A stretch of 64,000 nucleotides of DNA from the NCBI GenBank assembly GCA_963699775.1, contig CAVOVE010000015.1, positions 687,588 through 751,587 of the forward strand, written 5' to 3'. A program made the position numbers and the translations under genes. The stretch is from an uncultured Candidatus Rokubacteria bacterium (lineage in GTDB: Bacteria; JAUVQV01; DATDCY01). How positions within the stretch are numbered: position 1 is the stretch's first letter; every line of letters begins with the position of its first letter. A model generated the notes under the pieces. That model saw only the letters and a program-made list of their open reading frames with translations, was not told the DNA's origin and did no database searches. Of the stretch, positions 1 to 64,000 are shown piece by piece.

Positions 1-2
1 CG

Positions 3-194
3 GTGCACGGCGGCCGCAACGCCGGGCGGGCGTGCTGGGTCGTGGCCGGCACCCTGTGCAAGGGGGAGATCCAGGGCACCTTCGCCGCGAAGTTCGGCGC
101 TTGCGAGTCCTGCGCGTTCTACCTGGCCGTGCGCGAGGAGGAGTTCCCCCAGTTCCAGTTCTCGAGCCTCCTGCTCAACAAGCTCCGCGAATAA
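3..194 (+). CDS. 3' end of a CDS entering from upstream of the window; Cys-rich C-terminus, product unknown
   Basis: ORF track 3..194; composition is not the Arg/Pro-rich pattern of antisense artefacts; motif CKGE..CESC; no family recognised. Confidence 0.3.
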   Translation: MHGGRNAGRACWVVAGTLCKGEIQGTFAAKFGACESCAFYLAVREEEFPQFQFSSLLLNKLRE

Positions 195-216
195 CCGGAC
201 CCTTTTTCAGCGCCCG

Positions 217-2020
217 TCACGCAACGTCGCCCATGGTGACGCGCAGGACCTCGGCCAGGGTCGTGACGCCGCGGAGCACCTTCTGAACTCCCGACTCCCG
301 CAGCGTGCGCATCCCTTCCTTGCGCGCGGCGACCTGAATCGCACCCTGGTCGACGCCGCCGTGAATCAGGGTGCGCAGTCCCGGGGTGACGGGCATCAAT
401 TCGAAGAGACCGGTTCGCCCGTGGTGCCCGGTGAAACGGCACTGCGCACAGCCGCCCCCCCGCCGCAGGCGTACCGGCCGGACGCCGGCCCGCAACCCGA
501 GCGAGGCCAGTTCCTCGGGGGCCGGCTCGTACTCCACGCTGCAGTGCGGGCAGATGCTCCGAACGAGCCGCTGGGCGGCCACGAGCAGGATCGTCGAGCC
601 GATCAGGTACCGGGGAATCCCCATGTCCGCGAGCCGGGTGATCGCCGTCGGCGCGTCGTTGGTGTGGAGGGTCGAGAGCACCAGGTGCCCGGTGAGCGCG
701 GCCTGGATGGCGTTCTCGGCGGTCTCGGCGTCGCGGATCTCGCCGACCATGATGATGTCGGGATCCTGGCGCAGGATGTGGCGCAGCGTCGTCGCGAACG
801 TCAGGCCGACCTGCGGCTGCACGCCGACCTGGTTGAAATCCTCGTGGATCATTTCGATCGGGTCCTCGACGGTGGTCACGTTGCGCTCCTCGGTCGCGAG
901 CACCGCGAGGGTCGAGTAGAGCGTGGTCGTCTTGCCGCTGCCGGTGGGGCCGGTGACCAGGATGATCCCGTGCGGCGCGGACGCGAGGCGCTGGTAGACC
1001 TGCAGCTGCTCGGGCGCAAAACCGAGTTGGGAGATGTCCTGCAGCAGGATCTCCGGGTCGAAGATGCGCATCACGATCTTCTCCCCGAAGGCCGTGGGCA
1101 GCGTCGAGACGCGGATCTCGAAGTCGCGGCCCTTGTGCGCGACCTTGATCCGGCCGTCCTGGGGGCGGCGGCGCTCGGCGATGTCCAGGCGCGAGAGCAT
1201 CTTGATGCGCGAGACCATCGCCGGGTGGATCGCGTTCGGCACCTGGTGGATGGTGTGCAGCAGCCCGTCGATGCGAAAGCGGATGCGCGCGCGCTCGCGC
1301 CGCGGCTCGAAGTGGATGTCGCTGGCCCGCTGGTCGAAGGCGTAGGTGAAGAGAAAATCCACGGCGTTGACGATGTGGTGATCGGTCGCCTCCATCTCCT
1401 TGACGGACTTGAGGCGCACGTACTGCTCGAGGCTCGACAGCGCGCCGACCGCGGGCGCCATGCCCTTCTCGGCCTTCACGACCGAGGACTTGAAGCCGTA
1501 GAACTCGGTGATGATCTTGACGATGTCGCTCTTGACCGCGACCACCGGCTGCACCGTGTAGCCGGTGGAGCGCTGGATGTTCTCGAGACCCTCGTCGTTG
1601 AAAGGGTCGGCGGTGGCCAGCGTCAGCGTCTCGCCCTCCAGCGCGAGCGGCACCATCAGGTGGCGCACGGCGAACGGGCGCGGGATGGTGCGCGTCACCA
1701 GGTCCATGTCCAGCCGCAGCGGGTCGATCCTCTGGAACGGCAGTCCCAGCCCCCGGGCCAGCCCCTCGTAGAGTTCTCGCTCGCCGATCAGACGCCGGAG
1801 CGTCCTGTGCGGAGCGCAGCCGCTGGCCGACGATGAAATCCAGCAGATCGGCTTCCTGGCGCTCGCCCGCGGGCGCGGCGGGCCGCCCCCCCGCGCGACG
1901 CTGGGGAGACCGCACGCGCAGGTGCGCCGACCAGCGTTGCGAGAGTTCCTTGACCTGGTCCGCCGAGAGCACGCCGACGCGCGCGAGAATCTCGAACAGG
2001 TTTTCCGGTGTCGTCTTCAC
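217..2020 (-). CDS. GspE/PilB-family secretion ATPase (T2SS / type IV pilus assembly ATPase); N-terminal domain and ATPase core lie in different frames
   Basis: ORF 217..1707: Walker [11 protein letters not shown], GspE signature regions, tetracysteine CPHC...CAQC. The genuine N-terminus MKTTPENLFEILARVGVLSADQVKEL is in the 119..2020 frame, and LIGERELYEGLARGLGLPF continues in the core frame, so there is a frame change near 1800-1900. Confidence 0.8.
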
Positions 2021-2045
2021 CGACCGCCTCGCTGGCCGCTCTTGC

Positions 2046-4165
2046 CTAGATCAGAGCGGCGAGGTCCAACAACAGCACCGTGCGGCCGTCGCCCATGACG
2101 GTGACCCCGGCCAGGCCGCGCACGCGCTTGAGCGGCGGGCCAAGCGGCTTGACCACCACCTCATAGGTGCCGAGCAGGCGGTCGACCGCCAGGCCCGCGG
2201 CGCGTTCTCCGAACTCGGAGACTGCGAAGAACAGCCCGGGATGGGCGCGAAGGTCCCGCGGCGGCAGGCCGACCAGCGCGCCGAGATCGTGCAGCGGGAC
2301 CAGCCGCTGCCCCAGCCGCAGCAGGGGCAGCTGCTGCGACCACTCGATGTCGCCGGGATCCAGCTGCGAGGTGCGCAGCACGTGCGAGACGGGCAGCCCG
2401 AACTCCTGCCCCCGGACCTCCACGAGAAGAATGCGGATGATCGCCAGCGTCAGGGGCAGGCGCAGAATGACGGCGGTGCCCCGGCCGGGCTGCGAGTCGA
2501 ACTGGATCGTGCCCCCGAAGGCATCGACCCGGGACTTGACCACGTCCATCCCGACGCCGCGGCCGGAGATGTCGGTGACGCTCTCGGCCGTGCTCACCCC
2601 GGGGAGGCAGCAGAGCAGGAGTTTCTCGCGCGGTTCCATGACGGCGACCCGCTCGGCGCTGACGAGCCCGCGCGCAATCGCGGCGCGGGCGATGCGATCG
2701 GGGTCCAGGCCGCGCCCGTCGTCCTCGACGCGGATCCAGACCCAGTCGCGCTCGCGCCCGGCGCGGAGCCGGATCGCGGCCTTGGGGGGCTTGCCCGCGG
2801 CGGTGCGCCGCTCCGCGGACTCCACGCCGTGATCGATGGCGTTGCGCACCAGGTGGATGAGAACGTCGTTGAGTTCCTCGAGGATCGCGCGGTCCAGTTC
2901 GATATTCTGACCCTGGACCTCAAAGGCGACCTGCTTGCCCGAGTGGTGGGCGAGGTCGCGCACGATGCGCGGGAGCCGGTCGGTGACCAGCGCGAGGGGC
3001 ATCATCCGCACCGTCATGATCGTGTCCTGGAAACCGCGCACCAGCACGCGCAGGCGATCCAGGTTGAGATGCAGCTCCTCGCTCTCCAGGTCGCGGCCGA
3101 TCTCCTGGAGCCGCTCGCGCGTGATGAGCATCTCGCCGACGATGTTGATCAGGTCGTCGAGCACCCGGGTGTCCACGCGCACCGTCGCCGCCTTCTTCGG
3201 CGCGTAGCGGTCCGCAAGCCCCGGGGTCGAGCCCGCGGGCCGATCGATCGTCGTCGCGCGCGCGGCGAACAGTGTCGGCCCGCGCTCGCCCGCCGTGCCG
3301 GCGCCCGAGCCACGCTCCCCGCCGCCGATGTGCAGGCGCCGCAGCTGCAGTTCCTGGAGTTCGGGGAGTCGCCAGGAGCTGGGCCCGGAGTTGGTCCTCC
3401 GATCGCTCGGTCAGCAGCAAGCGCCTCGACGAGTTCGCGGCCGACCCCGGCTCGCACCTCCTCGATGGTCGGGCTCGACACGAGCACCATTCCCATCTTG
3501 GCCAGGCGGCCGAGCATGATGAAATTCCGCGCACACAGCGCCGCCGAGTCCTTGGAAACGCGCAATTGGCAGGCGTAGGGGACGAGGCCGCTGCTCACAA
3601 AATCACACACGGTCGCCAGCTGCTCCGGCTCGAGGGAGAAGATGCCGCCCCGGGCGGCAACCAGGTCGGCGCCGGGGTCTGCGGCCGCGTTCGTCCTGCG
3701 CACCGGGATCTGCGGGCGCCACGGGCACCTCGGCGGCAGGAATCGCGGGCGCCTCGACTCGGCCGGGAGAGCCCGGGGTCTGACGACCTCCCGCTGCGAC
3801 GCGGCGCGCAACCGCGCGGCGAGGCCGGCGACTTCCAGGTGCGGCGCCCCCCGCTCATCGATCTCGGCGACGAGAGCTCCCAGCGAGTCGACCCCCTCGT
3901 AGAGCAGCGCCATCAGCCCGGAATCCACCTCGAGCGTCTTCTTGCGCAGACGGTCGAGGATGTCCTCGAGGGCGTGGCTGACCACGACGACGGCGTCGTA
4001 CCCCATCGAGCCCGGACATCCCCTTGATCGAGTGCGCCGCCCGGAACAGCGCGTCCACGCTGCCGGACTCGCCCTGCTGCTCCAGGAGCAGGAGTTCGCG
4101 GTTCATCACGTGCAGATGCTCCCGGCTCTCGTCGAGAAAGAGCTGCCGGTACTTCGAGAGATCCA
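2046..4165 (-). CDS. cheA: chemotaxis histidine kinase CheA (Hpt, dimerisation, HATPase and CheW-like domains); at least two frame changes
   Basis: P1/Hpt MDLSKYRQLFLDESREHLH...HSIKGMSG (frame of ORF 3855..4604) continues as MGYDAVVVVSHALEDILDRLRK (frame 3149..4006). P3-P5 in ORF 2046..3182 (VDTRVLDDLINIVGEMLITRERL, HLVRNAIDHG, DDGRGLD, CheW-like C-terminus). Confidence 0.85.
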
Positions 4166-4534
4166 TTACTCCGCCGCCAGAACCTTTTGGGCGACCTCGA
4201 CGACCTTGGCCGGTTTGAACGGCTTCACGATGAAGTCGCGCGCGCCGGCCTCGAGAGCCTCGATGATCAGCGACTCCTGACCGAGCGCGCTGCACATCAC
4301 CACCCGCGCCCGCGGGTCGAACGCCATGATCAGCTTGAGCGCCTCGATGCCGTTTTTTTCGGGCATCACGATGTCCATGGTCGTCAGATCGGGACCGAGC
4401 GCGCGGTATTTCTCCACGGCGTCGTTCCCGTTGCCGGCCTCGCCGACCACCTCGAAACCGCTCTCGACGAAAATGTTGCGCAGCATCGTGCGCATGAAGA
4501 GGGCGTCGTCCACAATCAGCACTCGGGTCGGCAT
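4166..4534 (-). CDS. cheY: CheY-like single-domain response regulator
   Basis: 122 aa, VLIVDDALFMR...DIVMPEKNG...KPF; intact ORF; stop abuts cheA start. Confidence 0.9.
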   Translation of the reverse strand: MPTRVLIVDDALFMRTMLRNIFVESGFEVVGEAGNGNDAVEKYRALGPDLTTMDIVMPEKNGIEALKLIMAFDPRARVVMCSALGQESLIIEALEAGARDFIVKPFKPAKVVEVAQKVLAAE

Positions 4535-4600
4535 CGTCGTACCCTCTCTCCCCGCGGTGTCGGCCGGCCGCGGAACCTGGTTGGTGTGCGGAAAACAGCG

Positions 4601-5104
4601 TCAATCACCGCTGGACTCCCGTGCCTTCTCCCCGGCGTGCGCCAGTTCGGGGAGCCGGTAGATGGTGTCGACAAGCAGCTCCGCGTCGATGACGTGCACC
4701 AGCCTCCCGGACGGGTCGCGCGCGCGCTGCAGAAACGGGACGCCCGGGGGCTGCGCGCCCTCGGTGCTCGCGTGCAGCAGACGGCCGGGCACCCGTTCGA
4801 TGCCCTCGACCGCCTCGACGGCAATGCCCACGGCCATCTCCGGCAGGCGCAGCAGCACGACGGCGCCCTCGCGACCCTGGCCGAGTCCGGCGAGCCGGGC
4901 AAAGCGGATCAGCGTGTAAATCGTGCCGCGGTGGTTGATGATGCCGGCAACCGTGGGCGGCACGAAGGGCACCGGCGTGACCTCCTGCTGCGGGAGAATC
5001 TCGCGGACATAGGACACGTCGAGGGCGAATCGTTCGCCGGCGCTGCGGAAAAAGAGCAGGCGCAACTCGTCGCCCGGCCCCGTCGAACCCAGCGCATCAC
5101 CCAC
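4601..5104 (-). CDS. cheW: CheW coupling protein
   Basis: 167 aa CheW-like domain (FALDVSYVREIL...IINHRG..YTLI). Confidence 0.85.
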   Translation of the reverse strand: MGDALGSTGPGDELRLLFFRSAGERFALDVSYVREILPQQEVTPVPFVPPTVAGIINHRGTIYTLIRFARLAGLGQGREGAVVLLRLPEMAVGIAVEAVEGIERVPGRLLHASTEGAQPPGVPFLQRARDPSGRLVHVIDAELLVDTIYRLPELAHAGEKARESSGD

Positions 5105-5107
5105 GCC

Positions 5108-6357
5108 TCAACCCCGGCTCGTGACGCTGAACCGACTCGCCGTCAGGCGCAGCCCGTCGGCGAGGTTCGACAACTCCTGCGCCGAACCGGCCATCTGCTC
5201 GAGCGAGGCGGTGAGCTCCTGGGTGGCGGCCGAGGCCTCCTCGGTCGCCGCCGCGTTGTCCTCGGCGATGCGGGAAATCTCGTCGGTCGCCTTGACCATC
5301 TCCCCGGACCCGCGCTCCTGCTCGGCCGCGAGGGTGAAGATCTCCCGGACGCCCTGGGCGACCTCGACCGTCCCGTGGATGATCCCCTCGAGCGAACCGC
5401 GCACGGTGTCGATCACTTCGCGACCCTCGCGGATCTCCAGGGTTCCGGACTCCATCGAGACCAGCACCTTCGCGCTCTCCTGACCGATCTCGCCGACCAG
5501 CGCGGCGATCTCATCGGCCGAGCGGCGCGTCGCCTCCGAGAGCTTGCGGATCTCGTCGGCGACGACCGAGAACCCGCGTCCGTATTCGCCGGCGTGCGCC
5601 GCCTCGATGGCGGCGTTGAGGGCGAGCAGGTTGGTCTGCTGGGAGATCCCGGTGATGACGTCGACGATCTTGCCGATCTTCTGGGTCCGCTCGCCGAAAC
5701 CGTGCACCAGTTCGGCCGAGCGCTCCATGTTCTCGAAGACCTGGCGCATCTTCTCCAGGGCGGCGGCGGCGGCGGTGCCCCCGCGCTGGGCGGTCTCCCC
5801 GGCGACGGCGCTGGCCTCGGCCGCGCGTCCGGGCCCGCTCCGCGATGAGCGTCACCGCCGCCGCGCCCTCCCGGATCCGGCCGGCCGCGCGCTCGACGAC
5901 CTCGACCTGCATCTCCGCCCCCTTGGCGATGTGCTCGGTGGCCGAGGCGATCTCCTCGCCGCTGGTGCTCATCTGCTGCGTGGTCGCCGAAAATCCCGCC
6001 GCCGAACCGCTGAGCGTTCCGGCGCTGGCCTGGATCTGGCTCACGACCATCCGCAACTGCTCGAGCATCGTCTGGAACGCCTCGGCGAGAGCGACCAGCT
6101 CGCGGTCGCCGCCGGCGTGAACCTCCTTGGTCAGATCGCCGGCGGCGATCTCGCGCGTCACCGTCGCAAGGTTGGAGATGCCGGCCGTGATCGAGCGCGA
6201 GATGAAGTAGCCGAGGCTCATCCCCACGACGATCCCGACGACCGTCGAGAGCAGGAGACGCTGCAACTCATCGCGCACCACGTAATAGAAAATCGCGTTC
6301 ACCGCGACGATCGACAGGATGACCAGCAGAAAACTCAGGATAAGTTTGGCCCTCATA
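5108..6357 (-). CDS. methyl-accepting chemotaxis protein (TM-HAMP N-terminus plus MA signalling domain); frame change near 5830
   Basis: N-terminus MRAKLILSFLLVILSIVAVN...HAMP in ORF 5511..7526 frame; conserved signalling domain LLALNAAIEAAHAGEYGRGFSVVADEIRKLSE in ORF 5108..5749; ATGA start/stop overlap with cheR. Confidence 0.8.
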
Positions 6358-7156
6358 ACCTCCCCCTTGACGCTGCGCACGGCGCGTGCGCCCCACAGAC
6401 GAGAGCCGGTCCGCTGTCGCGGCGGCGGCGGTAGATGCGTTCGCGCGGGTCCACGACCTCGAAAATCTCCCGGCCCGCGCCGACGAAGACCTCGGTCCTG
6501 CCGAGGACCAGATACCCGCCCGGCCGCAGGCCGCGCGCAAAGCGCTCGAGCACCGCCTCCTGCCCCGGGCGGTCGAGATAGATCAACAGGTTGCGGCAGA
6601 GGATCAGATCGTACTCGCCGTCGGGCAAATCCATCAGGATGTCGCCCCGGCAAAAGCGCACCATCCGTCGGATCTCGGGCACGAGGCGCCAGCGGTCCCC
6701 GTGGGTGAAAAACCGCTCGCGGCGGGCGGGCTCGAGGTCGGCGACCTGGTTCCAGCCGTACTCGCCGGCCTTGGCTTCGGCCAGGACCCGGTCGTCGATG
6801 TCGATGGCCTGGATCTGAACGTCCCAGCCGCGGCGCGCCTCGCCGAGGTATTCGTGCACCAGCATCGCCAGACTGTAGGGCTCTTCCCCCCGCGAGCAGC
6901 CGACACTCCAGAAGCGCGGATGCCGCGAGGCGCCCGGGGCGAAAAGCTGCGGGAACACCTCGCGACGGATCGCCTCGAAGGTGCTGGGGTTGCGCATGAA
7001 GGAACTCACGTGAATGGTCAGGCAGCGCAGCAGCCGGTCCATCTCCCCCTGCTCGCGCGCGAGATATTCCAGATAGTCGCTGAAGTGTTCGTGGTGAGTG
7101 GCGCGCACGCGAATGGCGACCCGCCGCTCGATGAAGCGCTCCTTGTAGGACTCCAT
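6353..7156 (-). CDS. cheR: chemotaxis protein methyltransferase CheR
   Basis: 267 aa; N-terminal CheR helix domain (FSDYLEYLAREQGEMDRLLRCLTIHVSSFMRNP) and SAM-MTase fold (VGCSRGEEPYSLAM). Confidence 0.85.
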   Translation of the reverse strand: MESYKERFIERRVAIRVRATHHEHFSDYLEYLAREQGEMDRLLRCLTIHVSSFMRNPSTFEAIRREVFPQLFAPGASRHPRFWSVGCSRGEEPYSLAMLVHEYLGEARRGWDVQIQAIDIDDRVLAEAKAGEYGWNQVADLEPARRERFFTHGDRWRLVPEIRRMVRFCRGDILMDLPDGEYDLILCRNLLIYLDRPGQEAVLERFARGLRPGGYLVLGRTEVFVGAGREIFEVVDPRERIYRRRRDSGPALVCGAHAPCAASRGRL

Positions 7157-7316
7157 GTCGAAGCCGGTGCGGTCGTGGACCAGGCGGCGCAGGTGCGCGT
7201 AGCCCTCGGTCCCGGCCGGGATTCCCGGTCTCTGCAGCAGCCACGGCTTCCATGTGCATCCCTCCGTGTCGGCATGATAGCAGAGGACCGCGGGATTTCA
7301 ATGTTTCCGCGCTACA

Positions 7317-8396
7317 ATGCCGCCATGCGCGCCCGCAGAAAACGTGCCGTTGACGCGACTCGGGGAGGAGGCCGTCGTGCGCATCTTCGGCGGCGCGCCG
7401 CGGCGGAGCGGCGCCGGGCGCGAACCCGCCGTCGTCGTCGGTCCCGGCGACGATGCCGCGGTGGTGCGACCCCCGCGCGGCGCCCGGCTGCTGCTCACGA
7501 CGGACCTGCTCGCCGAGGATGTTCACTTCAGGCGCAGCTGGGCCCGCCCCGCCGACCTGGGGTGGAAACTTGCCGCCGTGAACGCCAGCGACATCGCGGC
7601 CATGGGCGGCCGGCCGCTCTGGGCCCTGCTCTCGCTGGCCTTGCCGCCGGGACTCGACCGGTCGTTCGCGGAAGGTCTGAGCCGAGGTCTGCGGGCCGCC
7701 TCACGCCGCCTCGGCTTCACGCTTGTCGGCGGAGATACCTGCGCCTCCGCTGACAGGATCTTCCTCTCCCTCGCTCTTGCCGGCGTGGCCGGCCCGCGAC
7801 TTCTTACTCGGGACTGCGCTCAGCCTGGCGACCAGATCTTCGTGACCGGACACCTTGGCGCATCGACGCTGGGCCTGGCGGCGCTCGAGCGACACGGCGC
7901 CGCCCCCCTCCCCGCCCCGCTGCGGATCTGCGCGCGGCGGCACCTGCATCCCGAACCGCGCCTGGCATTCGGTGCCGCTCTCGCGAGAACGGGACTCGCG
8001 CGCGCGGCGCTGGATGTGAGCGACGGCATCTCGCGCGACCTCGGCCGGCTGTGCGCGGCCAGCCGCGTCGGAGCCGAGGTTCAGGTCGACCGGTTGCCGG
8101 TGCTGTCTTCGACGCCCGCGCGGCGCGCTTGCTCGGACCGCGACCCGCACGCGGCGGCACTGCACGGCGGGGAGGAGTACGAATTGCTCTTCACGGCACG
8201 GCCGGACGACGAGCGGCGGGTGTCCGCGCTCGGGAAGCGCCTCGGGCTGCGGGTGACGGCGATCGGGCGAATCCTTCCCCGCCGCGCCGGCGTGTCGGTC
8301 GTCGGCGCCGACGGGAAGCAGGAAACCTCTCGCTCCCGCCGGCTGGGAGCACTTCTCCCGGTAACGGGCGTCGAAAAGGCCTCGCTCACTCTTTGA
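7317..8396 (+). CDS. thiL: thiamine-monophosphate kinase
   Basis: AIR-synthase-related fold; DDAAVV, LLTTDLLAEDVHF, KLAAVNASDIAAMGGRP motifs. Confidence 0.8.
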   Translation: MPPCAPAENVPLTRLGEEAVVRIFGGAPRRSGAGREPAVVVGPGDDAAVVRPPRGARLLLTTDLLAEDVHFRRSWARPADLGWKLAAVNASDIAAMGGRPLWALLSLALPPGLDRSFAEGLSRGLRAASRRLGFTLVGGDTCASADRIFLSLALAGVAGPRLLTRDCAQPGDQIFVTGHLGASTLGLAALERHGAAPLPAPLRICARRHLHPEPRLAFGAALARTGLARAALDVSDGISRDLGRLCAASRVGAEVQVDRLPVLSSTPARRACSDRDPHAAALHGGEEYELLFTARPDDERRVSALGKRLGLRVTAIGRILPRRAGVSVVGADGKQETSRSRRLGALLPVTGVEKASLTL

Positions 8397-9296
8397 GTGC
8401 GTACTTCGCGAAACGCTGCGTGCGGGCCGCGTCCGTCTCGCCGGCGAGCTTGTCGCTCTTGATCGCCGACGCGGCCTTCGCCAGACGCTCCTGCGGCAGC
8501 GGGTGCGTGCTGAAGAAACCCTTGTCGCCCTTCTTCCCCTTCGCGCTCAGCGCGGCGAGAAACTCGGTCAACCCCGCGGGGTTGTAACCCGCGCGCCAGG
8601 CGAGGCGCGCCGCCTCGGCGTCCGCGGCGAATTCCTGTCCTTGCGAGTACCCGGAGACGATCATCTTGTTCGCGATGTCGTTGATGCTCCCCTCGAACGC
8701 GGCGGTCAGCTGGGCGAGCTGGCCGCTCGAATACTCCTTGACCGCCTCGGTGCCGATGATCGTGAAGGCCTCGGTGAGGCGCTCGTTCTTGATCGCCCCG
8801 AGCCCGTGGCGCAGCGTCACGTGGCCGATCTCGTGCGCCAAGACCGCCGCGAGCTGCTCCTCGGTGGCGCAGGTTGCGTAGAGCCCGCGCGTCACGAACA
8901 CGAAACCGCCGGGGGCGGCGAAGGCGTTCACCTCGCCGGTGTCGAGCAGGATGAAATGCCAGCCGCCAAAGGTCTCGGGGCGGCTCGAGGCGCGGGCGAG
9001 CACCTGGCCGAATGTGTTGAGGTAGCGGGTGCGGCCGTCGTCGTCGAGGGGCTTGATACTGACCGAGGATGCGCGCGGCAACCGCGCGGCCGAGGTAGTA
9101 CTCCTCCCGCGGCGTCAGGTCGGAGAAGCCCCTTGCGCAGCGCCTTGCCGGACTTGACGATGGCGTCCTGGTGTTCGACGACGGTGCCCACGGCCTTGAA
9201 AAGATCGAGCGCGCGGGCGCTCCCGGGCGCCAGCAGCAGCGCAGCGGCAATTGCCGCGCCGGGGAGCAGGAGGGCGGAGCGGCGCGCGGCGCTCAC
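8386..9296 (-). CDS. M48-family zinc metallopeptidase with signal peptide; two frame changes
   Basis: HEIGHV zinc motif in ORF 8386..9081; upstream pieces (signal peptide LLLPGAAIAAALLLAPGSARA, ALDLFKAVGTVVEHQDAIVKSG, SDLTPREEYYLGRAVAARILGQYQ) lie in two other minus frames. Confidence 0.7.
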
Positions 9297-9797
9297 TTGC
9301 CCGCCCCCCGCTGCCGGATGTTGCCGGCCGCGACGAAGGACTGCACCGCCGCGTCGCTCGCCTCGAGTTTTTCCATGCGGTCGACCGCCGCGAAGTTCGC
9401 CGTCGGGTTCTTCTTCCGATACTCGCTCTCGACCTGCGGGTTGAAGCCCTTGCTGGCGTTCGCGACGTCCCGCTCGTCGACCGCGCCGCCGGCGGGAGCC
9501 GCCGAGGAGGCCGCGACCTTCTTCGCCGTCACCGAGCGTCTCGTGGAGCCAGCCGTCGCCGGACTTCGTGCCGACCTTGACCCAGCCCTTCTCCCGCTCC
9601 CGCACCGTGAAGGATTCCCCGAGCTGCGCCTCGGCGATCGTCGGCGCGTAAAACTGGCGGTCGCGGCGGATCGAGGCTTTCTTGACGATCACGGTCACCG
9701 TCTCCGTCGCGGCGAAGGCGACGCCGGCGACGAGGATGGCAGCGAGCACGGCGGGCAGCAAACGTTTCATCGAGTCCCTCCCTTGTTCGATCGACAT
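9293..9797 (-). CDS. secreted SH3-like domain protein; one frame change near 9540
   Basis: signal peptide MKRLLPAVLAAILVAGVAFA; bacterial SH3-like TVIVKKASIRRDRQFYAPTIAEAQLGESFTVREREKGWVKVG; C-terminal part in ORF 9293..9532. Confidence 0.5.
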
Positions 9798-11929
9798 TCC
9801 TCGCTATGGCAGTCCAACTGGTCCAGCCGGCGATACGCACCCGGCGCCCGCTCATTTCGTCTTGAGGGTCCAGACGCCGTCCCAGTTCTCCGGCGGCGGA
9901 TCTGTCATGAAGGCGCGGGCGCGCTCGATCAGCACCTGCGACGGGCCGTCGCCGGGCGTCGCGCGCAGGATCGCCCCGGCCAGCTCGATCGTCCGCTGCC
10001 ACTGCCGCCCCTGGTAGGCGGCGAGCGCCTCGGCGTAGGCGGCGGCCAGCGCGCGCAGCGCCTCGGTCTCCGACCCCGCCGGCGCCAGCACCTCGTAGAT
10101 GGCGACCGGCTCCGCCTTGCCCTTGACGCGGACGCGATCCAGCAGCCGGCCGAAGGCCGCCCCGGGCGCCGCCTGCCAGGTGCTCTCGGAGGCGATGACG
10201 AGCGTCCCGTAGACCTTGTTGATCCCCTCGAGACGCGAGGCCTGGTTCACGGTGTCGCCGATGGCGGTGTAGTCGAAGCGGTCGCGCGAACCCATGTTGC
10301 CGACGACGCAGGTCCCGCTGTTCAGGCCGATGCGGGTCACCAGCCGCGGCCCGCCGCGCGCGACGAGGTCGTCGCAGAACGGGCGCAGCCGCTCCTGGCA
10401 GGCCAGCGCCGCGAGCAGGCCGCGCCGCGCGTGGTCCGGCTGCGGCAGCGGCGCCCCCCAGAAGGCCATCACCGAGTCGCCGATGTATTTGTCGATCGTG
10501 CCGTCCAGGCCCGGTCCGGTGATGACATCCGCCATCAGGGTCGTGTACTCGTTGAGGAAGGCCACGAGCTCCTGGGGGTTCATCCCCTCGGAGATCGACG
10601 TGAACCCCTGCAGGTCGGAGAAGAAGAGCGTCACGTCGCGCCGCTCGCCGCCGAGCGCGAGCAGCTTGGGGTCGGCGAGGATCTGCTTGACGACCTTCGG
10701 CGAAACGTAGCGCGCGAAGGCCCCGGCGATGAAGCGCTTGTCCTTGCCCTCCGTCGTGTAGCGCCTGACCGCGGCGCCGATCACCGCCAGGAGGATCGAC
10801 ACGCCGAGCGTCCACGGATCGAGGAACCAGCCGGCGCGGTAGGCGGCGACCAGGATCGCGAGGATCGCCCCGACGACGCCGGCGACCGCGCCGGCGCCGG
10901 CGGCCACCGGCAGCAGGATGACCGCGGCGGCGACGAGCGACGCCGCCGCGAGGGCGAGGCCCGCGGAAACGACCGGCGGCGCCGCGGCGAGAAAATCGCC
11001 GTTGAGGAGGTTGTCGATCACGGCGACGTGCACCTCGAACCCCGGCGCGGTGGCGGCCAGCGGCGTCGGCTTCAGGTCGAGGAGCCCCGGCGCGGTGGAG
11101 CCGATGATCACGTACGCGCCGCGGAAGACCTCGGCCGGGACCGCGGGCGTCCTCCCTTCGGCGGCGGCGAGCGCGGAGGTGATGACCTCGGCCGCCGAGT
11201 AGCGCCGGTAGTCGCGGCGCTGGCCGTGAAAGCGCACGAGCAGCGAGCCCTGGTCGTCGAGCGGAACGGTCAACCCGCCGAGCCGGACCCGCCCGGGCTC
11301 GAAGCGCGCCGTCTGCGCGCCGGCGGCGAACGGGGCGAAGCGCGAGGCTGGGGACCAGCCGCCCCTCGAACAGCACGCCGACCGGCATCCGGCGCACGAC
11401 GCCGTCGGCGTCCGGTCGCAGGGTCACCGAGCCGATCCCGGCGGCGGCGGCGCTGATCGCCGGCAGCGGCGGGGAGACGGCCGAGCGCCGCAGCGCCGCG
11501 CGGCGGCGCGCCCTCGACGTCGAGGCTCAGCCGCGGGTCGAGCGGACCGCCGGCGGCCGCGGCGCTCGAGAAGGCGGCCGCCAGGAACACGCGGCCGTTC
11601 CTGCGGATGCCCGCCGCGAACTCCGCGTCCGTCTCCTCCCCCCACGGCGAGAGGTTGTTGAAGAGGACGTCGAAGAGCACCGCCGCCGCGCCGCCGCGCG
11701 CGCAGTGCTCGAGCAGCGGGTTGTAGAGACTGCGCGGCCACGGGTAGGCGATGTTGTCGCGCTCGAAATGATCGAGGCTCGCCTGGTCGACCTCGATCAG
11801 CACGATCCGCTTGTCGGCGCGCTCCGGGTCGGCGAGCAGGCGCCGCTGCACGTCGCCGGCCTTCAGGGCGAGCAGGTCGACCCCCGGGACCCGGCCGAGC
11901 CCGAGGGCGAGCGCGACCGCGAGCAGCGG

Positions 11930-13360
<1,431 letters not shown>

Positions 13361-13494
13361 GCCAGTCCTCCTCGCGATTCGGCTGCCGCCATCCTACCAC
13401 CGCGGACGCGCGGCGGGACGGGTTGAGAATCAAATTCGCCTTGTGAACGACCAGGTGCCACAGGTACAATCCGCGTCACCGTTCAGGAGGGATC

Positions 13495-13857
13495 GTGACT
13501 GCGACAGAAATAAAAGTTCTTCACGTCGACGACGACGAACCGACGCTGCGCACGGTGGCGCGCCATCTCGAGGCCTCGGGCTTCACGGTCTTTTCCACGA
13601 CCAGCCCGTTCATCGCCCCGATCATCAAGAAAGAGCGCCCGGACATCATCGTCATGGATGTCGACATGCCCATGCTCTCGGGAGACAAGATCGTGTCCAT
13701 CATCCGCGGCAACGAATTTTCAACACTGCCCGTGATCTTCTTCAGCGGAAAACCGGATCATCTCCTCGCCGCCATGGCGTCGAAGTCTGCAGCCGGCATC
13801 GTACGTGTCAAAAAACAGAGGATTGCCAGGAGCTTGTGCAAAAGATCGTGCAACTGA
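13495..13857 (+). CDS. stand-alone response regulator receiver domain protein
   Basis: VLHVDDDEPTLRTV...IIVMDVDMPMLSGDK receiver motifs; C-terminal 15 aa uncertain (frame ambiguity). Confidence 0.75.
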   Translation: MTATEIKVLHVDDDEPTLRTVARHLEASGFTVFSTTSPFIAPIIKKERPDIIVMDVDMPMLSGDKIVSIIRGNEFSTLPVIFFSGKPDHLLAAMASKSAAGIVRVKKQRIARSLCKRSCN

Positions 13858-14108
13858 CCTTCCGCTGACACCTGTCCCTGGACACGTTTCTCTCAGACGC
13901 GTCAGAACTTCACACCTGATCTCATCACTGTTCATTGCCTGAAATTCCTGCGATCACGTCGTCAGTGGGAGGCTCGAGCGAACAGTATGAGTTCATTCTC
14001 TTGAAATACATCATATTTTAATTGACACAATATACTGTTAGCACTATATACATACCATGGCATCCGTACAGACCCTTTCATCGATACCGCGGAGAATCAT
14101 CTTTCACC

Positions 14109-14707
14109 ATGCCGCAATTCATCGCAATTCTTCGAGAGCAGCTTCCACAGGTGGCGCCGACACAGACGAAGTACCGCGTGACCGAAGTTGCCAAGCGAGC
14201 GAACGATCAGGTTTTACACAGCAAACAACCTTGTTGATAAGCCGGTGTGCGAGAGAGGGCGCACACGCACGCTATGGGTATCGGCATCTCCTCCAGGTCA
14301 TGGCGATCAAGTACCTGCAGTCGCAGTACCTCCCCCTGGTCAAGATCAGATCGCTTGTGGAAAACATCAGCAACCGCGACCTCGAACTTCTGATTCCGGA
14401 GATCGCCCCGGTCACGGCCGCGCACCTGGGGATAGCCCGAGCGGACCGCACGGTTGTCGAAAACCCGTTTCTTCCACAGGCGTTTCCGTTCAATGCTCGG
14501 GAGCCGAAGCGGAGCCAGCGCCCGTTGAACATGCCGGCGACGATGGCCACGACCCTCGACACCTGGCGTCGCGTCGAGATCGGGCCGGGGATCGAACTGC
14601 ACGTGCACGCCGCGGCGCTCGCGGAGGCGGATATCGAACGTCTGAGAGGGACGCTGTTGCGGGAACTCGGCGTTCTGCGCGGCTGGTTTCCGGAGCAGGA
14701 AAGATAA
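14109..14707 (+). CDS. MerR-family transcriptional regulator; HTH reconstructed across three frames
   Basis: KYRVTEVAKRAN (frame 14022) / RTIRFYTANNLVDKPV (frame 14188) / YGYRHLLQVMAIKYLQSQYLPLVKIRSLVEN (frame 14057) together give a canonical MerR HTH and coiled coil. Confidence 0.5.
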
Positions 14708-14764
14708 CCCCGCCGAGGCGTTGCCGCCCGGGCGGGGATCGGTGCTCCGCGGCTGCCCGCGGAG

Positions 14765-14884
14765 CTAGAACTTCTGCTGTCCGCTGGAGGCGCGGAGTCT
14801 GCGCTTGGTGTACTTCCTCGCGAGGGCAGCCTTCTTGCGGTTGCCTTTCGAGCGGTTCTTCGTGCTGGCTTTCATCGTGTGCAT
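14765..14884 (-). CDS. small highly basic protein (approx. 39 aa, MHTMKASTKNRSKGNRKKAALARKYTKRRLRASSGQQKF); function unknown
   Basis: short ORF in the intergenic region between merR-like gene and dNK; Lys/Arg-rich like ribosome-associated small proteins; no firm family. Confidence 0.3.
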   Translation of the reverse strand: MHTMKASTKNRSKGNRKKAALARKYTKRRLRASSGQQKF

Positions 14885-15029
14885 CCTCCTCGATTCGTAA
14901 AGATCGTCTCTTATACACGATTTCCGGCGCGAAGGGGAAGCCCCTCGCCGCAAACGGCGGGCGTCGGGATTTGAACAATCGCGCCGCGCACTCTACACTT
15001 GCCCGCGTGATGCGCGGGGAGCCGCCTTC

Positions 15030-15650
15030 GTGAAGAACAGGTTCATCGCCGTCGCCGGGAGCATCGGCGCCGGCAAGTCGAGCCTGATCCGTTTTCTCCA
15101 GGAGCGCTTCGGGATGCACCCCTTCTACGAGCGCAACGACGACAACCCGTTTCTCGCCGATTTCTACCGGGACATGCCCGCGTTCGCCTTCCCGGCGCAG
15201 GTCTGGTTTCTCGCCCGCAAGTTCAAGGCGCACCGGGAGATCGGGCATTTCGACCTCCCGGCGGTGCTCGACCGCACGATCTACGAGGACGCCGAGGTCT
15301 TCGCGGCCCACCTCGCCGAGCGCGGCCTGTTCCCGCCCCGCGAGTACGAAACCTACCTCACGCTCTACCGCACCATTCGCGACGTGCTGCCGCCGCCGAA
15401 ATTGCTGATCTACCTCAAGTCGTCGGTTCGCACGCAGCGCCGGCGCATCGCGCTGCGCGGGCGACCCATGGAGCACGGGCTCGACCCGGCCTATCTGCGG
15501 GGTCTCAACCGCCTCTACCGCGGGTGGATCGGCCGCTGGCGGGTGTCCCCGGTGCTCGTGCTCGATGCCGACCGCCTGGATTTCGTCGCCGACCTCGCGC
15601 ACCAGGCCGACGTGCTGACGACGCTGCGCCGGAGCCTGGAGCGCACATGA
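15030..15650 (+). CDS. deoxynucleoside kinase (dAK/dGK/dCK family)
   Basis: P-loop IAVAGSIGAGKSSL, ERNDDNPFLADFY, DRTIYEDAEVFA dNK family motifs; GTG start. Confidence 0.8.
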   Translation: MKNRFIAVAGSIGAGKSSLIRFLQERFGMHPFYERNDDNPFLADFYRDMPAFAFPAQVWFLARKFKAHREIGHFDLPAVLDRTIYEDAEVFAAHLAERGLFPPREYETYLTLYRTIRDVLPPPKLLIYLKSSVRTQRRRIALRGRPMEHGLDPAYLRGLNRLYRGWIGRWRVSPVLVLDADRLDFVADLAHQADVLTTLRRSLERT

Positions 15651-15677
15651 GCCCCGCCCGCCGCAGACGGGCCCCTT

Positions 15678-17198
15678 TCAGCGGCCGGCCCGGGCCGGCG
15701 CGCGCTGCATGAAGAAGACGAGGACCAGGACCGAGAGCATCAGGATCGAGGTGACGAAGAAGGTGTCGTTGAAGGCGAGCATCCGCGCCTGGCGCAGCAG
15801 CTGTCCGTAGATCAGCCCGTCCGCGCCCGCACCCGACACCCCCTTGGCGACGAGGGCCGCGGCGGCTTTGCTCTTGGCCATGGTGTAGGCGGGGTCGAAG
15901 ACGCTGAGGTGGTCGACCAGCCGCGCCTGGTGGAACTGCGAGCGGCGCGCGAGCAGCGTCGTGACGAAGGCGATCCCCACGGCCCCCCCCATGTTGCGCA
16001 GCAGGTTGTACATCGAGGTCGCCTGCCCCATTTTTTCCCGCGGGATGTGGGAGAGCGTCAGCGTGGTCAGCGGGATGAAGGACAGCCCCATGCCGAGCCC
16101 GAGGGTGATCCGGGGCAGCACGAAGGTCCAGAAGTCGGCCTGCAGGTTGAACTGCGACATCAGCCAGGTGGTGATGGAGCAGATGACGATCCCGACCCCG
16201 AGGATCTTCTTCGGGTTCACCTTCTGGACGAGCTTGCCGACGATCGGCATGACGCAGAGGGTGGCGAGCCCCCCCGGCCCGAGGACGAGCCCCGCGTCGT
16301 AGGAACTGTAGCCCATCAGGCTCTGGACGTAGATCGGCAGCAGGACGATGCTGCCGAGGAGGTTGAAAAAGAGGAAGAACATGACCACCGAGCCGGTGGC
16401 GAACGTCGGGTCGCGAAACAGCCGCAGGTCGATGATCGGCTGCGCGACGTTGAGTTCGTTGATGACGAGCAGGATCAGCGCGAAGAAGGAAACGAGGGCG
16501 AAGACCACGATCAGATCCGACGAGAACCAGTCCTCCTGCTGGCCCTTGTCGAGGACCAGCTGCAGCGAGCCGAGGCCGAGGGCGAGGAAGACCAGCCCCG
16601 GGTAGTCGATGCGCATCTTCATCCGCGTCATCCAGGGGGGGTCCTGGATGACGATGGCGTTCATGACGACGGCGAGCACCCCGAGCGGGATGTTGATGTA
16701 GAAGATCCAGCGCCAGGACCAGCTGTCGGTGATCCAGCCCCCCATGATCGGCCCGACGATCGGACCGACCATGGCGCCGACGCCGAAGATCGCCATCGCG
16801 ACGCCGTGCTGCTTCGGCGGGAACGCCTCGAGCAGGATCGACTGGCTCACCGGCACGAGCCCGCCCCCGGCCAGCCCCTGCATCACCCGGAAGAAGATCA
16901 GGCTCGGGAGGCTCCAGGCCGAGCCGCAGAGAAAGGAGCTGACGGTGAACAGGACGATCGAGCCGATCTGGTAGTTCTTCCGGCCGAAGAGCCGGCTCAG
17001 CCAGCCGGACATCGGGATCACGATCGCGTTGGCCACGAGATAGGCGTTGATCGTCCAGGTGGCCTCCTCGATGCCGGCGGAGAGGGAGCCGCGGATGTGG
17101 TCGAGCGAGACGTTGACGATCGAGGTGTCGATGATCTCGATCAGCGTCGGCAGCATCACCGTGAAGGCGATGAGCCACTTGTTCCTGGAGACGGTCAT
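15678..17198 (-). CDS. emrB: MFS drug efflux transporter, DHA2/EmrB-QacA family (14 TMS)
   Basis: 506 aa; LIEIIDTSIVNVSL, RVMQGLAGGGLVP motifs typical of EmrB. Confidence 0.9.
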   Translation of the reverse strand: MTVSRNKWLIAFTVMLPTLIEIIDTSIVNVSLDHIRGSLSAGIEEATWTINAYLVANAIVIPMSGWLSRLFGRKNYQIGSIVLFTVSSFLCGSAWSLPSLIFFRVMQGLAGGGLVPVSQSILLEAFPPKQHGVAMAIFGVGAMVGPIVGPIMGGWITDSWSWRWIFYINIPLGVLAVVMNAIVIQDPPWMTRMKMRIDYPGLVFLALGLGSLQLVLDKGQQEDWFSSDLIVVFALVSFFALILLVINELNVAQPIIDLRLFRDPTFATGSVVMFFLFFNLLGSIVLLPIYVQSLMGYSSYDAGLVLGPGGLATLCVMPIVGKLVQKVNPKKILGVGIVICSITTWLMSQFNLQADFWTFVLPRITLGLGMGLSFIPLTTLTLSHIPREKMGQATSMYNLLRNMGGAVGIAFVTTLLARRSQFHQARLVDHLSVFDPAYTMAKSKAAAALVAKGVSGAGADGLIYGQLLRQARMLAFNDTFFVTSILMLSVLVLVFFMQRAPARAGR

Positions 17199-17201
17199 TC
17201 A

Positions 17202-17294
17202 GTTCCCGTGCGGGCTGCGGGGTCCTGTCGCTGCGGACCTCCGCCGTGCTCGCTTCGCTCGCGCGACGGAGACTCCTCATCGCGCCACGGGAAC
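17202..17294 (-). repeat. MITE-like repeat, copy A (93 bp; terminal inverted repeats GTTCCCGTGCG / CGCCACGGGAAC; internal hairpin GGTCC-N9-GGACC); ATG of the family replaced by GCG
   Basis: near-identical to segments at approx. 50391-50516, 53288-53410 and (inverted) 54893-55094; lies 3 nt upstream of the emrB start and inside the unterminated emrA reading frame. Confidence 0.7.
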
Positions 17295-18547
17295 GGTCGA
17301 GCGAGTTCCCAACGCCCAGAGGGCTTTTCCGGCGGCCGTCATCGGCAAGGATCGTCGGGTTGACGGACATGCCGACCCGCAGGACCTCCTCCGCCCCCTG
17401 GTTCGGGTCGAGGACGATCTTGACCGGGATGCGCTGCACGACCTTGACGTAATTGCCGCTCGCGTTTTCGGGGGGGAACAGGGAGAAGGCCGCACCGGTG
17501 CCGGCCATCAGGCTGTCGACCCGCCCGGTGAACACCCGACCGGGGATCGCGTCGACCTTGATCCGCACGGGCTGGCCGGGCTTGATGGAGTGGACCTGGG
17601 TTTCCTTGTAGTTCGCGACGACGGAGAGATCGCTCAGCGAGACGACGGCCAGCAGCGGCTGCCCGGCCTGGATCTGGTTGCCGACCTCCACCGCCTTCCT
17701 GGTGACAAACCCGTCCGCGGGTGAGACGAGGGTGGCGTAGCCGAGGGTCAGTTTCGCGATCGCGACCTGGGACTCCCGACCCTTGACCTGCTCCCCGTGC
17801 GTGCGGATGGCGGCCTCGGCCTGGCTCGAGCGCCGTCTTCTCGACCGCCACGGCCGCCCGCGCCTGGGCCGCCGCCGTCGCGTGGTTCGCGAGGGCGACC
17901 TCCGCCTGCTTCTTCAGCTCCCGCGCGGACGCCAGCGACTCCCGGGCGCTCTCGGCGGCGGTCTGCGCCTGCTCGAAGCGGTCCCGGGGGATGACCTTCT
18001 TGGCGAAGAGATTCTCCGCGCGGGTCAGGTCGTTTTGGGCCTGCCCGAGGAGCACGGTCCGGGACCGGACGTCGGCTTCCCGCACCGCCACCGCCGCGGC
18101 GAGTTCCTCGCGCGAGGCGAGCACGCGGGCGAGATTGGCCTCGGCCGCCGCGATCCGGGTTCCGGCCCCGGCGCGCAGGGCCGCGAGTTCGCCGCCCCGC
18201 AGCGACTCGGCCTGCAGCGCGGCCTCGGCCTCCACGAGCCGCTCGCGGGCAACGTCCGGGTCGAGTTCGACCAGCACCTCGCCGGCGCGAACGCGCTGGT
18301 TGACGGCGGCGTTGACCCTGGCCACGGTGCCCGGAACGCGGGAGGCGACCGAGTAGATCGTCCCCTCCACGTAGGCGTCGTCGGTCCGGATGTGCGTGTG
18401 GTTGTAGCGCAGGTACCGGTCGCGGCCAACGAGCACCGCGACGACGAGCACCCCGACGACGAGAAAGCCGATGAAACGGCGCCGGCGCGGCGGCACCGGC
18501 GCCGTTGCTGGCGGCGCCGGCAGCGGCGCCTGCGGCACATCACTCAT
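17230..18547 (-). CDS. emrA: HlyD-family membrane fusion protein (EmrA-like periplasmic adaptor); frame change near 17800, 3' end ill-defined
   Basis: N-terminus MSDVPQ...RRFIGFLVVGVLVVAVLV TM anchor plus coiled coil (ORF 17339..18616); C-terminal barrel LLAVVSLSDLSVVANYKETQVHSIKPGQPVRIKVDAIPGRVFTGRVDSL...VQRIPVKIVLDPNQ in ORF 15505..17691 frame; that frame has no stop before or within repeat copy A. Confidence 0.8.
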
Positions 18548-19878
18548 GGTCTGCCCCCTTGCCCGTGCTGCGCGCGTCACCGCCCCAGGCGGCGACGAGA
18601 TCGCTGCCGACCGCAAAGCCCAGGCGCGCCCGGGCCTCGGTCACGTCGTACCGCGCGTTGAGAAAGTTCTGCTCCGCCGTCGTCGCGAGGCTCACCGCGT
18701 CCAACACCTCCGTGGCCGTCCCGACCCCCTCGCCGTATCGCAGCTGCTGCAGGCGGAGATTTTCCTTGGCCTGCTCGACCGCCCGCTCCGTGGCGCTGAC
18801 CCGGGACCGTGCGGTCTGCAGGGAAAGAAACCCCTCCTGCACTTCGAGCTGCACGGCGTCGAGCAGCTGCTCGCGCGCCCGCTCGATCAGGATGAGCTCC
18901 CGCTCCTTCTGGCGAAGTTTTTCCCCGGTGACGCCGCCGGAGAAGATGTTGAAATCGACGCCGGCCTGGAGCACCCAGTTCCCCTCGTGCACCGTGTACT
19001 CGTTCTGGGCGAAATCGTACCCGCCGCCGACGTAGAGCTTCGGGTAGTACTCCTTGCTCGCCGCGGCGCGCCGCGCCTCGGTCGAGGCCAGCCGCGTCTG
19101 GAGCCCCTTGAGTTCGAGGCGCTCGCGCAGCGCCGCCGCAAGCGCCTCGTCCAGGCTGCTCTCGGCGCCGGCGGCCGCCGGCCCGGAAATCTCCTGCGGG
19201 TCGACCGGGAGCGCGAGCGGCCTCTGCAGCAGGCTGTTCACCTGCGCCGCGGCGAGCGCCCGGAGATTCTCCGCCTGCAGGCGCCGCTGAACGGCATCGG
19301 AGAGCCGGACCTCGGCCTGGAGCAGGTCGTTCTCCGTGATCGTCCCCTCCTCCAGCAGCGCCCGGGTGTCGTCCCGGTGCGCCTGGAAGCGGGTGACCTC
19401 CTGCTCCTGGAGGGCGAGGAGCTTTTCGGCGCGCAGGAGCCTGATGTAGCGTCAGGATGAAGCGCAGCGCGGATCGGTTTCTGGCCAGGGACGTCTCCAG
19501 CTTTTTGAAGTCGACATCGAGGACCGCCGCACGGACCGCCGCGTCCGCCCGGCCGAAATCGAAGAGCAGCTGGCGGACCCGCACGCCCAGGGAGAAGGAG
19601 TTTTGCTCGGCGACCGGGAAGGTCCGGGTGTCCACGATGGTCTGGGGCTGGTAGGCGAGCAGGGTCTCGCGGGCGTACACGTCGACGGTCGGCTTCCAGA
19701 CGCTGCCGGCGAGAATCGGCCCGGACTTGAGCACCTCTTCTTCGGCGGCGGAGACGGCGATCTCGCGGCCGGATCGTGAGATCACGGCGAGGCCTTCCGC
19801 CAGGCTGATCGCGTGCGATCGGACGGCGCCAGGCCCGAGCGCGAGCAGGCAGCACGAGAGCGCCAGCGCCTGTTTCAT
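18540..19878 (-). CDS. tolC: TolC-family outer membrane efflux protein; frame change near 19250-19400
   Basis: signal peptide MKQALALSCCLLALGPGAVRS and first OEP repeat in ORF 18577..20664 frame; second OEP repeat in ORF 18540..19241; stop overlaps emrA start. Confidence 0.8.
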
Positions 19879-19889
19879 CGCAGGCCGCC

Positions 19890-20664
19890 GCCGCGCCGGT
19901 CTCACCCGCATCGGTTCCGGGAGGCGGGCCTGTCTGACAGCAGGTGCCCCCGCGCGCGCCAGGCCCTCGCGCAGGGCGTGCTCCACGGTGCGCAGCACCT
20001 TGACCCGGGCGTGCAGCTTGTCGTTCGCCTCGACGATGACCCAGGGCGCCTGGTGCGTGCTCGTCTTGAGGATCATCTCGTCCGCGGCCTGCAGGTGGTC
20101 CTCCCACTTGCCGCGGTTGCGCCAGTCCTCCTCGGTCAGCTTCCAGGACTTGTAGTGAATGCGCTCGCGCTCGCGAAAGCGCTTGAGCTGCTCCTCCTTG
20201 GAGATGTGGATCCAGAGCTTGATCACCGTCGTGCCGTGCGCCACGAGCTGGCGCTCGAACTGGTTGATCTCGGAGTAGGCGCGCGCCCAGGCCTCGGCGG
20301 TGCAGTAGCCCTCGACGCGCTCGACGAGCACGCGGCCGTACCAGGAGCGGTCGAAGATCGCGATCTGGCCGTCTTCCGGGAGCCGGCGCCAGAAGCGGTA
20401 GAGGTAGTGCCGCTCGCGATCGTCGCCGTGCGGCGCGCCGATCGGCCAGACGACGTAGCCGCGCGGGTCGAGGTTCTGGGTCAGCCGCTTGATGGCGCCG
20501 CCCTTGCCGGCCGCGTCCGGTCCCTCGAAGACGATCACGACCGGGAGGCGGTTCAGGTAGACCTGGTACCCGAGCAGGTGCAGGCGGTTCTGCAGCGCCT
20601 TGATCTCGCGCTCGTAGTCGGCGCGCTTGATCTTCAGCGAGAGATCGAGCCGGTCAAAGACCAC
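19890..20664 (-). CDS. ppk2: polyphosphate kinase 2 (PPK2, single-domain)
   Basis: VVIVFEGPDAAGKGGAIKRL Walker A, YLYRFWRRLPEDGQIAIFDRSWYGRVLVERVEG, lid WKLTEEDW; in the assembled frame it reads into the tolC signal peptide without a stop. Confidence 0.8.
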
Positions 20665-21507
20665 GGTGCGTCACCTTGGCCTTGGCGAACTGCGGTTTCG
20701 CGCGGCGGCGCCGCGCCCGGGCGGCCCGGGGCGCAGCCTTGGGCTTCGGCTGCGGCGGGGCCGCGGCGCCGGCTTTGACCCGCGGCGGCGGCACGTGTGC
20801 GGCGAGGCGATCCTCGAAGGCCCGGATGATCTCCTCGAACACCTTGATCCGGGTGTGATAGCGGTCGGTGGCCTCGACGATGACCCAGGGGGCGTGCGGG
20901 AAGTCGGTGCGGGCGAGCATCTCCTCCACCGCGACCGCGTAACGCGTCGTACTTCTTGTGCTGGGCCGCGTCCTCCCCGGCGACCTGCCAGGAGGTGAGC
21001 TTCGAGGCGAGCAGCTTCTTGAAGCGGCGGCTCTGCTCCTTCTTGCTGATCTGGAGCCAGAACTTGCGGATCAGCGTCCCCTCGGCGCCGAGCTTCGACT
21101 CGAACTCGACGATGTCCTGGTAGGCCTCTTTCCAGACGCTTTTCTTCACGAGTCTTGCCGACCCTGCCGATCAGCACGCGGCGATACCACGAGGTGTCGT
21201 AGATGACCGTCTGGCCGTAGGCCGGGATCTGCTGCCAGTAGCGCCACATCCAGGGGTAGCGCATCTCGGAGGAGCGCGGCGGCGAGATCGGCACGACGCG
21301 CACGCCGCGCGGGTCGAGCCGCTCGGTCAGGACGTTGATCGTCCCGCCCTTGCCGGCGGCCGCCCAGCCCTCGAAGACGATCATCGCGGGGATCTGGCGC
21401 TGGAAAGCGGCGTGAACGAGGTCGTAGAGCCGCTCCTGCAACTGGGCGATGCGGCGTTTGTAGACCGTCTTGGAGACAGTCAGACTCAGGTCGACTTTTT
21501 CGAGCAT
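20654..21507 (-). CDS. ppk2: second polyphosphate kinase 2 (tandem with the first; possibly a two-domain PPK2); 2-3 frame changes
   Basis: MIVFEGWAAAGKGGTINVLTERLDPRGVRVV, YPWMWRYWQQIPAYGQTVIYDTSWYRRVLIGRV in ORF 20671..21507; continuation KKSVWKEAYQDIVEFE..FWLQISKKEQ.. and C-terminus DFPHAPWVIVEATDRYHTRIKVFEEI in two other minus frames. Confidence 0.75.
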
Positions 21508-21613
21508 GGGCGAAATGTAGCACAGCGGGCACGCGGCAGGCTAGGCCTGACCGGAGGCTTCGTATACAATACCCGGGAACGTGCGATCTCTCCGGGCTCC
21601 CTGAGCCGGGCCT

Positions 21614-23884
<2,271 letters not shown>

Positions 23885-23894
23885 GCGCCCGGAG

Positions 23895-25472
23895 ATGCCG
23901 TCGTTTCTCCTGCCCGCCGGCCTCGGGATTCCCGACCTTCTCGAGCGCCTGGCCCCGCTCGGCACCCTCGATGCGGGCGCGGACGAGCACGAGCCGCCAC
24001 ACGCTTCTGGACACGCTTCGATTGGCGCCTGCACCGGGCCGGGTGGTCCCTGGAGCGCGTCGACGACGGCAGCCGGGGTGGCTGTGCCTGCGCCCGCTGG
24101 ACGGGGGCCCGCCGCTCGCCCGCCACGCGGGGCCGACGATCCGCTTCGCCCGCGAACTGCCGCCCGGAGCGCTGCGCGAGCGTCTCGAGCCGGTGCTTCA
24201 CCCGCGGGCGCTGCTCGCGATCGCCGTCGTCGGACGTGACCAGAGACCCCGATCGCCGTACGTTCCGCGCGCGGTCTCACGACGGCCCGGCTCGTGCTCA
24301 GCTCAATGCGCGTCGCCCCCCCCGACGCCGATCCGTCACTGCCGTGGCTGCCGTTGCGACCCGTGCTCACGGTCCCTCCCGGCCCCCGCGCGGCCGCCGT
24401 GAGCGCGCTGTGCGCCGCGTGGCCCGACTGCGAGCCGGCGCCCCCCGACCGCATCGCCGCGCTTCTCGAACCCCTGGGGCGATCGCCGCGCGACTATTCG
24501 GGCAAGATCAAGGTGCCGCTCGACGGCGCGCTGCCGGCGCGCGACGCCGCCCGGGCGCTGCTGCTGCACCTGCTGGGCACGCTGGAGGCGAACCTGGCCG
24601 GCGTTCGCGACGACCTCGACCCCGAGTTCCTGCACGACCTGCGCGTCGCGGTGCGGCGCACCCGCTCCGCGCTCGGGCAGATCAAGCGCGTTCTGCCGCC
24701 GGCGACCACCGCCCGCTTCGCCCGCGAGTTCGCCTGGCTGCAGGAGCTGACCGGCCCGGCCCGCGACCTCGACGTCTTCGGGCTCGAGCTGCCCGCACTG
24801 GGCAGTCTCCTGCCGCCGCGGTCGCGCCGCAGCCTCGGTCCTCTCGCGCGCCTGCTGGAGCGGAAGCGGCGATCCGCCTACGCCGAGCTGGCGCGCGAGC
24901 TGGACACGCCGCGGTTCGCCCGGCTGCTCGCCGACTGGCGCGCCTTTCTGCTCCAGCCGACGCCGCAGCGGCCCTCCGGCGCCCCGAACGCGCTGCGGCC
25001 GTGCGCCGAACTGGCCGCGGAGCGCATCGGCACGCTGCACCGGCGCGCCCTGCGCGAGGGCGCCGCGATCGACGCCGCCTCGCCGGCCGGCGATCTCCAC
25101 GAGTTGCGCAAGACCTGCAAGAAACTGCGGTATCTCGTCGAGTTCTTCCATTCGCTCCTGGACCGGGACGCAGCGGAGGCGGCCATCGCCTCGCTCAAGG
25201 GGCTGCAGGACACGCTCGGGGGCTTCCAGGATCTCCAGGTCCAGGCCGACGCGCTGCTCGGGTACGCCCGCGAACTGGCGCGGGAGGGCCAGGCGCCGCC
25301 GCCGACCTACATCGCGCTGGGCATGCTCGTCGAGCGCCTGCGCGAGGAGCAGGCCCGGGCGCGATCCGAGTTCGCCGCGCGGTTCGGCGAGTTTTCGCGA
25401 AAATCAAGCCGCAAGGACTGGAAGCGGCTGCTCGCCGCGCGCGAGGCGGGCTGCGCGGACGCAGAGGGATGA
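23895..25472 (+). CDS. CHAD-domain protein (polyphosphate-granule-associated family); N-terminal region frame-ambiguous
   Basis: CHAD helices FLHDLRVAVRRTRSALGQIKRVL..FAWLQELTGPARDLDV..LHELRKTCKKLRYLVEFF in ORF 24294..25472; plausible N-terminal pieces in 23895 and 22351 frames. Confidence 0.7.
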
Positions 25473-25481
25473 AGGTCAGTC

Positions 25482-25945
25482 ATGGCTAAGGAAATCGAGC
25501 GCAAGTTCCTGGTGACCGGCGATGACTGGCGCCCCGGCGCCCAGGGTGTGCCGTACCGTCAGGGGTACCTCGGCGCCGGGGCGGACGCCAGCTGCACGGT
25601 GCGCGCCCGCGTCGCCGGGGAGCGCGCCTGGCTCACGATCAAGGGGCCGGCGGCGGCGGGCTCCCGGGACGAGTACGAGTACCCGATCCCGGTCGCCGAC
25701 GCGGAGGAGATGCTCGAGCACCTCTGCGTCGGCGGGCGCATCGAGAAGATCCGTTACCGGGTGCCGTACGCCGGGCACACCTGGGAGGTGGACGAATTCG
25801 CCGGGGAGAACGCTCCCCTCGTGGTCGCGGAGGTGGAATTGGACAGGATCGACGCCGACGTTGCGCTCCCTCCTGGGTCGGGCTCGAAGTGACGTACGAC
25901 CCGCGCTACACCAACGCCGCGCTCGCGCGGCACCCGTACTCCCGC
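25482..25945 (+). CDS. CYTH-domain protein (triphosphate tunnel metalloenzyme; CyaB/ThTPase-like)
   Basis: MAKEIERKFLV (ExExK motif), acidic patch; last approx. 20 aa inferred across a frame change. Confidence 0.75.
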
Positions 25946-26032
25946 TGGGGGAAACATGAAATTTTTCAGCAACAATTGCGACAGCCGCCAGAATGTTCGC
26001 AGCCCCGGTGGTCTGCGGGCGAGGCGCCCGCG

Positions 26033-26465
26033 CCATGAAGGGCGTGCGCAAGCCGGACTCCTGGTACCGCCAGTCCGGGGTGATCGCCGTGCGCGTCAAG
26101 GACAAAGCGCCCCAGGTGCTGCTGGTGACCAGCAACGGCGGCAAGCGCTGGGTGATCCCGAAGGGCATCGTCGAGAAGGGCTACTCCCCCGGCGAGTTCC
26201 GCCGCCAAGGAGGCCTGGGAGGAGGCTGGTGTCACCGGGTGCATCTCGCGCCGGATGATCGGCCGCTACCGCTACGAGAAGTGGAACGGGGTCTGCACGG
26301 TGCTCGTCTACCGCCTGGACGTGGAACGAGATCCACCGCGACTGGCCCGAGGCGCACGTGCGCCGCAGGAAGTGGCTCGCGCCCGCGGCGGCGGCGGCTC
26401 GCGTCGGCGATCCGGTGCTCGCGCAGCTCATCCTCGACGCGTTCCCGAAGCGGTGGCGGACGTGA
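26033..26465 (+). CDS. NUDIX hydrolase; two frame changes
   Basis: SGVIAVRVKDKAPQVLLVTSNGGKRWVIPKGIVEKGYSP ... AWEEAGV-like segment ... RYRYEKWNGVCTVLVYRLDV spread over three plus frames. Confidence 0.6.
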
Positions 26466-26958
26466 AGCGCCTGATCGTCGTCCGGCACGCGAAAGCCGAA
26501 AAGTCCGCACCGCGCGGCGGGGATTTCGACCGCCCGCTCGCGCCGCGGGGCGAGGCGGACGCCGTCGAGATGGGCCGGCGGCTCGCCCGGCGCACGATGC
26601 ACCCGGACGCGATCGTCACCAGCCCGGCGGCGCGCACGCTCGCGACCGCCAAACTCATCGCCCGCGAACTGGACTTCCCCTGGGACGAGATCCGCACCGT
26701 CAAAGTCGGCCTACCTCGCCGAGGAGCGGACCTTGCTCGAACTGGTGCGCGGGCTGGACACCGGCGCGGAGTCGGCGCTGCTGGTCGGGCACAACCCCGG
26801 GGTCTCGGAACTGGCGCAGGCGCTGGTGCCGGGATTTCGAGCAGGACCTGCCGACCGGCGCGGTCGTCGAAATCGACCTGCCGGTCGACACCTGGGCCGG
26901 CGTCCGGCGCGGCGGCGGCAGCCTGCGCTCGTACGACTACCCGAAAAACAACCCGTAA
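26461..26958 (+). CDS. sixA: histidine phosphatase family protein (SixA-like phosphohistidine phosphatase)
   Basis: VKRLIVVRHAKAEK..DFDRPLAPRGEADAVEMGRRLA..IVTSPAARTLATA; C-terminal half in another frame (LLVGHNPGVSELAQALV). Confidence 0.7.
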   Translation, partial: REAPDRRPARESRKVRTARRGFRPPARAAGRGGRRRDGPAARPAHDAPGRDRHQPGGAHARDRQTHRPRTGLPLGRDPHRQSRPTSPRSGPCSNWCAGWTPARSRRCWSGTTPGSRNWRRRWCRDFEQDLPTGAVVEIDLPVDTWAGVRRGGGSLRSYDYPKNNP

Positions 26959-26967
26959 CCGGAGCGG

Positions 26968-27562
26968 CTACCCCGGGTTCCCGCGCGCCTTGTCGAGCAG
27001 GTCCTTGCCGATCCGGAACGCGGGGCCGACGGGCTCGCCGGTGCCGAAGTACATCCGGTTGGTGGCCGCAAACAGCAGCGGGCGGATCAGGCCCATGTCG
27101 GCCTTGCCGTCCTCCCCGAGGACGCTCTCATCGGCTTTCACGTCCACGATCTCGCCGATGAACTGGGTGTGCAGGCCGATCTCGTGCTGGTGGATCAGAC
27201 GGCACTCGAGGATCAGCGGAAACTCCCCCACGTACGGCGCGTTGACCGTCTCGGAGCGCACCGGCGTGAGCCCGGCGACCTGGAACTTGTCGACGTCCCT
27301 GCCCGAGGCGAGGCCGAAAAAGTCGGCCTCCTTCGCGTGCGCCTGCGGAGGGGATGCTGACCGTGAAGGCCTGCGAGTCGACGATGCTCTGGTAGCTGTA
27401 GGTCGCCTTTCGCAACGAGACCGCGACCGCCGGGGGGTCGCTGCAGCAGATGCCGGCCCAGGCCACGGTCATCACGTTCGGCTTCCCGGCGGCGTCGTAG
27501 GTGCCGACGCACCAGACCGGACACGGGCAGGCGATCGTCTTTGCGCCCAATGACTTCTTCAT
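26968..27562 (-). CDS. flavin reductase-like FMN-binding domain protein; one frame change
   Basis: [44 protein letters not shown] (ORF 27128..27562) and C-terminal half (ORF 26968..27261). Confidence 0.7.
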
Positions 27563-27573
27563 CTGTTTTCTCC

Positions 27574-28842
<1,269 letters not shown>

Positions 28843-28858
28843 GCTCTTTCAGGCCTCC

Positions 28859-29440
<582 letters not shown>

Positions 29441-29455
29441 GGCTTCACCCTTTCC

Positions 29456-30742
29456 TTAGGCGGTCTTGGCCCGGTCGACCACCCAATCGAGGGTCTTGTC
29501 CTCGAGCAGGGCGGCCGTGAGGCCCGTCATGGTCTCGTTCTGGATCAGGCGGCGGCGCACCTCGCCCGGCTCGAGCTTGTTGGAGGTGGCGATCTTCGTG
29601 ATCTCCACCGCCAGTTCCTCGTCGGTGACCGCGATCTTCTCGCGCTCGGCGATCGCCGCGAGAACCATGGAGATCCGGGCCTTCTTCTCGGCGGCCGGCC
29701 CGGCGTCCTCGCGGATCGACGCCCGCGTCTTCTGCACTTCGGCCCACGGCATCCCGCGCATCGCGAGGTAGCGTTCGGCGTCCGCGATCATCGACTCCTT
29801 GCGGCGCTCGATCATCGTCGGCGGCACCTCGATCGGGTTCAGCTCGGCGAGCCGGTTCGCGACGGCGTCGCGCACCCGGTTGCGGGAGGCGATCTCCTTC
29901 GAGTGCCGGATGTTCTCGCGCATCTTGGTCTTGAGATCCTCGAGCCCCTGGTACTCGCCGACGTCCTTCGCGAACTCGTCGTCCAGCGCCGGCAGGATCC
30001 GTTCGCGCACCTCGGAGACCGTCACCGTGAACAGCGCCTCCTTGCCGGCCAGCGCCGGGTCGCCGAACTGCTCGGGGAGCCGGATCGTGAACTCGCGGGT
30101 TTCCCCGGCGGCCGCGCCGATCAGGTTGTCCTCGAAGCCCGGCGGGAACGTGCCGCCGCCGAGCGTCACCGGGAAGTCCTTGCCCGAGCCCCCCGGGATC
30201 GGCGCGCCGCCGGCCGTGCCCTCGAAGGTGATGACCGCGACGTCGCCGTCGCGCAACCCGCGCGCCTCTTCGACCTTCCTGACGGTGGCGTGGCTCTGAC
30301 GCACCTCTTCGAGCAGGCGCGCGAGTTCCTCGTCCTTGACCTCGATCGTCTCGCCCGCGACCTCGATGCCGACGTAACCGGCGGGCTCGAAGCGCGGCAG
30401 GACCTCGACCTTCGCGACATAGGTGAACGGCAGGTTCTCCTCGAGGGACTGGATTTCGAACTCCGGCTCGGCGATCGGCTCGACCGCGACCTTGCCGACG
30501 GCGGCCTCGAACGTGTCGCCGATCAACCCGCGCGCGACGTCGGCGGTGACATCGCCCCAGTACAGCTTGCGGATCACGTCCGCGGGGACCTTGCCCTTGC
30601 GAAAGCCCGGCTGCACCGCTTTGCGGCGGTACTCGCGCAGCATGCGCTCGAAACGGCCGGTCACCTCGGCGGCGGGAACCTCGACCGTGATCGAGCGCGT
30701 GACGGCGCTCGGCTCTTCAACGGTTACCTTCAACTCCTCCAC
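29456..30742 (-). CDS. tig: trigger factor
   Basis: 428 aa intact; ribosome-binding GFRKGKVP motif, FKBP-type PPIase core. Confidence 0.95.
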
Positions 30743-30787
30743 GGGGATCTCCTTGCACGGGGGTTGGTGTCGTCATCGAGAGGATAC

Positions 30788-30873
30788 TGGTGCGAAAGGG
30801 GGGAGTTGAACCCCCACCCCGTCTCCGGGACTGGATCCTAAGTCCAGCGCGTCTGCCAGTTCCGCCACTTTCG
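30788..30873 (-). tRNA. tRNA-Leu (anticodon TAG)
   Basis: reverse complement GCGAAAGTGGCGGAACTGGCAGACGCGCTGGACTTAGGATCCAG...long variable arm...CTTTCGCACCA; cloverleaf by eye. Confidence 0.8.
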
Positions 30874-30892
30874 CCCGGAGACTGAGAGAATA

Positions 30893-30968
<76 letters not shown>

Positions 30969-31005
30969 ACATCCACCATATCTATGTTCATACTACCACA
31001 CTATC

Positions 31006-31081
31006 TGGGGTGAGTGAAGGGATTTGAACCCTCAACCCCCTGAGCCACAGTCAGGTGCTCCACCATTGAGCTACACCCACC
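31006..31081 (-). tRNA. tRNA-His (anticodon GTG)
   Basis: reverse complement GGTGGGTGTAGCTCAATGGTGGAGCACCTGACTGTGGCTCAGGGGGTTGAGGGTTCAAATCCCTTCACTCACCCCA; extra 5' G typical of tRNA-His. Confidence 0.85.
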
Positions 31082-31151
31082 ACCCCGTCATCACGACAGC
31101 GCGCGTACCCTACGAAAAATACAACGGAATGTCAAGATCGGCACCAGAGGA

Positions 31152-31230
31152 CCCGGCTCAGCCGCCGCCAAACTGCCGCAGCACACAACCGGCAATCAGC
31201 AGACCGACCCCCCAGGGCCGGAAAACATGC
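31152..31230 (-). repeat. approx. 75-bp duplicated copy of the 3' end of the small membrane protein gene at 33549..33782 (direct repeat partner at 33545-33620)
   Basis: approx. 90% nucleotide identity (gacccggctcagccg...cagcagaccgac.ccccagggccggaaaacat); the copy here would encode ...VFRPWGVGLLIAGCVLRQFGGG*. Confidence 0.7.
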
Positions 31231-31259
31231 GCGGAGAAAGGCTCCCGCCCGTCAGGCGC

Positions 31260-32806
31260 CTCGCTTCTTTTCCTTCTCGCCGGCATCCATCTCGCCGAGA
31301 TACTTCGGCAACTCCAGACCCGACATCTTCGCGACCTCCTGCAGCGGCGGCAGGCTCTTGATCAGGCCGGCGAGAAAGTTGGCGGTGGACGAACCGTCCT
31401 TGCCGTCCTTGCCGCCGCCCGAATCCCAGACCGTGACCTTGTCGATCTTGATGTTCTTGATCGCCTCGACCTGGAGCGTGACCAGCTGCTCGAGTCTTCT
31501 CGACGAGCAGGAACGTGGCGGCCGCCTTGGCGTCCCCGGCGCAGCTCTTGACCAGCTCCTGGTAGCCGGCGGCCTTGCTGTCGAGCACCTGGCGGACGCC
31601 TTCGCCTCGGCCTCGTACTTGACCAGGATCGCGTCGGCCGAGCCCTTCGCCTCCCGGCGGACCTTCTCGGCCTCGGCCTCGGCGGAGATCTCGATCTTCT
31701 TCTTCTCGATCTCCTCGCTTGACGACCTCTTCCGCGGTCAGCCGCTCCTGCTCCGCCAGGTACTGGGCCTTCTGGATCTGGACCTGCGCCTCGCGCTTGG
31801 CGACCTCGCCGCGCCTGAGGGCCTCGGCCTGCTTGACCGCGTAGCTCGGCTTCGACCGCCGCGATGTCGGCCTTGGCGAGGTTCTCGCCCGTCGACCGCC
31901 GACGCCTCCTGCTGCTGGACGAAGACGCGCCGGTCGGCTTCGGCCTGCTTCTTGCCCTTGTCCGACTCGGCGACGTTCTGGGCGACCTTGATCTCCTTCT
32001 CCCGGTTCGCCTCGGCCTCGCCGATCGTCGCGGCGGACTCCTGCTGCTGGACGAAGACCCGGCGGTCGGCCTCGGCCTTCTTGCGCCCCTTCTCCGACTC
32101 GGCGACGTTCTGGGCGACCTTGATCTCCTTCTCCCGGTTCGCCACGGCCTCGCCGATCGCGCCGAGTTTCTCCTGCTGCGACAACGTCGACCCGCGCCTG
32201 GTTGATCGCCTCGGAGGCGGCCTTCTTGCCGATGCTCTCGATGTAGTCCGACTCGTCGGTGATGTCGGTGATGTTCACGTTGATCAGGTAGAGGCCGATC
32301 TTGTTCAGCTCGGGCTCCACGTTCTTGCGGATCGACTCCAGGAAGCTCTCGCGGTCCTGGTTGATCTGCTCGATCGTCAGCGAGGCGACCGTGAGACGCA
32401 GCTGGCCGAAGATGATCTCCTTCGCCATGTCCTCGATCTTCGCCGAGGTCAGGTTGAGCAGCCGCTCGGCGGCGTTGTTCATGATCGCCTTGTCGGTGCT
32501 GATGCCGACGGTGAAGGTGCTCGGCACGTTGATGCGGATGTTCTGCAGCGAGAGCGCATTCTGCAGCGGGATGCTGATGGTCATCGGCGTCAGGCTCATG
32601 TAGGCGTAGTCCTGGATCAGCGGCCAGACGAGCGTGCCGCCGCCGTGGATGCAGTTGGCCGACTGCCCCTCGCCGACCTTGCCGTAGATCACGAGGATCA
32701 TGTCCGAGGGGCAGCGCTTGTAGCGCGACGCGAGGAAGACGACGGTCGAGACGATCAGGATGACGAGCGCGGTGGCCGGGAAGATCCAGAGCGAGATGCC
32801 GAACAT
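31260..32806 (-). CDS. flotillin-like SPFH/band-7 protein (FloT/YqiK type) with internal 44-aa tandem repeat; two frame changes
   Basis: N-terminal TM plus SPFH domain (ORF 31196..32806), EA-rich coiled coil with duplicated IGEAxANREKEIKVAQNVAESxKGxKxAEADRRVFVQQQE (ORF 31738..32184), C-terminus ...EMDAGEKEKKRGA* in third frame. Confidence 0.85.
31906..32159 (-). repeat. near-perfect tandem duplication of 132-bp period (approx. 122-bp identical unit plus 10-bp spacer) inside flotillin coiled-coil region
   Basis: unit ctcctgctgctggacgaagac...ggcctcgccgatcg occurs twice with period 132 bp. Confidence 0.85.
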
Positions 32807-32821
32807 GTGCTCTCCTTTATG

Positions 32822-33406
32822 CTATGCGAGCGGCGTTTTCTCGACCACCAGGGTGCTGCCGGTTGCCGACAGGACGCGGATCGGGGTCCCCGTCCTGATC
32901 TCCTCGTGATCGGCCGCGACCGCGTCGAACTCCCGCTGTCGCCCCGCGAATGTCACCTGGACCTTGCCGGTGCCCCCCGCGGGGATCGTCAGGTACACGG
33001 ACCCGACGCCCCCGATGGCCCGGTTATTGTTGATCGTGCCGCTCGACTGCAGCCGCACGGTGATGGTGAAGATCTTGCCGATGAGCCACGTCGTCCCGAG
33101 CCCGGCCGCGGCGGCCCCCGCGAACGCGAGCGCCTCGTGGACCCCGCTGCCGCGCGAGAGGGCCAGGCCGACCAGGCCGAACATCACGAAGAAGGCGGTC
33201 AGGCCCTGGAGCGAAAGCAGCTTGAAACTGACATCCGCGTCGGCGTGGACGACATCCGCGTTGCCGACGTCGATATCCGCATCGCCGCCATCGTGGACGC
33301 CGAAGAGCTGCGCGGCGAAGCGGACGAGAAACAGCAGCACCCCGAAGCCGGCGCAGACGACGAAGACCAGGTCGATGCCGGTCAGACCCGTCAGCGCCCC
33401 TTGCAT
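32822..33406 (-). CDS. NfeD-family membrane protein (flotillin-associated, C-terminal OB-fold)
   Basis: 194 aa; two N-terminal TM helices then beta-rich OB-like domain; operonic with flotillin. Confidence 0.8.
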   Translation of the reverse strand: MQGALTGLTGIDLVFVVCAGFGVLLFLVRFAAQLFGVHDGGDADIDVGNADVVHADADVSFKLLSLQGLTAFFVMFGLVGLALSRGSGVHEALAFAGAAAAGLGTTWLIGKIFTITVRLQSSGTINNNRAIGGVGSVYLTIPAGGTGKVQVTFAGRQREFDAVAADHEEIRTGTPIRVLSATGSTLVVEKTPLA

Positions 33407-33548
33407 GAACGCCCCCTTCCCGTGATCAAGAAACCTCTGCTTGGCCCGACCGAGAACGGCAGCACGCCCGCACCATCGCCCCGTGTCGTGCTGAACCCTG
33501 CGCTGGGCGGATTCTCATGCCGCCGGAGCCCAAAGTCAAGGACCCGGC

Positions 33549-33782
33549 TCAGCCGTCGCCGAACCGCCGCAGCACAGAACCGGCAATCAGCAGACCGACT
33601 CCCCAGGGCCGGAAAACATAATAGTAGACGGAGCCGACCGCGAGCAGACCCGGAAGATTCATGTCGTGCGGGTGGAAGATGGCGTCGTAGGCGAAGGAGA
33701 CCGCGAAGAGCACCGGGATCAAAGCCAGCCAGAGGAGCGCCAGCCGGAACATCCAGCGCCCGAGGGCGCCAACCCCGCTCAT
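33549..33782 (-). CDS. small 2-TM membrane protein (77 aa), function unknown; its 3' end is duplicated downstream of flotillin
   Basis: ORF 33549..33782, hydrophobic helices; first gene of the small-protein/nfeD/flotillin module. Confidence 0.5.
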   Translation of the reverse strand: MSGVGALGRWMFRLALLWLALIPVLFAVSFAYDAIFHPHDMNLPGLLAVGSVYYYVFRPWGVGLLIAGSVLRRFGDG

Positions 33783-33818
33783 CGTGCTCCTCCCCCCCGC
33801 CCTGCCGGCGCCGGCGGA

Positions 33819-34706
33819 TCAACCGCAGTCCAGGATCGCGCGCAGGGCCGCGGCCCGGGCGGCGCTTTGCGCATCCCCCGTGACCAGTTCGATCTGCTCC
33901 GGTCCGGCGGCGCCGAGACCGAGTTCGACGGCGCGCGCGATCTGCCCCTGGCGGAAGATCGGTTTTCCCATGACCGCCCGGTTGCTGCCGATCTCCTTGA
34001 GGACCGCGAGGCCGACGGCGTCGACGGCGACGCGGTCGGTCCCCGCGAGGACGACGCCCGCGGGCTTCCGGGTCCCCGTCATCGGCCCGCCGTCGACAAA
34101 AGCCTCGAGGCCGTCGAGAACGACGAGGGCCGGCTGGTAGACGGTGTTGACCTCGGCGATCATCCTGCGCATCGAGAGCAGCGACGCGTGCAGCTCGCGC
34201 ATGTTGCGCCGGTGCACCATGCCGATGGAGTTCTTCAACGACATCGTGAAAACACCGCCATAACCGTGAGTCTTGAGGCAGCAGGTCGAAACCACGCACG
34301 GCGACTCGAGGACGGGGCGCGCGAAGTCGAAGCCGTTGAGCCAGGCGCTGCCCGGAGGCTGTTGGCGAACCCAGCCTTCCCGGGGGAGCGTCTCGAGGTC
34401 GAGGATCTCCGCGCCGAGCCGTGCGCAGAGTTGCGGGACTCCCTTGGCAGCCAGGACCGTCGCCATCTGCGCCGGGCCGCAACGGTCGGCGACGGTGACG
34501 CCGACGGCACCCAGCTCCTGCAGGGTCGTGATGAGCGACGCCAGGGTGTCGTTGTGCGTCGAGCCGGGGTAGGGATCAGCGGTGTTGAAATTGGGCTTGA
34601 TCAGCACCCGGACGCTGCGCGCTGCGCTGCAGCCGATGAGTTCGACGGCTGCGCGCACGCCGGCGGCGCGGTCAACGGTCTGGACGAGTGCGACTCGCGA
34701 AGACAT
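33819..34706 (-). CDS. DUF362-domain protein
   Basis: 295 aa; KPNFNTADPYPGSTHND region typical of DUF362; last gene of the peptide-modification operon. Confidence 0.65.
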   Translation of the reverse strand: MSSRVALVQTVDRAAGVRAAVELIGCSAARSVRVLIKPNFNTADPYPGSTHNDTLASLITTLQELGAVGVTVADRCGPAQMATVLAAKGVPQLCARLGAEILDLETLPREGWVRQQPPGSAWLNGFDFARPVLESPCVVSTCCLKTHGYGGVFTMSLKNSIGMVHRRNMRELHASLLSMRRMIAEVNTVYQPALVVLDGLEAFVDGGPMTGTRKPAGVVLAGTDRVAVDAVGLAVLKEIGSNRAVMGKPIFRQGQIARAVELGLGAAGPEQIELVTGDAQSAARAAALRAILDCG

Positions 34707-34728
34707 CGGGTCCCCCCCCTCTTCCGAT

Positions 34729-36483
34729 CTATACCACAGGCGTGTCTTCCCGACGATCGTTCGAGGCGCGGGAACCGCCGGCCACGCCGAGGACCCGCGC
34801 GACCATGTGGACGGGGTGGATGAGGTAGAGCAGCGGCACCAGGGCCCCGTGCCGCACGCGCCAGTAGCGCCGCAGGCGCACGGGCGCGGGGAAGAGCGTG
34901 CGCCCGAGACCCGTCAGGCGCGCCGGGCGGAAGAAGAGGCGGGGACTCATCTTCATCAGCCGGGCGAAAAAACGCCCTGTCCCCGGGGCGGCGCTCCGGA
35001 GCGGGAAACCGGCTCGCACCGGCGCCGCGGGCGGCACGCCGCAGCGATCGCAGGCCGCCTCGGCCACCGGACCGGGGTGCAGCAGACGCAGGAGGCCCAG
35101 GGCTTCGGCGATCTCCTCCCCGACGTTCCAGGCGGCGGCCCGCTCGCGCAGCAGCCCCGCGTCCAGCTCGGCGTCATGCAGGGCGAAGTGACGCTGCAGG
35201 TCCGTGAACCAGAGCAGGCGGTTGCCGACGCAGGGACGGAGGAACCAGGCGGCGGGGAGCCCGGCGCGCAGCCCGGCGCGGTTGAGTATGCCGTGCCGGG
35301 CGGCGTGCACCGCGAGGTAGAGGAACTCGTCGACCGGGGCGGGAACGGGGATCGCCAGCGCGCCGGCCATCCTCTCGCCTCGGCGCGCGAGCAGCTCTTC
35401 GGCCGGGATCCGGGCAAGGCAGGCCCGGTCGGTGAGGCCCCAGTGCAGTTCGATCGGGACGCGGCCCTTGCGCGCGCGGTGCGAGCGTGACGTGGAAGTG
35501 CACGCGGTCGAGGAGCCGCGCCGAAATGCCGACCGGGGCGCTGTAGCCGGCGGCGAGGAGCGCCCGACGCGCGCGCGCGTCCGGTCCGCCGGCGCCACGA
35601 GCAGGTCGAGGTCGGAGCTGGAAGCGCTCGGCGCCCGAGGCGTAGAGGTGCACGAGGGCCGGCCCCTTGAGCACGAGGTGCGGCACCCCTGCCGCGATCG
35701 AGGGCGGCAGCGGCCTCGCGAAAGGTCTCGAGCGCATCCAGGTGCGCCAGGCCGGCGCGCAGGGTGTGCCGGCGCAGCTCCCCGGCGATCCCCGCCGGCA
35801 GGGCGGCCCCCGACCAGCGCAGTACGGCGGGGACGACCCCGTGGGTCACGGCCCCCTGCAGCAGGAGCGATCCCGTCGAGGTCGGATCCCGCAATGGGCG
35901 TCGCGGGATCAAGGTCTCTGCGGCAGCAGGCGAGAAGGAACTCGCGCTCGGCCGCGGCGGACTCGTCGTCGAGGGAGAAGACGGGATACGCGGCGGCGAG
36001 CAGCGGCAGTGCGAGGGCCTTGAACGGCCGCAGCAGCCGCCGGCGGCGGCCGCGGCAGACCCGCGGATCCTGCCGCCCGAGACCAGCCCCGCGCGGAGTG
36101 CGTCGGCGAGGTCGGCCTCGACAGCGGGACGCCCGCGTCAGCAGACGCACCGCGAACCGCGAGGCGGGCGGGTCGAGACGGCGCAGCGCGCCGCGGCAGC
36201 CGACCCAGACCGCGCGCCCCTGCACGTCACGGGCGTCGATCCAGCTCGAGACCGCGTTGCCGTCGCCCTTCTCGCGCAGGAGCAGGGTCTCGCCGTCGCG
36301 CCTGAGTTCGAGCACGCGGTGGACCAGCGTGCGCTCCCCGTCGCGAAAGGCCACGATGTCGCCGGGGGAGACCGACCCGCTTTCGCACGGCGCGAGGCCG
36401 ACCTCGGCGCCGTCGCGGATGAGCGGGTACATGCTGCGCCCCGAGGCCCGCACGATGCGCGCCGCCGCAGCGGAGCCGCTCAC
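34729..36483 (-). CDS. S24/S26 (LexA/signal-peptidase-like) peptidase domain fused or adjacent to PF14907-type nucleotidyltransferase-family domain; central part frame-shifted
   Basis: N-terminus ARIVRASGRSMYPLIRDGAEV...GDIVAFRDGERTLVHRVLEL (S24 fold with SM nucleophile); nucleotidyltransferase-family segments GVPHLVLKGPALVHLYASGAERFQ, VHFHVTL, IELHWGL..FLYLAVHAARHG spread over three minus frames. Confidence 0.6.
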   Translation of the reverse strand: MSGSAAAARIVRASGRSMYPLIRDGAEVGLAPCESGSVSPGDIVAFRDGERTLVHRVLELRRDGETLLLREKGDGNAVSSWIDARDVQGRAVWVGCRGALRRLDPPASRFAVRLLTRASRCRGRPRRRTPRGAGLGRQDPRVCRGRRRRLLRPFKALALPLLAAAYPVFSLDDESAAAEREFLLACCRRDLDPATPIAGSDLDGIAPAAGGRDPRGRPRRTALVGGRPAGGDRRGAAPAHPARRPGAPGCARDLSRGRCRPRSRQGCRTSCSRGRPSCTSTPRAPSASSSDLDLLVAPADRTRARVGRSSPPATAPRSAFRRGSSTACTSTSRSHRARKGRVPIELHWGLTDRACLARIPAEELLARRGERMAGALAIPVPAPVDEFLYLAVHAARHGILNRAGLRAGLPAAWFLRPCVGNRLLWFTDLQRHFALHDAELDAGLLRERAAAWNVGEEIAEALGLLRLLHPGPVAEAACDRCGVPPAAPVRAGFPLRSAAPGTGRFFARLMKMSPRLFFRPARLTGLGRTLFPAPVRLRRYWRVRHGALVPLLYLIHPVHMVARVLGVAGGSRASNDRREDTPVV

Positions 36484-39069
36484 GCCAACCCCTCGATGAG
36501 CCGGAGCATCGACTCGAGCCTCCCGGGCGTGAGCTTGTAGAACACGGTGCTCCGCAGCAGCCGCGCCAGGTCCTGGAGAAGCGGCGTCATGCGGCCGCCG
36601 AACTCGCCGGCGATCAGCTCGCTGACCTGGTGCGGGATGATCTTCTTGGAGAACTCCAGGACACCCGCCGCGGCCGGGATCCGCAGCAGTGCCGGCTCCG
36701 CGTCGAAATCCGGATCATCGAGGCCCTCGAGGCGCACGCCGGCGAGGGCGACCCCGTGCTCCCCGACCAGGCGCACGAGGGCCGGCATACCCGTCCCGGG
36801 GTCCGCCATCTCGACGACGACCAGCGTCAGACCGTCCTCCTCCGACCGGGCGTGGACACGCAGGCCGGGAAGCGCGTCGAGCGCCGCGCCGAGCGGATCG
36901 GTCCAGTCGGTGAGGGCCAGCCGCACCTTCCCCTCGTGCTTCGCGAGGGTCAACACCGAGGGCTGCGCGCGCGGCGTGAGAAAGAGCACGACGTCCGGAC
37001 GCACCGGCGCGGCGGGCGGCCGACCGGTGAGTTCGCGCACGTCGACGAGTTTCTTGGCAGTCGCTGCGGAATATCTGGTCCGTTGTCTCCCGGCCGACCA
37101 GGAGAGGTTCGCCCACCCCCGGACGGATGCCGACGGGAAAGGACGCGGGCAGGACGAGTCCGCTCGCGCGCTCCAGCGGGGCGAGCTCGTCCGAGAGCAG
37201 CCCGGCGCCCCGGACGGCGAGGTGCGCCGTGAGCGTGGATTTGCCCATCCGGGAGGGCGCCGCGATCACGACGCCGCGACCCCCGAGGCTCACGCAACCG
37301 GCGTGCGCGAGGTAGGCGGTCCTGACACGCGCCTCGGCGAGATGGACGAGGGTGAGATGCGCCCAGGCGACAAGCTCCTCGCCGCGCAGGCGCCAGGCGC
37401 GCTCCCCGGCCACGAATGTCGCGCGCGGCTCCCGCCCCTCCTCGATCAGTGCGGCGATCTCGACGTCGGGCGGCCGCCCCGGATCGAGGGGGACCTCGAA
37501 GATGCCCAACTCGCGGCGGGCGCCTGCGATCGGAGCGGTCGTGTTCGCACTCAGCCGGACGCGGGTGCCGAAGAGGTCGAATTCGATGGCGTGCCGGGCC
37601 GCGGCGGACACGGCCCCGCGCTCCTCCGGCGCGAGCACGGTTTCCTCGAGGTAGGGAGACGCCACTGCGCCCTCAGGCCGCGCGCCGTGAAAAGAAGCGG
37701 CGGAGAGAAGATAGGGAAGGAATCCCGAGCGCAGCAGCGCGGTGTAATCGCGCGGCCGCGCGTGACGGAGGACGTCCGCCAGGTAGGCCGGAAAGACCCG
37801 GCGGCGGTAGAGGGCGCGCTCCGCCCGCAGCAGCTCGGCGTCGCTCATCTCGGAGAGGTTGGGCGTCGAACCGGCGGCGGGGCCCCCTCCTGCCGCGGGT
37901 GGTTGCCAGAATCGCGGAGCGAGACGTCCCGCGGCGACGAGATCGCGGACGAGGGGGGTCCCGGGCATCGGGATATAGCGAATGAGCCTGACGATCGTCG
38001 GACGCGTGCGGGCGAGGAACCCGTCGGTGAGGCGCGCGTCCCCGGCGGTCTCGCCGGGGGTGCCGATCATCACGGAGGCAAGGGTCCGTATCCCGGCGCG
38101 GCGCGCCAGCCGCAGCGCGGTCTCGTGCGTCGCGAGCGTCTCACCTTTGCCGAGGCGCTCCAAGAGGCGCGGCGAGCCGCTCTCGATCCCGAATTCGAGC
38201 TGGACGCAGCCCGCCCGGCGCATCAGCGCGAGGATCCCCGCGTCGACGGAGTCGGTGCGCACCTGGGCCGCCCAGACGATGCGGCCGGCCAGGCCGCTGC
38301 GAACGAACTCGTCGCAGAGCGCGGCGACGCGGTCGCGGTTCCCGAGGAAGGTCTCGTCCTGGAAGTAGATCCCCTCGACGCCGTGCGCCGCGACGAGCCG
38401 CTCGACGTCCGCGACCACGCGGGCGGCGGAGTGCCAGCGGTGCGGCGCCGGGTAGAGTCGGCCCTCGGCGCAGAAGCGGCAGACGCCCGGGCAGCCGCGC
38501 GAGGAGAGGACCGTCGCGGTGCGCAGCGGCAGGCAGGGTATCGCGCGCAGCGTGCGGCCGGTGTGGTAGCCCATCTCGAGCAGGTCCCAGGCGGGCGGCG
38601 GGATCCGGTCGAGATCCGCAAGCGGCGGCCGGGGTCGAGCGCGGCTGACGGCGCCGCCCGTCCGGGCCGCCGTCCCGGGCACTCCCGCGAGCGGTGCGCC
38701 GGCGGCTATCTCGAGGAGGGTCTCCTCGGGTTCGCCGATCACGATGCCGTCGAGGAACGGGTGCGCCGCAAGGGTCTCTTCGGGAACCAGTGTCGGATGC
38801 CGGCCGCCGGCCAGCAGGAGCGCCGACGGCGCCGCCTCGCGGGCGAGCGCGCCGCAGCGAGCGAAGTCGGCGAGACGCTCGAGCGGCACGTCGAAGAGGA
38901 CGACCCCGGGGGAGAGTTTCCCGATCGCAGCCCGGAAGAGATCGGCGGCACCCTCCGGTGCGGCGGCGGGGGCCGCGATGCGGTCGAACTCCAGAAGGGA
39001 CACCTCGTGCCCGCCCCCCCGGAGGGCGGCGGCGGCGAGGGGCAGATACACCGGCGTCCAGAGCGGCAT
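36480..39069 (-). CDS. B12-binding radical SAM domain protein (N-terminal approx. 460 aa) continuous with an HprK-related P-loop kinase-like C-terminal domain; frame change near 36720-37040
   Basis: B12-binding LAAAALRGGGHEVSLLEF..LLLAGGRHPTLVPEE; radical SAM SSRGCPGVCRFCAEG, YFQDETF; then VVIAAPSRMGKSTLTAHLAVRGAGLLSDELAPLER (HprK C-domain-like P-loop), continued in ORF 36480..37040; no stop between the domains in the assembled frame. Confidence 0.6.
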
Positions 39070-39150
39070 CGACGGCAGCTGCCGCCGCGGCCGTCAGGTC
39101 GACGAGCGCTACGCGCACGCGCGGCGCCGCCGCTCCCGCCGCAGCGGGTT

Positions 39151-39447
39151 TCAAGACTGTTTTTCGCCTGCAGGCACCGCCGGACCGAGGAGCCCCTTCG
39201 CGGCCATCGCCCGGAGGCTCTCCCGAATCATCGCTGCCGGATCGGCGTGAGCGGCCAGGTCGTACCGCTCGCGCAGCCGCTGCTCGATTTCCGGTACGTC
39301 CAGACCGGCCTTGAGGCCCTCCCAGATAGCGGCGGAAGCCTCGTTCAGAACGTGGACCTGATCGGTCTCGGCGTCGAAGACCATGATCTCCTCGCCCAGA
39401 CGTTCCTCTCGCAGGTGCGGCCGGGGGCGGTACGTCTCCGTCACGGT
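39151..39447 (-). CDS. PqqD-family protein (RiPP recognition element / peptide chaperone)
   Basis: 97 aa; LGEEIMVFDAETDQVHVLNEASAAIWEGL matches the PqqD beta-strands/helix pattern; GTG start. Confidence 0.7.
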   Translation of the reverse strand, partial: TVTETYRPRPHLREERLGEEIMVFDAETDQVHVLNEASAAIWEGLKAGLDVPEIEQRLRERYDLAAHADPAAMIRESLRAMAAKGLLGPAVPAGEKQS

Positions 39448-39562
39448 TCCTCGCTAATCGAGCGACGCTCGGAATGCCGGTAAAGACCTGCTGGGTTTCG
39501 AACTCCTCGCGTTTGAAGGTTTCAATCGCCGGGACCGGCAGGGGCTGCTTCGGGTCGCGCAT
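39448..39562 (-). CDS. candidate precursor peptide ORF (MRDPKQPLPVPAIETFKREEFETQQVFTGIPSVAR...), 3' end undefined because it runs into pqqD in +1 frame
   Basis: ATG at approx. 39562 preceded by GAGGAGAG Shine-Dalgarno at -7; alternative upstream ATG at 39613 (MLDRKAKESATLTRRAK-); positioned immediately 5' of the PqqD gene, as is usual for RiPP precursors. Confidence 0.3.
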
Positions 39563-39638
39563 CTTCGCTCTCCTCGTCAAGGTTGCGGACTCTTTCGCCT
39601 TGCGATCTAACATAAATGATCCTCGCCGGGCAAGTCAA

Positions 39639-40985
39639 CTAGTCCGGGAACGGGGCGTTGTCGACCGCGGGACGGGGAAATTTCGTCTCCCGGCCGGTGC
39701 CGAGCACTTTCCAGAGCGGATAGTGCTCATAGCGGCCGAGGAGGGCCTCGATGTCGAGGTCACGCTCCGCAAAGCTGTAGAACACGATGCAAAGCGGGGA
39801 CCGCCACCCGCCACCGCGTACACCCTCGAGGAGCTCGCCGACCGTGGCGCCATCGTCCGGGGCGACCCGCCCGGCTTCGATGGCCGACGCGAGCAACTCC
39901 ACAAACCGCCCTGGAGCCCGTCCGCGCAGAAACCGCTGCGCCGGTGCCCGGACCCAGATACGCTCGCACAGCGGCGCGACGGCGCGCGAGATCTCCCGGT
40001 AGTACTCGTCGCGCCGTCCGCCGCAGGCGGTGAGGATTCCTACGGTGGCGTCGCACCCGAGCGAGTGTGCCAGGCGCTCGAAGAGCGGTATCTCCAGACG
40101 GTAGCTCGCGGGGTTCTTGCACTCGCTCAGCAGCACGTGGATACCGGCGCCGCGCAGCAGGGTGTTGCGGCAGACGTTGTCCCGCGGTTCCAGACCGAAC
40201 TCGCGCAGGGCGGCGAGGGCGGCGCTTGTGTCGAGCCGGACCCGCCTCCCCAGCGCCTCGTGCGCGGCCAAGGCAGCCATCGCGTTCGCGGTGTTGTGCG
40301 CCTGGAAGCCCCCGAGCGTGATCGGGATCTCGCCGACAGCGATCACGGGCCGCGCGCCTTCGGGGCCTTTCTTCCAGATCGTCCCCCCTTCGAGGTACCA
40401 GCAGCGGGGGTGCTCGCCCTGACGGCCTTCAACGGTGAAGAAGACCGTCTCCACGCCGCGCGGGCGCGGCATCGCGCGCACGAGCGGGTCGTCGGCGTTC
40501 AGGACTACCGTCCCGCCGCGGCGCACCCGGCGGGGGATGGCCGCCTTGACGCGGGCCATAGCCTCCACAGTTTCGATCCCGCGGTCGCCAAGGTGGTCGG
40601 GAAGGACGCTCGTCACCACGCCGACGTCGATGCGGCTGAAGCCCGGTCCGTACTCGAGCAGGCCCCCGCGAGCCGTCTCCAGCACAAGCGCCTGTACCCC
40701 TGGACACTGCGCTGCCCGCCAGGCGCCTCCCGGCCCGGCCTCGTCCCGGCGGTTGACATAGTGCCCGGCGTGGGCCACCCCATCGGTGGTGCAGGCCCCG
40801 ACGCGGAGCCCGGAGGCTCCCAACATCCGGGCGAGGAGCTTCACAACGGTGGACTTGCCATTGGTTCCCGTGACGGCGGCGATGGGGACCCGCAGCGCAG
40901 CGAGGCGCGGCCGCACGAGGAGGCGGACCGCCGTACGATAGGCGGCAATCCTCAGGTGGTAGTGCCGGTCGACGAATCCCTTGAG
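39639..40985 (-). CDS. Mur-ligase-family protein (CphA C-terminal / CapB / MurD-like amide ligase)
   Basis: VPIAAVTGTNGKSTVVKLLARML (Mur ligase P-loop), VLETARGGLLEYG, DVGVVTSVLPDHL middle-domain motifs; approx. 449 aa; GTG start overlapping upstream rSAM gene. Confidence 0.7.
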   Translation of the reverse strand, partial: LKGFVDRHYHLRIAAYRTAVRLLVRPRLAALRVPIAAVTGTNGKSTVVKLLARMLGASGLRVGACTTDGVAHAGHYVNRRDEAGPGGAWRAAQCPGVQALVLETARGGLLEYGPGFSRIDVGVVTSVLPDHLGDRGIETVEAMARVKAAIPRRVRRGGTVVLNADDPLVRAMPRPRGVETVFFTVEGRQGEHPRCWYLEGGTIWKKGPEGARPVIAVGEIPITLGGFQAHNTANAMAALAAHEALGRRVRLDTSAALAALREFGLEPRDNVCRNTLLRGAGIHVLLSECKNPASYRLEIPLFERLAHSLGCDATVGILTACGGRRDEYYREISRAVAPLCERIWVRAPAQRFLRGRAPGRFVELLASAIEAGRVAPDDGATVGELLEGVRGGGWRSPLCIVFYSFAERDLDIEALLGRYEHYPLWKVLGTGRETKFPRPAVDNAPFPD

Positions 40986-42000
40986 ACCCACCGCTGACCT
41001 CCCCTCTGGCCGGCGAACAGTGCGCGAGACGGCTCGAAGCACGAACAGCCCCGACAGAACCTCGGGACACACCTGCCGCGGGACCAGAGCGCCCGTCGTA
41101 TCTCCCGCGCTTTCGCGCCGCCCCAGGCGAGCGCGAAACCCTTGTTGTCCGCAGCCCCGAGCACCATGCGGCCTCCCCAGTCCTGGCAGCAGAGGAGCAC
41201 TCTTCCGTCGCGAAGAACCGCTGCGCACTGGAATGGCGCACTGCACGCCGGCAGCGCGCGACCGAAGGCGAGCCTCAGCCTCCGTCGCCACGGCCGACGC
41301 AACTCCGCTGCTGCGAACTCGCTGTAGCGAACGAGCTCTCCGGCCCGGTTTCTCAAGGGCAGGACCAGCGCCTCGACGCCGCGCTCCGTCCAGTGGCGGA
41401 GGAACTCGGACGCTTCCCCGGCATTGGCACGCTGGCGAACGAACCGGACGCGGACTTCGAGCCCGCGCTTCCGCGCCGCCGCGACCCCGGCGACGGCCCG
41501 ATCGAAATCGAGCCCCGGACGCACCACCCGATAGGTCTCCGGCCTGAGCGCATCGAGGCTGACCTCGATGAAATCGAGTCCGCCTGCGGCCAGCTCCCCC
41601 GCGCGAGCCTCGTCGAGCAGCGAACCGATGGTGACGACGCCGATCCGGCAGCGGGGTCCGAGGGCGACCCGGGCCTCGCGCACGCGCAGTCCGAGCTCCG
41701 GGTCGAGGAGCGGTTCGTTCTGGAGCATGAGCACGAGGATCCGCACGCTGCCGGCGTCGGCGAGTTCACCGATGATGCTGCGGTACAGCCCGGCCGCCAT
41801 CGTCCCGCCGTCGCGGCCGCAACCGTGAGCAACCGGGCAGGTCGGGCATCGGCCGTTGCACCCGCCCACGGTCTGAATCTGGACGACGCGAGGGCCGGGG
41901 AAAGCAGCCTCAGCGCCAGCGAGCAAGGCGAGCCCGCGGCGTGCGAGATCGGCACCCAGGAGGGCGTCTGCCGCGATCGCGCGGGCGCGCCGGGTCAGGC
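40952..42000 (-). CDS. radical SAM protein with SPASM/twitch-type C-terminal Cys cluster
   Basis: CNGRCPTCP (CxxxCxxC), GEPLL-like NEPLLDPEL, C-terminal CSAPFQC...LCCQDW...CRGC; start codon uncertain. Confidence 0.75.
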
Positions 42001-42090
42001 GCCCCACCCGGATCCGCCAGGCACGATCGCCTTCCCGCTGCGCTCCACGCTCAGCGCCGATTTCGCTCCCGGTTCCATCCTGGCGGCTGT

Positions 42091-43017
42091 TCACGGGACA
42101 ATCCTGAACGGGGCGTTGCCCCGGATGTTGCCCTCGCTGGCTGCCGCCACCGGGCCGGCGGGGTCGAGCGCGCATTCATACGGGTGAGCGAAAGATGTTG
42201 TCGGCAGACCGCTTTCACCCGCGCTGCTCAACCCCAGGTCCCGGTACTGCGCGAGGAGCGAGGTGATCGGCATGCCAGGGTCCTGGGAGAAGAAGGACAG
42301 ATGTGACACGACGAGGGGATTGAAGATCCGGTTCACCCGCCCGAGCCGCTGCGGGATGGTGACGCTGAGCGCCTCCTCGTCGTCACCGCGCACGCCGTTG
42401 AAGTGCTCCAGGTCCCGCCCGAGGTAGCTGACGAAGTTGATGCTCAACCGGTCGGGTGCGATCGTTGTCCCCGGCCGAGCGAACGCGGCGGGTGCCGCGA
42501 GAAAGTGCCGGTGCAGGCGGGTTGCGAGCACTGCGCTCTCCCAGAGGATGCCGCAGAACCCCCTCGGCGGATACGGGAGGACCATCAGCGAGCTGGGCAC
42601 CGTCCCCTGCAACTGTTGATTGAACGCGCAGACCCCGTTGTTCACGACGTTTGCCGAGAGGAGGAAGGTGTCGGTGTCGGTACGACGATGCGCGATGAAC
42701 ACCGGGAGCCGCTCGAGATCGACGAACACGATGTCGTCGTCGGCCTTGATGAACAGGGTGTCCCCGTACGACGATTCCCGGTAATGCTCGTAGTAGTCGT
42801 CGTAGCACGGCCCGGTCGGTCGGTACAGGCGAATGCCCGGGTGCAGTCGGGGCAGTGTCGAGATCCAGTTCCGGTCCGACTCGTTTCGAGCGTAGTCCCA
42901 GATGTGATACTCGGAGACGACCCTCCGCTGCAGCGCCGTCGCCGCGTAGCCGACAAGGATCGACATTCGGTCGCGGCGGCCGGCAAACGTGGTCATGATG
43001 ACACGCGATGGCCCCAT
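42091..43017 (-). CDS. hypothetical protein with DXD-type motif (FIKADDDIVFVDL), possible GT-A-fold glycosyltransferase
   Basis: 308 aa ORF; composition protein-like; weak resemblance to capsule-synthesis GT families. Confidence 0.4.
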   Translation of the reverse strand: MGPSRVIMTTFAGRRDRMSILVGYAATALQRRVVSEYHIWDYARNESDRNWISTLPRLHPGIRLYRPTGPCYDDYYEHYRESSYGDTLFIKADDDIVFVDLERLPVFIAHRRTDTDTFLLSANVVNNGVCAFNQQLQGTVPSSLMVLPYPPRGFCGILWESAVLATRLHRHFLAAPAAFARPGTTIAPDRLSINFVSYLGRDLEHFNGVRGDDEEALSVTIPQRLGRVNRIFNPLVVSHLSFFSQDPGMPITSLLAQYRDLGLSSAGESGLPTTSFAHPYECALDPAGPVAAASEGNIRGNAPFRIVP

Positions 43018-43069
43018 GGCAGCCGGCAGCGTACCAAAGCGGCACGGCGCGGTAAAGCGCCGCGACGGC

Positions 43070-43103
43070 GTTTGCAGGGCGCAGCCCTTCGTTTATATAA
43101 CAG
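43070..43103 (+). promoter_or_regulatory. candidate promoter/RBS for GT75-like gene (TTCGTTTATATAACAGGTG)
   Basis: AT-rich TATATA-containing patch in otherwise 70% GC DNA, AGG 8 nt upstream of GTG start; divergent intergenic region. Confidence 0.3.
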
Positions 43104-44083
43104 GTGTGATTACTGCGGTCGTCGTGCCATCCTGCCGCGAGGAGCAGTCGAGGGAGTTCGTGCAGGCTTGGGATGGGGCCTTCTCGCGCGATGGCGTCCG
43201 GCTCTACATCGTCGAGGACGCTGCGGAGCGCACATTCCGCCTCGACGGCGCCGCGACCGCCCGGTTCACCCACCTCTGCTGGAGCGACGCGCCGCCGGGG
43301 ATGTTGGACTGCATCGACGTCCGTTCCCCGGGTTGCCGACAGATCGGGTTCTGGCAGGCCTATCGCGACGGCTGCGATGTGCTGATCACCCTCGACGACG
43401 ACGTTCGGCCCGCACCGGGATCGGACCTGATCGGCGAGTTCTCGCAGGTGCTCCTCGAGGGGATTCCCCTCTGGATCGACCCCTTGCTCAACTACCGCTC
43501 GCGGGGATTCCCCACCGGAAATCCGGGACGGATCCGTACGGATTTCCACGTGGGGTGCTTTCTTGGCGTCCCGGACGTCGACGCGGAGACCCAACTCAGG
43601 CACGCGCGGGATTTCCCGGGCGACCCGCCCCGCTATCTCCCCCGCCCATTCGTGGTACCGCCCGGTTTCCTCATCCCGGTCAACGGCGGGATCGCCGGTT
43701 GGCGACGGGAACTGACCCCCTATGTCCATTACACGCTCTGGGACCCGAGCCAGGGGTACCGGCGCTTCGACGACATCTGGATGGGGGTGATTCTCAAGCA
43801 CCTGCTCGACCTGGCGGGGCTACGGCTGAGTTGCGGCCCCCCGTCCGTCCAGCACAATCGCGCCTCGGACGCCCGCAAGAACCTCGAATACGAGCGGGCG
43901 GGCAAGCAGTGGAACGAGCGGTTCTGGGCGTTGCTGCGTACGGCGGTCGACGCTGCTCGGGGCTCCGGATCGTTCACGGTGCAGGAGGCCCACGAACTCG
44001 TGGCGCGCTGCCTGCTGGCGATGGACAACTCCTGGGCGCACCGTGAAGGCGAGGCCCTCCTGCGCTGGCGCTCTTTTTTCTGA
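43104..44083 (+). CDS. RGP-like (reversibly glycosylated polypeptide / UDP-arabinopyranose mutase, GT75-family-like) glycosyltransferase
   Basis: VITAVVVPSCREEQ..LYIVEDA..LITLDDDV and especially RRFDDIWMGVILKHLLDLAGLRLSCGPPSVQHNRASDARKNLEYE resembling the RGP motif [45 protein letters not shown]. Confidence 0.55.
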
Positions 44084-44097
44084 TCCTGGAGCCCGCG

Positions 44098-44856
44098 ATG
44101 AGAAAAAGCGCGATCTTCACCATGGTCCGCGACGAGCAGGTCTTCCTGCCGATCTGGCTGCGCTACTACTCGCGGTTCTTCGCCCCCGGGGACATCTACG
44201 TCTTCAACCACCGCTCGACTGACGGCAGCGTCGAGGCCGCGCAGCGGGAGTGGCGGTTCCGCCGGATCGACGTCGACCACCCGGTCTACAACGATTTCCC
44301 GTGGTACACGGCATTCATTCAGGAGCGGCAGCGCAAGCTCCTCGCGCGGTATCACGTCGTCCTCTTCGCAGAACCCGACGAAATCCTCTGGCACGCCGAC
44401 GGCCTCGGGCGCTACATCCGGCGGTTCCGCGGCGACGCCGTCCGGGCGAACGGCCACCAGATCTGCCACGACCGGGTGGAGGAGCCGCCGCTGGAGCTCT
44501 CGCGAACAATCCTGTCGCAGCGCAAATATTTCGTCCCCGACCCGACGTACTGCAAGCAGCTCCTGACCCGGGTGCCTCTGACGTACATCTTCGGCTTTCA
44601 CGAGGCGACCGAGTGCCGGGAGATCGACCCCGACCTGTACCTCTTCCACCTGCACTCCATGGACTACGAAATGGCGCTGCAGAAGCACGAGCGGACCCGG
44701 CGCTACCGCGACTACTCCCGGACAAGCGTCGAGCAACACCTGGGATTCCAGAGCCTGCTCGTGGGCGAGGATTTCAACCGCTGGTTCGACGGCCAGTCGA
44801 CACCGTTGACACGGCACCTCATACCGGATCGGGTCCGGAGCAGCGACAGCTTCTGA
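44098..44856 (+). CDS. putative glycosyltransferase (nucleotide-diphospho-sugar transferase fold, GT2/GT92-like)
   Basis: 252 aa; MVRDEQVFLPIWLRYYS, AEPDEILW segments typical of GT-A DUF-type transferases. Confidence 0.45.
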   Translation: MRKSAIFTMVRDEQVFLPIWLRYYSRFFAPGDIYVFNHRSTDGSVEAAQREWRFRRIDVDHPVYNDFPWYTAFIQERQRKLLARYHVVLFAEPDEILWHADGLGRYIRRFRGDAVRANGHQICHDRVEEPPLELSRTILSQRKYFVPDPTYCKQLLTRVPLTYIFGFHEATECREIDPDLYLFHLHSMDYEMALQKHERTRRYRDYSRTSVEQHLGFQSLLVGEDFNRWFDGQSTPLTRHLIPDRVRSSDSF

Positions 44857-45149
44857 GATCTGCGTCGGGGCCCGCGGCAGGGGTCAAGCAGCGCCGAGAG
44901 GCCGAACGGCTGCGCCGCTGCTGGGAATGAATGCCGCCACCCTCTGGAGGAAACTGAAATCATTTCGAGACCCCCCATGATTGCATCGTGCATGATTCGC
45001 GGGCATTGAGTTGGCGAGTGCTCCGATTCACATCCCGTGAAGATCGACGCTCATTCACCCACGGGTGTTTCGCTGTCGGAGCAAAGTGCGAATTGCCTCC
45101 CCTGTGTGCCATCACCCCAAAAGTCCAGTCGCCAGCGTCCTGGCGCATG

Positions 45150-45192
45150 GATTGCGGCTATATTGAGCAAACCTACAACGGAGGAGAAGGCA
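45150..45192 (+). promoter_or_regulatory. candidate sigma70-like promoter and RBS upstream of osmC (TTGCGG-N17-TATATT; GGAGGAGAAGG)
   Basis: read directly from sequence 45140-45192. Confidence 0.3.
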
Positions 45193-45723
45193 ATGACCGT
45201 GGTGAACGGGCTGGAAGTAGACAACCTGGTGAAGGTGGTCGAAGCGGTGAAGCAGAAATGGGAGATGGGGAAAACGGTCTGGAAGGCCACCACCACCTGG
45301 AAGGGCGGCTTCCAGGTCGAGACGTGCTCGCGCGACTTCACGCTGCTCGCGGATGAACCGGAGATGCTCTGCGGCACCAACACGGCGGCCAACCCCGTCG
45401 AGATGGTGCTTCAGGCCTACGGCGCTTGTCTCTCGATCGGCTACGCGATGAACGCCGCGGTCCGCGGGATCAAGATCCAGGACCTCACGATCGATCTCGA
45501 AGGCGAGATCGACCTCCCCGGCTTTCTTGGATTGGAGGCTCCCGAGGATCTGAAGATGGACAAGCTCCCCGGCTTCAAGACCATCGACGTCAAGGTGAAG
45601 ATCAAGGCCGACGCCACGCCAGAGGCGATCCGACAACTCCACGCGCACGTGGTGGGCACCTCCCCGGTCGGGATCACGCTCTCGCGCCCGGTCAAGATCG
45701 GAACGGCTGTGGAGGTTCTGTGA
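45193..45723 (+). CDS. OsmC/Ohr-family peroxiredoxin-like protein
   Basis: PVEMVLQAYGACLSIGYAMNAA, conserved Cys pair spacing. Confidence 0.8.
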   Translation: MTVVNGLEVDNLVKVVEAVKQKWEMGKTVWKATTTWKGGFQVETCSRDFTLLADEPEMLCGTNTAANPVEMVLQAYGACLSIGYAMNAAVRGIKIQDLTIDLEGEIDLPGFLGLEAPEDLKMDKLPGFKTIDVKVKIKADATPEAIRQLHAHVVGTSPVGITLSRPVKIGTAVEVL

Positions 45724-46139
45724 TCCAGGTGCTCGGTCAGACGGCGACGGATGAGCGCCGGCCCTGCGCCGAGCAACCGCTGTACGCGATCGTCTGCGCC
45801 ACCGGATCCGAGAACGAGGAGCGGGACCGATCGGCGCTGATGTTCGCAGCATTGGCGGCTTCGGCGGATTACCGGACGATCCTGTATTGCATCCAGGGCG
45901 CCGTCGAGGTGATGGTGAAGGGCGCCATCGCGGCGCGCGAGACGCCGCGGCCGGGTCTGCCGTCGATCGCCCAGCGGCTGCAGGAGGCCCGGGAGATGGG
46001 CGTGGAGATTCAGTGCTGCACCCAGACCATGGCCAACAAAGAAATCCCGCCGGCGGATCTGGTGGAGGGCGTGACGCCGGCTGGGGCAATGAGCCTGATT
46101 GCGCTGACGACCCGCGCGAAGGGGACGATCAGCTTCTAA
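45720..46139 (+). CDS. DsrE/DsrF-like family protein
   Basis: YAIVCATGSENEE...ADYRTILYCIQGAVEV; GTG start overlapping osmC stop. Confidence 0.7.
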   Translation: MIQVLGQTATDERRPCAEQPLYAIVCATGSENEERDRSALMFAALAASADYRTILYCIQGAVEVMVKGAIAARETPRPGLPSIAQRLQEAREMGVEIQCCTQTMANKEIPPADLVEGVTPAGAMSLIALTTRAKGTISF

Positions 46140-46292
46140 GTGGGGGAACCGTCGGGGGAGCGTCGAGCCCCCGACGGCTCATTTCGCCGGCACGGTTTCG
46201 TAAACGCTGCGGCAATCCGTTCACCGAAGATGTGGCTCACGCCCTCGCGGAGCTGAAGAAGCGCCTTTCATCCCGGGAACGAAGATCAGTCG

Positions 46293-46667
46293 CTATTGTT
46301 TGAGGTACAGGGAGTCGATGTAGGTCACCAGATCGGTGAGTTTCGCGTCGTCCCACGCCAGCGCATTGCCTTTCATGGCGCCCATGAGGCAACCCTGGAC
46401 AGTCTGGTCAAGAGTTCGCATCTTCTTCGCCATGGCGAAGACCTTGGGGAACGGCGCCCGGCCGGTGAACGGAATGTCGCCCTGACCCAGGTTGGTGTGG
46501 CATGAATTGCAGCTCTTGCCGTTGGTGCCCAGGCTCGCATCGGCAAAGAGTTTCTGCCCTCTGGCGGCGGCATCTTCGAATTCGCCGGCGGCGGTGGGGT
46601 GCGGGAAAAGCAGTGGGATCATCAGGAGTGCCGACAGGAAAAGAGTCGTGCGCGCCGATGTGCTCAT
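46293..46667 (-). CDS. secreted mono-heme c-type cytochrome
   Basis: signal peptide MSTSARTTLFLSALLMIPLLF..., heme motif CNSCH, distal Met. Confidence 0.7.
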   Translation of the reverse strand: MSTSARTTLFLSALLMIPLLFPHPTAAGEFEDAAARGQKLFADASLGTNGKSCNSCHTNLGQGDIPFTGRAPFPKVFAMAKKMRTLDQTVQGCLMGAMKGNALAWDDAKLTDLVTYIDSLYLKQ

Positions 46668-46864
46668 GTTCGTCCCCTCCTTCGTGGTTGCGGCCTGCCA
46701 GACGCGTGGCGAATCGTTGATCTCGCTCCCCGCATGATTCCTTGGTGTCAAAGATACGCCTCATGAACGGAATATGCACCTTGAGACCAGCCTCCCCGTT
46801 CGTGCCGACCCGCGCGCTGCAAACTCTCGCACTCCCGCGCCAGGCTTCCAGCCGCCCCCTGCCG

Positions 46865-48451
46865 CTAGGGCGCCATCCGCGTCAGCACGATGTCCGGATT
46901 GCGCTCGGAGAAGTAGCGGCATTCCCACTCGCCGGCGAAGAGGATCACCAGGTTGCCGTGCACGTCGTGCGCGAGCTGGCAGCCGCCCATCAGCGGCTTT
47001 TCGGCGACGACGGCCGCGCTCTCGGCGGCGACCCAGCGGACGGTCTTCCAGGACATCAGTTCCAGCCGGGAATCCGCCCCGTACTCGGCAAGAAGCCGGT
47101 GCTGCAGCACTTCGAACTGCAGCGGACCCACCGCGCCGAGCAGCGGCAGGCGCTGGGCGGCGTCCTTCAGCGCGAAGGTCTGCACCACCCCTTCCTGAAG
47201 CAGGTGCTCCAGCCCGGCCCGGAAACGCTTCGACTTCGCCGCGTTGGGACAGTGCAGAAAGGCGAAGTGCTCCGGCATGAAGCGCGGGATGCTCTGGTGG
47301 ACGACCGACGGGTCTTCGGTCAGGGTGTCGCCGATCAGGAACTCGGCGTGGCCGACGAGCCCGACGACGTCCCCGGCGTAGGCCTCGTTGACGATCTCGC
47401 GCTCCTGCCCGAAGAGCTTGTGCGAGCTCGAGAGCCGGACGCTGGTCGCCGGTGCGCGGGTGGAAGACCTTCATGTCGCGCTCGAAGCGGCCGGAGCAGA
47501 CGCGCATGAAGGCGATCTGGTCCCGGTGCCGCGGGTCCATGTTCGACTGGATCTTGAAGACGAACCCCGAAAAGCGCGGGTCGTCCGGGGCGATCTCGCC
47601 CTCCAGCAGCTTGCGCGGCCCGGGCGGCGGGGCGTAGTCGAGGAAACCGTCGAGCAGCAGCTGCACGCCGAAGTTGTTGACCGCGCTGCCGAAGAAGACG
47701 GCGGTCATGTCGCCGCTGCAGGACGGCCGCGTGGTCGAAGGTCTCGCCCGCCCCGTCGAGCACGGAGACCTCCTCGAGCACCTTCCGGTACGAGCGCCGC
47801 GTCGAGCCGCTCGGCGACCGCGTCGTCGGCCAGATCGAGCACGGAGACCGGCGTCCGGTAGGCGCCCCCGGGCACCCGCTCGAAGAACGAGACCAGCTTG
47901 CGGCGGCGATCGAACACGCCCCGGAAGTCCGGGCCGGTCCCGAGGGGCCAGTTCACGGGGTAGACGTGCAGCTGCAGCGTGCGCTCGATCTCGTCGAGCA
48001 GGGCCAGCGGCTCGTGCGACGGCCGGTCGAGCTTGTTGATGAACGTGAAGATCGGGATCTGCCGGTTGCGGCAGATTTCAAAGAGCTTGAGCGTCTGGCT
48101 CTCGATGCCCTTGGCGGCGTCGAGCACCATGACGACGGCGTCGACGGCCATCAGCACGCGGTAGGTGTCCTCCGAGAAATCCTTGTGGCCGGGGGTGTCC
48201 AGCAGGTTGATGCAGAAGTCCCGGTATTCGAACTGGAGCACGGTCGAGCTGACCGAGATGCCGCGCTTGCGCTCGAGCTCCATCCAGTCGGAGGTCGTGT
48301 TTCTCTGGTTTTTCCGGGCCGTCACCGACCCGGCCAGGTGCACGGCGCCGCCGTACAGCAGCAGCTTTTCCGTCAGGGTGGTCTTGCCGGCGTCGGGGTG
48401 CGAGATGATCGCGAACGTCCGCCGCCGGGAAACCTCTTTCATCAAATCCAC
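46865..48451 (-). CDS. prfC: peptide chain release factor 3; two frame changes
   Basis: [39 protein letters not shown] GTPase motifs (ORF 47705..48451); middle and C-terminal domains in ORFs 46761..47708 and 46865..47278. Confidence 0.85.
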
Positions 48452-48541
48452 GCGTCACCTTCCGTTCATCATCGAATATCTGTGCGAATGTTCGCCAACC
48501 AGCTGCGCAGGCGAGTGCGGGAATTTACCTCATCCGGGGAT

Positions 48542-49553
48542 TCATAACAACCGGCCGGCAAGGGTCACCCCGGGACCGCGCGGGCCGTAGAGGCGACGTG
48601 CCAACTCGGCGAGCCAGCGGCCCCGCGCGTCGTCGCGAAGCTCGAGCCGCCCCGCCCGCGCACCGGCGAGCAGCAGCGAAATCTCCTCGCCCGGGGTTCC
48701 GAGACGCCGCAGCGTCTCAAAGAGCGCGGCGTGCTCGGGGCTCGCGCCCGTGCTCTCGGTCCACTCCCGGGCGGCCGCGGCAAACTCCGGGTCAGGCGGA
48801 AGGGGGACCTCCTCGGACGCCGCGGGGCCGAGGCCGTTGATCGCGTCGATCACCCGCTCCTTGCGCTCCTTGTACGGGCAGTGCCGCAAGTTCCGCCGGC
48901 AGGATCGCCGCGCCGATGGTGATCCGCTGGCCGCCCATGCCGACCGGGTACTCGAGTTTGGCCGTCAGCGGCTCGACCGGCAGCCCGCCCGCGAAGCGGA
49001 CCGGGACCACGGGCGCGCCCGTGGCGATGGCCATGTCGAGAAAGGCCCCGCTCATCTTCTGCACCGGGGCGCGGCAGGTGAGCGCCCGCGTCCCCTCCAC
49101 GTGGATCATCACGGACTTGCCGCCGCCGGCGATCTCGCGCGCCAGCACGCCGATGATCCGCGGCAGCTCCTCGCGGTTGCTGCGGTCGAAGTAGGTGATC
49201 ACCCCCGGGTCGTGCGCCCCCGGCCAGGCGAAGGCGTGGCGGATCAGGTTCCCGAGCCAGGTCGTGCGGTGCTCGATCTTGGCCAGGGTCACGGTGAGGA
49301 TCCCCGAGAGCGCCGAGGCGATCAGCGAGAAGAGGATCGACTCGATGCCGACCTGATGGTTCGCGAGGTAGAGGACGCCCTTCCCGCGCAGCGCGGCGAA
49401 GCCCGCGGGGTCCTCGAGGCGCACGCGCCGCACGAAGCGCCCGGCCAGACCGTAGTAGATGTCCTCGACGGGCCAGCGCCCGATCCGGTAGTAGTCGTCC
49501 CACCAGTCGCGAACCGGCGAGAGATCGAGAGTCGGCGGCCCGGCATCGCTCAC
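48542..49553 (-). CDS. 1-acyl-sn-glycerol-3-phosphate acyltransferase-like (AGPAT/PlsC family); probable C-terminal domain or partner of Pfa3
   Basis: LYLANHQVGIESIL (HxxxxD/E block), VMIHVEGTRA, FLDMAIATGAPVVPVRFAG; C-terminal 100 aa in another frame (ORF 48542..48889). Confidence 0.75.
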
Positions 49554-49559
49554 CGAGAC

Positions 49560-50433
49560 CGCCGCCGCGCGTGCGCTCGACGGTGAGCGGCCAAACCGTG
49601 AGCGGCTCGGACGGGCAGCGTGCGAGCACCAGGCTGGGGCAACCGCCAGGGGAATCCGGGCTCACGGCGGCCGAGCCCGTGTCCGCCACGACGCTCGACG
49701 GGTGCACCGCGGCTCGTGCCGCAACGTGCTCCTTCACGGCGATCTGGCCGAGCAGGTCGCCCTCGGCCGCGTAGGCCTGAGCGAGCGTGCCGGGGAGCCA
49801 GTCGCTGGCGCGGACGTCGGCGTCCGCGAGGTGCGTCGTCCCGCTCCTGTCGCTGGAGAGTCGCAGCCCGGGCACAAAGCGACGGTCGCGCAGGAAGGCG
49901 CGCCGATCGCGCGGCGGCGCGGACCCGAGCGCTCCCTTGGGGAACAGCACCTCCACCAGGTCGAGGCTCGCGATCACCCGGCCGCTGGCGATCGCCTGGA
50001 TCTGAAATCGCGGGAACCGGGGGTCGCCGTCGAAACCGGCGAAGCGCGTCTCGCAGCGCACCTCGCCTGCAGCCGGGAGCGGCGCGAACAGCCGCAGCGA
50101 CACGATGCGGTGCGGGTAGGCGACCTGGTCGGCGGGGATCTCCGGGCTCCAGTCGCAGAGTCGGTCGTGGGGAATGCCGTGGGTCAGCGCGTCGAGCAGC
50201 GCCTCGTGGAGCAGACCGCGCGGCTCGCCGCCCCCGGCGGCGTCGAGGAGCGAGGAGGAGGCGCCGGGGACGAGCTTGAGGGAGCGCAGCAGTTGGAAGG
50301 ACGGTCCGTGAAAGAGGGTCCCGGACTCGTAGGGATCCGGCGACGGGGTGGCGTTGGACGGCGGATCCCAAGGAACATCGAGCGCGCATTGTTCCCGTTC
50401 GGGCTGCGGGGTCCTGTCGCTGCGGACCTCCAT
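49560..50433 (-). CDS. PKS-type dehydratase C-terminal half (LFHGPSFQ motif) initiated from the repeat-borne ATG; probably continuous with the AGPAT domain
   Basis: MEVRSDRTPQP-EREQCALDVPWDPPSNATPSPDPYESGTLFHGPSFQLLRSLKLVPGASSSLLDAAGG...; no HxxxGxxxxP half downstream of the repeat. Confidence 0.5.
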
Positions 50434-50516
50434 GGGCTTCGCTTCGCTCACCCCCTGGAGACCTCCCCTCCGCGCCACCCCTTCGCCCAGCGCGTCCTCT
50501 GGGCAGTGACGGGGAA
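50391..50516 (-). repeat. MITE-like repeat, copy B (126 bp; TIRs GTTCCCGTTCGGG / TGACGGGGAA; contains ATG-GAGGTCCGCAGCGACAGGACCCCGCAGCC)
   Basis: same family as copy A; lies between the triple-DH gene and the DH'-AGPAT gene. Confidence 0.75.
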
Positions 50517-50529
50517 GTCCTCGTGGCTG

Positions 50530-53332
50530 CCAATCATGGAGGTTTCGTGTTCGGGGGCGAGACGCACCCGGCCCGTGGCAACGGGTTCGAAGCGGGAGAG
50601 GGATTCACTCGCGGCGTCGCGCCAGGCGAGCAGGGTCACGTCGAAGACGCCCTCCCCCGCCGGAGCAACCTCCGTCGTGAGGCGCAGCGGACCGGTGACC
50701 GGGACCCAGCGCAGCGCGCGGGCGTCTTCCACGGCCACGACCCGCATCCCGGGCGCCCGACGTACGGCAGCCCGCGCCAGGCGGTCGACCATCGACATCA
50801 GCGGCAGGGCCGGCACCGTCCAGGTCGGGCGATGGTCCTGGAGCCAGGTGTCGACGTCGGGATCGAGCATCTCTTCGCCGTCCGCAGCGCCCCCGCCGCC
50901 CTTCCCCCTTCGCCAGAGGGGGATCGCGCACGACCCGCATCGCCAAGCCCCGGGCCTCGTAGATTTTCGTGCCGTCCACCCAGAGCGAGGCGTCCGCGAC
51001 CGCGAGCGGGCCGCGGTCGTCCTCCCCGGTGCGCACCAGGTCCAGGAGCGTTGTCACCCGGCGGTTGCGCGGCAGCACCTGTCCCCGATACTTCCAGGAG
51101 TGCTGTTCGCCGAGGGCCAGCGGTTCGAACCGCGCCGCGCCGCCCCTGCTCTCGGCCATCCCCTGGTGGATCATCGCGAACTGCAGCAGTTGGAGCATCG
51201 CCTCCAGGCCGAGCGAGCCGGGCTGCACCGGGTCCTGGAAGAAGTGCGCCTTGAAGAACCAGGCCGCGGGGTCGACGTCGGTCTCGGCGCGATACCGTCC
51301 GAGCCCGGCCGGACCGCCGGCAGGCCAGATGCCGGTCACGCGGTCGAGCATCAGCAGCGGCGCGGTTTCCATCCGGGGGCCATCCCCTGCCCCGCCCTCC
51401 GCCAGGTCTGCAGATCGACCGACTCCGAGCGCACCTCGTCGAGCGCTTCGCGTTCCCCCGCAGCGGCCGGGAGGCCGACCTGTCGGGCCAGGGCTTCCGC
51501 GGGAAAGTAGCCGAAGACGGTCTTGAGGTCGTACACCGTCCGCTCGCCGACGCTGCAGACGACGTCGAAGCTTTCGATGAGCATCCCCGCCGACCGCGAG
51601 ATCCGCGTCAGCACCGCGCGGGTGCGCAGCCTGCCGTCGCCGGGGAAGACCTCGGCGAGCAGGCGGCCGTCGCCGTCGAGGTTGCGGAAACTCAGGTCGC
51701 GCTCGGACGTCAGCGGACTGCCGGCCCAGGTCGCCAGCCAGCCGCAGGGCTGCAGCGCGGCCTCGAGCAGGACGGCAAAGGGCATCGTGCGCGCGCCGTT
51801 CGCGGCGAAATACCAGGCGTCGGCGGGGATGTCGTACTCGACCTCGACCGCGCTGCCCTCGCGCATCGCCCCCATCTCGCCCTCGAGGCGCGTGACGCGC
51901 GACATGAACTGGTAGGGCGGGCCGGGGAGGCGCGCCAGCCGGCGCACGCCGTCGAAGGCGCGGTAGGCGGGGCCGAACGCCTGCCGACGGCCGCCCCCAG
52001 GCGCAGGCCAGCAGCGAGCGCCCGTCGAAGCGCAGGTCGCCCTCGGACGCGGCGGGTTCCCCGTCGACGATGCCGTCCAGCAGTTCGGGCTTCGAGTCCA
52101 GCGGCCACCCGGGGACGAGGCGCAGGCCCATGCGGCGGCAGTGGAAGGCCTTGAGCCCGTCGACCGTGCACAGGATGTCGGCGTAGAGCGTCGGCTCCGG
52201 TCCGGCGATCAGCTCCTCGACGAAGATTTCGTACACGAGTTCGCGCGAGGCCGGGGTGACCTGGCCGCGGCAGCGCATCAGGTAGGGCTCATCCGGCACC
52301 GGCTCGAAGCGCCAGCCGTCCCGCTCCAGCGTGAAGCCCAACGCGGCCAGGTAGACCGCCATCGCCTGCAGGCCGCCCTCGAACATCAGGGTCCCGGGCA
52401 TGCAGGGGTCGTTCGTGAAGTGTCCCTCGAAGAACCAGTCGCCCGGGTCGATGCGATCCACGGCGCGCAGATAGCCTCGTCCCCAGGGCCCGCCCCCGAC
52501 GGCGATCTCCGTCACCTCTTCGAGCAGCAGCAGCCGGCCGCCGGGCAGATTCGGCGTGCGGGTGTGAGTCGCAGCCCCCTCGAAGCCGGGACCGAAACAC
52601 GCGTCGGCGCGCCCGGCCGCGAAGGCCTCGAGCTGCGCGCGGGAGAGCCGCGACCGGCCCGGCGGACACCGGCGGCGGATCGACCCGCGCCCCGTCCCGC
52701 GGCTCGAGCGGTCGCCGGGTCCCAGAGCACGCCCGCCGACCCGGCGAGTTCCTCGTCGGTGAAGAAGCCGGCCTGCCCGCCCCGCACGGTGAGGCGGGGG
52801 ATACCCGGCGACGGTGCAGGTGGAGTGGAAGAAGAAGAGACGGACCGCCCCCTGCTGCGCGTGGCCGTCGACGCCGATCTCGTAGCGCAGGGTTTCGCCG
52901 GCGACGGGGAGCCCGCCGTGGTAGGTCAGCTCGCAGCCGAGCAGCCGGTAGACGCGCTCCCCGCGGTTGAGGGCGTCGACGCCGAGCCAGGAGACGAGCA
53001 GCAGGTCGGCCTGCCCGGCCTCGATCATGATCCCCGCGGGCATGCGGTTGTCGTGCAGGTACCAGGCGCCCGCCGCGACGTCGGTCTCCGTCCAGACGGT
53101 GCCGGTGCCCAGCGAGAGGGGTTCGGCCTCCAGGCGCACGACGCGATCGGCGAGCAGCAGCGGCGGTTCGGGCATGCGGACGCGCCGGGTGCAGGCCGTC
53201 CTGGTCGGCGAATGCGGGACCGAAGATTTGGGAGAGTCGTCCGCTGGCGTGGATTTCGAGGGCGCGCCTGTCGAACACAATACCGTCCGTTGACCGTGCA
53301 GGCTGCGGGGTCCTGTCGCTGCGGACCTCCAT
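50530..53332 (-). CDS. Pfa3-like segment: three FabA-like hot-dog dehydratase folds; starts with the repeat-encoded MEVRSDRTPQP
   Basis: FDRRALEIHASGRLSQIFGPAF; MPAGIMIEAGQADLLLVSWLGVDALNRGERVYRLLG; DPGDWFFEGHFTNDPCMPGTLMFEGGLQAMA; DVDPAAWFFKAHFFQDPVQPGSLGLEAMLQLL; frame change near 53200. Confidence 0.75.
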
Positions 53333-53410
53333 CGTGCTCGCTTCGCTCCGCCGCGGAGACCTCCCCTCCGCGCCACCCCTCGCCGGAAGCGTCTCCAGAA
53401 GGAGCGTGTT
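53288..53410 (-). repeat. MITE-like repeat, copy C (degenerate ends; possible 7-bp CGTGCAG flanking duplication)
   Basis: same core as copies A/B; supplies ATG and first 10 codons of the triple-DH gene. Confidence 0.65.
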
Positions 53411-53419
53411 CTCGTGCAG

Positions 53420-54944
53420 TCAGCAGCGTCGCCGCCGCACGTTCGCGCAATTCCAGGAATTGGCGGTGCGCGGCAGCCTGATCATCGAGGAACGCGCGGT
53501 GCACGCGCGTCGCCATGGCGACCTGGGCCGCGATCTGCGCCAGGGCCTCCTGGGCGTGGCTGCCGGCGCGCACGGCGGACGGCGCCGCAGGGCGGGGCGC
53601 GGCCGGCAGCCCCGGGGACATCTTCCTCGCACACGCGCCAGCCGAGGAGCAGGCGGCCATCGTCGCTGTCGACGAGGAGTCGCTCCGCGCCCGGCGATGG
53701 CAAGCGCCATCTGCCGCAGCGACCGGCGCCAGTGCCGGAGCCGGCGGCTGCGTGATCGGCGCCACAGGCAGCGGCGGAAGCACGGGAGGGGGGCGGTGCG
53801 CCTGGTATTCCGCCGCCGGCTCCGCGCTGGACGCCGCTGCCGGGAACGCGACGGCGCACCTGTCCGCGGCGCGCACGCTGACGCGGACGCGCTGCCCGCC
53901 GAGGGCCCGGATATCGAGATCGGCGCGACGCTCGCCCGTCCACTCCGCGCCGCCGGGGTGGCGCCCGGCGGCGCAGGCGACCACCGCCGCCAGCACGCGC
54001 ACCAGCCCGAACGCGGCGTGGGCGCGTCCGAAGCGAGCGGCGACCTGGGACATCCCCGAAATGCTTCGGCCGCATCGCAGCTCGACCGCTCAGCGTCGCC
54101 GGCATCGCTCACCTCATCGATCAGCGCGAGGACGCGGTCGCCGTCGCGACGCGCGTCCGACAGGCGCTTGAGAACCATGACGACGGCGCGCGTCGCCGGA
54201 CGGGCCGGGCAGGCCGAGCTCGAGCGCCGCGGCCTCGTGCACCGGGTCGCAGGAGAAATCGGCCGCCCCCGCCAGCGCCAGATCGAGTTCCCCGGCGCGC
54301 AGGGCGCGCAACGCCGCCTGCAGCGCTCTGACCCCCGAGAGTTCCTCGGCCGACATCGTGAAGCCCGGCCCCGCCAGGTCGAACTGGACATTCAGGCGGT
54401 TTGCCGGGAGATTGGGCATGGTTCCGAGAACCCCGGCGCCGGTAAGCGCCGGAGACAGGATTTCGGCGGCGCGGCGAATCCAGAATTCGTCCGTGACGCC
54501 CCAGGCCGCGGCGATGTCCGGCAGGCGCCAGCGAGCCCCGTAGCGGGCCACGGCGGGATCGCACCCGACGCCGATCATCACGCCGGAGCGCTCGGACGGC
54601 GGCAGGGAAACGCCGGCCAGCGCTTCACGCGCCGCCGCCATGGTCCAGATCTGCTGCGGCAGAGCGGCGGCCAGATCGCTCGGCGGGAAGCGCGTGCCGA
54701 CCACCGGGAGCGAAATGGTCGTGGCGCAATGTGTCGTCGGGTCGGCAACGGCAAAGAGCGCGGTCGCGAAATCCGCCACCGACCGCCCTGCGCCGACCGC
54801 GGCGCCGATCCCGACCACAGCCACCGCGTGCTCTGAGGATATATTTGAAATCAGTCCCGCCGCCACCGGAACACCGGGAGCTGGCACGGTGCGAAGGGGT
54901 GGCGCGGAGGGGAGGTCTCCGTCGACGGAACGAAGTGAGCACAA
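53420..54944 (-). CDS. Pfa3-like chain-length-factor (CLF, KS-like without active-site Cys) segment; N-terminal approx. 15 codons (SLRSVDGDLPSAPPL) encoded by repeat copy D
   Basis: HAVAVVGIGAAVG, MPNLPANRLNVQFDLAGPGF, GELDLALAGAADFSCDPVHEAAALELG (ORF 54114..54944); continuation in ORF 53420..54391. Confidence 0.7.
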
Positions 54945-55094
54945 TGAGGAAGAGCCAGCCTCGCTTCCCGGCGCGCGATCCGATCGCTGGTCGAACGAGA
55001 CCGTGGGCCCTCAAAGCAGGGAATTCCCAGTTGACAAGAGAGCGAATGGTCGAGTTGGGTGGATGGTCCGGAGCGACAGGACCCCGGAGCCCGC
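54893..55094 (+). repeat. MITE-like repeat, copy D (inverted relative to copies A-C, approx. 200 bp with approx. 115-bp internal insertion)
   Basis: arms GAAGGGGTGGCGCGGAGGGGAGGTCTCC and GGTCCGGAGCGACAGGACCCCGGAGCCCGCAC match the family; sits in the KS-CLF linker. Confidence 0.65.
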
Positions 55095-55099
55095 ACATT

Positions 55100-56400
55100 A
55101 TCCCCCGGTTCCTCTACGATCAGATGTGCGTTGGCGCCGCCGAACCCGAAAGCGCTCACGGCCGCCCGACGCACGTCGCGGCTCTCCCAGGGCTCCGCTT
55201 CGCGCAGCAGGCGCAGGGGCGTGCCCGCCGGCAGCGGCAGCGGGTCGTCGGCGTGAAGCGTCGGCGGCCTCACGCCGGCGGCCATGGCGCCGATGACCTT
55301 GAGCAGGCCGGCAATCCCCGCGGCGGTCACGGCGTGACCGAAGTTGGATTTGAGCGAACCGATGGGGAGGTCCGCGGCTCCCGCGAAAACGCGCGCCGAG
55401 CTGCGCACCTCGACGGCGTCCCCGACCGCCGTCCCGGTTGCGTGGCACTCGAGCAGCGAGATGTCGGCCGGGAGCAGCCCCGCCATCGCGTAGGCCGCCC
55501 GCATCGCGCGCTCCTGCCCCTCCTCGCTCGGCGCCAGCAGACCGCGGCCCCGCCCGTCGTTGGAGAGCCCGATGCCCCGGATCACCCCGAAAATCCGGTC
55601 GCCTGCGGCCTGGGCGTCCTCGAGGCGCTTGAGGGCGACGGCGCCCGCCCCTTCGGCCGGCAGCAGGCCGTCGGCCTCGCGGTGAAACGGCCGGCTGCGC
55701 CCGCTGCGGCTGAGCGCCTGCAGCGCGGTGAAGCCGACGTGGATGAACAGGTCGTCCGCGGCGTTGACCGCGCCCGCGAGCGCCACGTCGGCCCGGCGGT
55801 CGTGCAGCAAGATCGCACGCGAGCTTGATCGCGTAGAGCGAGGAGGCGCAGGCGGCGTCCAGCGCGAACGCGGGTCCCAGGCCGAGCGCCCGCGCGACGA
55901 GGTGGGCCGGCAGACCCGGACATGAAACGGTTGCTCGCATCGACCGGGCCGATCCCGGCGGCCGCGTCGGCGAGCCGGTGACCGAACCAGGCCCGTTCGG
56001 CGAATCGGGCAAACGCCGCCGACGGAAAGGAGAGATTGCCGAAGACCGCCGCCACGCGCGGCCCGCCCTCGACCCCGGCCTCGCGCAGCGCTTCCCGCGA
56101 CACGTGCAGCAGCCAGCGCGCCAGCGGATCGAACTGCTGCACCTGCTCCGCCGGCACCGCGAATCCCGAGGGGTCGAACACCGCATCGAAGCCCTCGACA
56201 TACCCGCCGCGATCGGTCCAGGCGGCGTCCGTGCCGGAGGAGCCGCCGGCGCAGACCAGCTCGCGCCGCAGCCGCCACCGACCCGGCGGGGCGCGGGATA
56301 CGAGGTCGGCACCCGTCGCGCACGCGCTCCCAGAGCGCGGCGGGATGCAACGCGCCGGGCAGCACGCAGGCCCGACCGACGATCGCGATCGGGGGAAAGT

Positions 56401-56410
<10 letters not shown>
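55100..56410 (-). CDS. Pfa3-like beta-ketoacyl synthase (KS) segment
   Basis: PIAIVGRACVLPGA; active-site ALDAACASSLYAIKLACDLA (ORF 55098..56312 frame); HATGTAVGDAVE, SNFGHAVTAAG (ORF 54851..57091 frame); approx. 10-nt overlap with pfa2 stop. Confidence 0.75.
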
Positions 56411-62622
<6,212 letters not shown>

Positions 62623-64000
62623 TCAGGCCAGGGGCCGCGGCGCGACGTCGAATGCGCCGAGGGGAACGGGGACGCCGCAGGTGCGCAGCTGCTGGGCGCG
62701 CGTCACCGCGATGGCGCCCTCGAGCAGGTTGCGCCCGATCTGGGCCACGGTGCGCCGCGTCGGGTCCTCGAGGAAGGAGCCGCGCACCCAGTCGTTGAAC
62801 GCGCCCATCGCCGGCCCGCACCAGATCTGGTAGTCGGCCCGGCGCGCCGGGTCGTCGGCGATGGCCCAGCGGCTGGACTGGCCGAGGTACCAGCGGAAAC
62901 AGAGCGCCATGCGGTGTTTCGGGTCGCGGCCCGCGCGCTCGTTCTGACGCGGGTCGCGCGCCGCCCAGAAGCGCTCGGTCTGCTCGAGGACCGCCTCGAG
63001 CGGCAGCAGAAAGATCTCCTTCTCGAGACGCTCGCGCTCGCCCGCGGGAATCTCCTCGAGGGAGGCGTGGGACTTGTAGAGGTCGCGCAGGCGCCGGGCG
63101 CGGGCCGCGAAGAGCGTGCCCCGCCGCAGGACCTGCACCTGGGCCCCGAGTTCGAACATGTCGGCGGCCGGCGCCATCGCGACATCGGCCACCCCCGCCT
63201 GCGCGAGCAGCGCCCGCCCCGAGGCCCCGAGGCCGGACTCCACGGCGGCCTGATTCACCGATCCCGTGAGCACGTAGGCCGCGCCCGAGCGCGAACGCCG
63301 CGGCGACCGCGGAGGGGGTGCCGAGCCCGCCGGCGGCGCCGAGGCGCACCTGGCGGCCGTGGCCGTGCTGGGCGGCGAGGTCGGCGGCCACGCGGGCGAT
63401 GCTCGGGAAGATCGCCGACAGGGGCCGGTTGTCCGTGTGCCCGCCGGAATCGGCTTCGACCGTTATGTCCTCGGCCAGCGGCACGCGCCGGGCGAGGTCG
63501 GCCTCCTCCCGCGTGAGTCTCCCGGCCGCGACCAGCGCGTCGAGCATCTCCTGCGGGGCCGGGGCGAGGAAGAACCGCGCCGTCTCGGGACGCGAGATCT
63601 TGGCGAAGAGGTGGTGCCGCCGCCGCACGCCGTCCGCCGGCGTCGGCGGTGAGTCCCGAAGCGGCGTACCGCACCACCGGGAGCGTGAGCCTCATGAACG
63701 CCGAGGCCGAGACCCGCCGCACGCCTCGCCGCAGGTAGACCTCGACGGTGGCATCCTCGAGCGCCGACTCCTGCGGGGAGTGGATGAGGTTCGACCCCCA
63801 CGAGATATCGGGGCCCAGCTCGCGGGAGAGCTGCGCGACCGCGTCCTCGATGCGCGCGGGATCGAGCCCGGCCGCGCCGAAGAACCCGAGAAAGCCGGCG
63901 CGCGCCGCCTCGACGACCATGCGGGTCGTCGTGAGGCCGTTGGCCATCTCCCCGACCACGTACGGGAAGCGCACGCCGTGCGTCTCGCAGAAGGACCGAT
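62623..64000 (-). CDS. Pfa1/PfaD-like enoyl reductase (nitronate-monooxygenase-type trans-ER); N-terminus beyond window end
   Basis: FPYVVGEMANGLTTTRMVVEAARAGFLGFFGAAGL, ITVEADSGGHTDNRPLSAIFPSIARV; frame changes between ORFs 63255..63974, 62612..63628, 62623..63273. Confidence 0.8.

Follow-up and report, generated by a model that had tools for sequence, protein, structure and literature searches.

REP, BIME and REPIN sequences and the palindromes derived from IS200/IS605 are mobilised by HUH (Y1) transposases, and their single palindromes measure 20-40 nt. The RAYT/TnpA (HUH) gene is typically flanked by copies of its repeat, and REP hairpins control relative gene output in some E. coli operons. 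Integron attC sites are imperfect palindromes of about 60-140 bp that fold as single strands and lie in co-oriented cassette arrays next to an integrase. A prokaryotic MITE inserted within operons is exemplified by Chunjie of Geobacter uraniireducens (reviewed in PMC10969869). Rickettsia palindromic elements (RPEs) are palindromic repeats located in frame within protein-coding genes, where they add a peptide segment (PMC10969869). Among DNA hairpins, GCGNAGC is an extraordinarily stable mini-hairpin motif (PMC13037366), and d(GNA) loops have also been described (PMC3201870).

Here we describe a repeat, referred to as copy A, from the spacer between emrA and emrB in the window, the whole 64-kb stretch of DNA that was analysed. 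With a probability of roughly 0.7, we consider copy A to be a member of a lineage-restricted, non-coding family of MITE/REP-like palindromic repeats of Rokubacteria-like genomes and a passenger in emrAB. The family appears to be undescribed and ordinary in kind, a small bacterial repeat of the MITE/REP-like sort. The literature search found its core sequence in no paper and nothing relevant on Rokubacteria repeats.

Copy A and its neighboring genes

The features of the emrA-emrB junction in the window are as follows; L048, L049, L133 and L134 are loci from relatives.

15678..17198, minus strand: emrB, an open reading frame for a DHA2-family MFS efflux permease of 506 aa, ATG at 17198-17196
17202..17222, minus strand: 3'-terminal motif of copy A, CCCCGCAGCCCGCACGGGAAC, conserved through GGGAAC in the family
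17202..17294, minus strand: copy A, repeat core as delimited in the sequence-only reading (GTTCCCGTGGCGCG...CGCACGGGAAC), from the sequence and alignment with 34 other copies
17221..17239, minus strand: invariant 3' hairpin GGTCC-GCAGCGACA-GGACC, identical in all 35 aligned copies
17239..17271, minus strand: central hairpin, stem CTCCGTCG (17271-17264) with CGGCGGAG (17246-17239), from covariation over 35 copies
17295..17318, minus strand: 5' extension of copy A, from weak 5' conservation about 20 nt upstream of GTGGCGCG and comparison with empty junctions
17339..17341, minus strand: probable true stop of emrA, TGA, aligned with TGA-cggc of L048 and with TAG/TAA of L133, L134 and L049

Read on the minus strand from 17294 to 17202, copy A is GTTCCCGTGGCGCGATGAGGAGTCTCCGTCGCGCGAGCGAAGCGAGCACGGCGGAGGTCCGCAGCGACAGGACCCCGCAGCCCGCACGGGAAC, followed by TGA and the emrB ATG. 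This bears out the placement given by the sequence-only reading, in which the element lies in the emrA-emrB intercistronic spacer at 17202-17294 of the minus strand and ends 3 nt (TGA) before the emrB ATG. The EmrB homologues contain the domains PF07690, PF00083 and PF06609, and exact look-ups of the window EmrB sequence and of P0001 gave no record. The emrA stop is out of frame in the window, with a 1-nt deletion just upstream of it, near 17342, and emrA also contains an uncompensated 1-nt insertion at 17826; the emrA frame is therefore not directly readable here. Between this stop and position 17294 there are 44 nt, of which 17318-17295 hold the extension and part of a small hairpin, so that the element does not fill the entire junction as had been suggested. 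The TGGGCG of the extension matches the 5' extension of the family (...CTGGGCG). The small hairpin, GGGAAC-N10-GTTCCC (17318-17289), is private to copy A and stands in place of the consensus GAGGG.

The element had also been described as bounded by perfect 12-bp terminal inverted repeats. The ends of copy A pair over 9 bp (GTTCCCGTG/CACGGGAAC), after which GCG is met by CGG, and the perfect 9-bp GTTCCCGTG is specific to this copy. The outer arm is not a feature of the family: copies B, C and D lack its GTTCCC (17294-17289), and the consensus shows GAGGGG in this place. The arm is the 3' half of the private hairpin of copy A. The 12-mer by itself is not unusual, with 19 matches at up to 2 mismatches against 17.7 expected. 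In contrast, a profile HMM of 35 family members matched copy A at 17288..17200 with E=2e-18 (nhmmer), a similarity far beyond chance.

The 3'-terminal motif includes a Shine-Dalgarno-like GGGAA 5 nt before the emrB ATG. The start region of emrB in the window thus reads GGGAAC-TGA-ATG, and the likely RBS bases are the last bases of copy A. A scan for sigma-70 promoters and intrinsic terminators around copy A showed no promoter-like or terminator-like site.

A dispersed family of repeats in Rokubacteria-like genomes

The profile identified exactly four copies in the window, with A, B and C in direct and D in opposite orientation. The three copies other than A lie in the pfa cluster.

50390..50485, minus strand: copy B, in the linker from the FabA-type DH domains to the next DH-like domain of a PfaC-like gene
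53291..53380, minus strand: copy C, in the linker that joins the CLF domain to the FabA-DH domain
54884..55100, plus strand: copy D, in the KS-CLF linker and antisense to the pfa genes, with about 113 nt added inside 54940-55066

A repeat finder grouped 17206-17288, 50395-50477 and 53294-53376 at 73-82% identity over 83 nt and tied A, B and C as inverted matches to 54884-55096 (copy D), in agreement with the earlier statement that the same element is present in the pfa cluster. In order to learn whether the repeat is a local duplicate, the sequence-only reading had proposed a genome-wide search, which would have told against a dispersed element had the sequence occurred only at these loci. One exact scan with the 22-nt core GGTCCGNAGCGACAGGACCCCG, covering contigs of species-representative genomes (one genome per species), identified 47 loci in other genomes, so the reading as a dispersed repetitive element stands. 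About 22 of these loci are in the MAG JANOHV01 (Candidatus Rokuibacteriota) and about 22 in the unclassified MAG CAZEOK01. The few remaining loci come from contigs assigned to Nitrospirota, Anaerolineaceae or Legionella bins, presumably by mis-binning. In the sequence collected for the analysis, the profile gave 65 matches, copy A among them. At 80 loci from a metagenome scan that encode EmrB relatives of at most 72% identity, the profile detected no copy of the family, and these loci say nothing on insertion boundaries. Viral contigs and a plasmid collection gave no match to the family.

Rfam at gathering thresholds identified three tRNAs only in the whole window and matched no copy. A sub-threshold search (E<=10) of 17100-17450 and 53200-55300, which cover copies A, C and D, gave no match on the element; the sub-threshold matches that did appear are chance ones, off the element or far below threshold.

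In size and copy number the family resembles MITEs. The element measures about 95-115 bp, or about 213 bp in its long form, has no transposase gene of its own and is dispersed at about 22 loci per MAG in two MAGs and at four in the window. Several size variants are present. Short forms without the central hairpin (L007, L008, L028, L046) show a deletion between two GGAGGTC direct repeats, other forms carry an additional 21-nt hairpin (L016, L025, L131), and the long form with its added segment of about 113 nt is common to window copy D and L009. Copies truncated at the 5' side occur in L017, L019 and L044. Decay by deletion is documented by these truncated copies and by a remnant of copy B in L131. 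At least two other repeat families, one of about 200 nt and one of about 145 nt, adjoin this element or share spacers with it, and such mixed spacers resemble BIME-like mosaics.

Length varies by 1 nt inside the central hairpin, which indicates that the element is not a conserved coding unit; a coding mini-gene was dropped as an explanation on this ground. Inspection by eye for hammerhead, twister and HDV-like ribozymes and for G-quadruplexes found no supporting pattern.

A covarying central hairpin

In the sense of the window minus strand, the consensus of the family is (GAGGAC-N4-6-C)TGGGCGGAGGGGTGGCGCGGAGGGGAGGTCTCC-AKCG-GCGGA-N-CGNAG-N'-GAGCA-CGATGGAGGTCCGCAGCGACAGGACCCCGCAGCCYGCACGGGAAC. 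Conservation begins weakly about 20 nt upstream of GTGGCGCG and stops at GGGAAC. The element is composed of a G-rich 5' arm (..CTGGGCGGAGGGGTGGCGCGGAGGGGAGG), the central hairpin, the invariant 3' hairpin and a conserved 3' end (CCCCGCAGCCYGCACGGGAAC). The consensus ends, GGGCGGAGGGG and CCCCGCAGCCT, form loose inverted repeats that agree at about 8 of 11 positions. Within the family the sequence of copy A is divergent, with a 5' arm of GATGAGGA-G compared to GGAGGGGAGG in the consensus.

The only variable segment is the central hairpin, CUCCAUCG/CGAUGGAG, where changes are compensated around an apical cap N-C-GNA-G-N'. Scoring of one explicit structure over the 35 aligned copies showed that the central hairpin covaries: 93% of cells were paired, and 31 double-change cells were observed against 12.8 in shuffles, a number reached by none of 500 shuffles. 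Control structures slid along the alignment all dropped to 34-45% paired. The apical C-GNA-G loop is closed by CG in 16 copies, by GC in 13 and by AU in 4. The 3' hairpin GGTCC-N9-GGACC is invariant, and covariation therefore speaks neither for nor against it.

This hairpin accounts for the absence of an ATG from copy A, which had been taken as a mutated start codon. Copy A does have GCG at 17244-17242 where B and C have ATG, as stated. However, the change is a compensated stem variant and not decay. The copy A stem CTCCGTCG/CGGCGGAG (CCGUCG/CGGCGG) corresponds to CTCCAGGG.../...CCCATGGAG or similar in B and C, and the change from ATG to GCG is matched by A to G on the other strand, with one U·G pair in addition. 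Other copies show ACG, GTG or CTG at this position, and the T of ATG takes part in a stem pair that is AU in 22 copies, GC in 8 and GU in 4. The compensated change is thus evidence for the hairpin rather than for a decayed start codon.

An apex of the form GCGNAGC is found in 13 copies, including copy A, whose mini-hairpin GCGAAGC is at 17258-17252. Together, the covarying hairpin and the GNA mini-hairpin give the element a conserved imperfect palindrome as in REP/REPIN and IS200/IS605-type sequences. On the strand shown, which is the minus-strand sense of copy A, there are 44 G-T/T-G pairs (13 without one invariant pair) compared to 5 A-C pairs, an excess which suggests that one particular strand folds. 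Folding energies were predicted for copy A, as RNA in both senses and as DNA, and for both DNA strands of five canonical copies; the z values ranged from -2.0 to +1.0, which is not distinctive in sequence of 70% GC.

The emrA-emrB junction is a hot spot among relatives

Seven orthologous junctions were reached through EmrB homologues at 88-100% identity. They and the window compare as follows.

L049 (GCA_041643095.1): TAA + 29 nt + GTG, element absent
L134: TAG + 29 nt + ATG, element absent
L133/L132: TAG + gcaCCCCGCCGCCTGCACGGGAAACTG + ATG, a 27-nt spacer, element absent
L048: TGA + 54 nt + element + 9 nt + GTG
Window: TGA + about 20 nt + element with extension + TGA + ATG
L135: more than 200 nt of other repeat families, this element absent
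L136: 553 nt, with other families and a canonical copy ending 50 nt before GTG
Contig with P0003: emrA-emrB gap of 427 nt, length only

In a neighbor-joining tree of emrB, the empty L133 (95.5% nucleotide identity) is the sister of the window, followed by L135/L136 and then by L134 (empty), L048 (filled) and L049 (empty). The content of the junction varies among relatives, which indicates that the emrAB spacer is a hot spot and that copy A does not belong to the operon as a fixed component. Three lineages, L133, L134 and L049, have a mere 27-29 nt at this place, and the proposal that the element was fixed here in a different functional context can therefore not be upheld; on the basis of the same three lineages, copy A is a polymorphic and dispensable passenger. 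Presence and absence at orthologous sites, as known from MITEs, was observed at emrAB and at sites B, D and E of the pfa cluster. The empty alleles carry GGGAG or GGGAA 5-7 nt before the start codon, which is likely the ribosome-binding site.

Window copy A and the L048 copy both have exactly 9 nt between GCAC and the start codon, and yet the central hairpins and 5' flanks of these two copies are strongly different. The empty spacer of L133 contains CCCCGCCGCCTGCACGGGAAAC, which is identical to the 3' end of the element at about 20 of 22 nt, and this resemblance fits insertion beside a specific site as well as deletion to a solo end. On the emrB tree, a history of gains and a history of losses each require at least two events. 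These observations, together with the several repeat families that pile up at this junction, would be expected if the element were a recombination target or the end of a site-specific cassette (attC-like or IS110/IS1111-type), with the 22-nt 3' motif pre-existing and the rest inserted beside it. We consider this improbable, since the empty window allele of the site after the acyltransferase gene, which is filled in L130, lacks the motif; the other solo motifs are 5'-truncated copies that keep part of the 3' hairpin, as fits decay; the copies are scattered one by one rather than lined up in cassette arrays; and no integrase or IS110-type gene was seen near copies.

Copies in the pfa cluster are read through in relatives

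The sequence-only reading held that the element supplies start codons in the pfa cluster. This cluster was compared with the orthologous clusters L130 (about 93% nucleotide identity) and L131 (about 88%); the assemblies compared are error-prone. Distances between coding anchors, in nt, are as follows.

Site B: window 221, L130 227, L131 132; the window and L130 differ by 6, and differ from L131 by 89 and 95
Site C: window 139, L130 141, L131 210; L130 and L131 differ by 69, and the window is 2 short
Site D: window 319, L130 206, L131 155; L130 and L131 differ by 51

Copy C is present in the window, where it is 2 nt short, and in L130 and L131, both of which have one frame passing through it (...GEGVARRGGL...MEVRSDRTPQP...) into the FabA-type DH domain. 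Copy D has the short form in L130, with a single frame ...AHLIVEEPGDHVRAAGSCRCGPP...GDLPSAPPLRTVPS...AVAVVGIG from KS into CLF. In L131 the site contains no copy detectable by nhmmer (E<10), a threshold that a degenerate remnant could escape, and KS-CLF is a single ORF. At site B, the protein P0123 from a further relative continues from the end of the DH domain through the copy into ...PWDPP...LFHGPSFQ, and in the element-free Myxococcales homologue P0122 the regions flanking copy B are directly joined. L131 retains a 29-nt 5' remnant of copy B alone, inside a continuous ORF. L130 has an extra copy after the acyltransferase gene (site E), which is absent from the window.

As relatives read through the pfa copies in frame, and domains are fused without the element in P0122, the copies are most likely not donors of start codons. 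They are insertions in inter-domain linkers of the PfaC-like ORF and are probably translated with it. The frame deviations of the window in pfa coincide with single-base gaps relative to L130, and the broken frames are probably 1-nt assembly errors. Gene calls that start at the element ATG, such as P0121, most likely arise as artefacts where a long-read assembly is rich in indels. At site B alone, two assemblies (window and L130) agree on an upstream stop and a frame offset, and here a true split of the gene is conceivable.

This bears on another explanation, namely that the element is a translation-signal module of stop, RBS and ATG that splits or restarts genes, the emrAB copy being a degenerate one with a decayed ATG. 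GGAGG strings do occur in the element, and most copies have an ATG; in L130, this ATG is where gene callers begin P0121 (MEVRSDRTPQP); and in the window and L130 a stop ends the frame upstream of copy B, with the ATG frame continuing into the next domain. Nevertheless, the ATG position is a stem position with compensated variants AUG, ACG, GCG, GUG and CUG, single ORFs cross copy C in L130 and L131, copy D in L130 and copy B in P0123, and the breaks in the window frame coincide with 1-nt deletions relative to L130. Moreover, the length differences between genomes at D and C (51 and 69 nt) are multiples of 3. At site B, where 89 and 95 are not, the window and L130 are 6 nt apart and each deviates from the L131 frame by 1-2 nt. 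The copies also occur in both orientations. Such a module is therefore very unlikely.

Both orientations are used equally

Among the 36 copies between co-directional genes, 18 were sense and 18 antisense according to a self-trained codon-bias gene finder, which makes these counts crude. There is thus no orientation bias, and few copies lie between divergent or convergent genes. The 3' end of the element is usually 1-50 nt from a gene boundary, which is a start codon for sense copies, often at 1-10 nt, and a stop codon for antisense copies. The balance between the two orientations speaks against an RNA that needs one reading direction and, together with the GCGNAGC apex, favors a hairpin at the DNA level over one at the RNA level. 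The folded form may be a single-stranded-DNA hairpin of the kind used by HUH-type transposases.

The sequence-only reading had pointed to a possible RNA hairpin affecting coupling or stability. In the minimum-free-energy fold of the copy A transcript a terminal helix covers GGGAAC; however, the fold energy is no better than that of shuffled sequence (z=-0.5). A structured cis-acting RNA selected at emrAB, setting the relative output of EmrA and EmrB, would agree with this overlap of the terminal helix with the Shine-Dalgarno-like GGGAA. It would also agree with the covariation of the central hairpin, the excess of G-U over A-C pairs on the emrAB sense strand and the short distance from sense copies to start codons. 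We regard it as unlikely, given the 18 of 36 copies that are antisense to neighboring genes, the copies inside ORFs, the 27-nt spacer without the element at emrAB of the closest relative, the unremarkable fold energy of copy A and the absence of any matching Rfam family or terminator-like or promoter-like site. For Rfam-type structured RNAs and riboswitches in general, neither the model search nor the 18:18 orientation agrees with membership.

Mobility of the family

No consistent target-site duplication of at least 4 bp, as expected of a MITE, was present when 44 copies were searched at all boundary offsets with k=3-9. Beside the copies, the 8-kb flanks showed no gene for a transposase (TnpA included) or RAYT, and no autonomous IS with matching ends was seen in these flanks, which amount to about 0.8 Mb. 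One ORF between inverted copies (L033) appears by its sequence to encode a small 4Fe-4S ferredoxin-type protein and not a transposase. The lack of a target-site duplication, the hairpin core, the strand asymmetry and a possible site preference fit the IS200/IS605/RAYT type better than a DDE-type MITE; the evidence stops short of placing the family in either class.

Discussion

The data are best accommodated by a passenger family that would spread and decay independently of the adjoining genes, its copies accumulating where they do little harm, in short gene-boundary spacers and inter-domain linkers. Copy A would have been gained or kept in the window lineage directly upstream of the RBS bases and start codon of emrB, and would be co-transcribed with emrAB in an operon that works without the element in sister lineages. 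Mobilisation would most likely occur in trans, through a folded single DNA strand recognized by a hairpin-recognising HUH/Y1-type (IS200/IS605- or RAYT-like) enzyme. As for an effect on expression, the 9-bp terminal helix GUUCCCGUG/CACGGGAAC would bury GGGAA in the mRNA and could dampen or uncouple emrB translation. We think it most plausible that copy A would do no more than lower or uncouple this translation, and a putative RNA hairpin effect on emrAB coupling or stability is possible. No new regulatory principle for emrAB is revealed.

A bolder version of the mobility model is that of a hairpin-guided single-stranded-DNA unit that homes to a site of about 22 nt identical to its own 3' end and colonises megasynthase linkers, with the hairpin carrying the specificity. 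We think this unlikely. If true, it would account for more than one independent arrival at one and the same base of the emrAB spacer. A sequence kept open and length-compatible would be a natural source of new linkers or of gene fission in the PUFA synthase, and the fast-changing, compensated central hairpin might carry specificity and not be a mere spacer.

For annotation, the passenger family matters since the element misleads gene callers, which place starts at its internal ATG and split the PfaC-like PUFA synthase. In combination with 1-nt assembly errors, it gives rise in MAGs of Rokubacteria to spurious "split genes" and intergenic regulators that are not real. The family, along with at least two companion families, adds an undescribed small repeat to a poorly known, uncultured phylum. 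In hot-spot spacers such as emrA-emrB, repeats turn over among lineages with emrB DNA 88-95% identical and could be useful strain markers. The copies in pfa would be a second, independent case of palindromic repeats tolerated in frame inside enzymes. Beside the main reading, interest attaches to the junction as a hot spot, to the DNA-type mini-hairpin with its covariation and to the copies lying in frame in the PUFA synthase.

The element has no sequence similarity to any described family, and the comparison with known systems concerns organization. It is like attC in being an imperfect palindrome between genes in which a single DNA strand would fold. However, its copies occur in both orientations, singly dispersed over many contigs, and form no cassette arrays next to an integrase; with this arrangement, identity with attC was rejected. 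RPEs (PMC10969869) offer a possible parallel for copies B, C and D, which appear to lie in frame in the linkers of the PfaC-like synthase; in error-prone assemblies, ORFs continue across C in L130 and L131, across D in L130 and across B in P0123. This parallel excludes the intercistronic copy A; most copies are intergenic, there is no sequence relation and the phylum is another.

Like Chunjie (PMC10969869), the element is small, non-coding, multi-copy and lineage-restricted, has a long imperfect hairpin and size variants as well as truncated copies, and is mostly intergenic, lying between operon genes that are left intact. It differs from Chunjie and other MITEs in that regular target-site duplications are lacking, the terminal inverted repeats are loose and no parent IS was found in the flanks searched. 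With REP/BIME/REPIN and IS200/IS605-derived palindromes it shares the hairpin-centred build, the lack of target-site duplication, clustering with other families and a position near gene ends, and in addition the strand asymmetry of wobble pairs and the DNA-type GNA mini-hairpin. Unlike REP, it has no noticeable GTAG-type 5' tetranucleotide, is about 100 bp long with three helices, and has copies that are tolerated inside ORFs.

Long and short forms of the element

The element is a hairpin-forming repeat of about 95-115 bp. Its long form carries a conserved additional segment of ~113 nt between its central and 3' hairpins, and this segment showed 79% identity between two unrelated loci (window 54940-55066 and L009:7164-7272). 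Copy D, located in the KS-CLF linker of the PfaC-like gene, has the long form in the window. Its orthologue in L130, a relative with ~93% nucleotide identity, is of the short form and differs in its central hairpin, and this sequence comparison suggests copy replacement or gene conversion at the site. An additional copy is present in L130 after the acyltransferase gene (L130:9923-10012); the window has no copy there (~48534-48564), and the 22-nt 3'-end motif of the element was not present in this empty allele. The 70% GC DNA that separates copy D from the start of CLF is interrupted in the window by an AT-rich stretch, GATTTCAAATATATCC (~54845-54860), which is absent in L131, a relative with ~88% identity.

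Other repeats

A second repeat family of ~200 nt with palindromic ends (GGCGGTGACGGGACGG...) is unrelated to the element and directly abuts its 5' end at several loci. Two relatives, L135 and L136, carry a third family of ~145 nt in their emrAB spacers. This family also occurs elsewhere, and the window has a 29-nt fragment of it just past the emrB stop, on the 3' side (15659-15687).

Copies of the two families
~200 nt:
L044:1403-1637
L026:7632-7832
L032:3528-3721
L004:298-491
L039:870-1031
~145 nt:
L136:1075-1219, emrAB spacer
L135:1341-1479, emrAB spacer
L037:4092-4231
L013:372-501

The window also contains an 81-nt repeat pair with 94% identity near three tRNA genes (31148-31228 and 33539-33619) and a tandem duplication of 132 nt (89%, 31897-32160).

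Reading frames and the pfa cluster

Compared with the Illumina-based relative L133, uncompensated 1-nt indels were found in emrA (17826 and ~17342) and in the outer-membrane-factor gene (19449). Repeated frame changes are also present across the pfa genes (48.8-62 kb). The window, from a 1.46-Mb contig, probably derives from an indel-rich long-read assembly, and its ORF boundaries are therefore unreliable. The genome is Rokubacteria-like and harbors a PUFA-synthase-like cluster:

48.8-62 kb, minus strand: KR, PS-DH, KS, CLF, two FabA-type DH, DH-like domain and 1-acyl-glycerol-3-phosphate acyltransferase

The domain order of this cluster is similar to that of myxobacterial pfa3.

Follow-up and report, generated by a model that had tools for sequence, protein, structure and literature searches.

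A probable RiPP-type biosynthetic cluster with radical SAM enzymes in an uncultured Methylomirabilota bacterium, distantly related to LPP systems

Which kind of product might be formed by eight neighbouring genes in a 64,000-nucleotide stretch of DNA (the window) from an uncultured bacterium is the question raised by this locus, which an initial annotation had read as a RiPP-type peptide maturation operon. Judged from sequence comparisons, the region is probably a genuine eight-gene RiPP-type biosynthetic cluster and a distant, radical SAM-equipped relative of the LPP (linear polyphosphorylated peptide) family of Bacillota, which is encoded by lppA, K, B, S, D and N (Popov et al., Nat Commun 2026, PMC13381572). 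The cluster host is a Methylomirabilota genome, in which the cluster is part of a 15.7-kb island that is variable between strains, and the trigger factor encoded in the window groups at at least 90% with a Candidatus Methylomirabilia MAG. Pfam and NCBIfam profile searches reproduced every domain call of the initial annotation; all eight reading frames are on the minus strand, and the spacings given for them were reproduced as well. No transporter or exporter was found among the eight genes in these domain searches. The features are given from upstream to downstream.

40952..42007, minus strand: radical SAM/SPASM enzyme, 351 aa (Pfam Radical_SAM, SPASM)
39639..40985, minus strand: Mur-ligase-family amide ligase, 448 aa (PF08245, TIGR02068)
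39609..39638, minus strand: sigma-70-like promoter match TTGACT-18-TATGTT (consensus match only)
39454..39562, minus strand: precursor peptide gene, 35 aa after correction (tblastn, HMM)
39151..39444, minus strand: discrete PqqD-type recognition element, 97 aa (PF05402)
37673..39069, minus strand: cobalamin-dependent class B radical SAM enzyme (B12-binding and Radical_SAM)
36480..37665, minus strand: P-loop kinase of predicted HprK/PEPCK fold, ~394 aa (TIGR04352, L052 orthologue)
34729..36483, minus strand: S24/signal-peptidase-like domain fused to a PF14907 (NTP_transf_5) nucleotidyltransferase (Peptidase_S24, PF14907)
33819..34706, minus strand: DUF362 protein, 295 aa, intact (PF04015)

As assembled, one ORF (36715-39069) encodes B12-binding and Radical_SAM domains followed by an HprK P-loop, and had been reported as a fusion, with the suspicion that a sequence error might have joined separate genes. 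Comparison with the related locus L052, where the full eight-gene order was found again at 85% nucleotide identity with all genes intact, bore out the suspicion and not the fusion. In L052 the two genes are separate, whereas in the window they are joined by a 1-nt deletion near 37703, because of which the TGA at 37675-37673 is hidden. The kinase start is GTG 37665, 7 nt past the TGA of the B12-radical SAM gene, and the arrangement in L052 is identical. The B12-radical SAM orthologue of L052 (465 aa) ends in PRRAA at its stop codon, nine homologues without a kinase fusion have 476-483 aa, and out of frame upstream of the window gene an ancestral N-terminal strand is encoded (VRVALVDLT, GTG 39118). 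The kinase orthologue of L052 is intact with 394 aa, whereas tblastn located the window kinase in two frames, with a 1-nt insertion near 37057. Seven indels of 1-2 nt occur in the transferase gene (at 36124, 36038, 35869, 35697, 35621, 35580 and 35469). Altogether, the indel map against L052 contains 10 frameshifting indels in the precursor, B12-radical SAM, kinase and transferase genes and one more in the gap between the PqqD and B12-radical SAM genes, and the genes for the radical SAM/SPASM enzyme, the Mur ligase, PqqD and DUF362 are free of them. Both the fusion and the disrupted genes result from errors in sequencing.

In principle, true mutations could underlie the indels, and the cluster would then be a decaying pseudogene remnant with 10 true coding frameshifts, from which no product is made. 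Such decay would agree with the clustering of the indels, seven of which fall inside ~650 bp of the transferase gene, with the four indel-free genes and with the location in a strain-variable island. However, the essential clpX of the same window has two frameshifts and yet every frame segment is perfectly ClpX-like; clpX of the relative L011 has two as well, with one site in common, and a related long-read assembly thus has clpX frameshifts at partly different sites. Frequent frame switches are seen throughout the window, each of the out-of-frame transferase segments is well conserved when compared to relatives, and the contig of 1.46 Mb is typical for an unpolished long-read assembly. Decay is therefore quite improbable.

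The precursor gene was located by tblastn with the peptides of the related locus L005, followed by three-frame reading and by the indel map against L052. A small ORF from 39613 to 39445, with a 0-bp gap to its neighbour, had been proposed earlier, but this frame has no in-frame stop and stays open for 490 codons. The gene starts at ATG 39562, preceded by a GAGGAG site at 39575-39570. It lacks an in-frame stop as assembled, and after removal of a 1-nt insertion near 39462 it ends with TAG at 39456-39454 and encodes MRDPKQPLPVPAIETFKREEFETQQVFTGIPSVAD (35 aa); the orthologue in L052 is MHEPKQPLPVPTVETFGRGELETLQVFTGQPSVVD. An HMM of the precursor family matches the window peptide at 2e-15. This family comprises 27 distinct peptides from 13 loci, to which P11, E20 and T28 are common, and its members were found beside the same enzymes in ~11 loci besides the window. 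Family precursors of 30-40 aa consist of a leader with the motif [F/L]xxPx[V/I] and a variable tail, and the consensus is FExPxVxTYxRxELxVETxFTG, with an invariant Pro and nearly invariant Glu and Thr. The tails (4-12 aa) are hypervariable, and a single locus can hold as many as six copies in tandem. In the window's own precursor subgroup the 'VET' tripeptide ahead of the (A/V)FT motif is absent, which makes the cleavage site uncertain.

The PqqD-type protein matches PF05402 with 33.7 bits (cutoff 23.4) and TIGR04353 with 33.5 bits (cutoff 35), a model for which L052 gave no match at E 0.001. A profile of the recognition-element family matched TfuB1 (5e-5), LppB (9x8z; 1.5e-4) and PbaB1 (9x90; 3.7e-4) in the PDB, which are recognition elements of lasso and LPP systems. 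These matches and the conserved precursor family support the earlier reading as a RiPP-type maturation operon. Matches of the kinase to HprK-type models span ~70 residues and do not reach the curated cutoffs set for TIGR04352 and PF07475; for TIGR04352 the window kinase reaches 44 bits, in the P-loop only, and the kinases of the window, L052, L005 and L001 range from 44 to 53 bits (cutoff 200). An AF2 model of the kinase relative P0161 (pLDDT 93.7) gave ATP-PEPCK as best Foldseek match (1.5e-6) and HprK/P at 2e-4, so that an HprK/PEPCK fold is supported for the predicted structure. The C-terminal domain of the kinase is rare, with 63 cluster representatives among 1.84 billion. An assignment as ordinary HPr(Ser) kinase was considered and rejected (TIGR00679 16-26 bits, cutoff 240; PTS genes absent nearby).

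The other fusion, of an S24-type peptidase domain to a nucleotidyltransferase, proved to be genuine, since relatives from short-read data have a single ORF of 567-611 aa. Its peptidase domain matches TIGR02228 (36 bits, 5e-9; cutoff 51.85), SipW (3e-5) and, in the PDB, SEC11A (7e-3), and Ser17, His55 and Asp74 are invariant in an alignment across 9 relatives. PF14907 scores are 58.8 bits for the window protein and 140 bits for its intact L052 counterpart, and a DxD motif is present. For the B12-radical SAM enzyme, scores of 45 bits (B12-binding) and 66 bits (Radical_SAM) were obtained, and the best NCBIfam model was ApyD with 134-137 bits (cutoff 750). The DUF362 protein (PF04015, 144 bits) is 64% identical to its L005 orthologue and shows the invariant motifs KPN...CxKTH...SLK...GGP...DRVAxD. 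DUF362 and the N-terminal domain of LarA belong to the same Pfam clan (PMC11770544).

Precursor, PqqD, HprK-like kinase, peptidase::PF14907 transferase, B12-radical SAM enzyme and DUF362 form a core that occurs in ~11 independent loci from Verrucomicrobiota, Lentisphaerae and PVC MAGs as well as on metagenome contigs. DUF362, B12-radical SAM, kinase and peptidase::transferase genes (plus PqqD) recur in L001, L002, L003, L005, L006, L007, L010/16, L015, L018 and L052. Of ten relative loci with sequence information at the corresponding place, nine have DUF362, which accompanies every B12-radical SAM enzyme except in L007, and an Asn-synthase gene is carried by L005 and L018 only. Co-conservation, the lack of which would have counted against the reading of the initial annotation, was thus seen for the core in ~11 loci and for all eight genes in L052; the scores of the kinase for HPr(Ser) kinase and of the radical SAM enzymes for PqqE and MoaA, far under the cutoffs, also agree with that reading.

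The two upstream genes are restricted to the window lineage, and among the relatives the pair of SPASM enzyme and Mur ligase stands beside the cassette in the window and L052 only. The SPASM enzyme (ORF 40952-42175, true start GTG 42007) matches Pfam Radical_SAM with 65 bits and SPASM with 30 bits, its best NCBIfam model is rSAM_Geo_metal (69-80 bits, cutoff 400), and Pfam and NCBIfam searches found no N-terminal recognition domain on it; the L052 orthologue (351 aa) is 81% identical. PqqE (24-28 bits, cutoff 381) and MoaA (38-55 bits, cutoffs 284-325) were rejected as identities of the radical SAM enzymes. The Mur ligase ORF overlaps the upstream SPASM gene by 34 nt and matches PF08245 with 68.7 bits. 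TIGR02068 is matched at 2e-71 with 241 bits (cutoff 850) over profile positions 474-815 only, which is the M-domain half, and a full-length cyanophycin synthetase was rejected on these grounds. Orthologues of the Mur ligase in L052 (86% identity) and L053 (59%) are each followed by a precursor gene, and in these three loci (window, L052 and L053), where Mur ligase and precursor adjoin, three of three peptides end in Asp. In L053, the family precursor comes directly after the Mur ligase and other cassette genes are not found within 10 kb; near the homologue L054, no precursor was found. Peptides of Mur-ligase-free loci also end in Asp, which weakens the inference from Mur ligase to C-terminal Asp.

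The sequences themselves show which genes are present, what they are homologous to and that they are conserved together, as well as the family of precursors, the catalytic residues kept among relatives and the fact that fusion and frameshifts are artefacts; from LPP and phosphorylated lasso peptides we infer all chemical steps and the cleavage site. The PqqD-type element would bind the 35-aa precursor via the [F/L]xxPx[V/I] motif of the leader, and the kinase of HprK/PEPCK fold would phosphorylate a hydroxyl residue in the short core. The best candidate for the phosphosite is the nearly invariant Thr of (A/V)-F-T, with a Ser/Tyr four to six residues on as an alternative, and this Thr would be core residue 3, like Ser3 of LPP, if cleavage occurred two residues ahead of it. 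In LPP, Ser3 is polyphosphorylated and LppK refuses Thr or Tyr at this position (PMC13381572), so a phosphorylation of Thr is an extrapolation. The PF14907 domain would attach a sugar or a nucleotide-derived group to the phosphate, and the signal-peptidase-like domain, aided by the recognition element, would cut off the leader. The B12-radical SAM enzyme, assisted by DUF362, most likely C-methylates an unactivated carbon, a proposal made because of the best match to ApyD and because a Phe is conserved beside the candidate Thr in the family precursors. In the window lineage, the SPASM radical SAM enzyme may make a crosslink or an epimerisation, and the Mur ligase may form an ATP-dependent amide bond, plausibly at the C-terminal Asp carboxylate. 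We tentatively suggest that these systems might constitute a distinct RiPP class of uncultured Methylomirabilota and PVC bacteria, in which the core, about ten residues long and VFTGIPSVAD in the window, would receive a phosphate on Thr/Ser, a further group on this phosphate from the peptidase-fused PF14907 domain and a C-methyl group from the B12-radical SAM enzyme with DUF362; in the window lineage, the Mur ligase would add an amino acid to the C-terminal Asp. If true, this would be, to our knowledge, the first case of a Mur-ligase-family enzyme that tailors a RiPP, and a DUF362 protein would have a function for the first time.

The peptide might instead serve as primer or anchor of a cell-surface glycoconjugate, being phosphorylated, glycosylated via the phosphate and flipped or exported with polysaccharide machinery. 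Wzx-type Polysacc_synt flippases within the cassettes of L002, L006 and L010/16, glycosyltransferases adjoining the L002 cassette and glycosyltransferase-like genes directly upstream of the cluster in the window (42091-44856) are consistent with such a role, as are the location of LPP clusters in capsular polysaccharide loci, for which a biofilm role was speculated (PMC13381572), and the PF14907 homologue PsmN, which is needed for hexose addition to phospho-Ser (PMC6993621). However, several loci lack a flippase, hypervariable multi-copy cores fit diversified secreted peptides better, and the upstream neighbour in L052 is a CARDB protein and not a glycosyltransferase, which means that conservation of the cluster does not extend to the sugar genes; we regard this role as rather doubtful. 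It concerns biological function and is compatible with the proposed RiPP chemistry. According to another reading, SPASM enzyme and Mur ligase are an independent module of two genes, which adjoins the LPP-like cassette without acting on the cassette peptide. The presence of the pair beside the cassette in no relative except L052 speaks for it, as do the precursor-free L054 homologue and a promoter-like match with a weak hairpin between the Mur ligase and precursor genes, where a consensus scan found 2 sites versus 0.3 expected in shuffles, a match to consensus only. Nevertheless, order and overlapping frames of the pair are kept in L052 at 85% nucleotide identity with a differing upstream gene, the 59%-identical Mur ligase of L053 directly precedes a family precursor, and the SPASM enzyme has no recognition domain of its own and would need the discrete one, so that a separate module appears unlikely. 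A cofactor or primary-metabolism locus (PTS HPr kinase, PQQ or molybdenum-cofactor radical SAM enzymes, or cyanophycin synthesis), suggested by weak family-level matches to HPr(Ser) kinase, MoaA, PqqE and cyanophycin synthetase, is extremely improbable, as all of these matches are far under curated cutoffs and HPr, PTS, PQQ and Moa partner genes are absent from the cluster and the neighbourhood examined.

The RiPP-type reading, which we prefer, would extend an LPP-like logic of recognition, kinase, peptidase and transferase to distant uncultured phyla, where it comes with a constant extra pair, B12-radical SAM enzyme and DUF362, and with cores that are short, hypervariable and present in multiple copies. 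Because the cores are short compared to the 45-residue LPP core, the end product should be much easier to study by mass spectrometry and NMR, and a solved product could show the roles of PF14907 transferases and DUF362 proteins. A Mur ligase that travels with a precursor offers a concrete starting point in the search for a novel type of peptide tailoring. As a practical lesson, a striking 'fusion enzyme' was an assembly artefact.

The window system shares with LPP a discrete PqqD-type element, an archaeal/SipW-type signal peptidase I and an HprK-like kinase, and probably also the type of NTP transferase; both lack a lasso cyclase and have glycan genes as neighbours. LppN, whose Pfam family is not named in the paper, is presumably a PF14907 member. 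For the window, the signal peptidase is predicted from profile matches and the invariant Ser/His/Asp, and the HprK-like kinase from a P-loop match under cutoffs and the AF2 fold of a relative. The precursors of both have an xxPxV leader motif and, ~12-17 residues on, an ET/FT element with a hydroxyl residue. In LPP the leader motif is YxxPxVL...FET|xxS, in its fuller form YxxPxVLxHQxIxFETxxS, and a signal-peptidase-like Ser/His/Asp enzyme cleaves after T-1 and needs the recognition element (PMC13381572); compared to the family consensus, the xxPxV and ET parts agree and HQ, the exact spacing and Ser differ. The conserved hydroxyl residue is Thr in the window family and Ser in LPP, the leader aromatic position is Phe/Leu instead of Tyr, and cores have ~8-16 aa, compared to LPP precursors of 35-200 aa. 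Unlike in LPP, a single protein combines peptidase and transferase, the B12-radical SAM enzyme is conserved with DUF362 nearly always alongside, and the window lineage has a SPASM radical SAM enzyme and a Mur ligase. LPP reportedly occurs in Bacillota only, its core cluster includes an MsbA-like ABC exporter, and LppN was inactive in a heterologous host (PMC13381572); the window family occurs in Methylomirabilota and PVC bacteria and lacks the MsbA-type exporter, in place of which some relatives have a Wzx-type flippase.

The phosphorylated or glycosylated lasso peptides paeninodin and pseudomycoidin (PMC6993621) resemble the window system: an HprK-like kinase modifies the precursor in its linear form, hexose on the phosphate requires a transferase of PsmN type, and recognition is by a discrete PqqD protein. 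However, tblastn with the L005 Asn-synthase found no Asn-synthase cyclase in the window and Pfam found no cyclase or B2 domain in the eight genes, in line with the absence of lasso cyclase and B2 cysteine protease noted before, and a lasso fold would need longer cores. Haft's HPr-rel-A pair (TIGR04352 kinase A and TIGR04353 PqqD chaperone) provides the best NCBIfam matches for kinase P-loop and recognition element, but both window proteins are below the cutoffs (44-53 vs 200; 33.5 vs 35) and the window kinase is ~110 aa longer. ApyD, the B12-radical SAM enzyme of aminopyruvatide and a RiPP-tailoring Tyr C-beta methyltransferase, carries its own recognition domain (PMC10635010), and the window lacks a P450 or MNIO partner. 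The Mur ligase is homologous to the M domain of CphA1, yet it stands alone, without N-terminal and ATP-grasp domains, beside a RiPP precursor. The CphA M domain ligates an amine (Arg) to the Asp side-chain carboxylate. The SynChlorMet cassette was rejected as a match (ScmE 43 bits vs 400, ScmF 22-39 vs 400, ScmD 20 vs 100). The initial annotation had called the architecture undescribed, which no longer applies to the core quartet of peptidase, recognition element, kinase and transferase, published in 2026 as LPP (PMC13381572), and stands for the rest: the conserved pair of B12-radical SAM enzyme and DUF362, the union of peptidase and transferase in one protein, the shortness of the cores, the hosts outside Bacillota and the lineage-specific SPASM enzyme with the Mur ligase are undescribed within the literature searched.

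On the minus strand, a tight series of genes extends from 33819 to 42175, within a window whose G+C content is about 70% and in which, for this reason, long spurious ORFs are common. Searches with Pfam and NCBIfam reproduced in full the domain content that had been claimed in the initial annotation:

Minus strand: Radical_SAM and SPASM protein (Pfam, NCBIfam)
Minus strand: Mur-ligase middle domain; best curated match, the C-terminal (M-domain) half of cyanophycin synthetase
Minus strand: PqqD (Pfam, NCBIfam)
Minus strand: B12-binding and Radical_SAM domains, followed in frame by an HprK-type P-loop (Pfam, NCBIfam)
Minus strand: Peptidase_S24 and PF14907 nucleotidyltransferase (Pfam, NCBIfam)
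Minus strand: DUF362 (Pfam, NCBIfam)

An ordinary HPr kinase, radical SAM enzymes of cofactor biosynthesis or a lack of co-conservation in relatives had been named as speaking against a peptide-modification operon, and none of them was found; the scores for HPr(Ser) kinase, PqqE and MoaA were far under the curated cutoffs. The same holds for the scores of the cluster proteins against the full cyanophycin synthetase and SynChlorMet families in the NCBIfam search, and the curated thresholds of the HPr-rel-A families were not reached by the cluster proteins. A lasso peptide was also considered (Asn-synthase genes occur in the related loci L005 and L018) and was ruled out for the window, which encodes no cyclase and no B2 protease, and where the cores are too short. 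The cluster belongs to none of the lasso, SynChlorMet, PQQ and cyanophycin systems.

Reading the region in three frames revealed that the kinase moves to another frame after about 37060, that the transferase switches frame repeatedly and that the small ORF as assembled lacks an in-frame stop. Pseudogenisation was first considered as an explanation, but was rejected on account of frameshifts in clpX and of an intact relative of the cluster. In the window, clpX (27574-28900, minus strand) has two frameshifts near its 3' end, each frame segment being perfectly ClpX-like, and clpX of the related long-read contig L011 (11902-13165) also has two frameshifts, with only one site common to the window. 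The frameshifts are thus errors rather than signs of decay, and the assembly contains pervasive indel errors. The intact relative, the short-read contig L052, is 85% identical to the window at the DNA level from about 42190 to the contig end; its gene content and order are those of the window, and all genes are separate and intact. Base-level alignment of the window with L052 placed 11 indels; besides those given below, one is at 39092, between the PqqD and B12-rSAM genes.

Genes of L052 and corresponding indels in the window
rSAM/SPASM: 351 aa
Mur ligase: 455 aa
Precursor: 35 aa; 1-nt insertion in the window at 39462
PqqD: 97 aa
B12-rSAM: 465 aa; 1-nt deletion in the window at 37703, near the gene end
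Kinase: 394 aa; 1-nt insertion in the window at 37057
Peptidase::transferase: 582 aa; seven 1-2-nt indels in the window transferase gene, at 36124, 36038, 35869, 35697, 35621, 35580 and 35469
DUF362: start only, at the contig end

The B12-radical SAM enzyme and the kinase, initially annotated as one fused protein, are separate. The deletion at 37703 masks a TGA at 37675-37673, and a GTG kinase start follows 7 nt downstream, as in L052, where the two genes are separate; in a collection of 5.8 billion proteins, all B12-radical SAM homologues are unfused and about 480 aa long. The fusion of S24 peptidase and nucleotidyltransferase is genuine and is conserved in relatives. At 39040-39120 (minus strand), the B12-radical SAM enzyme has its ancestral N-terminal strand (VRVALVDLT, GTG at 39118) in a different frame from the remainder of the gene; in L052 (4220-4300) the two share a frame, but a canonical start codon is missing. 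Between the precursor stop and the start of PqqD there are 9 nt in the window (39443-39456) and 98 nt in L052 (3827-3926), a difference of 89 nt. Elsewhere on the minus strand, a single ORF at 11270-13360 encodes both MgsA-type AAA+ ATPase domains and a CHASE2 sensor domain and is probably another indel read-through, not a true fusion. PUFA-synthase/PKS-like genes at 48550-64000, also on the minus strand (a ketosynthase, two FabA dehydratase domains and an acyltransferase-like stretch near 60.2 kb), are split into many frames, probably by the same indel errors.

For the small gene, the start at ATG 39613 given in the initial annotation had to be abandoned in favour of ATG 39562, which is indicated by a ribosome-binding site and by alignment with all relatives. 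After frame correction, the window precursor reads MRDPKQPLPVPAIETFKREEFETQQVFTGIPSVAD. Using tblastn and an HMM trained on the initial members, we found that peptides of this family adjoin the enzymes wherever a locus has enough sequence, with 27 distinct precursors and up to six tandem copies per locus. Their consensus, M..KK.FE.P.V.TY.R.EL.VET.FTG, precedes a hypervariable tail of 4-12 residues; Pro11 is conserved in all peptides and Glu20 and Thr28 in nearly all, and almost all tails contain Ser, Thr or Tyr.

The core enzymes (PqqD, DUF362, B12-radical SAM, a kinase of about 395 aa and a peptidase::transferase of about 570-610 aa) occur in about 11 distinct loci, from MAGs of Verrucomicrobiota, Lentisphaerae and the PVC group and from several metagenome contigs; in L007, no DUF362 was detected. 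Members of the family are rare: of 1.84 billion cluster representatives, 63 match the C-terminal domain of the kinase at E <= 1e-3, and neither Pfam nor NCBIfam has a model that matches this domain. A word-indexed homologue search with the C-terminal fragment of the kinase returned one fragment only, and exact-sequence look-ups of the DUF362, PqqD and 784-aa proteins of the window returned no contig on record. Accessory genes vary, with Asn-synthase and formyltransferase in L005 and L018, Wzx-type flippases in L002, L006 and L010, and the SPASM radical SAM enzyme and Mur ligase restricted, among the loci compared, to the window and L052. In L003 (4944-5342) and L006 (963-1253), DUF362 is directly preceded by genes for proteins of 96-132 aa with a weak match to Peptidase_S74 (intramolecular chaperone), of which the window has no counterpart. 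In L002, the PF14907 protein (1106 aa) includes a further B12-radical SAM domain as a fusion, and the region upstream of the cassette (1-4472), which may be a second peptide system, contains glycosyltransferases, a second ScmC/HprK-like gene and two peptides of 51 aa with Cys residues (MKAKYEKPVVQKIRLVPSEAVLQSCK...).

The trigger factor of the host clusters at 90% identity or more with that of a Candidatus Methylomirabilia MAG. In a relative with 92-96% identical flanks, 3.2 kb take the place of window 31142-46863, so the cluster lies within a strain-variable island of 15.7 kb, which comprises NfeD/Band7, the RiPP cluster, glycosyltransferase-like genes (42091-44856) and OsmC. The G+C content of the cluster is 72.2%, versus 66.1% and 64.5% in the immediate flanks, and the cluster is absent from L011, which shares the window's trigger factor.

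As for the chemistry, every step of which we infer, the recognition element would bind the leader, and the kinase would phosphorylate the conserved Thr of (A/V)FT, which would be the third residue of the core if cleavage takes place as in the linear polyphosphorylated peptide (LPP) systems; a downstream Ser or Tyr is the alternative site. The transferase would then decorate the phosphate, and the fused peptidase would remove the leader. C-methylation would most likely be due to the B12-radical SAM enzyme, whose best curated match is ApyD, a Tyr C-beta methyltransferase (PMC10635010). DUF362 and the LarA N-terminal domain belong to the same Pfam clan (PMC11770544), and a single-sequence structure model of DUF362 was unusable (pLDDT 36.7).

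Further steps in the lineage of the window and L052 may be carried out by the Mur ligase and by the SPASM enzyme, which itself lacks a recognition domain. The M domain of cyanophycin synthetase ligates onto Asp. In three loci, L053 included, the Mur ligase is directly followed by a family precursor, and all three peptides end in Asp, which suggests that the Mur ligase might, by analogy, ligate onto this C-terminal residue. This idea is only a lead, because a C-terminal Asp is also found in loci without the Mur ligase. In L053 (6069-11492), the Mur ligase, which shares 59% identity with that of the window, comes after genes for a MacB-type ABC transporter and for a GDSL lipase and before a 34-aa family precursor, MEKNQQLPAPAVVTFKREELEFGVVFTGQPSRPD; no other cassette gene (kinase, PqqD, transferase) was found within 10 kb.

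Literature searches found no paper on the architecture of the cluster and nothing relevant on PF14907, HPr-rel-A or DUF362 with a precursor peptide. In the LPP systems of Bacillota, described in 2026, conserved genes encode LppS, which is a signal peptidase I of the SipW-like kind (Ser29/His68/Asp93), the discrete recognition element LppB, the HprK-like kinase LppK, the uncharacterised NTP transferase LppN and an exporter resembling MsbA (PMC13381572). Their precursor motif is YxxPxVLxHQxIxFETxxS; LppS, helped by LppB, cleaves after T-1 and LppK polyphosphorylates Ser3 (PMC13381572). A single PqqD sequence gave no match in the PDB, and a family profile was required, which matches TfuB1, LppB (9x8z) and PbaB1 (9x90). 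The peptidase domain, with invariant Ser17, His55 and Asp74, matches SEC11A and models for signal peptidases of the archaeal type. Neither DUF362 nor the kinase gave informative results in PDB sequence searches; the AF2 structure predicted for a kinase relative (pLDDT 93.7) matches ATP-PEPCK and HprK/P. The transferase retains a DxD motif without which PsmN does not function, and hexose addition to phospho-Ser in pseudomycoidin depends on PsmN (PMC6993621).

In the more distant loci L022, L025 and L026, the peptidase, recognition element, kinase and PF14907 protein are encoded by separate genes and leaders start with YEEPKVL, which forms a bridge between the family studied here and the LPP group. 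These loci are LPP-like clusters of a more canonical kind that fall outside this family (L025 5400-10600, also L026 and L022). Their separate signal peptidase, of the archaeal type, scores above the cutoff of TIGR02228, and they further encode PqqD, an HprK-like kinase of 308 aa, a PF14907 transferase, a GT2 and an O-methyltransferase, as well as precursors that start with YEEPKVLATYKKEEL and end in Gly/Cys-rich tails; a replication-initiator gene lies at the end of L025. By analogy, the cluster would work like the LPP systems, but it has no MsbA exporter, its host phyla differ from Bacillota and its leader and core match the LPP motif only partially. In comparison with LPP, it adds a conserved B12-radical SAM enzyme, a near-constant DUF362 protein, a domain fusion and very short cores.

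Follow-up and report, generated by a model that had tools for sequence, protein, structure and literature searches.

Phosphorylation of peptides by relatives of HPr kinase is known from lasso peptide tailoring, where a serine of the precursor is phosphorylated by HPr-kinase homologues and a nucleotidyltransferase then adds a hexose to the phosphate (PMC8498205). Like the tailoring clusters of paeninodin and pseudomycoidin (PMC8498205), the locus analysed here has genes for an HprK-like P-loop protein and a nucleotidyltransferase next to those for a short precursor and a PqqD-like leader-binding protein. In two distant relatives of the locus, L001 and L084, an asparagine-synthetase-like enzyme is found beside the operon, as in lasso clusters. 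However, the L001 homologue of this cyclase has no tblastn match (E ≤ 1e-3) in the 64-kb window, meaning the whole stretch of DNA analysed, and none is called in the related loci L002 and L003. A lasso peptide cluster in the window was therefore ruled out. The window, L002 and L003 also differ from lasso clusters in having no transglutaminase-like B2 protease. Further, the kinase-like protein is set apart from lasso kinases by its length of about 394 aa, by a long C-terminal extension and by HprK models that match around the P-loop only, while the candidate core ends in Asp instead of the Ser of the lasso substrate. The operon additionally encodes a B12-dependent radical SAM enzyme, a SPASM radical SAM enzyme and a Mur-ligase-like enzyme, all of which go beyond the lasso clusters.

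Among curated models, the P-loop, PqqD-like and SPASM radical SAM proteins score best with those of Haft's conserved peptide-modification cassettes, namely the HPr-rel-A system (TIGR04352/TIGR04353) and the SynChlorMet cassette (ScmC PF27840, ScmD TIGR04248, ScmE/F TIGR04250/1). All scores fall below the curated cut-offs, either far or just: 44 bits vs 200 for the kinase-like protein with TIGR04352, 33.5 bits vs 35 for the PqqD-like protein with TIGR04353 (19.6 bits for its L003 counterpart), 20 vs 100 and 43 vs 400. ScmC has precomputed matches for several homologues of the kinase-like protein, weak or faint wherever graded. The threshold for HPr kinase/phosphorylase (PF07475/TIGR00679) is likewise not reached (Hpr_kinase_C 16.7-20.1 bits vs 33.3), and the Hpr_kinase_C profile is matched at positions 8-57 of 171 only, corresponding to the P-loop region. 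By these scores, the operon proteins appear to be a related, uncurated family and members of neither the HPr-rel-A system nor the SynChlorMet cassette. RiPP-modifying class B radical SAM enzymes (ApyD NF050148, rSAM_ocin_1 TIGR03975) share with the enzyme encoded here an N-terminal B12-binding domain followed by a CxxxCxxC radical SAM core, and their genes likewise share an operon with genes for a short peptide and a PqqD-like protein. Unlike them, the enzyme scores no higher than 134 bits, far from the 750 required (133.9 bits being its best score among characterised equivalogs such as ApyD, BchE and HpnJ), and it is thus not assigned to any characterised enzyme or reaction.

The features of the operon in the window, in order of their coordinates, are the following:

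34729..36483, minus strand: gene for a signal-peptidase-like (S24/S26) N-terminal domain joined to an NTP_transf_5 nucleotidyltransferase, from Pfam matches; 4-nt overlap with the stop of the kinase-like gene.
36480..37665, minus strand: gene for an HprK/ScmC-like P-loop protein, 394 aa once an inserted C at about 37057 is removed.
37663..37675, minus strand: conserved gene junction, with TGA at 37675..37673, a GAGGG Shine-Dalgarno sequence at 37674..37670 overlapping the stop, a 7-nt spacer and GTG at 37665..37663.
37695..37710, minus strand: putative 1-nt deletion that makes the apparent fusion, best placed as TCCC to TCC at about 37703 and ambiguous within a few bases.
37673..39118, minus strand: class B (cobalamin-dependent) radical SAM gene, 481 aa after two indel corrections, from GTG at 39118 to TGA at 37675..37673.
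39151..39444, minus strand: PqqD-like peptide-binding (RRE) protein, 97 aa (Pfam PqqD, 33.7 bits vs 23.4).
39454..39562, minus strand: candidate 35-aa precursor peptide, MRDPKQPLPVPAIETFKREEFETQQVFTGIPSVVD up to its stop; the TAG is out of frame through an inserted base at about 39468.
39639..40991, minus strand: cyanophycin-synthetase-like enzyme of the Mur ligase family, from family matches; 86% identical to the L003 gene.
40952..about 42007, minus strand: radical SAM/SPASM enzyme, from family matches; 82% identical to the L003 gene.

As written, the minus-strand ORF at 36715..39069 comprises 784 codons and leads from the B12-binding/radical SAM enzyme into the HprK-like P-loop domain, as had been described in a sequence-only reading of this DNA, and the fused frame contains zero stop codons from 39096 to 36717. 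Its 784-aa product matches Pfam B12-binding (PF02310) at aa 4-121 with 45.3 bits, above the gathering score of 32.1, and Radical_SAM (PF04055) at aa 189-344 with 66.4 bits vs 29.5. A weak match to the Hpr_kinase_C/HprK_rel_A P-loop is located at aa 580-649. Landmarks are the CxxxCxxC motif at aa 193, LPYLLSAASF at aa 451 and VVIAAPSRMGKST at aa 600, and across the junction the frame reads SAASFHGARPEGAVASPYLEE. The sequence-only reading had proposed a single radical SAM-kinase polypeptide of new architecture or, alternatively, two coupled genes whose stop or start had been lost to indel noise. The latter matches the evidence. The 784-codon ORF is almost certainly an assembly artefact, the true locus consisting of two separate adjacent minus-strand genes, 39118..37673 and 37665..36480. 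As written, the apparent fusion would include only half of a kinase domain, after which 118 aa are read out of frame.

Support for two genes comes from four related loci, L001, L002, L003 and L084, all of which encode a separate radical SAM enzyme of 463-483 aa followed 2-7 nt later by a kinase-like gene of 393-394 aa. L002 (contig JBTSLB010000024.1 of the 'Candidatus Methylomirabilia bacterium' MAG GCA_054640855.1) and L003 (Logan contig SRR22388267_30554) share with the window the small ORF, the PqqD-like, B12-dependent radical SAM, HprK/ScmC-like and S24-like/NTP_transf_5 genes as well as a junction made up of TGA, 7 nt and a start codon. L002 additionally has prfC and a PUFA synthase nearby. 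Both loci differ from the window in that the radical SAM and kinase-like (394 aa) genes are separate ORFs, the window departing from them by single-base indels only. The corrected lengths in the window, 481 and 394 aa, are those of L002.

The junction itself is retained in the window. A stop, a ribosome-binding site and a start codon are all found within the interval of about 37690 to 37400, where by the account of the earlier reading itself their presence would speak against a fusion, and the junction aligns column for column with TGAGGGGCGCATG of L002 and L003. In these two loci, the stop and start assigned by the gene caller are TGA and, after a 7-nt spacer, ATG, in place of which the window has GTG. 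The stretch from the last in-frame aligned codon to the conserved TGA is 29 nt long in the window vs 30 nt in L002; counted from the L003 alignment, it is 26 nt vs 27 nt. The TGA is thus out of frame because 1 nt is missing about 28 nt upstream. The missing base, near 37703, we infer from relatives that are about 85% identical in DNA and not from this genome itself. The TTTT run at 37693..37690 was considered as the indel site as well, but the L002/L003 alignment favours about 37703 and either placement yields the same stop. With the base restored, the radical SAM protein ends in LLSRRFFSRRAA, its L003 counterpart in LLSRRLLPRRAA. The two genes lie close together and are probably translationally coupled.

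The two halves of the frame can each be followed in their homologues. Besides the missing base near 37703, the radical SAM gene carries one further window-specific indel, an inserted G near 39092. With both corrected, the gene product shares 85.7% identity with the 481-aa enzyme of L002 and about 85% with that of L003. Its nine closest homologues are 476-483 aa long and end at about aa 466 of the window protein, and the cluster cysteines C193, C197 and C200 of the CxxxCxxC motif are invariant in 10 homologues. Kinase-like homologues align from their own residue 1 at GTG 37665. What the sequence-only reading took for 150 aa of linker aligns residue for residue with the N-terminal part, about 130 aa, of stand-alone 394-aa homologues, beginning at residue 1. 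In the window, this gene falls into two pieces by tblastn, one each in frames -2 and -3, the kinase-like homology switching frame and continuing from about 37060 to 36480, so that the single frame change previously noted is real as written. It is needed to reach 36480 because of the inserted base at about 37057, which was placed by DNA alignment. The repaired P-loop protein shares 80% identity at 100% coverage with the 394-aa homologue P0026 (P0027 and P0028 are also 394 aa) and about 78-79% amino acid identity with the L002 and L003 proteins. Its Walker A motif (consensus GxxGxGKS/T) reads SRMGKST and, like the LLSDE motif, is intact, and G141, K142, S143 and T144 together with the downstream LSDE are invariant in 13 kinase-like homologues.

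Searches for fused proteins agree with this picture. Single polypeptides with a radical SAM and an HprK_C-like domain, which the sequence-only reading had proposed to look for in protein databases, were not found beyond P0001, the window's own ORF and the only return of the fused query. All matches to the kinase-like protein are at most 404 aa long and none of them is fused. In a profile search of 1.84 billion representatives, the best 150 matches, which include every match with E<1e-30, are at most 418 aa long, align from near their own N-terminus and contain no fused protein. Patterns back-translated from the kinase alignment were too general when run against genome contigs, with distant HprK_rel_A-type loci from Proteobacteria and other phyla, and no close relatives, among the matches listed.

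How two genes would come to read as one can be explained by two errors in GC-rich DNA. Loss of one base before the radical SAM stop would put the TGA out of frame and lead the radical SAM frame into the frame of the downstream gene, where in such GC-rich DNA it would meet no stop, while a second error, the inserted base at about 37057, would break the kinase-like gene. GC content across the 64-kb window is 64-75% and stops make up 1.2% of codon positions. Stop-to-stop ORFs of 300 codons or more number 93 and add up to 2.2 times the window length, and 10 of the 93 are 780 codons or longer; one of these 10, an antisense ORF of 978 aa across the fusion locus, is plainly spurious. With stops this scarce, stop-free continuity is not evidence of fusion. 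A GC3 frame plot showed a frame change at about 37080 and further changes in the next gene, but cannot by itself tell a fusion from a junction as no more than about 10 codons ahead of the TGA are read in the shifted frame.

Gene fusions commonly arise when a stop is lost between co-functional genes that lie close together. A real 1-nt deletion that removed the radical SAM stop and created a bifunctional radical SAM/kinase polypeptide would be in keeping with the stop-free frame between 39096 and 36717 and with the two genes being neighbours in four related loci, and would couple radical chemistry and phosphotransfer on one chain. Against this stand the stop, Shine-Dalgarno sequence and start codon, all of which are kept, a kinase-like part whose own frame breaks after another 600 nt, at about 37057, the failure of large protein searches to return a fused homologue and the indel noise of the window. 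Where L002 and L003 agree, the 4.9 kb of the operon contain 11 window indels of 1-2 nt. The window copy of prfC has three single-base insertions, at 47795, 47719 and 47448, in a protein otherwise 95-99% identical to that of L002, the last 4.8 kb of a PUFA-synthase gene carry nine window-specific indels and GC3 tracing changes frame every 0.1-1.6 kb in the 14.5-kb megasynthase region. The overall rate is about 2 single-base indels per kb, seen in the window only and not in its relatives. With about 2 frame-breaking indels per kb, and three in prfC, the prior that any one of them is real is very low. We therefore consider a genuine fusion very unlikely. Its more specific form, a lineage-specific B12-radical SAM-HprK/ScmC-like fusion within an uncharacterised peptide-modification pathway, in which the organism truly lacks the base at about 37703 and the insertion at about 37057 is a sequencing error, is more improbable still.

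The 11 frame-breaking indels in 4.9 kb could also be taken to indicate a decaying pseudogene cluster, with real indels, an operon in the process of being lost and neither a fusion nor two functional genes expressed. However, the density of indels is equal in the housekeeping prfC and PUFA synthase genes, each frame piece keeps 73-99% protein identity to relatives and the true frames have accumulated no stop codons. The operon moreover has no indels in multiples of 3 nt, which is the pattern of sequencing error and not of relaxed selection, and decay is accordingly given a lower probability again. Programmed recoding, in which a ribosomal frameshift near the 3' end of the radical SAM gene would give a regulated balance of separate and fused products, could draw on the shifted-frame stop and the continuing frame both being present at the junction, but neither a slippery heptamer nor a conserved frameshift is evident, the radical SAM gene of L002 and L003 simply ends in an in-frame stop here and window-wide noise already accounts for the frame change, leaving it a negligible chance.

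With the locus read as two genes, a false claim to a new domain architecture falls away. Public protein collections already contain the 784-aa product as called (P0001, NCBI/ENA), and mining by domain architecture can be misled by it there; at about 2 indels per kb and high GC all ORF boundaries in the window need frameshift-aware handling. Radical chemistry and the predicted phosphorylation would, by analogy with the tailoring systems above, be coupled at the level of the operon and not on one chain. The order of the candidate 35-aa precursor and the PqqD-like, B12-radical SAM, P-loop and signal-peptidase-like/NTP_transf_5 genes is conserved in relatives. By tblastn, the candidate precursor has matches in a 35-aa ORF of L003, at 71% identity, and in the two small ORFs of L001, and the PqqD-like protein shares 82-84% identity with its 97-aa counterparts in L002 and L003. 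The Mur-ligase-like and SPASM radical SAM genes lie in the same order upstream of the operon in L003.

By analogy to lasso peptide tailoring, we hypothesize that the PqqD-like protein presents the leader of the precursor and that the B12-dependent radical SAM enzyme modifies, probably methylates, an unactivated carbon in the core. In the same core (VFTGIPSVVD), the P-loop protein may phosphorylate the hydroxyl of a Ser or Thr, as suggested by the lasso peptide kinases (PMC8498205) and its own weak family matches. The nucleotidyltransferase domain could then decorate the core phosphate and the peptidase-like domain could remove the leader. A literature search on TIGR04352, HprK-related kinase, NTP_transf_5 and PF14907 found nothing relevant. 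We know of no product of such an operon type. The window, L002 and L003 represent a conserved, apparently uncharacterised peptide-modification operon of Methylomirabilia-like bacteria, encoding the precursor, PqqD-like, B12-radical SAM, HprK/ScmC-like, peptidase/NTP_transf_5, Mur-ligase-like and SPASM radical SAM proteins, which may merit study in itself through the accurate relatives L002 and L003 instead of the window.

One domain fusion in the operon is genuine, namely that of the S24/S26-like and NTP_transf_5 domains in a single gene (34729..36483). The gene has about eight window-specific indels of 1-2 nt, and homologues of 540-582 aa are found 3' of the kinase-like gene in L001, L003, L084 and L085. 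The L002 copy ends at 353 aa, at the end of its contig.

The 784-codon ORF that runs through both the cobalamin-dependent radical SAM (B12-rSAM) and the HprK/ScmC-like P-loop (kinase-like) regions is almost certainly an artefact. The sequence-only reading had proposed an rSAM-kinase fusion and named two coupled genes merged by indel noise as the alternative. The alternative is upheld and the fusion is rejected: the homologues are separate proteins, a conserved TGA lies one base out of frame and indels found only in the window are pervasive.

36715..39069 (-), apparent fused ORF of 784 codons, from ORF calling
36547..39483 (+), antisense ORF of 978 aa over the whole rSAM/kinase locus, without coding signal

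The underlying observation was correct: the quoted strings could be located in the ORF, and at about 37060 the kinase-like homology passes into a second frame, which it follows as far as the stop at 36480. B12-binding (aa 4-121) and Radical_SAM (aa 189-344) domains score over the Pfam gathering thresholds and Hpr_kinase_C (aa 587-636) is sub-threshold. Among NCBIfam models, HprK_rel_A (aa 580-649) matches the P-loop only, scoring 44 bits where the cut-off is 200, and class-B rSAM matches are distant only. Stops make up 1.2% of codon positions in the window, and its 64 kb include 93 ORFs that run from stop to stop for at least 300 codons, ten of them, the antisense ORF included, for at least 780, so that stop-free continuity carries slight weight as evidence. 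The antisense ORF itself illustrates how little long ORFs tell at such GC content.

When the repaired rSAM-plus-kinase protein was used as query, the only retrieved protein covering both parts was the ORF of the window itself (P0001; one member, one contig). Public protein collections (NCBI/ENA) already contain the artefactual 784-aa product. The next nine matches (47-60% identity) consist of the rSAM alone, with lengths of 476-483 aa, and all of them terminate opposite window residue ~466. Reconstruction of the downstream protein from the GTG at 37665, with one base removed at the frame break, yields 394 aa matching P0026, a 394-aa protein from a 'Candidatus Methylomirabilia' MAG, at 80% identity and 100% coverage; further matches are P0027 and P0028 (394 aa) and ten proteins of 365-404 aa. 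Since the repaired protein matches these stand-alone homologues, what had been taken for 150 aa of linker is instead the N-terminal domain of the kinase-like family. In a search of 1.84 billion cluster representatives, a profile built from 13 members of this family recovered 141 proteins at E<1e-30, and the best 150 matches are all at most 418 aa long and aligned from near their own N-terminus. No fused rSAM-kinase relative was found with the rSAM-plus-kinase query or among these best 150 matches.

A stop with a ribosome-binding site and start between about 37690 and 37400 had been named as evidence against a fusion, and these elements are present:

37675..37673 (-), rSAM TGA stop, from the junction alignment
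37674..37670 (-), Shine-Dalgarno sequence GAGGG
37665..37663 (-), kinase-like GTG start, aligning with the ATG of relatives

The TGA is kept in all four aligned junctions, and stop and start are 7 nt apart in the window. The junction reads TGAGGGGCGCATG in the two closest related loci, L002 and L003, and TGAGGGCGCAGTG in the window; the kinase-like N-termini correspond (VASPYLEE in the window, MAASYLEE in L002). From the last in-frame aligned codon (L002 residue 471, at 37705), the TGA follows after 30 nt in L002 and 29 nt in the window; by the L003 alignment, 27 and 26 nt precede it, respectively. MAFFT places the gap at ~37703 (TCCC in L003, TCC in the window). Restoring one base converts the out-of-frame tail LSAASFHGARPEG... 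into ...LLSRRFFSRRAA followed by the stop, which reads as plainly homologous to the L003 terminus ...LLSRRLLPRRAA. An inserted G at ~39092 breaks the N-terminus of the rSAM as well. The rSAM in fact begins at the GTG at 39118, giving VRVALVDLTPRR... compared with VRVALVDLTPRP... in L002, and this start shares its nominal frame with the TGA at 37675, as expected if +1 and -1 errors offset each other. After correction the rSAM is 481 aa long and the kinase-like protein 394 aa, both as in L002. Spacer and start (37663..37672 (-)) read GGGCGCAGTG in the window and GGGGCGCATG in L002 and L003, which could reflect five substitutions or, alternatively, the loss of one G and the insertion of another; on the latter reading the true kinase-like start would be ATG, not GTG.

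Similar lesions occur across the window, in the following regions:

34729..39562 (-), operon stretch with indels
46871..48451 (-), housekeeping gene prfC (release factor 3, RF3), protein 95-99% identical to L002
48554..64000 (-), PUFA-synthase-like (pfa-type) megasynthase cluster, syntenic with L002, fragmented over many frames by indels

Alignment of 4.9 kb of operon DNA with L003 (84.6% identity) and L002 revealed ten indels of 1-2 nt, all confined to the window, with L002 and L003 agreeing at each and none a multiple of three. An eleventh, a 1-nt insertion at ~39468, removes the TAG stop of the candidate 35-aa precursor gene, which reads on as a 490-aa ORF. Three single-base insertions (47795, 47719 and 47448) divide prfC into four frame pieces, and the last 4.8 kb of the PUFA-synthase gene (48554..53360 (-)) carry nine single-base indels. 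GC3 tracing places a frame switch every 0.1-1.6 kb over the whole 14.5-kb megasynthase region, where the pieces of a PfaD-like enoyl reductase lie in three frames and those of a ketosynthase domain in two; the cluster further includes KS-AT, tandem ACPs, KR, KS/CLF, FabA-type dehydratases and an acyltransferase. Against two independent relatives, the total is ~23 single-base indels in ~11.3 kb compared, or ~2 per kb, mostly insertions. The frame pieces keep high protein identity, stops have not accumulated and in-frame indels are absent, a pattern consistent with sequencing or assembly error rather than with decaying pseudogenes. With ~2 indels per kb, some gene among the ~55 in the window can be expected to carry one within its final 30-45 nt, and in such GC-rich DNA the shifted frame would run straight into the next gene. 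That the deletion before the rSAM stop is real is highly improbable. Each ORF boundary, 'fusion' and 'pseudogene' call in the window is suspect.

The two genes belong to a conserved, tightly packed minus-strand operon: CARDB-like gene, radical SAM/SPASM, cyanophycin-synthetase-like Mur-ligase-family enzyme, 35-aa ORF, PqqD-like protein, B12-rSAM, P-loop protein, signal-peptidase-like/NTP_transf_5 protein and DUF362 protein. The fusion itself is of low value as a finding; the operon is worth noting and best studied in accurate relatives rather than in the window.

39639..42007 (-), cyanophycin-synthetase-like Mur-ligase-family and radical SAM/SPASM enzymes, directly upstream of the precursor
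39454..39562 (-), candidate 35-aa precursor peptide MRDPKQPLPVPAIETFKREEFETQQVFTGIPSVVD, leader-like motif LPxPxxETFxRxE conserved
34729..36483 (-), signal-peptidase-like (S24/S26) N-terminal domain plus NTP_transf_5 nucleotidyltransferase domain, ~8 indels in the window
33819..34706 (-), flanking DUF362 protein, 64% identity to its homologue beside the operon in the more distant L001 (L001:1203-2105)

Precursor homologues carrying the motif are found in L001 (two copies) and L003, and L084 has three small ORFs at this position. The S24/S26-NTP_transf_5 gene overlaps the preceding stop by 4 nt. Its domain join is the operon's genuine fusion; full-length homologues have 540-582 aa in L001, L003, L084 and L085, with both domains confirmed by Pfam in L003. 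The Mur-ligase-family/SPASM pair is present in the same order in L003 (82-86% identity) and absent from L001, L002 and L084, which suggests variable tailoring steps in a modular operon.

We infer that the operon encodes a ribosomal-peptide modification pathway; we found no operon of this type with a characterised product. The roles are assigned by analogy with lasso-peptide clusters, where homologues of HPr kinase transfer phosphate to a Ser in the linear precursor and an accompanying nucleotidyltransferase attaches hexose to the Ser phosphate (PMC8498205). The PqqD-like protein would bind the leader, the B12-rSAM would alkylate a core carbon that is unactivated, the P-loop protein would phosphorylate a Thr or Ser of VFTGIPSVVD, with the NTP_transf_5 domain elaborating the phosphate, and the peptidase-like domain would remove the leader. 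The DUF362 protein may also take part. If radical and phosphoryl chemistry are coupled, the coupling sits at the operon level. A tblastn search with the L001 Asn-synthase homologue found no lasso cyclase in the window (E<=1e-3), and all curated family scores for the locus fall below cut-offs. The locus is therefore a relative of three systems (lasso, HPr-rel-A and SynChlorMet) and a member of none of them.

Gene order in related loci
L001 (Logan): rSAM 483 aa, gap to next gene 2 nt, kinase-like 393 aa
L002 (GCA_054640855.1): rSAM 481 aa, gap 7 nt, kinase-like 394 aa
L003 (Logan): rSAM 465 aa as called, gap 7 nt, kinase-like 394 aa
L084 (JGI): rSAM 463 aa, gap 2 nt, kinase-like 394 aa

In all four loci an NTP_transf_5 gene (559-582 aa; the L002 copy is cut by the contig end) follows the kinase-like gene. 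In a more distant relative (L085:556-3358), small ORFs precede the kinase-like and NTP_transf_5 pair, and immediately upstream of the pair no B12-rSAM was called, on a contig that extends past the retrieved stretch. The rSAM therefore looks like an accessory neighbour, not an obligatory partner, and the P-loop/nucleotidyltransferase pair like the conserved core.

What the first reader, a model, noticed from the sequence alone, without database searches (positions are those of the whole stretch)
39448..39613. Candidate precursor peptide directly upstream of the PqqD gene with a strong Shine-Dalgarno sequence
Reverse strand 39613->: ATG TTA GAT CGC AAG GCG AAA GAG TCC GCA ACC TTG ACG AGG AGA GCG AAG ATG CGC GAC CCG... 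gives (MLDRKAKESATLTRRAK)MRDPKQPLPVPAIETFKREEFETQQVFTGIPSVAR... The internal ATG is preceded by GAGGAGAG at -7. Ser/Thr-containing (IETF, TQQ, TGIPS) and moderately charged, it resembles leader or core peptides more than high-GC antisense junk (no Arg/Pro/Gly runs until it enters pqqD). In the assembled frame it lacks a stop and overlaps pqqD. A 1-nt indel near 39455-39470 would terminate it (alternative frames end ...SVARLD* or ...SISEEP*).
Basis: seen in the sequence. Interest (0 to 1): 0.6.

Follow-up and report, generated by a model that had tools for sequence, protein, structure and literature searches.

The report
Real precursor peptide gene, broken frame
The small reading frame upstream of the PqqD gene is a genuine, conserved 35-residue precursor peptide of a rare, uncharacterised peptide-modification gene cluster, and its missing stop codon comes from one extra base that is most likely an assembly error.

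Summary
On the minus strand an ATG at 39562 follows GAGGAGAG, and the frame has no stop for 490 codons. Intact 34-36 codon homologues lie between the same neighbours in five other assemblies (L002, L006, L007, L008, L009). All end ...PS-x-x-Asp-stop. The window differs by one extra base (c39462 or g39463: GTCG[C]TCGATTAG). Removing it gives MRDPKQPLPVPAIETFKREEFETQQVFTGIPSVVD*. The assembly has many frameshifts: ppk1 lies in four frames, clpX in three, and the cluster's own kinase gene in two. The extra base is therefore most likely an assembly error.

A profile of the peptides finds 53 cluster representatives among 1.84 billion proteins. They share a conserved N-terminal part (ELPxPxVVTFRREELxxPVVFTG) and a variable 5-14 residue tail that usually contains Pro-Ser. 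No Pfam or NCBIfam model and no paper found covers them. Most sampled loci carry PqqD, a B12 radical SAM enzyme, an HPr-kinase-like protein and a peptidase/nucleotidyltransferase fusion. Asp-ending members always follow a ligase resembling the cyanophycin synthetase M domain.

I read it as a precursor of a ribosomally made, post-translationally modified peptide (RiPP). No known class-defining enzyme is present. The chemistry is inferred.

The parts
39609..39638 (-). Promoter-like site: -35 TTGACT (39638-39633), 18-nt spacer, -10 TATGTT (39614-39609).
   Evidence: 1 site found against 0.1 expected in shuffles. The -35 hexamer and much of the spacer are invariant in L002 and L006 and near-identical in L007. 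Function is not shown.
39568..39575 (-). Shine-Dalgarno sequence GAGGAGAG of the peptide gene.
   Evidence: Read directly from the sequence. Conserved as AAGGAGAG or GAAGGAGG at the same distance from the start in L002, L006, L007 and L009.
39454..39562 (-). Precursor peptide gene. ATG at 39562. Codons 1-33 are in frame to 39464. One spurious base (c39462 or g39463) follows, then GAT (39459-39457) and TAG (39456-39454). The repaired product is MRDPKQPLPVPAIETFKREEFETQQVFTGIPSVVD, 35 aa.
   Evidence: The family was defined.
39462..39463 (-). Site of the single extra base that takes the stop codon out of frame (window GTCGCTCGATTAG; relatives GTCG-TCGATTAG, GCCA-TCGATTAA, GTCA-TCGATTAG).
39151..39444 (-). 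PqqD-family protein, 97 aa, GTG start, own GAGGA ribosome-binding site. Presumed leader-binding RRE.
   Evidence: Pfam PqqD 33.7 bits against cut-off 23.4. TIGR04353 'HPr-rel-A system PqqD family peptide chaperone' 33.5 bits against cut-off 35. 81-84% identical to the L002 and L007 orthologues.
39639..40991 (-). Stand-alone Mur-ligase-like enzyme resembling the M domain of cyanophycin synthetase.
   Evidence: TIGR02068 positions 474-815, E 2e-71. PDB 7lg5 residues 481-820, E 2e-39, against MurF at 8e-9. The P-loop TGTNGKST and the catalytic Asp-His (LPDHLG) are kept.
40952..42175 (-). Radical SAM/SPASM protein. The true start is probably near 42007.
   Evidence: Pfam Radical_SAM plus SPASM. 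82-85% identical to the 351-aa orthologues in L002 and L007.
37666..39069 (-). B12-binding radical SAM enzyme. It appears fused to the next gene in the assembly; relatives are separate proteins of 463-483 aa.
   Evidence: Pfam B12-binding plus Radical_SAM. Homologues. tblastn and indel map.
36480..37665 (-). HPr-kinase-like protein, 394 aa in relatives. Split by a frameshift at about 37060.
   Evidence: tblastn of the L002 and L007 orthologues: residues 1-202 in one frame and 172-392 in another. Weak TIGR04352 and Hpr_kinase_C matches.
34729..36483 (-). Fusion of an S24/S26-type peptidase (GRSMYP...HRV motifs) with an NTP_transf_5 nucleotidyltransferase.
   Evidence: Pfam Peptidase_S24 and NTP_transf_5; TIGR02228 signal peptidase I.
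33819..34706 (-). DUF362 protein, a conserved cluster member.
   Evidence: Pfam DUF362, E 8e-42. 88% identical to the L007 orthologue. Also present in L003 and L005.

Best explanation
39562-39454 (minus strand) is a real precursor-peptide gene. Its 35-residue product is MRDPKQPLPVPAIETFKREEFETQQVFTGIPSV(V)D. The public assembly carries one spurious base at 39462/39463 that removes the TAG stop from frame. The peptide belongs to a rare, unannotated family.

Proposed pathway (every step is inferred):
- The conserved N-terminal ~28 residues (…LPxPxVETF.RxE…VFT) act as a leader bound by the adjacent PqqD-type protein.
- The last 6-7 residues (G-I-P-S-V-V-D) are the part that gets modified.
- The HPr-kinase-like enzyme phosphorylates the conserved Ser.
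- The NTP_transf_5 domain decorates that phosphate.
- The B12 radical SAM enzyme C-methylates the core, and the SPASM radical SAM enzyme makes a further radical modification.
- The cyanophycin-synthetase-M-like ligase activates a carboxylate of the C-terminal Asp with ATP and joins an amino acid or amine to it.
- The S24/S26 peptidase domain removes the leader.

What is shown here: the gene, its conservation, the leader/core pattern, the gene neighbourhood, the Asp-ligase co-occurrence, and the high frameshift load of the assembly.
For: Gene and family:
- Intact homologues with the same RBS, start and length sit between the same genes in L002, L007, L008 and L009. L006 also has one, next to the ligase only.
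- The profile search found 14 peptides among 5.8 billion proteins and 53 representatives among 1.84 billion.
- The only match in the window is 39562-39461.
- Third-codon positions carry half of the substitutions, and pN/pS is 0.4-0.6.
- The coding signal ends exactly at the indel.

Indel as an assembly artefact:
- Five independent assemblies keep Asp-stop in frame.
- Pfam domains continue across frame switches in ppk1 (4 frames) and clpX (3 frames).
- There are about 28 stop-less same-strand frame switches in 64 kb.
- The cluster has two further frame anomalies relative to L002 and L007.

Leader/core split:
- Conservation drops after FTG.
- In multi-unit relatives a Peptidase_S74-like motif begins where single-unit peptides stop.

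RRE: the PqqD Pfam hit is above threshold.

Ligase and terminal Asp:
- Every Asp-ending member examined follows a Mur_ligase_M gene. This includes the distant P0054, where nothing else of the cluster is nearby.
- The five non-Asp peptides in L003 and L004 have no such ligase.
- The ligase is closest to the CphA1 M domain and keeps its catalytic Asp-His. [quoted passage not shown]

Kinase and nucleotidyltransferase precedent: lasso-peptide PadeK/ThcoK and PsmN act on precursor Ser (PMC9266682).
Against: - As assembled, the gene has no stop.
- No read data or second assembly of the same strain was available. The repaired peptide is not in the 15-billion-protein collection, so a true frameshift cannot be excluded.
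- No modified product, binding or enzyme activity has been shown for any family member.
- The PqqD and kinase proteins score below the curated cut-offs of the HPr-rel-A models.
- The Asp-ligase association rests on a few lineages, several of them closely related.
- No transporter or immunity gene was identified in the cluster.
Confidence: 0.8

Rival explanations
1. The extra base is real. The precursor gene in this strain is a frameshifted pseudogene, either because the cluster is decaying or because another paralogue, such as P0048 elsewhere on the same 1.46-Mb contig, supplies the substrate.
For: - The cluster shows two further frame anomalies: the rSAM-kinase 'fusion' and the kinase frameshift at about 37060.
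- The spacer between the peptide and pqqD is 12 nt here against about 98 nt in L002 and L007, so this spot has really been rearranged.
- A second family member exists in the genome.
Against: - Housekeeping genes ppk1 and clpX carry three and two frameshifts of the same kind.
- About 28 frame switches occur across the 64 kb. Three in this 9-kb cluster is therefore the background rate of the assembly, not cluster-specific decay.
- Outside the single base, the gene, its RBS and its promoter-like site are fully conserved.
Confidence: 0.13
2. The peptide is not the final product. It serves as a scaffold (pearlin-like logic). The ligase adds an amino acid to the C-terminal Asp, the other enzymes elaborate that residue, and a small molecule is released while the peptide is recycled.
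For: - There is a tight two-gene 'ligase + Asp-ending peptide' module, even without the other enzymes (L006, L010, L011).
- The variable part is very short.
- The ligase's nearest characterised relative acts on a terminal Asp.
Against: - The C-terminal tails vary widely in length and sequence across the family. Most do not end in Asp and have no ligase. This pattern fits a core peptide better than a constant scaffold.
- No tRNA-dependent or release enzyme typical of such pathways was seen.
Confidence: 0.05
3. It is a chance open frame in a 70% G+C intergenic region, or a conserved non-coding or regulatory element rather than a translated gene.
For: - Off-frame ORFs are long and common in this window.
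- The frame as assembled runs 490 codons through two real genes.
Against: - Amino-acid conservation holds across relatives that differ widely at the DNA level.
- Intact ORFs of 32-43 codons occur in many assemblies.
- A conserved RBS and ATG are present.
- Codon-position bias of substitutions and profile E-values down to 1e-17 to 1e-20 support coding.
- The L002 spacer RNA shows no unusual folding, z = -0.14.
Confidence: 0.02

Closest known systems
Lasso-peptide tailoring set: B1 (PqqD-like RRE) plus HPr-kinase-like PadeK/ThcoK/PsmK plus nucleotidyltransferase PsmN
   Same: The same three protein families are encoded beside a small precursor gene: a PqqD-type RRE, an HPr-kinase-like protein and PF14907 NTP_transf_5. 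In lasso systems the kinase phosphorylates a Ser of the linear precursor, and PsmN decorates the phosphate (PMC9266682). The window's PqqD also weakly matches the lasso PqqD model.
   Different: - The window cluster has no lasso cyclase and no B2 protease.
- The Asn-synthase gene in L003 passes the true AsnB model, not the lasso cyclase model.
- The variable tail is only 6-7 residues, too short for a ring plus threaded tail.
- The conserved Ser is internal (Pro-Ser), not C-terminal.
- Thr is at -1 relative to Gly, not at -2.
HPr-rel-A system (NCBIfam TIGR04352 HprK-related kinase A, TIGR04353 PqqD family peptide chaperone)
   Same: These are the best NCBIfam hits for both the PqqD protein and the kinase-like protein. 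The pairing of a kinase-like protein with a small PqqD 'peptide chaperone' is the same.
   Different: Both score below the curated cut-offs: PqqD 33.5 against 35, and the kinase 44-53 against 200 even for intact orthologues. To my knowledge that system has no described precursor or product. No NCBIfam model matches the peptides.
Cyanophycin synthetase CphA1, M domain
   Same: It is the closest solved and curated relative of the adjacent ligase. The ATP-binding P-loop and catalytic Asp-His are conserved. The M domain acts on the side-chain carboxylate of a C-terminal Asp (PMC9262961), and all ligase-associated peptides end in Asp.
   Different: The ligase here is a stand-alone ~450-residue protein without the N and ATP-grasp G domains. 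The presumed substrate is a ribosomal peptide, not poly-Asp. Neither the substrate nor the amine partner has been tested.
SynChlorMet (Scm) cassette: ScmC (HPr-kinase-like), ScmD (PqqD-like), ScmE/F (radical SAM/SPASM)
   Same: The combination of protein families is similar. There are weak hits to ScmD (E 4.5e-4) and ScmE (E 2.6e-11), and faint ScmC Pfam hits on the kinase-like orthologues.
   Different: All scores are far below cut-offs. B12 radical SAM, the Mur-like ligase and the S24/nucleotidyltransferase fusion are not, as far as I recall, part of that cassette, and I did not test this.
B12-dependent radical SAM RiPP methyltransferases (for example the ApyD model NF050148)
   Same: It is the best NCBIfam hit of the B12 radical SAM enzyme (E 6e-39) and is a RiPP-tailoring enzyme class.
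   Different: The score is 134 against a cut-off of 750 and is about equal to the BchE hit. This is generic superfamily similarity only.

Membership tests
RRE-dependent RiPP precursor peptide (generic) | Small ORF with its own start and RBS, adjacent to an RRE/PqqD-type protein and tailoring enzymes | tested here: met
   ATG 39562 with GAGGAGAG. pqqD starts 12 nt after the repaired stop. Two radical SAM enzymes, a kinase-like protein, a ligase and a peptidase are in the same operon-like array.
RRE-dependent RiPP precursor peptide (generic) | Conserved leader and hypervariable core across homologues | tested here: met
   The alignments show invariant or near-invariant P, T, R, E, L, P, V, T positions up to ...FT(G), then variable tails of 5-14 residues.
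RRE-dependent RiPP precursor peptide (generic) | Intact reading frame ending in a stop codon | tested here: not met
   As assembled the frame runs 490 codons. It is intact in five relatives and restored here by removing one base. The assembly carries many frameshifts.
RRE-dependent RiPP precursor peptide (generic) | Leader binding by the RRE and a detectable modified product | not testable with these tools
   This needs binding assays and mass spectrometry.
Lasso peptide precursor | Asn-synthetase-like lasso cyclase in the cluster | tested here: not met
   No Asn_synthase hit among the window cluster genes. The L003 Asn-synthase scores 193 against cut-off 525 on the lasso cyclase model but passes the AsnB model, 419 against 267.
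Lasso peptide precursor | B2 transglutaminase-like leader protease | tested here: not met
   No such domain appears in the window cluster or in L002-L008. An S24/S26 peptidase domain is present instead.
Lasso peptide precursor | Core with Gly/Ala/Ser/Cys at position 1, Asp/Glu at positions 7-9, and a C-terminal tail to thread; Thr at -2 of the leader | tested here: not met
   G29...D35 would give a Gly1-Asp7 ring but leaves no tail. Most family members have no acidic residue in the tail. Thr is at -1 relative to Gly.
HPr-rel-A system (TIGR04352/TIGR04353) | PqqD protein reaching the TIGR04353 cut-off (35 bits) | tested here: not met
   33.5 bits for the window protein, 24.8 for L003, and no hit for L007.
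HPr-rel-A system (TIGR04352/TIGR04353) | Kinase reaching the TIGR04352 cut-off (200 bits) | tested here: not met
   44-53 bits, matching only the P-loop region, even for the intact 393-394 aa orthologues.
Cyanophycin-synthetase-M-type ligase (the neighbour, as partner of the peptide) | Mur-ligase fold with ATP P-loop and catalytic Asp-His | tested here: met
   Pfam Mur_ligase_M. TGTNGKST and LPDHLG align to SuCphA1 residues 491-498 and D585/H586.
Cyanophycin-synthetase-M-type ligase (the neighbour, as partner of the peptide) | Acts on the carboxylate of a C-terminal Asp and adds Arg or another amine | not testable with these tools
   The only evidence is co-occurrence. Every Asp-ending peptide examined follows such a ligase: window, L002, L006, L007/L008, L009, L010/L011.
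Cyanophycin synthetase (TIGR02068, full enzyme) | N domain plus ATP-grasp G domain plus M domain, score at least 850 | tested here: not met
   241 bits, covering model positions 474-815 only.

The most novel reading that the evidence does not exclude
This is the founding example of a new class of ribosomal peptide natural products. A stand-alone ligase of the cyanophycin-synthetase M-domain type adds an amino acid, without tRNA, to the C-terminal Asp of a ribosomal peptide. The very short core (G-x-P-S-x-x-D) is also Ser-phosphorylated and decorated, and radical-SAM-methylated. Multi-unit relatives release their cores through built-in Peptidase_S74-like self-cleaving spacers.
Probability: 0.3. 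Interest if true: 0.8.

Novelty: new variant of a known kind. Interest (0 to 1): 0.6.

Why it matters
It adds a precursor family that no annotation library recognises. That family anchors an enzyme set not known to act together on a ribosomal peptide:

- a PqqD-type RRE
- a B12 radical SAM enzyme
- a SPASM radical SAM enzyme
- an HPr-kinase-like protein
- an S24/nucleotidyltransferase fusion
- a cyanophycin-synthetase-like ligase

The strict pairing of Asp-terminated peptides with that ligase gives a directly testable hypothesis for a new peptide-tailoring reaction. It also gives the long-catalogued but unexplained family of 'HPr-kinase-related / PqqD' systems a candidate substrate.

There is a practical lesson too. 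Small genes in error-prone long-read assemblies are lost to single-base indels, so this cluster would be reported as lacking a precursor.

Tried and rejected
- **Genome scan.** The genome-contig scan with the B12 rSAM/kinase protein gave one irrelevant Clostridiales hit.
- **Exact look-ups.** The window's PqqD protein (with V or M start) and the 784-aa 'fusion' protein are not on record. I could not retrieve the source record or reads.
- **Repaired peptide.** Exact look-up of five possible repaired peptides (…SVVD, SVAD, SVLD, SVARLD, SVAID) found none in the collection. There is no independent confirmation of the corrected sequence.
- **Source names.** Cluster-member look-up gave no accession or organism name.
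- **Family libraries.** Pfam and NCBIfam scans of the peptides gave no hits even at E = 10.
- **Second copy.** I searched for another family member in the window and found none. The second peptide of L007 is absent here, because other genes lie between the 77-aa gene and the tRNA cluster.
- **Spacer RNA.** The 98-nt peptide-pqqD spacer of L002 folds no better than shuffles (z = -0.14). I dropped the attenuator idea.
- **Upstream start.** I rejected ATG 39613 as the start because it lies inside the promoter-like -10 hexamer and is not conserved as a start in L002.
- **Lasso reading.** I rejected it for lack of a cyclase, a B2 protease and a tail.
- **Taxonomy.** Trigger factor gave only unnamed metagenomic relatives, 'MAG TPA: bacterium' at 78% and named phyla at 37% or less.
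- **Literature.** Searches for HPr kinase, PF14907, TIGR04352, Mur ligase or Peptidase_S74 together with RiPP found nothing on this family.
- **First frame plot.** The simple GC3 frame plot was too noisy. I replaced it with codon log-odds segments.

Full report
**1. Observation**

- ATG at 39613.
- A second ATG at 39562, preceded by GAGGAGAG (39575-39568).
- Translation MRDPKQPLPVPAIETFKREEFETQQVFTGIPSVARLARNRDGD....
- The frame has no stop until 38141. It is a 490-codon ORF that overlaps pqqD and the next gene out of frame.
- The other two frames stop at TAG 39456-39454 (…SLD*) and at a TGA overlapping the pqqD GTG (…SISEEP*).

A codon log-odds score trained on the window's long genes places a coding segment at 39565-39464 and nowhere further in that frame.

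**2. Neighbourhood**

The minus-strand genes were identified by Pfam and NCBIfam, by the closest solved structures for the ligase, and by synteny with L007 for the first and last entries:

| Coordinates | Gene |
|---|---|
| 43017-42091 | 308-aa protein with no family hit; C-terminal 40 residues match the 300-aa 'faint CARDB' gene at the same position in L007 |
| 42175-40952 | radical SAM/SPASM enzyme |
| 40991-39639 | Mur-ligase-like protein; best relatives are the M domain of cyanophycin synthetase |
| 39562-39454 | the candidate peptide |
| 39444-39151 | PqqD-family protein |
| 39069-~37666 | B12-binding radical SAM enzyme |
| 37665-36480 | HPr-kinase-like protein |
| 36483-34729 | S24/S26-peptidase plus NTP_transf_5 fusion |
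| 34706-33819 | DUF362 |
| 33782-33552 | conserved 77-aa protein |

**3. Relatives**

Homologues of the B12 radical SAM enzyme led to loci with the same gene order. L002 is 85% identical at the protein level. It carries a called 35-codon gene between the ligase and PqqD: MHEPKQPLPVPTVETFGRGELETLQVFTGQPSVVD*.

More distant loci have one to three such genes beside PqqD, the B12 rSAM enzyme, the kinase-like protein and the nucleotidyltransferase fusion (L003, L004).

A profile of seven peptides found 14 small proteins among 5.8 billion. They include:
- P0040 (MRDPKQPLPTPAIETFKREEFETPQVFTGRPSAID), 91% identical to the window peptide;
- P0048, a paralogue on the same 1.46-Mb contig but outside the window.

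An exhaustive HMMER search with 14 peptides found 53 representatives among 1.84 billion proteins. Further loci (L007, L008, L009) repeat the ligase-peptide-PqqD order.

None of the peptides matches a Pfam or NCBIfam model. Literature searches found no description of the family.

**4. The missing stop**

The six sequences read as follows at the end of the gene:

| Locus | Sequence | Reading |
|---|---|---|
| L002, L007, L008 | AGCGTCG-TCGATTAG | SVVD* |
| L006 | AGCGCCA-TCGATTAA | SAID* |
| L009 | TCGGTCA-TCGATTAG | SVID* |
| window | AGCGTCGCTCGATTAG | frame lost |

The window has one base more, c39462 or g39463. Deleting c39462 gives a 35-codon gene ending SVVD-TAG.

Is the base an error or a mutation? 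The window's assembly has many frameshifts.
- ppk1 (21713-23881) is split over four frames, with Pfam domains continuing exactly across each junction.
- clpX is split over three frames.
- The cluster's kinase gene is split at about 37060. The B12 rSAM gene has lost its stop through nearby indels, giving an apparent 784-aa fusion that no relative has.
- A scan finds about 28 same-strand frame switches without a stop in 64 kb.

Three frame problems in this 9-kb cluster therefore match the background rate. I rate an assembly artefact at about 0.85 and a true pseudogene at about 0.13. No read data or second assembly of the strain could be reached.

**5. Start and expression signals**

A sigma-70-like site lies just upstream: TTGACT-18-TATGTT, 39638-39609 (1 found against 0.1 expected). 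Its -35 box is invariant in L002 and L006 and is present in L007. The start is therefore ATG 39562, with a conserved Shine-Dalgarno sequence 7 nt upstream.

The window's spacer between the peptide stop and the pqqD GTG is 12 nt. It is about 98 nt in L002 and L007 and 31 nt in L009. The long spacer shows no special RNA fold.

**6. Anatomy of the family**

- The N-terminal ~28 residues are conserved: consensus M..K.ELPxPxVVT[FY]RREELxxPVVFT.
- The residue after the conserved Thr is Gly in 50 of 71 units.
- A Ser, usually as Pro-Ser, lies within five residues in 63 of 71 units.
- The remaining tail of 3-12 residues is variable.
- Eleven relatives are multi-unit proteins with 2-7 units. Each unit is followed by SDRNLKxNF...L..L, which matches the start of Pfam Peptidase_S74, the self-cleaving chaperone domain of endosialidases (P0055 at 41.5 bits, P0049 E 2e-7). 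That motif starts where single-unit peptides stop, which supports the leader/core division.

**7. Mechanism (inferred)**

- The PqqD protein passes the Pfam threshold, so it is a plausible leader-binding RRE.
- The kinase-like and NTP_transf_5 proteins are homologous to lasso-peptide tailoring enzymes that phosphorylate a precursor Ser and decorate the phosphate (PMC9266682). The conserved Ser is the obvious target.
- The S24/S26 domain keeps the Ser (GRSMYP) and HRV motifs (read). It is the only protease candidate.
- The strongest new inference concerns the ligase.
  - It is far closer to the cyanophycin synthetase M domain (E 2e-39) than to MurF (8e-9).
  - It keeps the P-loop and the catalytic Asp-His.
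  - That domain phosphorylates the side-chain carboxylate of a C-terminal Asp and adds Arg (PMC9262961).
  - All peptides next to such a ligase end in Asp: window, L002, L006, L007/L008, L009.
- I used this as a prediction. The distant member P0054 (…FTGQPSRPD) also lies directly after a Mur_ligase_M gene, in a locus with none of the other cluster genes (L010, L011).
- Peptides that do not end in Asp (L003, L004) lack the ligase. They have instead a true AsnB-type amidotransferase, another carboxylate-activating enzyme.

**8. Comparison with known systems**

- It works most like RRE-dependent RiPP pathways and shares three protein families with phosphorylated lasso peptides.
- It is not a lasso system: there is no cyclase, no B2 protease and no tail.
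- It is related to, but below the cut-offs of, the uncharacterised HPr-rel-A system and the SynChlorMet cassette.
- The B12 rSAM similarity to ApyD is generic.

**9. Verdict**

- The feature is a real precursor gene broken by one base, most likely an assembly error.
- It belongs to a rare, unannotated peptide family with an unusual enzyme set.
- I class it as a new variant of a known kind and score interest at 0.6.
- The source organism could not be placed. Its trigger factor has only unnamed metagenomic relatives above 50% identity.

Noticed in passing
window 21713-23881 (+) and 28837-27582 (-); about 28 junctions across 1-64000: The assembly carries many frameshifts. ppk1 is split over four frames and clpX over three, with Pfam domains continuing across the junctions. 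About one stop-less same-strand frame switch occurs per 2-3 kb. Several junctions lie at or near ...TCGC.../...CTCGA... sequences, which might reflect a systematic base-calling error at a methylated motif.
   Followed up: partly
window 39069-36480 (-): The 784-aa 'B12 radical SAM-HPr kinase fusion' recorded in public databases (P0001) is an artefact of indels. Relatives have separate genes of 465 and 394 aa. In the window the conserved rSAM stop (GGCCTGAGGG) is out of frame, and the kinase gene changes frame at about 37060.
   Followed up: yes
P0049, P0050, P0051, P0052, P0055, P0069, P0090 (not in the window): These are multi-unit relatives of the peptide with 2-7 repeats. Each repeat has the leader-like motif, a short variable stretch and an SDRNLKxNF... 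spacer that matches the start of Pfam Peptidase_S74 (self-cleaving endosialidase chaperone). They may be self-processing multi-core precursors.
   Followed up: partly
L006:241-1776; L010:8614-10105; L011:1148-2639: A two-gene module, Mur-ligase-like gene plus Asp-ending peptide, occurs on its own without PqqD, rSAM or kinase genes nearby. In L006 it is followed directly by a tRNA gene.
   Followed up: partly
same 1,458,753-bp source contig, outside the window (P0048): A second family member, METKRTFELPTVTTFRREELDLPVVFTGIPSRMPV, is encoded elsewhere in the same genome. Its neighbourhood could not be retrieved because no DNA was returned.
   Followed up: partly
L007:10558-10659, compared with window 33549-31141: L007 has a second precursor (MGKKQLPEPSITSIRREELELPFVFTGGTSVIN) between the 77-aa gene and a tRNA. 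It ends in Asn where the first precursor ends in Asp. In the window this position is occupied by about 2.4 kb of other genes (Band_7/SPFH and neighbours) and the second precursor is absent.
   Followed up: partly
window 39445-39453, compared with L002:3828-3925: The spacer between the peptide stop and the pqqD start is 12 nt in the window, about 98 nt in L002 and L007, and 31 nt in L009. The long spacer has no significant predicted RNA structure.
   Followed up: yes
L003:2145-4022 (-) and L004:121-1986 (-): Clusters whose peptides do not end in Asp carry a divergently transcribed Asn-synthase-type gene. For the L003 gene, the only one scanned, the glutamine-hydrolysing Asn synthase model is passed and the lasso cyclase model is not. 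L003 also has a formyltransferase between two precursor genes.
   Followed up: partly
window 30791-31080 (-), 30754-27582 (-): Three tRNA genes are followed by trigger factor, clpP and clpX. The trigger factor has only unnamed metagenomic relatives above 50% identity, so the organism belongs to a poorly sampled lineage. The G+C content of the window is 70%.
   Followed up: partly
window 21713-23881 (+) and 20670-19450 (-): ppk1 and a PPK2-family polyphosphate kinase gene lie about 1 kb apart on opposite strands (divergently oriented). The PPK2 ORF has no stop for 290 codons beyond its coding signal and abuts an outer-membrane efflux protein gene, which is probably another indel.
   Followed up: no

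Follow-up and report, generated by a model that had tools for sequence, protein, structure and literature searches.

As summarized in a MITE review (PMC10969869, citing Ogata et al. 2000), the Rickettsia palindromic elements (RPEs) are short (~100-150 bp) palindromic repeats without a transposase, which are found as in-frame insertions in unrelated genes, are translated there as a conserved peptide, occupy tolerated loops or linkers and decay in situ; nearly half of them are intragenic. A repeat with comparable features is present in the window, i.e. the whole stretch of 64,000 nucleotides analysed in this study. Like the RPEs, it is short, palindromic and dispersed, lacks a transposase, occurs in frame in unrelated genes, sits in tolerant linkers and decays in place, the likeness being one of features. 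It differs from them in its occurrence in high-GC soil MAG lineages instead of Rickettsia, in the intergenic position of ~74 of the 77 copies sampled elsewhere (three are clearly intragenic), in its in-frame use in both orientations and at least three frames, and in having a long form whose internal module is conserved. Homology to RPE-1 to RPE-10 appears unlikely in view of the different phylum and the GC content of 72%.

Other families share part of these properties. Small size, lack of autonomy, multiple copies, arms that complement each other imperfectly and occasional fusion with genes in frame are also typical of MITEs (Correia/NEMIS, Anabaena MITEs). However, compared with strict MITEs, the element has no target-site duplication above chance and no parent IS in the ~0.7 Mb sampled, and its arms form an imperfect hairpin and not clean terminal inverted repeats. 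With REP/BIME and REPIN sequences (RAYT, IS200/IS605-like transposases) it has in common that it is structured, hairpin-forming, mostly intergenic and without target-site duplication, but it is much longer than REP (20-40 nt). The covariation of its stems suggests that a folded single strand is what is recognised. Among DNA hairpins, the C-GNA-G mini-hairpin motif is known as classically stable. MIRUs (mycobacterial interspersed repetitive units; Supply et al. 1997), the known precedent for the arrangement suggested in the earlier note, are reportedly located in the intergenic spacers of operons, where their small ORFs overlap the flanking stop and start codons. Copy A of the repeat occupies such an intergenic spacer, while copies B, C and D lie inside one ORF, without a conserved stop or start.

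Copies, forms and folding of the repeat

The earlier note had placed four copies of the repeat (A to D) in the window, and matches were found at these places against a chance expectation of 0.1 and 0.0 (Table 1). Three of them are located in the KS|CLF, CLF|DH and DH|DH'-AGPAT linkers of pfa3. Copy D is inverted, as described before, and copies B and C have the leader and the MEVRSDRTPQP reading in common at the nucleotide level; in the downstream frame copy B reads GEGVARRGGLQGVSEAKPMEVRSDRTPQPERE. Copy A, which the note had placed at emrAB, was found immediately upstream of a gene for an MFS (EmrB-like) transporter (Pfam MFS_1, E = 1e-59), and it ends 3 nt before the ATG of this gene. The family is an interspersed, mobile-element-like DNA repeat and not a conserved protein motif.

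Two sizes were distinguished, a short form of ~97-105 nt and a long form of ~206 nt. Copy D had been taken for an element with a 115-bp insertion, but it consists of two arms (54889-54946 and 55052-55101) and a conserved internal module of ~115 nt: the stretch 54891-55096, all 206 nt of it, matches long-form copies from other genomes (L026, L027 and L024) by 87, 83 and 78% over the whole length. The nhmmer search gave 106 matches in the sequence collected, and at least 90 repeat loci were counted in a contig scan, including at least 47 in CAZEOK01 and at least 25 in JANOHV01 (both Illumina MAGs). The hosts are soil MAGs of high GC content, which carry the labels Rokuibacteriota, Nitrospirota or unclassified. 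The family has no match in Rfam, and no transposase was linked to the repeat in the sampled loci. It represents an undescribed repeat family, abundant in poorly known soil lineages, for which a consensus and a structure are now defined.

RNAalifold analysis showed the whole element as one imperfect hairpin, with imperfectly pairing arms. In its central stems 94% pairing was seen, together with compensatory changes, against 33-50% pairing in slid controls; pair 43-49, for example, is CG in 21 cases, GC in 11 and AU in five, and is never unpaired. The covariation score was 0.181 versus 0.076, and none of 500 shuffles reached the observed score. The sequence CGTGCAG around copy C had been proposed as a target-site duplication, but the direct repeats flanking 63 copies do not exceed those of shuffled pairings in length, their longest shared flank words being distributed in the same way. 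The ~0.7 Mb of loci sampled yielded no parent IS whose ends match, and arm pairs around an insert of 0.2-4 kb occurred in only two cases, both of which are adjacent separate copies. The element is an interspersed repeat that is non-autonomous and folds into a hairpin, its manner of movement being inferred.

Table 1. Repeat copies, genes and presumed single-base deletions in the window
Feature	Position	Strand	Description	nhmmer score
Copy A	17199-17288	-	short form, divergent 5' arm, intergenic	65.5 bits
Copy B	50388-50493	-	short form, sense, DH|DH'-AGPAT linker of pfa3	77.9 bits
Copy C	53291-53385	-	short form, sense, CLF|DH linker of pfa3	83.2 bits
Copy D	54884-55101	+	long form (~206 nt), antisense to pfa3, KS|CLF linker	
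MFS gene	15678-17198		EmrB-like transporter	
prfC	46874..48451	-	release factor 3 GTPase, control gene; frames -1, -2, -3, -1; 92-99% identity to the intact 527-aa orthologue	
pfa3	48536..56404	-	KS-CLF-DH-DH-AGPAT PUFA-synthase subunit; one gene of ~2540 codons with at least 14 single-base frame changes	
pfa2	57100..62610	-	KS-MAT-ACPs-KR-DH; also frameshifted (tblastn frames)	
Deletion at B	50501..50503	-	presumed, one base in a CCC run just upstream of copy B; parts the DH frame from the element/AGPAT frame	
Deletions in C	53353..53379	-	two single bases, GGCG-AGGGG near 53379 and CTCC-GCGG near 53353	
Deletion in D	54975..54976	-	presumed, one base, CCGG-GAAG against CCGGAGAAG in the other three long-form copies; parts the KS from the CLF frame	

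Reading frames of pfa3 and its orthologues

Judged by its domains, pfa3 encodes a Pfa3/PfaC-type PUFA synthase subunit with a C-terminal AGPAT; the matches include a Sorangium Pfa3 as well as a synthetic one. In the orthologues, KS, CLF, two FabA-type DH domains and a 1-acylglycerol-3-phosphate acyltransferase (Pfam ketoacyl-synt twice, FabA twice, Acyltransferase) are combined in one polypeptide, encoded beside pfa1 (ER) and pfa2. Six orthologues with 70-79% identity (P0121-P0126) are single uninterrupted Pfa3 ORFs of 2529-2612 aa on Illumina-type contigs, and pfa1, pfa2 and pfa3 are all intact at these loci. It is unlikely that these ORFs are gene-calling artefacts, since they translate without stops. 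They contain the element peptide in frame at the three linkers (e.g. ...GVARRGGLQRQSEAEPLEVRSDRTPQPER...), and element copies are recognisable inside them at the DNA level, with a Leu, Ser, Val, Glu or Thr codon at the position of the presumed ATG. Against its own idea the earlier note had set the case of in-frame linker coding sequence in the orthologues without similarity to copy A, and half of this was observed: the segments do code in frame for the linkers, but they resemble copy A and many other copies.

The degree of preservation varies between sites. At site C the peptide is full in P0121, P0124 and P0125 and partial in P0122, P0123 and P0126; the DNA holds an in-frame copy in L001, L093 (P0121) and L095 (P0124) and a partial one in L092, P0122 and P0123. 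Copy C is read through by the noisy relative L001, and site C by the fragment P0247. Site B has a full in-frame copy in P0126 (L092, 15854-15950), half a copy in P0125 and remnants in P0122 and L001, and is without a copy in P0121, P0123 and P0124. At site D the antisense frame is used in P0124, where the copy (in L095) is of the short form and reads ASGSPRCGTPSSPRRSSDGGLPPAPPLRT, and partially in P0126, P0122 and P0123; the copy is absent from P0121, P0125 and L001. The more distant P0128 (56%) has the element peptide at none of the sites. A further antisense copy is found in the MAT|ACP linker of pfa2 in relatives (L001 3465-3562, L095 2458-2556, L024 7103-7311), that of L024 being a long form with in-frame read-through. 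Other in-frame copies in long ORFs of accurate assemblies are located in the finger domain of DNA polymerase III alpha (L040), an interdomain linker of PurL (L082) and a UvrA-like protein (L081). The four sites in one gene cluster are an unexplained enrichment relative to the intragenic fraction elsewhere.

For the window itself, pfa3 had been described as cut at its domain boundaries. By tblastn, residues 1-2546 of the intact orthologue P0121 were found in order on the window, in HSPs alternating between frames -1, -2 and -3. GC3 stitching gave ~19 frame switches and the tblastn comparison at least 14, most of which fall inside the KS, CLF, DH and AGPAT domains, with at least ten breaks in catalytic domains besides those at the elements. 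The statement that upstream segments end in or just before each element is correct for copy B only: the CLF frame runs past copy C without a stop, and the KS frame crosses all of copy D and stops 33 nt beyond. A conserved stop and start in the element, considered as a candidate feature, was rejected, the orthologues having no stop there and a variable ATG.

All three junctions fuse without a stop once one base is restored at D, two at C and one at B. One C added upstream of copy B gives the continuous ORF ...FPVTAPEDALGEGVARRGGL...DPYESGTLFHGPSFQLL, where P0122 reads ...ASEDELGEGVAR; the exact position of this deletion is inferred, because the linker itself is variable. At copy C the window alone is gapped among five orthologous copies, no other copy in the 67-copy family alignment is displayed gapped at both positions, and the deletion near 53353 removes a base of the conserved hairpin stem. 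With both bases restored, this region reads ...SGEGVARRGGLQRRSEASTMEVRSDRTPQPARSTDGIVFDRRALEIH... without a stop. In copy D, one inserted A opens a stop-free ORF from FGFGGANAHLIVEE through the element to AVAVVGIGAAVGAG. At both C and D, it is only the window that deviates from orthologues and paralogues at the missing bases.

Single-base gaps along the window

Besides pfa3, frameshifts affect prfC, clpX and at least six further genes. Compared with L001, prfC has 13 single-base gaps. Frame changes counted by tblastn were three in prfC, two each in clpX, pfa1 and the NUDIX, His-phosphatase and CHAD genes, and one each in the CYTH and flavin reductase genes; tig, clpP and the MFS gene are intact. 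Over the main HSPs, identity to the intact orthologues mostly lies at 80-99%, and it drops to 48-76% in a few short ones. Indel density is uneven along the window, at about one single-base indel per 0.5-0.7 kb, four of them in or beside the three pfa3 copies. More than 100 isolated 1-nt gaps separate the window from L001, another long-read-style contig, which has different 1-nt gaps. Substitutions between the two amount to 21.6% at codon position 3, 8.5% at position 1 and 7.2% at position 2, and the third-position bias is kept through pfa1-3 in corrected frames. The window indels would be sequencing errors rather than very recent mutations.

Interpretation of the apparently interrupted gene

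The locus very probably contains a palindromic repeat of the kind represented by the Rickettsia RPEs, inserted in frame and translated, and viewed through an indel-ridden assembly. Copies would have entered three linkers of pfa3 and one more in pfa2 prior to the divergence of the sampled relatives. They would then have been tolerated and translated in frame within one Pfa3 polypeptide of ~2540 aa, as Rickettsia palindromic elements are, because nearly all of the element's six reading frames are open and its peptide is rich in Gly, Arg, Ser and Pro. Half-deletions and substitutions may have caused their slow decay afterwards, and the chopped look of pfa3 in the window would result from the single-base indels of the assembly only. 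The orthologous ORFs are continuous across the insert, which would thus be present in the protein, where the element peptide could act as a neutral flexible linker. Two observations speak against this reading: errors are unevenly spread, as tig, clpP and the MFS gene are intact, and four sites are concentrated in one gene cluster.

The earlier note had offered a native chain of restarted polypeptides, a stop/restart cassette or insertional inactivation, none of which agrees with single read-through ORFs and a variable ATG in the orthologues. If the element ended the upstream segment and supplied an ATG with leader, Pfa3 would be a chain of translationally coupled polypeptides; the raw window seems to fit this, as two downstream ORFs start with MEVRSDRTPQP behind identical leaders, at B the upstream frame has its stop within the element, and copy A has a MIRU-like position 3 nt before a start codon. 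The idea is nevertheless hardly tenable: six orthologues read through, with other codons in place of the ATG, upstream frames at C and D have no stop in or before the element, the many breaks within catalytic domains lie elsewhere, and at C and D the breaks correspond to 1-nt gaps confined to the window, at positions conserved in the family, the one at C disrupting the conserved stem. Decay of the pfa cluster, with insertions and frameshifts as real inactivating lesions, is very improbable too. Breaks do seem denser in pfa2 and pfa3 than in some other genes of the window, with none in tig, clpP or the MFS gene, but frameshifts also occur in prfC, clpX and at least six more genes unrelated to the cluster, the third-position bias holds across pfa1-3, L001 carries different gaps, and the insertions are older than the divergence from relatives with an intact gene.

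A functional role of copies that are read through is also unlikely. They could be retained for their hairpin or peptide, e.g. as an mRNA pause or processing site aiding co-translational folding, or as a flexible linker. Copy C is conserved among orthologues like coding sequence (76-89% nucleotide identity, versus 43-65% in the adjacent linker), the hairpin shows compensatory changes across the family and an intact stem in the L093 and L001 copies, and four linker sites lie within one synthase. Several orthologues, however, have lost half or all of the copy at each site with an intact ORF, so the copies are dispensable; covariation among paralogous copies can mirror the needs of a mobility machinery and not host function, and conservation can arise by gene conversion from the many genomic copies. 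Pure neutral tolerance is still insufficient for the conservation of copy C above its neighbouring linker; to account for it, one has to invoke selection, re-insertion or gene conversion by paralogous copies. A broader proposal, that the repeat is kept, or restored by conversion from genomic copies, in megasynthase linkers as a useful mRNA/DNA fold or disordered peptide (e.g. a pause for domain folding), and that the family is an undescribed structure-specific mobile element across several soil phyla, is unlikely as well.

Under the preferred reading, that of a translated palindromic repeat, the idea of a mobile element re-engineering a megasynthase into restarted subunits fails and should not be propagated. 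ORF oddities in long-read MAGs need a frameshift control on housekeeping genes before interpretation. The locus would be a clear case outside Rickettsia of a palindromic repeat persisting as translated linker, at four sites of one PUFA synthase and across the divergence of several species.

Repeat copies and reading frames in the window

A repeat search and two motif scans, the latter with 4 and 3 exact matches against chance expectations of 0.1 and 0.0, located four copies (A to D) of the hairpin-forming repeat at the places described in the earlier note. The leader and the MEVRSDRTPQP reading common to copies B and C in pfa3 mRNA sense could also be confirmed. The 115-bp insertion reported within copy D is not foreign. 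The whole of D, this segment included, matches the loci L026, L027 and L024 of other genomes at 87, 83 and 78%, and D therefore represents a conserved long form of the element.

Positions of the repeat copies and of neighbouring features; copies A to D were located by repeat search and motif scans
Feature	Sequence	Position	Orientation	Location
Copy A	window	17206-17288		upstream of MFS gene
Copy B	window	50395-50493	pfa3 sense	site B, DH/DH'-AGPAT linker
Copy C	window	53294-53385	pfa3 sense	site C, CLF/DH linker
Copy D	window	arms 54884-54938 and 55065-55096	inverted	site D, KS/CLF linker
ORF, putative "emrA"	window	17339-18616		upstream of copy A
prfC-tig interval	window	30743-46873
Three tRNA genes	window	30791-31080		within prfC-tig interval
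132-nt tandem duplication	window	31897-32160		beside tRNA cluster
81-nt direct repeat	window	31148-31228 and 33539-33619		beside tRNA cluster
Long-form copy	L024 (CAWCKM010000053.1, Nitrospirota MFD00709.bin.1.4)	7103-7311	antisense	pfa2 MAT|ACP linker
Antisense copy and apparent partial sense copy	L082 (Chitinivibrionia-labelled MAG)	5512-7281		PurL linker
21-nt apex insertion	L001	9380-9400

Copy A occupies a tight operon spacer. It ends in GCACGGGAAC-TGA-ATG immediately before the MFS gene start (17195-17201), and one minus-strand frame has a stop codon at its other edge (17288-17340). The ORF upstream of it has no Pfam match. In the relatives L094 and L095, tig-clpP-clpX comes immediately after prfC; the window has about 16 kb between prfC (46.9 kb) and tig (30.7 kb). 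The tandem duplication in this interval has 89% identity, and the units of the direct repeat (94%) are 2.4 kb apart.

In a GC3 frame plot, the coding frame of pfa2 and pfa3 changes every few hundred bases, also away from the elements, and about 19 switches were needed to read pfa3 by Viterbi frame stitching. Catalytic motifs are divided over frames: DAACASSLYAIKLAC is not in the frame of the remaining KS, and DGLH|RRVRMPEPPLLL is split near 53190. As a noise control, proteins from intact JGI contigs were compared with the window by tblastn, which replaced GC3-stitch frameshift counts of multi-gene control regions, as these are confounded by gene boundaries. Three frame changes were found in prfC, two each in clpX, the NUDIX hydrolase, the His-phosphatase, CHAD and pfa1, and one each in the flavin reductase and CYTH, with at least 8 in pfa2 and at least 14 in pfa3; tig and clpP (0 changes) are intact, as is the MFS gene. 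The main HSPs of the non-pfa genes mostly showed 80-99% identity to the intact orthologues, a few short HSPs being lower. Since unrelated genes are frameshifted too, the breaks are a property of the whole sequence and not of pfa3. The frameshifted genes span positions 23895-30742 and 46874-63998.

The ENA contig L001, a noisy relative traced from the closest DH fragment among the database proteins, is syntenic with the window (nucleotide identity 82-92%). An alignment of the two has more than 100 isolated gaps of one base, spread over coding sequence, 13 of them in the neighbouring GTPase gene (92% identical). In the stitched frames of pfa1-3, substitutions amount to 21.6% at third codon positions, compared with 8.5% at first and 7.2% at second ones. 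This excess indicates that these genes evolved under purifying selection; the frame breaks are not common to both sequences. In L001, copy C is traversed by an open frame free of stops and a copy B remnant is also passed in frame, while site D is an ordinary linker of about 85 nt.

The element within Pfa3 orthologues

A first protein search with a 221-aa DH fragment returned short fragments only; full-length orthologues were recovered only with the long stitched query of 2536 aa. Six close orthologues (P0121-P0126) show 70-79% identity to the stitched protein. In every one of them a single ORF encodes 2529-2612 aa and the Pfam set is the same, and pfa1, pfa2 and pfa3 are intact on their contigs, that of P0126 belonging to the MAG rich in element copies. 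The comparison with relatives proposed in the earlier note thus gives a pfa3 uninterrupted at the same linkers in all six.

The element peptide is found in frame at the same three linkers, and nhmmer recognised element copies in the DNA of the orthologue ORFs. At site C, P0121 reads ...AGAGVARRGGLQRQSEAEPLEVRSDRTPQPERSTHGLSFDRHALEIH..., P0124 has a diverged full copy, P0125 a full copy with an internal insert, and P0122, P0123 and P0126 halves or remnants. Site B holds a full copy in P0126 (EGVARRGGLHRRTEGSTTEVRSDRTPQRARE), a half copy in P0125 (MEVRSDRTPQPARE), a remnant in P0122 and none in P0121, P0123 and P0124. At site D the element is read in the antisense frame in P0124 (ASGSPRCGTPSSPRRSSDGGLPPAPPLRT) and is partial in P0126, P0122 and P0123. 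The 56% homologue P0128 has the element peptide at none of the three linkers. The position of the "ATG" codon is occupied by Leu, Ser, Val, Glu or Thr in the orthologues. Measured from the DH start, the 3' junction at site C has the same distance in all of them; the insertion there is therefore a single ancestral one.

L024 was rejected as an orthologous pfa3 locus, as it has no pfa3 homology below position 6370 although it is 93% identical upstream. By blastn and tblastn, similarity of L024 1-6370 to the 3' half of the window's pfa2 and to pfa3 is gone below ACP/KR. Such a loss points to a cluster that is rearranged or truncated, or to an assembly error in or close to the repeat.

Five orthologous copies were compared at site C, and that of the window is the only one missing a base in GGCG-AGGGG and another in the stem CTCC-GCGG; at site D the window lacks one base (CCGG-GAAG) found in the other three long-form copies. 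At site B, one base in the upstream CCC run, its exact position being deduced, gives back ...EDALGEGVAR, which also occurs in P0122. With these four bases restored, all three junctions are stop-free and the ORFs match the orthologues.

These results bear on the three readings that had been offered for the divided gene. A native split organisation is not supported by orthologues that are single ORFs of 2529-2612 aa; neither is a stop/restart cassette, as the element is in frame in these ORFs and its "ATG" codon is variable. Insertional inactivation finds no support either, since frames are also broken in non-pfa genes and orthologues carrying the element are intact. The earlier observation therefore holds for the repeat and its places and not for the cutting of pfa3 into ORFs, the frame breaks being window-wide. 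Single-base frameshifts are a caveat for any ORF-based finding from the window.

The repeat family and its hairpin

A scan of GTDB representative genomes with the core 21-mer revealed at least 90 loci, with at least 47 in CAZEOK01 (GCA_964513745.1, "uncultured bacterium binchicken_co232_174", assembled with SPAdes) and at least 25 in JANOHV01 (Candidatus Rokuibacteriota, assembled with megahit), both of them Illumina MAGs. Full-length copies are also present in a Nitrospirota-labelled Microflora-Danica-style MAG, a close relative of the window whose pfa1/pfa2 region is 93% identical to positions 60169-64000. Lone 21-mer matches in Micromonospora, Pseudonocardia and similar genomes lack flanking similarity and look like chance. 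The consensus of a 67-copy alignment in pfa3 sense is GGCGGAGGGGTGGCGCGGAGGGGAGGTCTCCAnCGGCGGAnCGnAGn'GAGCACGn'TGGAGGTCCGCAGCGnCAGGACCCCGCAGCCnGCACGGGAAC, and information content is zero directly beyond its edges. Flanking direct repeats were no longer than in shuffled pairings, and the CGTGCAG flank of copy C, suggested as a target-site duplication, is rejected on the basis of these controls. No arm pair around a coding insert, as in an autonomous parent element, was found in the sampled loci, and Rfam gave no family at gathering thresholds for the window or at E <= 10 for the copies, with three chance-level matches only. The identification as a MITE-like repeat is supported.

Near-identical copies (up to 96%) occur in L023/L064, L055/L078, L082, L024/L076, L031 and L067, under MAG labels of Anaerolineaceae, Legionella, Chitinivibrionia, Nitrospirota and Rokuibacteriota, several contigs being short; the explanation is either faulty binning or an element that moves across phyla. 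In a subfamily of 8 of 63 copies, to which the L093-type (95-96 nt from anchor to anchor) belongs, the hairpin apex is extended by an insertion of 21 nt. The 115-nt module of the long form is inserted at the same apex, marking the loop as the element's variable point.

In a gap-free alignment of the 99-nt core of 37 distinct copies, the central hairpin is 94.2% paired, against 33-50% in slid controls. It consists of an 8-bp stem CTCC[A/G]NCG...CGN'[T/C]GGAG around a mini-hairpin N-C-GNA-G-N' and is followed by the GGTCC-N9-GGACC hairpin. The covariation score of 0.181 (0.076 in shuffles) was reached by none of 500 shuffles, and the closing pair of the mini-hairpin is CG in 21, GC in 11 and AU in 5 copies and never unpaired. 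RNAalifold folded the entire element into one imperfect hairpin on the gap-free core only, with almost no structure on the alignment with flanks. The sense strand contains G-T pairs, compatible with its folding as RNA or single-stranded DNA. DNA mini-hairpins of the GCGAAGC type are very stable. The covarying unit has this form (e.g. GCGAAGC at window 53340-53346), a hint that recognition is of a folded single strand of DNA.

In-frame copies outside pfa3 and their probable tolerance

By nhmmer, a further antisense copy was found in the pfa2 MAT|ACP linker of L095, L001 and L024, that of L024 being a long form read through in frame. The same linker of the window has no copy and only a faint resemblance (CTGAGGAGTCCTGTCGCC, ~59460-59480), which could be a decayed remnant. 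Among the sampled loci, 3 of 77 copies lie within long, GC3-supported ORFs of accurate assemblies. One (L040) is in the finger domain of a DNA polymerase III alpha subunit and uses the pfa3 frame; one (L082) is in the AIRS_C/GATase_5 linker of PurL and is read in the antisense frame of site D; and one (L081) uses a third frame and separates two UvrA-like units. In the PurL linker the antisense copy is followed by an apparent partial sense copy (…RAGVRSDRTPEPNGN…); if this second part is a sense copy, the ORF would translate two inverted copies in succession. As read from the consensus, three sense and two antisense frames are open, and the third antisense frame is closed in the TGAC variant only. 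A census of the element peptide in a 50%-identity representative library gave 28 matches, mostly in short ORFs, probably false gene calls where intergenic copies lie. Of all matches, P0247 and P0257 alone were informative; P0244 and P0259, with multi-stretch matches, are unrelated repeat proteins.

One feature goes beyond simple tolerance of the element, namely the conservation of copy C, which is 76-89% identical between orthologues, the adjoining linker being 43-65% identical. Gene conversion from the many genomic copies, re-insertion, and selection on the hairpin or the peptide are possible explanations, while the repeated partial losses in the orthologues speak against a strong requirement for the element. 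Rickettsia palindromic elements have been described as in-frame translated repeats in a review of MITEs (PMC10969869). The present family behaves in the same way, as a hairpin-forming selfish repeat; where its copies sit in frame in loops and linkers, they are probably translated and do no harm to the host protein.

Follow-up and report, generated by a model that had tools for sequence, protein, structure and literature searches.

Domain Organisation of the Synthase Gene

The window, by which we mean the whole 64,000-nucleotide stretch of DNA analysed here, carries on its minus strand a gene for a Pfa3-type PUFA synthase subunit. Pfam matches and a frame map give its domain order as KS, CLF, two pseudo-DH/FabA units, a further dehydratase (DH) and a 1-acylglycerol-3-phosphate O-acyltransferase (AGPAT) domain; Pfam detected no AT2 domain between the CLF and the dehydratases. 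The FabA-type domain next to the further dehydratase ends in GLAMRVV (50949-50929), and a Gly-rich linker with a frame break at a G run (50925-50870) separates the two. On the other side, relatives have the AGPAT domain fused in frame to the dehydratase, without a break in P0001 and L043; the AGPAT domain of the window is frame-shifted from the dehydratase at ~49573/49571, with a further break at 48879/48874. The features are collected in Table 1.

One of these relatives, the metagenome contig L043, holds a single ORF of 2131 aa that encodes a CLF, two FabA units, the N-terminal half of the dehydratase, a long form of a repeat described below, the C-terminal half, and AGPAT with an extension. 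Its Pfam matches are ketoacyl-synt, FabA (four stretches) and Acyltransferase, and the dehydratase lies between FabA and Acyltransferase. FabA-type dehydratases, a PKS-type dehydratase and a C-terminal AGPAT thus follow one another on one polypeptide in L043, and the order in the window is identical.

Table 1. Features of the synthase gene and repeat copies in the window.
Feature	Position	Strand	Basis or remark
Pfa3-type PUFA synthase subunit	~57,100 to 48,540	(-)	Pfam and frame map
FabA-type dehydratase domain, N-terminal neighbour of the DH N-half	50923..51402	(-)	Pfam FabA, 3.7e-82
N-terminal hot-dog half of the PKS-type DH ('DH4'-like, Pfa3-type subunit)	50544..50876	(-)	Pfam and alignments
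Hypervariable extra linker TSMIGSHEDFPVTA, from last N-half strand to repeat	50502..50543	(-)	Absent in element-free homologues, alignment A2
Probable 1-nt deletion site	50501..50502	(-)	Window CACTGCC^CAGAGGAC; CAyTGCCTCAGAGGAC in L002, L003 and L004
Repeat copy B, short form, ~112 nt	50390..50501	(-)	Boundaries from 31 copies
C-terminal hot-dog half and post-DH sub-domain	49573..50376	(-)	Starts VPWDPP; alignments to P0012 and L043
AGPAT domain	48879..49571	(-)	Pfam Acyltransferase, E = 3.6e-9
Repeat copy	17206-17291		Intergenic
Repeat copy	~53289-53391		
Repeat copy, inverted long form, ~200 nt	54896-55096		

Two Hot-Dog Halves of One Dehydratase

In the deposited sequence, the dehydratase between FabA and AGPAT is spread over two ORFs. 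The upstream one (50870..50448, minus strand, 140 aa) ends in SMIGSHEDFPVTAQRTRWAKGWRGGEVSRG and a TGA at 50450-50448 which, as the first-pass annotation had it, lies inside the repeat. The downstream ORF opens within the same repeat at GTG 50478, and its in-frame ATG (50433-50431) stands 16 nt beyond the stop of the N-half frame.

The catalytic-His motif DHRPTWTVPALP, which includes DHRPTW, lies in the upstream ORF at 50837-50802; its His is encoded by 50834-50832. The spacing in this motif is HxxxWxxPxxP, not the canonical HxxxGxxxxP, with the His and a downstream Pro present, and the contiguous homologues covering this stretch keep the motif with minor changes (alignment A2). This half is 80% identical to part of the L043 ORF (q1334-1448), and the L043 contig is 83% identical in the N-half. 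Pfam PKS_DH_N matched residues 3-80 of the upstream ORF with E = 1.3e-3, below the gathering score; across the window, PKS_DH_N reached 17.6-19.1 bits (cut-off 27), and PS-DH gave no match. The homologue P0009 passes PKS_DH_N (29.9 bits) and PS-DH (26.9 bits) as well as Acyltransferase. Because the Pfam scores of the window lie under the cut-off, its assignment to the DH family rests on homology and fold.

The downstream ORF contains LFHGPSFQ (50316-50293) and the DxxxH motif LLDALTHGIPH (50199-50167), and the F, H, G and D of these motifs are invariant in alignments A2 and A4. LFHGPSFQ had been placed at approximately 35 residues into the ORF; the count is 39 residues from the ATG and 54 from the GTG. 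The C-half matches q1525-1788 of the L043 ORF.

A search with the two halves joined returned 74 relatives, and those at 40-55% identity span 88-99% of the query as a single protein. Contiguous single-protein homologues include P0009, P0012, P0017 and P0019. Both halves also share one frame at 14 metagenome loci, 13 of them without the repeat. The weak PKS_DH_N match, the His motif and the alignment to P0012 residues 24-129 bear out the proposal that the upstream ORF is the missing N-terminal half of the dehydratase, and the piece does not belong to the preceding FabA domain, which ends before it. Read from these comparisons, the region is predicted to encode one complete PKS-type double-hot-dog dehydratase, the probable equivalent of 'DH4'.

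Fold and Insertion Point

The fold and the insertion site were derived from the contiguous homologue P0012, which is 46-50% identical to the window halves. Its AlphaFold2 model (mean pLDDT 91.9) is a double hot dog: residues 22-125 form hot dog 1 and residues 147-279 hot dog 2, joined by the unstructured connector 126-146 and followed by a further sub-domain (281-401). The best PDB matches found by Foldseek were the CurH, CurJ, CurK, PpsC and MAS-like DHs (E ~1e-14), with target-normalised TM-scores of 0.64-0.74 against the Cur, PpsC and MAS DHs.

The window fragments were poorly placed in the multiple alignment A5, and the insertion was mapped by pairwise alignment instead. The N-half of the window corresponds to P0012 residues 24-129 and the C-half to residues 126-401; the insertion therefore falls right where the inter-hot-dog connector begins (P0012 ~129/130). 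On this model, the predicted site is the loop linking the two hot-dog sub-folds, the part of the domain most tolerant of insertion. The first-pass annotation had put the repeat inside a domain and not in a linker: it does lie inside the DH domain, but at a loop that joins its two sub-folds. Neither of the two outcomes it had named as speaking against its proposal, a joined sequence lacking a double hot-dog fold or an upstream piece belonging to the FabA-like domain, was found.

Repeat Copy B at the Dehydratase Site

In copy B, the 80-nt core (50481-50402) is preceded by a left extension, CAGAGGACGCGCTGGGCGAA, and followed by a right end, CGAACGGGAAC; the copy forms an imperfect palindrome with the apex GCGAAGC. 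The earlier limits of the element, 50517..50433, were approximate, and the conserved repeat covers ~50501..50390. Read in frame, copy B translates as EDALGEGVARRGGLQGVSEAKPMEVRSDRTPQPERE; the TGA stops the shifted frame only, and the ATG is internal.

The segment that is missing as a whole from element-free homologues reaches from ~50543 to 50377 and includes the hypervariable stretch TSMIGSHEDFPVTA. In these homologues, about 20 residues lead from SRFEPVATG.V to PDPY.SG.LFHGP.FQ (alignment A2). To this linker the repeat and the variable stretch are predicted to add approximately 55 hydrophilic, Gly/Arg/Pro-rich residues, among them the repeat-derived peptide segments SEDALGEGVARRGGL and EVRSDRTPQP, and the inserted peptide probably forms a tolerated surface loop.

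The site is occupied in all spanning relatives that are at least 70% identical, namely the window, L001-L004, L043 and P0075. Three core lengths occur here: 80 nt (window, L001, L004), 104 nt (L003) and 194 nt (L043). The two longer forms exceed the shortest by 24 and 114 nt, both divisible by three. The flanks of the repeat differ by indels among the window, L002, L003, L004 and L043, and lineages differ in the repeat sub-type or form at this site. Homologues at or below 64% identity (43-64%) have both halves in one frame, joined by a short linker, with no repeat. Because these more distant homologues carry a repeat-free, one-frame DH, the insertion post-dates the gene, as had been argued from the position of the repeat.

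Among repeat-bearing lineages, dN/dS is 0.19 for the N-half (against L043) and 0.17-0.23 for the C-half, at dS of 0.40-0.87. Both halves thus evolve under purifying selection. Judged by these sequence comparisons, the insertion is old, in frame and retained under selection, and not a recent disruption; it has not inactivated the domain and has probably not split it. In the core itself, the window and L001 share 93% identity, while the flanking synonymous sites differ at 31%. Both this conservation and the sub-type differences may stem either from gene conversion between copies or from selection acting on the hairpin.

Structure and Spread of the Repeat Family

Copy B is one of four repeat copies in the window, which also holds one remnant; the conserved ends occur 3-4 times, with 0 occurrences expected from 100 shuffles. 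Four copies or remnants lie in the pfa genes. A consensus from 31 full copies reads ..GAGGAC...CTGGGCGRA on the left and yGCACGGGAACG on the right, with an 80-nt core running from GGGGTGGCGCGGAGGGGAGGTCTCC to GGAGGTCCGCAGCGACAGGACCCCGCAGCC between them, and it is free of stops in all six frames. The ends are conserved, yet neither is clearly the inverted repeat of the other. Rfam gave no match for the short or the long form at the gathering threshold or at E<=1, so that none of its RNA families fits.

The repeat folds as a long imperfect hairpin with the apex N-CGAAG-N', as in GCGAAGC, CCGAAGG and ACGAAGT. Across the 31 copies, 97.8% of cells are paired, compared with 33-45% when the partners are slid. 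Both sides had changed in 25 cells against 9.2 ± 2.6 in shuffled data, and none of 500 shuffles reached the observed value. The apex pair alone is CG in 13 copies, GC in 12, AU in four and GU in two. For copy B taken singly, the MFE z-score (-1.28) was not significant, and the hairpin is for that reason argued from covariation and not from energy.

Most copies contain the internal ATG, which alternates with ACG, GCG and CTG; its A:U pair becomes G:C in step with the opposite arm. Since the exchanges at the ATG track the opposite base of the stem, it is the hairpin that constrains the ATG, and not a role as a start codon. We also considered the repeat as a stop/RBS/start cassette that splits genes and rejected this, as accurate contigs read through it, the ATG covaries with the stem and there is no Shine-Dalgarno motif ahead of the ATG.

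A conserved 24-mer of the repeat was found at 38 loci in a collection of species-representative genomes. Nearly all of them come from one Candidatus Rokuibacteriota MAG and one unclassified MAG of Rokubacteria type. None of the 38 loci contained the DH region, and they added no orthologous site. Of approximately 45 full-length copies examined, most are intergenic, unrelated to pfa genes and often placed directly after a stop codon. Others are intragenic. In short-read-style assemblies, copies lie in frame within the DNA polymerase III alpha gene dnaE (L017) and within an ORF that connects two uvrA-like sequences (L036). In L012, a Nanopore MAG, a pfa2-like ORF contains a copy shortly before an ACP domain, and some copies form the C-terminal tail of Maf proteins. 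Short-read assemblies break at the repeat: the first base of L001 falls within a copy, and that of L003 lies 47 nt upstream of a copy.

The distribution also bears on the direction of spread. The repeat at the DH site could be an ancestral linker from which copies were sent out to other places in the genome, and the filled site in all close relatives agrees with such an origin. However, the repeat is absent from all homologues below ~65% identity, most of the full-length copies are intergenic and unconnected with pfa genes, and the hairpin covaries across copies, as expected of a mobile palindromic element; of all the explanations weighed here, we regard this one as the least credible. No closely related empty site was found among the relatives examined, and our search of the literature on Rokubacteria or Methylomirabilota with PUFA synthases or MITEs returned nothing relevant. 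The repeat appears to belong to an undescribed RPE-like family outside Rickettsia, in Rokubacteria-type soil bacteria.

A further reading, which we hold to be doubtful, is that the repeat is a selectively maintained, translation-competent hairpin that colonises the linkers of large multidomain proteins (KS/CLF, CLF/DH, DH-N/DH-C and AT/ACP in the PUFA synthase, and dnaE), or that it truly splits the double hot dog in some lineages. Selective maintenance is suggested because the core is far better conserved at orthologous sites than the flanking synonymous positions. If it were true, the mRNA hairpin or the peptide would be functional, for example in pausing translation between sub-domains or as a flexible or docking linker.

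Frame Break and Assembly Quality

The break between the two DH ORFs depends on a single base. A T missing from the window at 50502/50501 is present in all four relatives examined at this position. When it is restored (corrected sequence CTGCCTCAGAGG), a continuous ORF of 447 aa results, comprising the N-half, TSMIGSHEDFPVTA, SEDALGEGVARRGGLQGVSEAKPMEVRSDRTPQPEREQ and the C-half, with a repeat peptide that reads GEGVARRGGL...MEVRSDRTPQP. L043, which bears the long form at the exact DH site as an insert of 67 residues, reads N-half, repeat and C-half as one ORF (...RVRLAPEYGTAVVDTSSVMIPVATSRELGGVGVARRGGLRRRNEVST...EEVRSDRTPQPEQDPYETGALFHGPSFQ...). P0075 has the N-half and the repeat in one frame (...PSEDALGEGVARRGG...), an independent protein that reads through as ...RVRLAPEYEISTSAADMKSNPGPPSEDALGEGVARRGGLRRRTEGSTTEVRSDRTPQPAR in the N-half frame. 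In L001 and L003, the repeat is open in the C-half frame. Another read-through, that of P0005 in a different frame, was discarded as evidence: its copy, at 79 nt, lacks a base at the ATG, and the contig has fragmented gene calls.

The same kind of break recurs along the gene. Compared with the L043 ORF, the window switches frame at least ten times in 6.2 kb. Most HSPs abut in the query, as expected of 1-nt indels without loss of sequence, and the contexts are mostly G/C runs; further break points lie at ~52,805, 51,984, 51,403, 50,900, 49,572 and 48,876. A GC3 frame plot revealed many frame changes within conserved domains, with GC3 of 0.85-1.0 in the local coding frame. Other genes of the window also look broken: prfC is spread over three frames, and ppk1, clpX and rarA have truncated Pfam matches. 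L002 and L004, which are named 'contig_N', have fragmented gene calls too, for example in trigger factor, prfC and KS. Naming of this kind is a habit of long-read assemblers. The repeat-carrying relative L012 is a MAG from the Nanopore-based Microflora Danica catalogue (PMC12313526). The platforms behind L043, P0075 and the window were deduced from contig naming, and for L043 also from the absence of frame breaks. From these observations we infer that the window is an error-rich long-read assembly, and its own stop and restart are most likely a single-base assembly error.

This bears directly on the possibility of a true gene fission, in which the repeat would supply both the TGA stop and the ATG restart, and the two halves would reassemble non-covalently in the manner of FabA/FabZ dimers. 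The window as deposited reads exactly so, the ATG stands in the C-half frame in both the window and L001, and most repeat copies have an ATG; hot-dog folds, moreover, do dimerise from separate chains. Against this, the break hangs on one base that is present in the four relatives examined, and the conserved domains of the same gene contain at least nine more frame breaks, which cannot all be functional fissions. Reading of the sequence directly upstream of the ATG at 50433-50431 revealed no convincing Shine-Dalgarno motif, and the ATG varies with the opposite base of the stem, that is, under the constraint of the hairpin. We therefore consider a fission unlikely. The two ORFs, which had been described as half a dehydratase and its possible missing half, are probably not a split enzyme: the missing T explains the break, and L043 and P0075 read through it.

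At least ten frame changes in 6.2 kb, together with four repeat copies or remnants in the pfa genes, could also be the signature of a decaying pfa3 pseudogene, with the repeat insertion as one of many real lesions. However, similar breaks occur in the unrelated housekeeping genes prfC, ppk1, clpX and rarA, and those in pfa3 are pure 1-nt shifts, mostly at or near G/C runs, without in-frame stops or deletions. Values of dN/dS of ~0.2, comparisons with the window included, and a GC3 that remains at 0.85-1.0 in the local coding frame likewise argue against decay, which we judge very improbable.

The explanation that we prefer, with a probability of roughly 80%, is an intact dehydratase with an in-frame, translated repeat in the loop between its hot dogs and a break due to assembly error. 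A copy of the repeat, which exists in short (~112 nt) and long (~200 nt) forms, would have inserted into the inter-hot-dog loop after the gene arose. It would be in frame and translated, and the His half and the Asp half would stay on one polypeptide. The stop and restart in the window would then reflect a single-base deletion introduced by noisy long-read assembly.

Implications

For annotation, the locus is an example of false gene fissions and 'half domains' that arise from homopolymer indels when metagenomes are assembled from long reads; an ATG within a repeat lends such artefacts an air of biological meaning. It also adds an RPE-like repeat that is predicted to be translated inside essential and biosynthetic proteins. 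One of its copies lies inside a catalytic domain, at the loop between sub-folds, and would have been kept there by purifying selection over dS of up to ~0.9. Such insertions offer a natural experiment on where megasynthase domains tolerate 30-70 additional residues, which could be of use in PUFA synthase and PKS engineering, for example in choosing split or tag sites in DH domains.

Comparison with Known Systems

In the Pfa3 of Minicystis rosea, the PKS-type dehydratase DH4 is flanked by the FabA-like DH3 and by AGPAT, and mutation of its active-site His alters the product spectrum (PMC6731297). The dehydratase of the window occupies the matching position in a KS-CLF-...-FabA DH x2-DH-AGPAT subunit, is likewise predicted to have a PKS-like rather than a FabA-like fold, and carries the active-site His in its N-terminal half. 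It differs from DH4 in its HxxxWxxPxxP motif, in the repeat-derived insert and in its non-myxobacterial host, as well as in the AT2 domain, which was undetected here.

With the DHs of modular PKSs (CurH/J/K, PpsC and MAS-like; 3kg7, 3kg8, 5tz7, 4ooc and 5bp4), it would share the double hot dog, the His on the first hot dog and the Asp (DxxxH/Q) on the second. Identity to them is only 12-22%, however, and P0012 has an extra sub-domain of ~120 residues (281-401).

Like MITEs, REPs and REPINs, the repeat is a non-coding, multi-copy, hairpin-forming element with strongly conserved ends, and its short forms look like internal deletions of the longer one. Terminal inverted repeats with target-site duplications, by which MITEs are recognised, were not definable here. 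REPs are extragenic by definition, whereas several copies of this repeat are intragenic and in frame, which sets it apart from REPs and REPINs.

Rickettsia palindromic elements (RPEs) are known to enter unrelated genes in frame, at sites that the protein fold can accommodate (PMC10969869). The repeat described here resembles them as a short (~100-150 bp), palindromic, multi-copy sequence that is found both between genes and in frame within unrelated ones, and that is predicted to add peptide segments at fold-compatible positions, here in a PUFA synthase and in dnaE. The likeness is one of features, no kinship in sequence being expected, and the host is of Rokubacteria type with 70% GC. A minority of copies is intragenic, compared with about half in some RPE families, and long and short forms coexist here at one orthologous site. 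The repeat thus seems to work like an RPE, and we regard RPEs as its closest analogue without claiming membership.

Repeat copies within and between genes

Besides the copy in its PKS-type dehydratase (DH), the window pfa3 carries two further copies of the hairpin repeat, one at the KS–CLF boundary and the other between CLF and the first pseudo-DH (see table). At both sites the related genes likewise read through the repeat in frame: on the related contig L004, a single gene call (5729-7756) covers KS, repeat and CLF, and on L043, a second contig with a pfa3-like gene, the CLF–DH site holds a 5'-truncated long-form repeat in frame. The pfa2-like gene of the window retains the degenerate remnant of a long-form copy, and at exactly this position the related Nanopore MAG locus L012 has a full inverted long copy (7105-7311), in frame and directly preceding an ACP domain.

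In-frame copies were also found in MAG assemblies of short-read style, one within dnaE and one in an ORF joining two uvrA-like sequences; for both, GC3 in the flanks is 0.82-0.93 when read in the frame of the repeat. In other genomes, many copies begin with a stop codon or immediately behind one (TGAGGAC...), a hint of a preferred target. The intergenic copy of the window is located after the preceding ORF and ends 8 nt ahead of an MFS transporter gene, whose ATG is at 17198.

Repeat copies, frame-broken genes and other repeats (window positions unless a locus is named)
Feature	Position	Strand
Repeat, short form, pfa3, between CLF and first pseudo-DH	53289-53391	-
Repeat, inverted long form (~200 nt), pfa3, between KS and CLF	54896-55096	+
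Repeat, intergenic	17206-17291	-
Degenerate long-form remnant (…GGCGACAGGACTCCTCAG…), pfa2-like gene	59393-59526	
Repeat, in frame, DNA polymerase III alpha (dnaE)	L017:905-984	
Repeat, ORF joining one uvrA-like sequence to a second	L036:7640-7719	
prfC, frame-broken	46761-48451	
ppk1, frame-broken	22351-24402	
clpX, frame-broken	27677-28630	
rarA/mgsA, frame-broken	11270-13360	
pfa3, frame-broken	48540-57100	
81-nt direct repeat, two copies	31148-31228, 33539-33619	
132-nt tandem duplication (89% identity), SPFH/Band7 ORF	31897-32160	
189-nt repeat (spacing 349 nt), pfa2-like gene	58782-59319	

The 189-nt repeat of the pfa2-like gene looks like tandem ACP domains. The 81-nt direct repeat, whose copies (94% identity, 2.4 kb apart) lie on either side of the SPFH/Band7-family gene, has no relation to the hairpin repeat.

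Hairpin apex

The repeat apex follows the pattern N-CGAAG-N' (e.g., GCGAAGC at window 50446-50440), and across 31 copies the N/N' pair showed Watson–Crick covariation (CG 13, GC 12, AU 4, GU 2). d(GCGAAGC) is known as a DNA mini-hairpin of unusual stability, which would be consistent with an intermediate of single-stranded DNA.

Frame breaks in window genes

Single-base shifts, mostly at G/C homopolymers, split conserved window genes into two or three reading frames, at a rate of about 1 per 0.6 kb in pfa3. In its frame shifts the window resembles an unpolished long-read assembly, and every ORF-level inference from it therefore calls for caution.

Domain order of the Pfa3-type protein

No acyltransferase (AT2) domain was detected between CLF and the dehydratases (L043:2-6394; window 53400-53800), an interval formed by an Ala/Pro-rich linker of ~200 residues, whereas Pfa3 of Minicystis rosea carries AT2 in this place.
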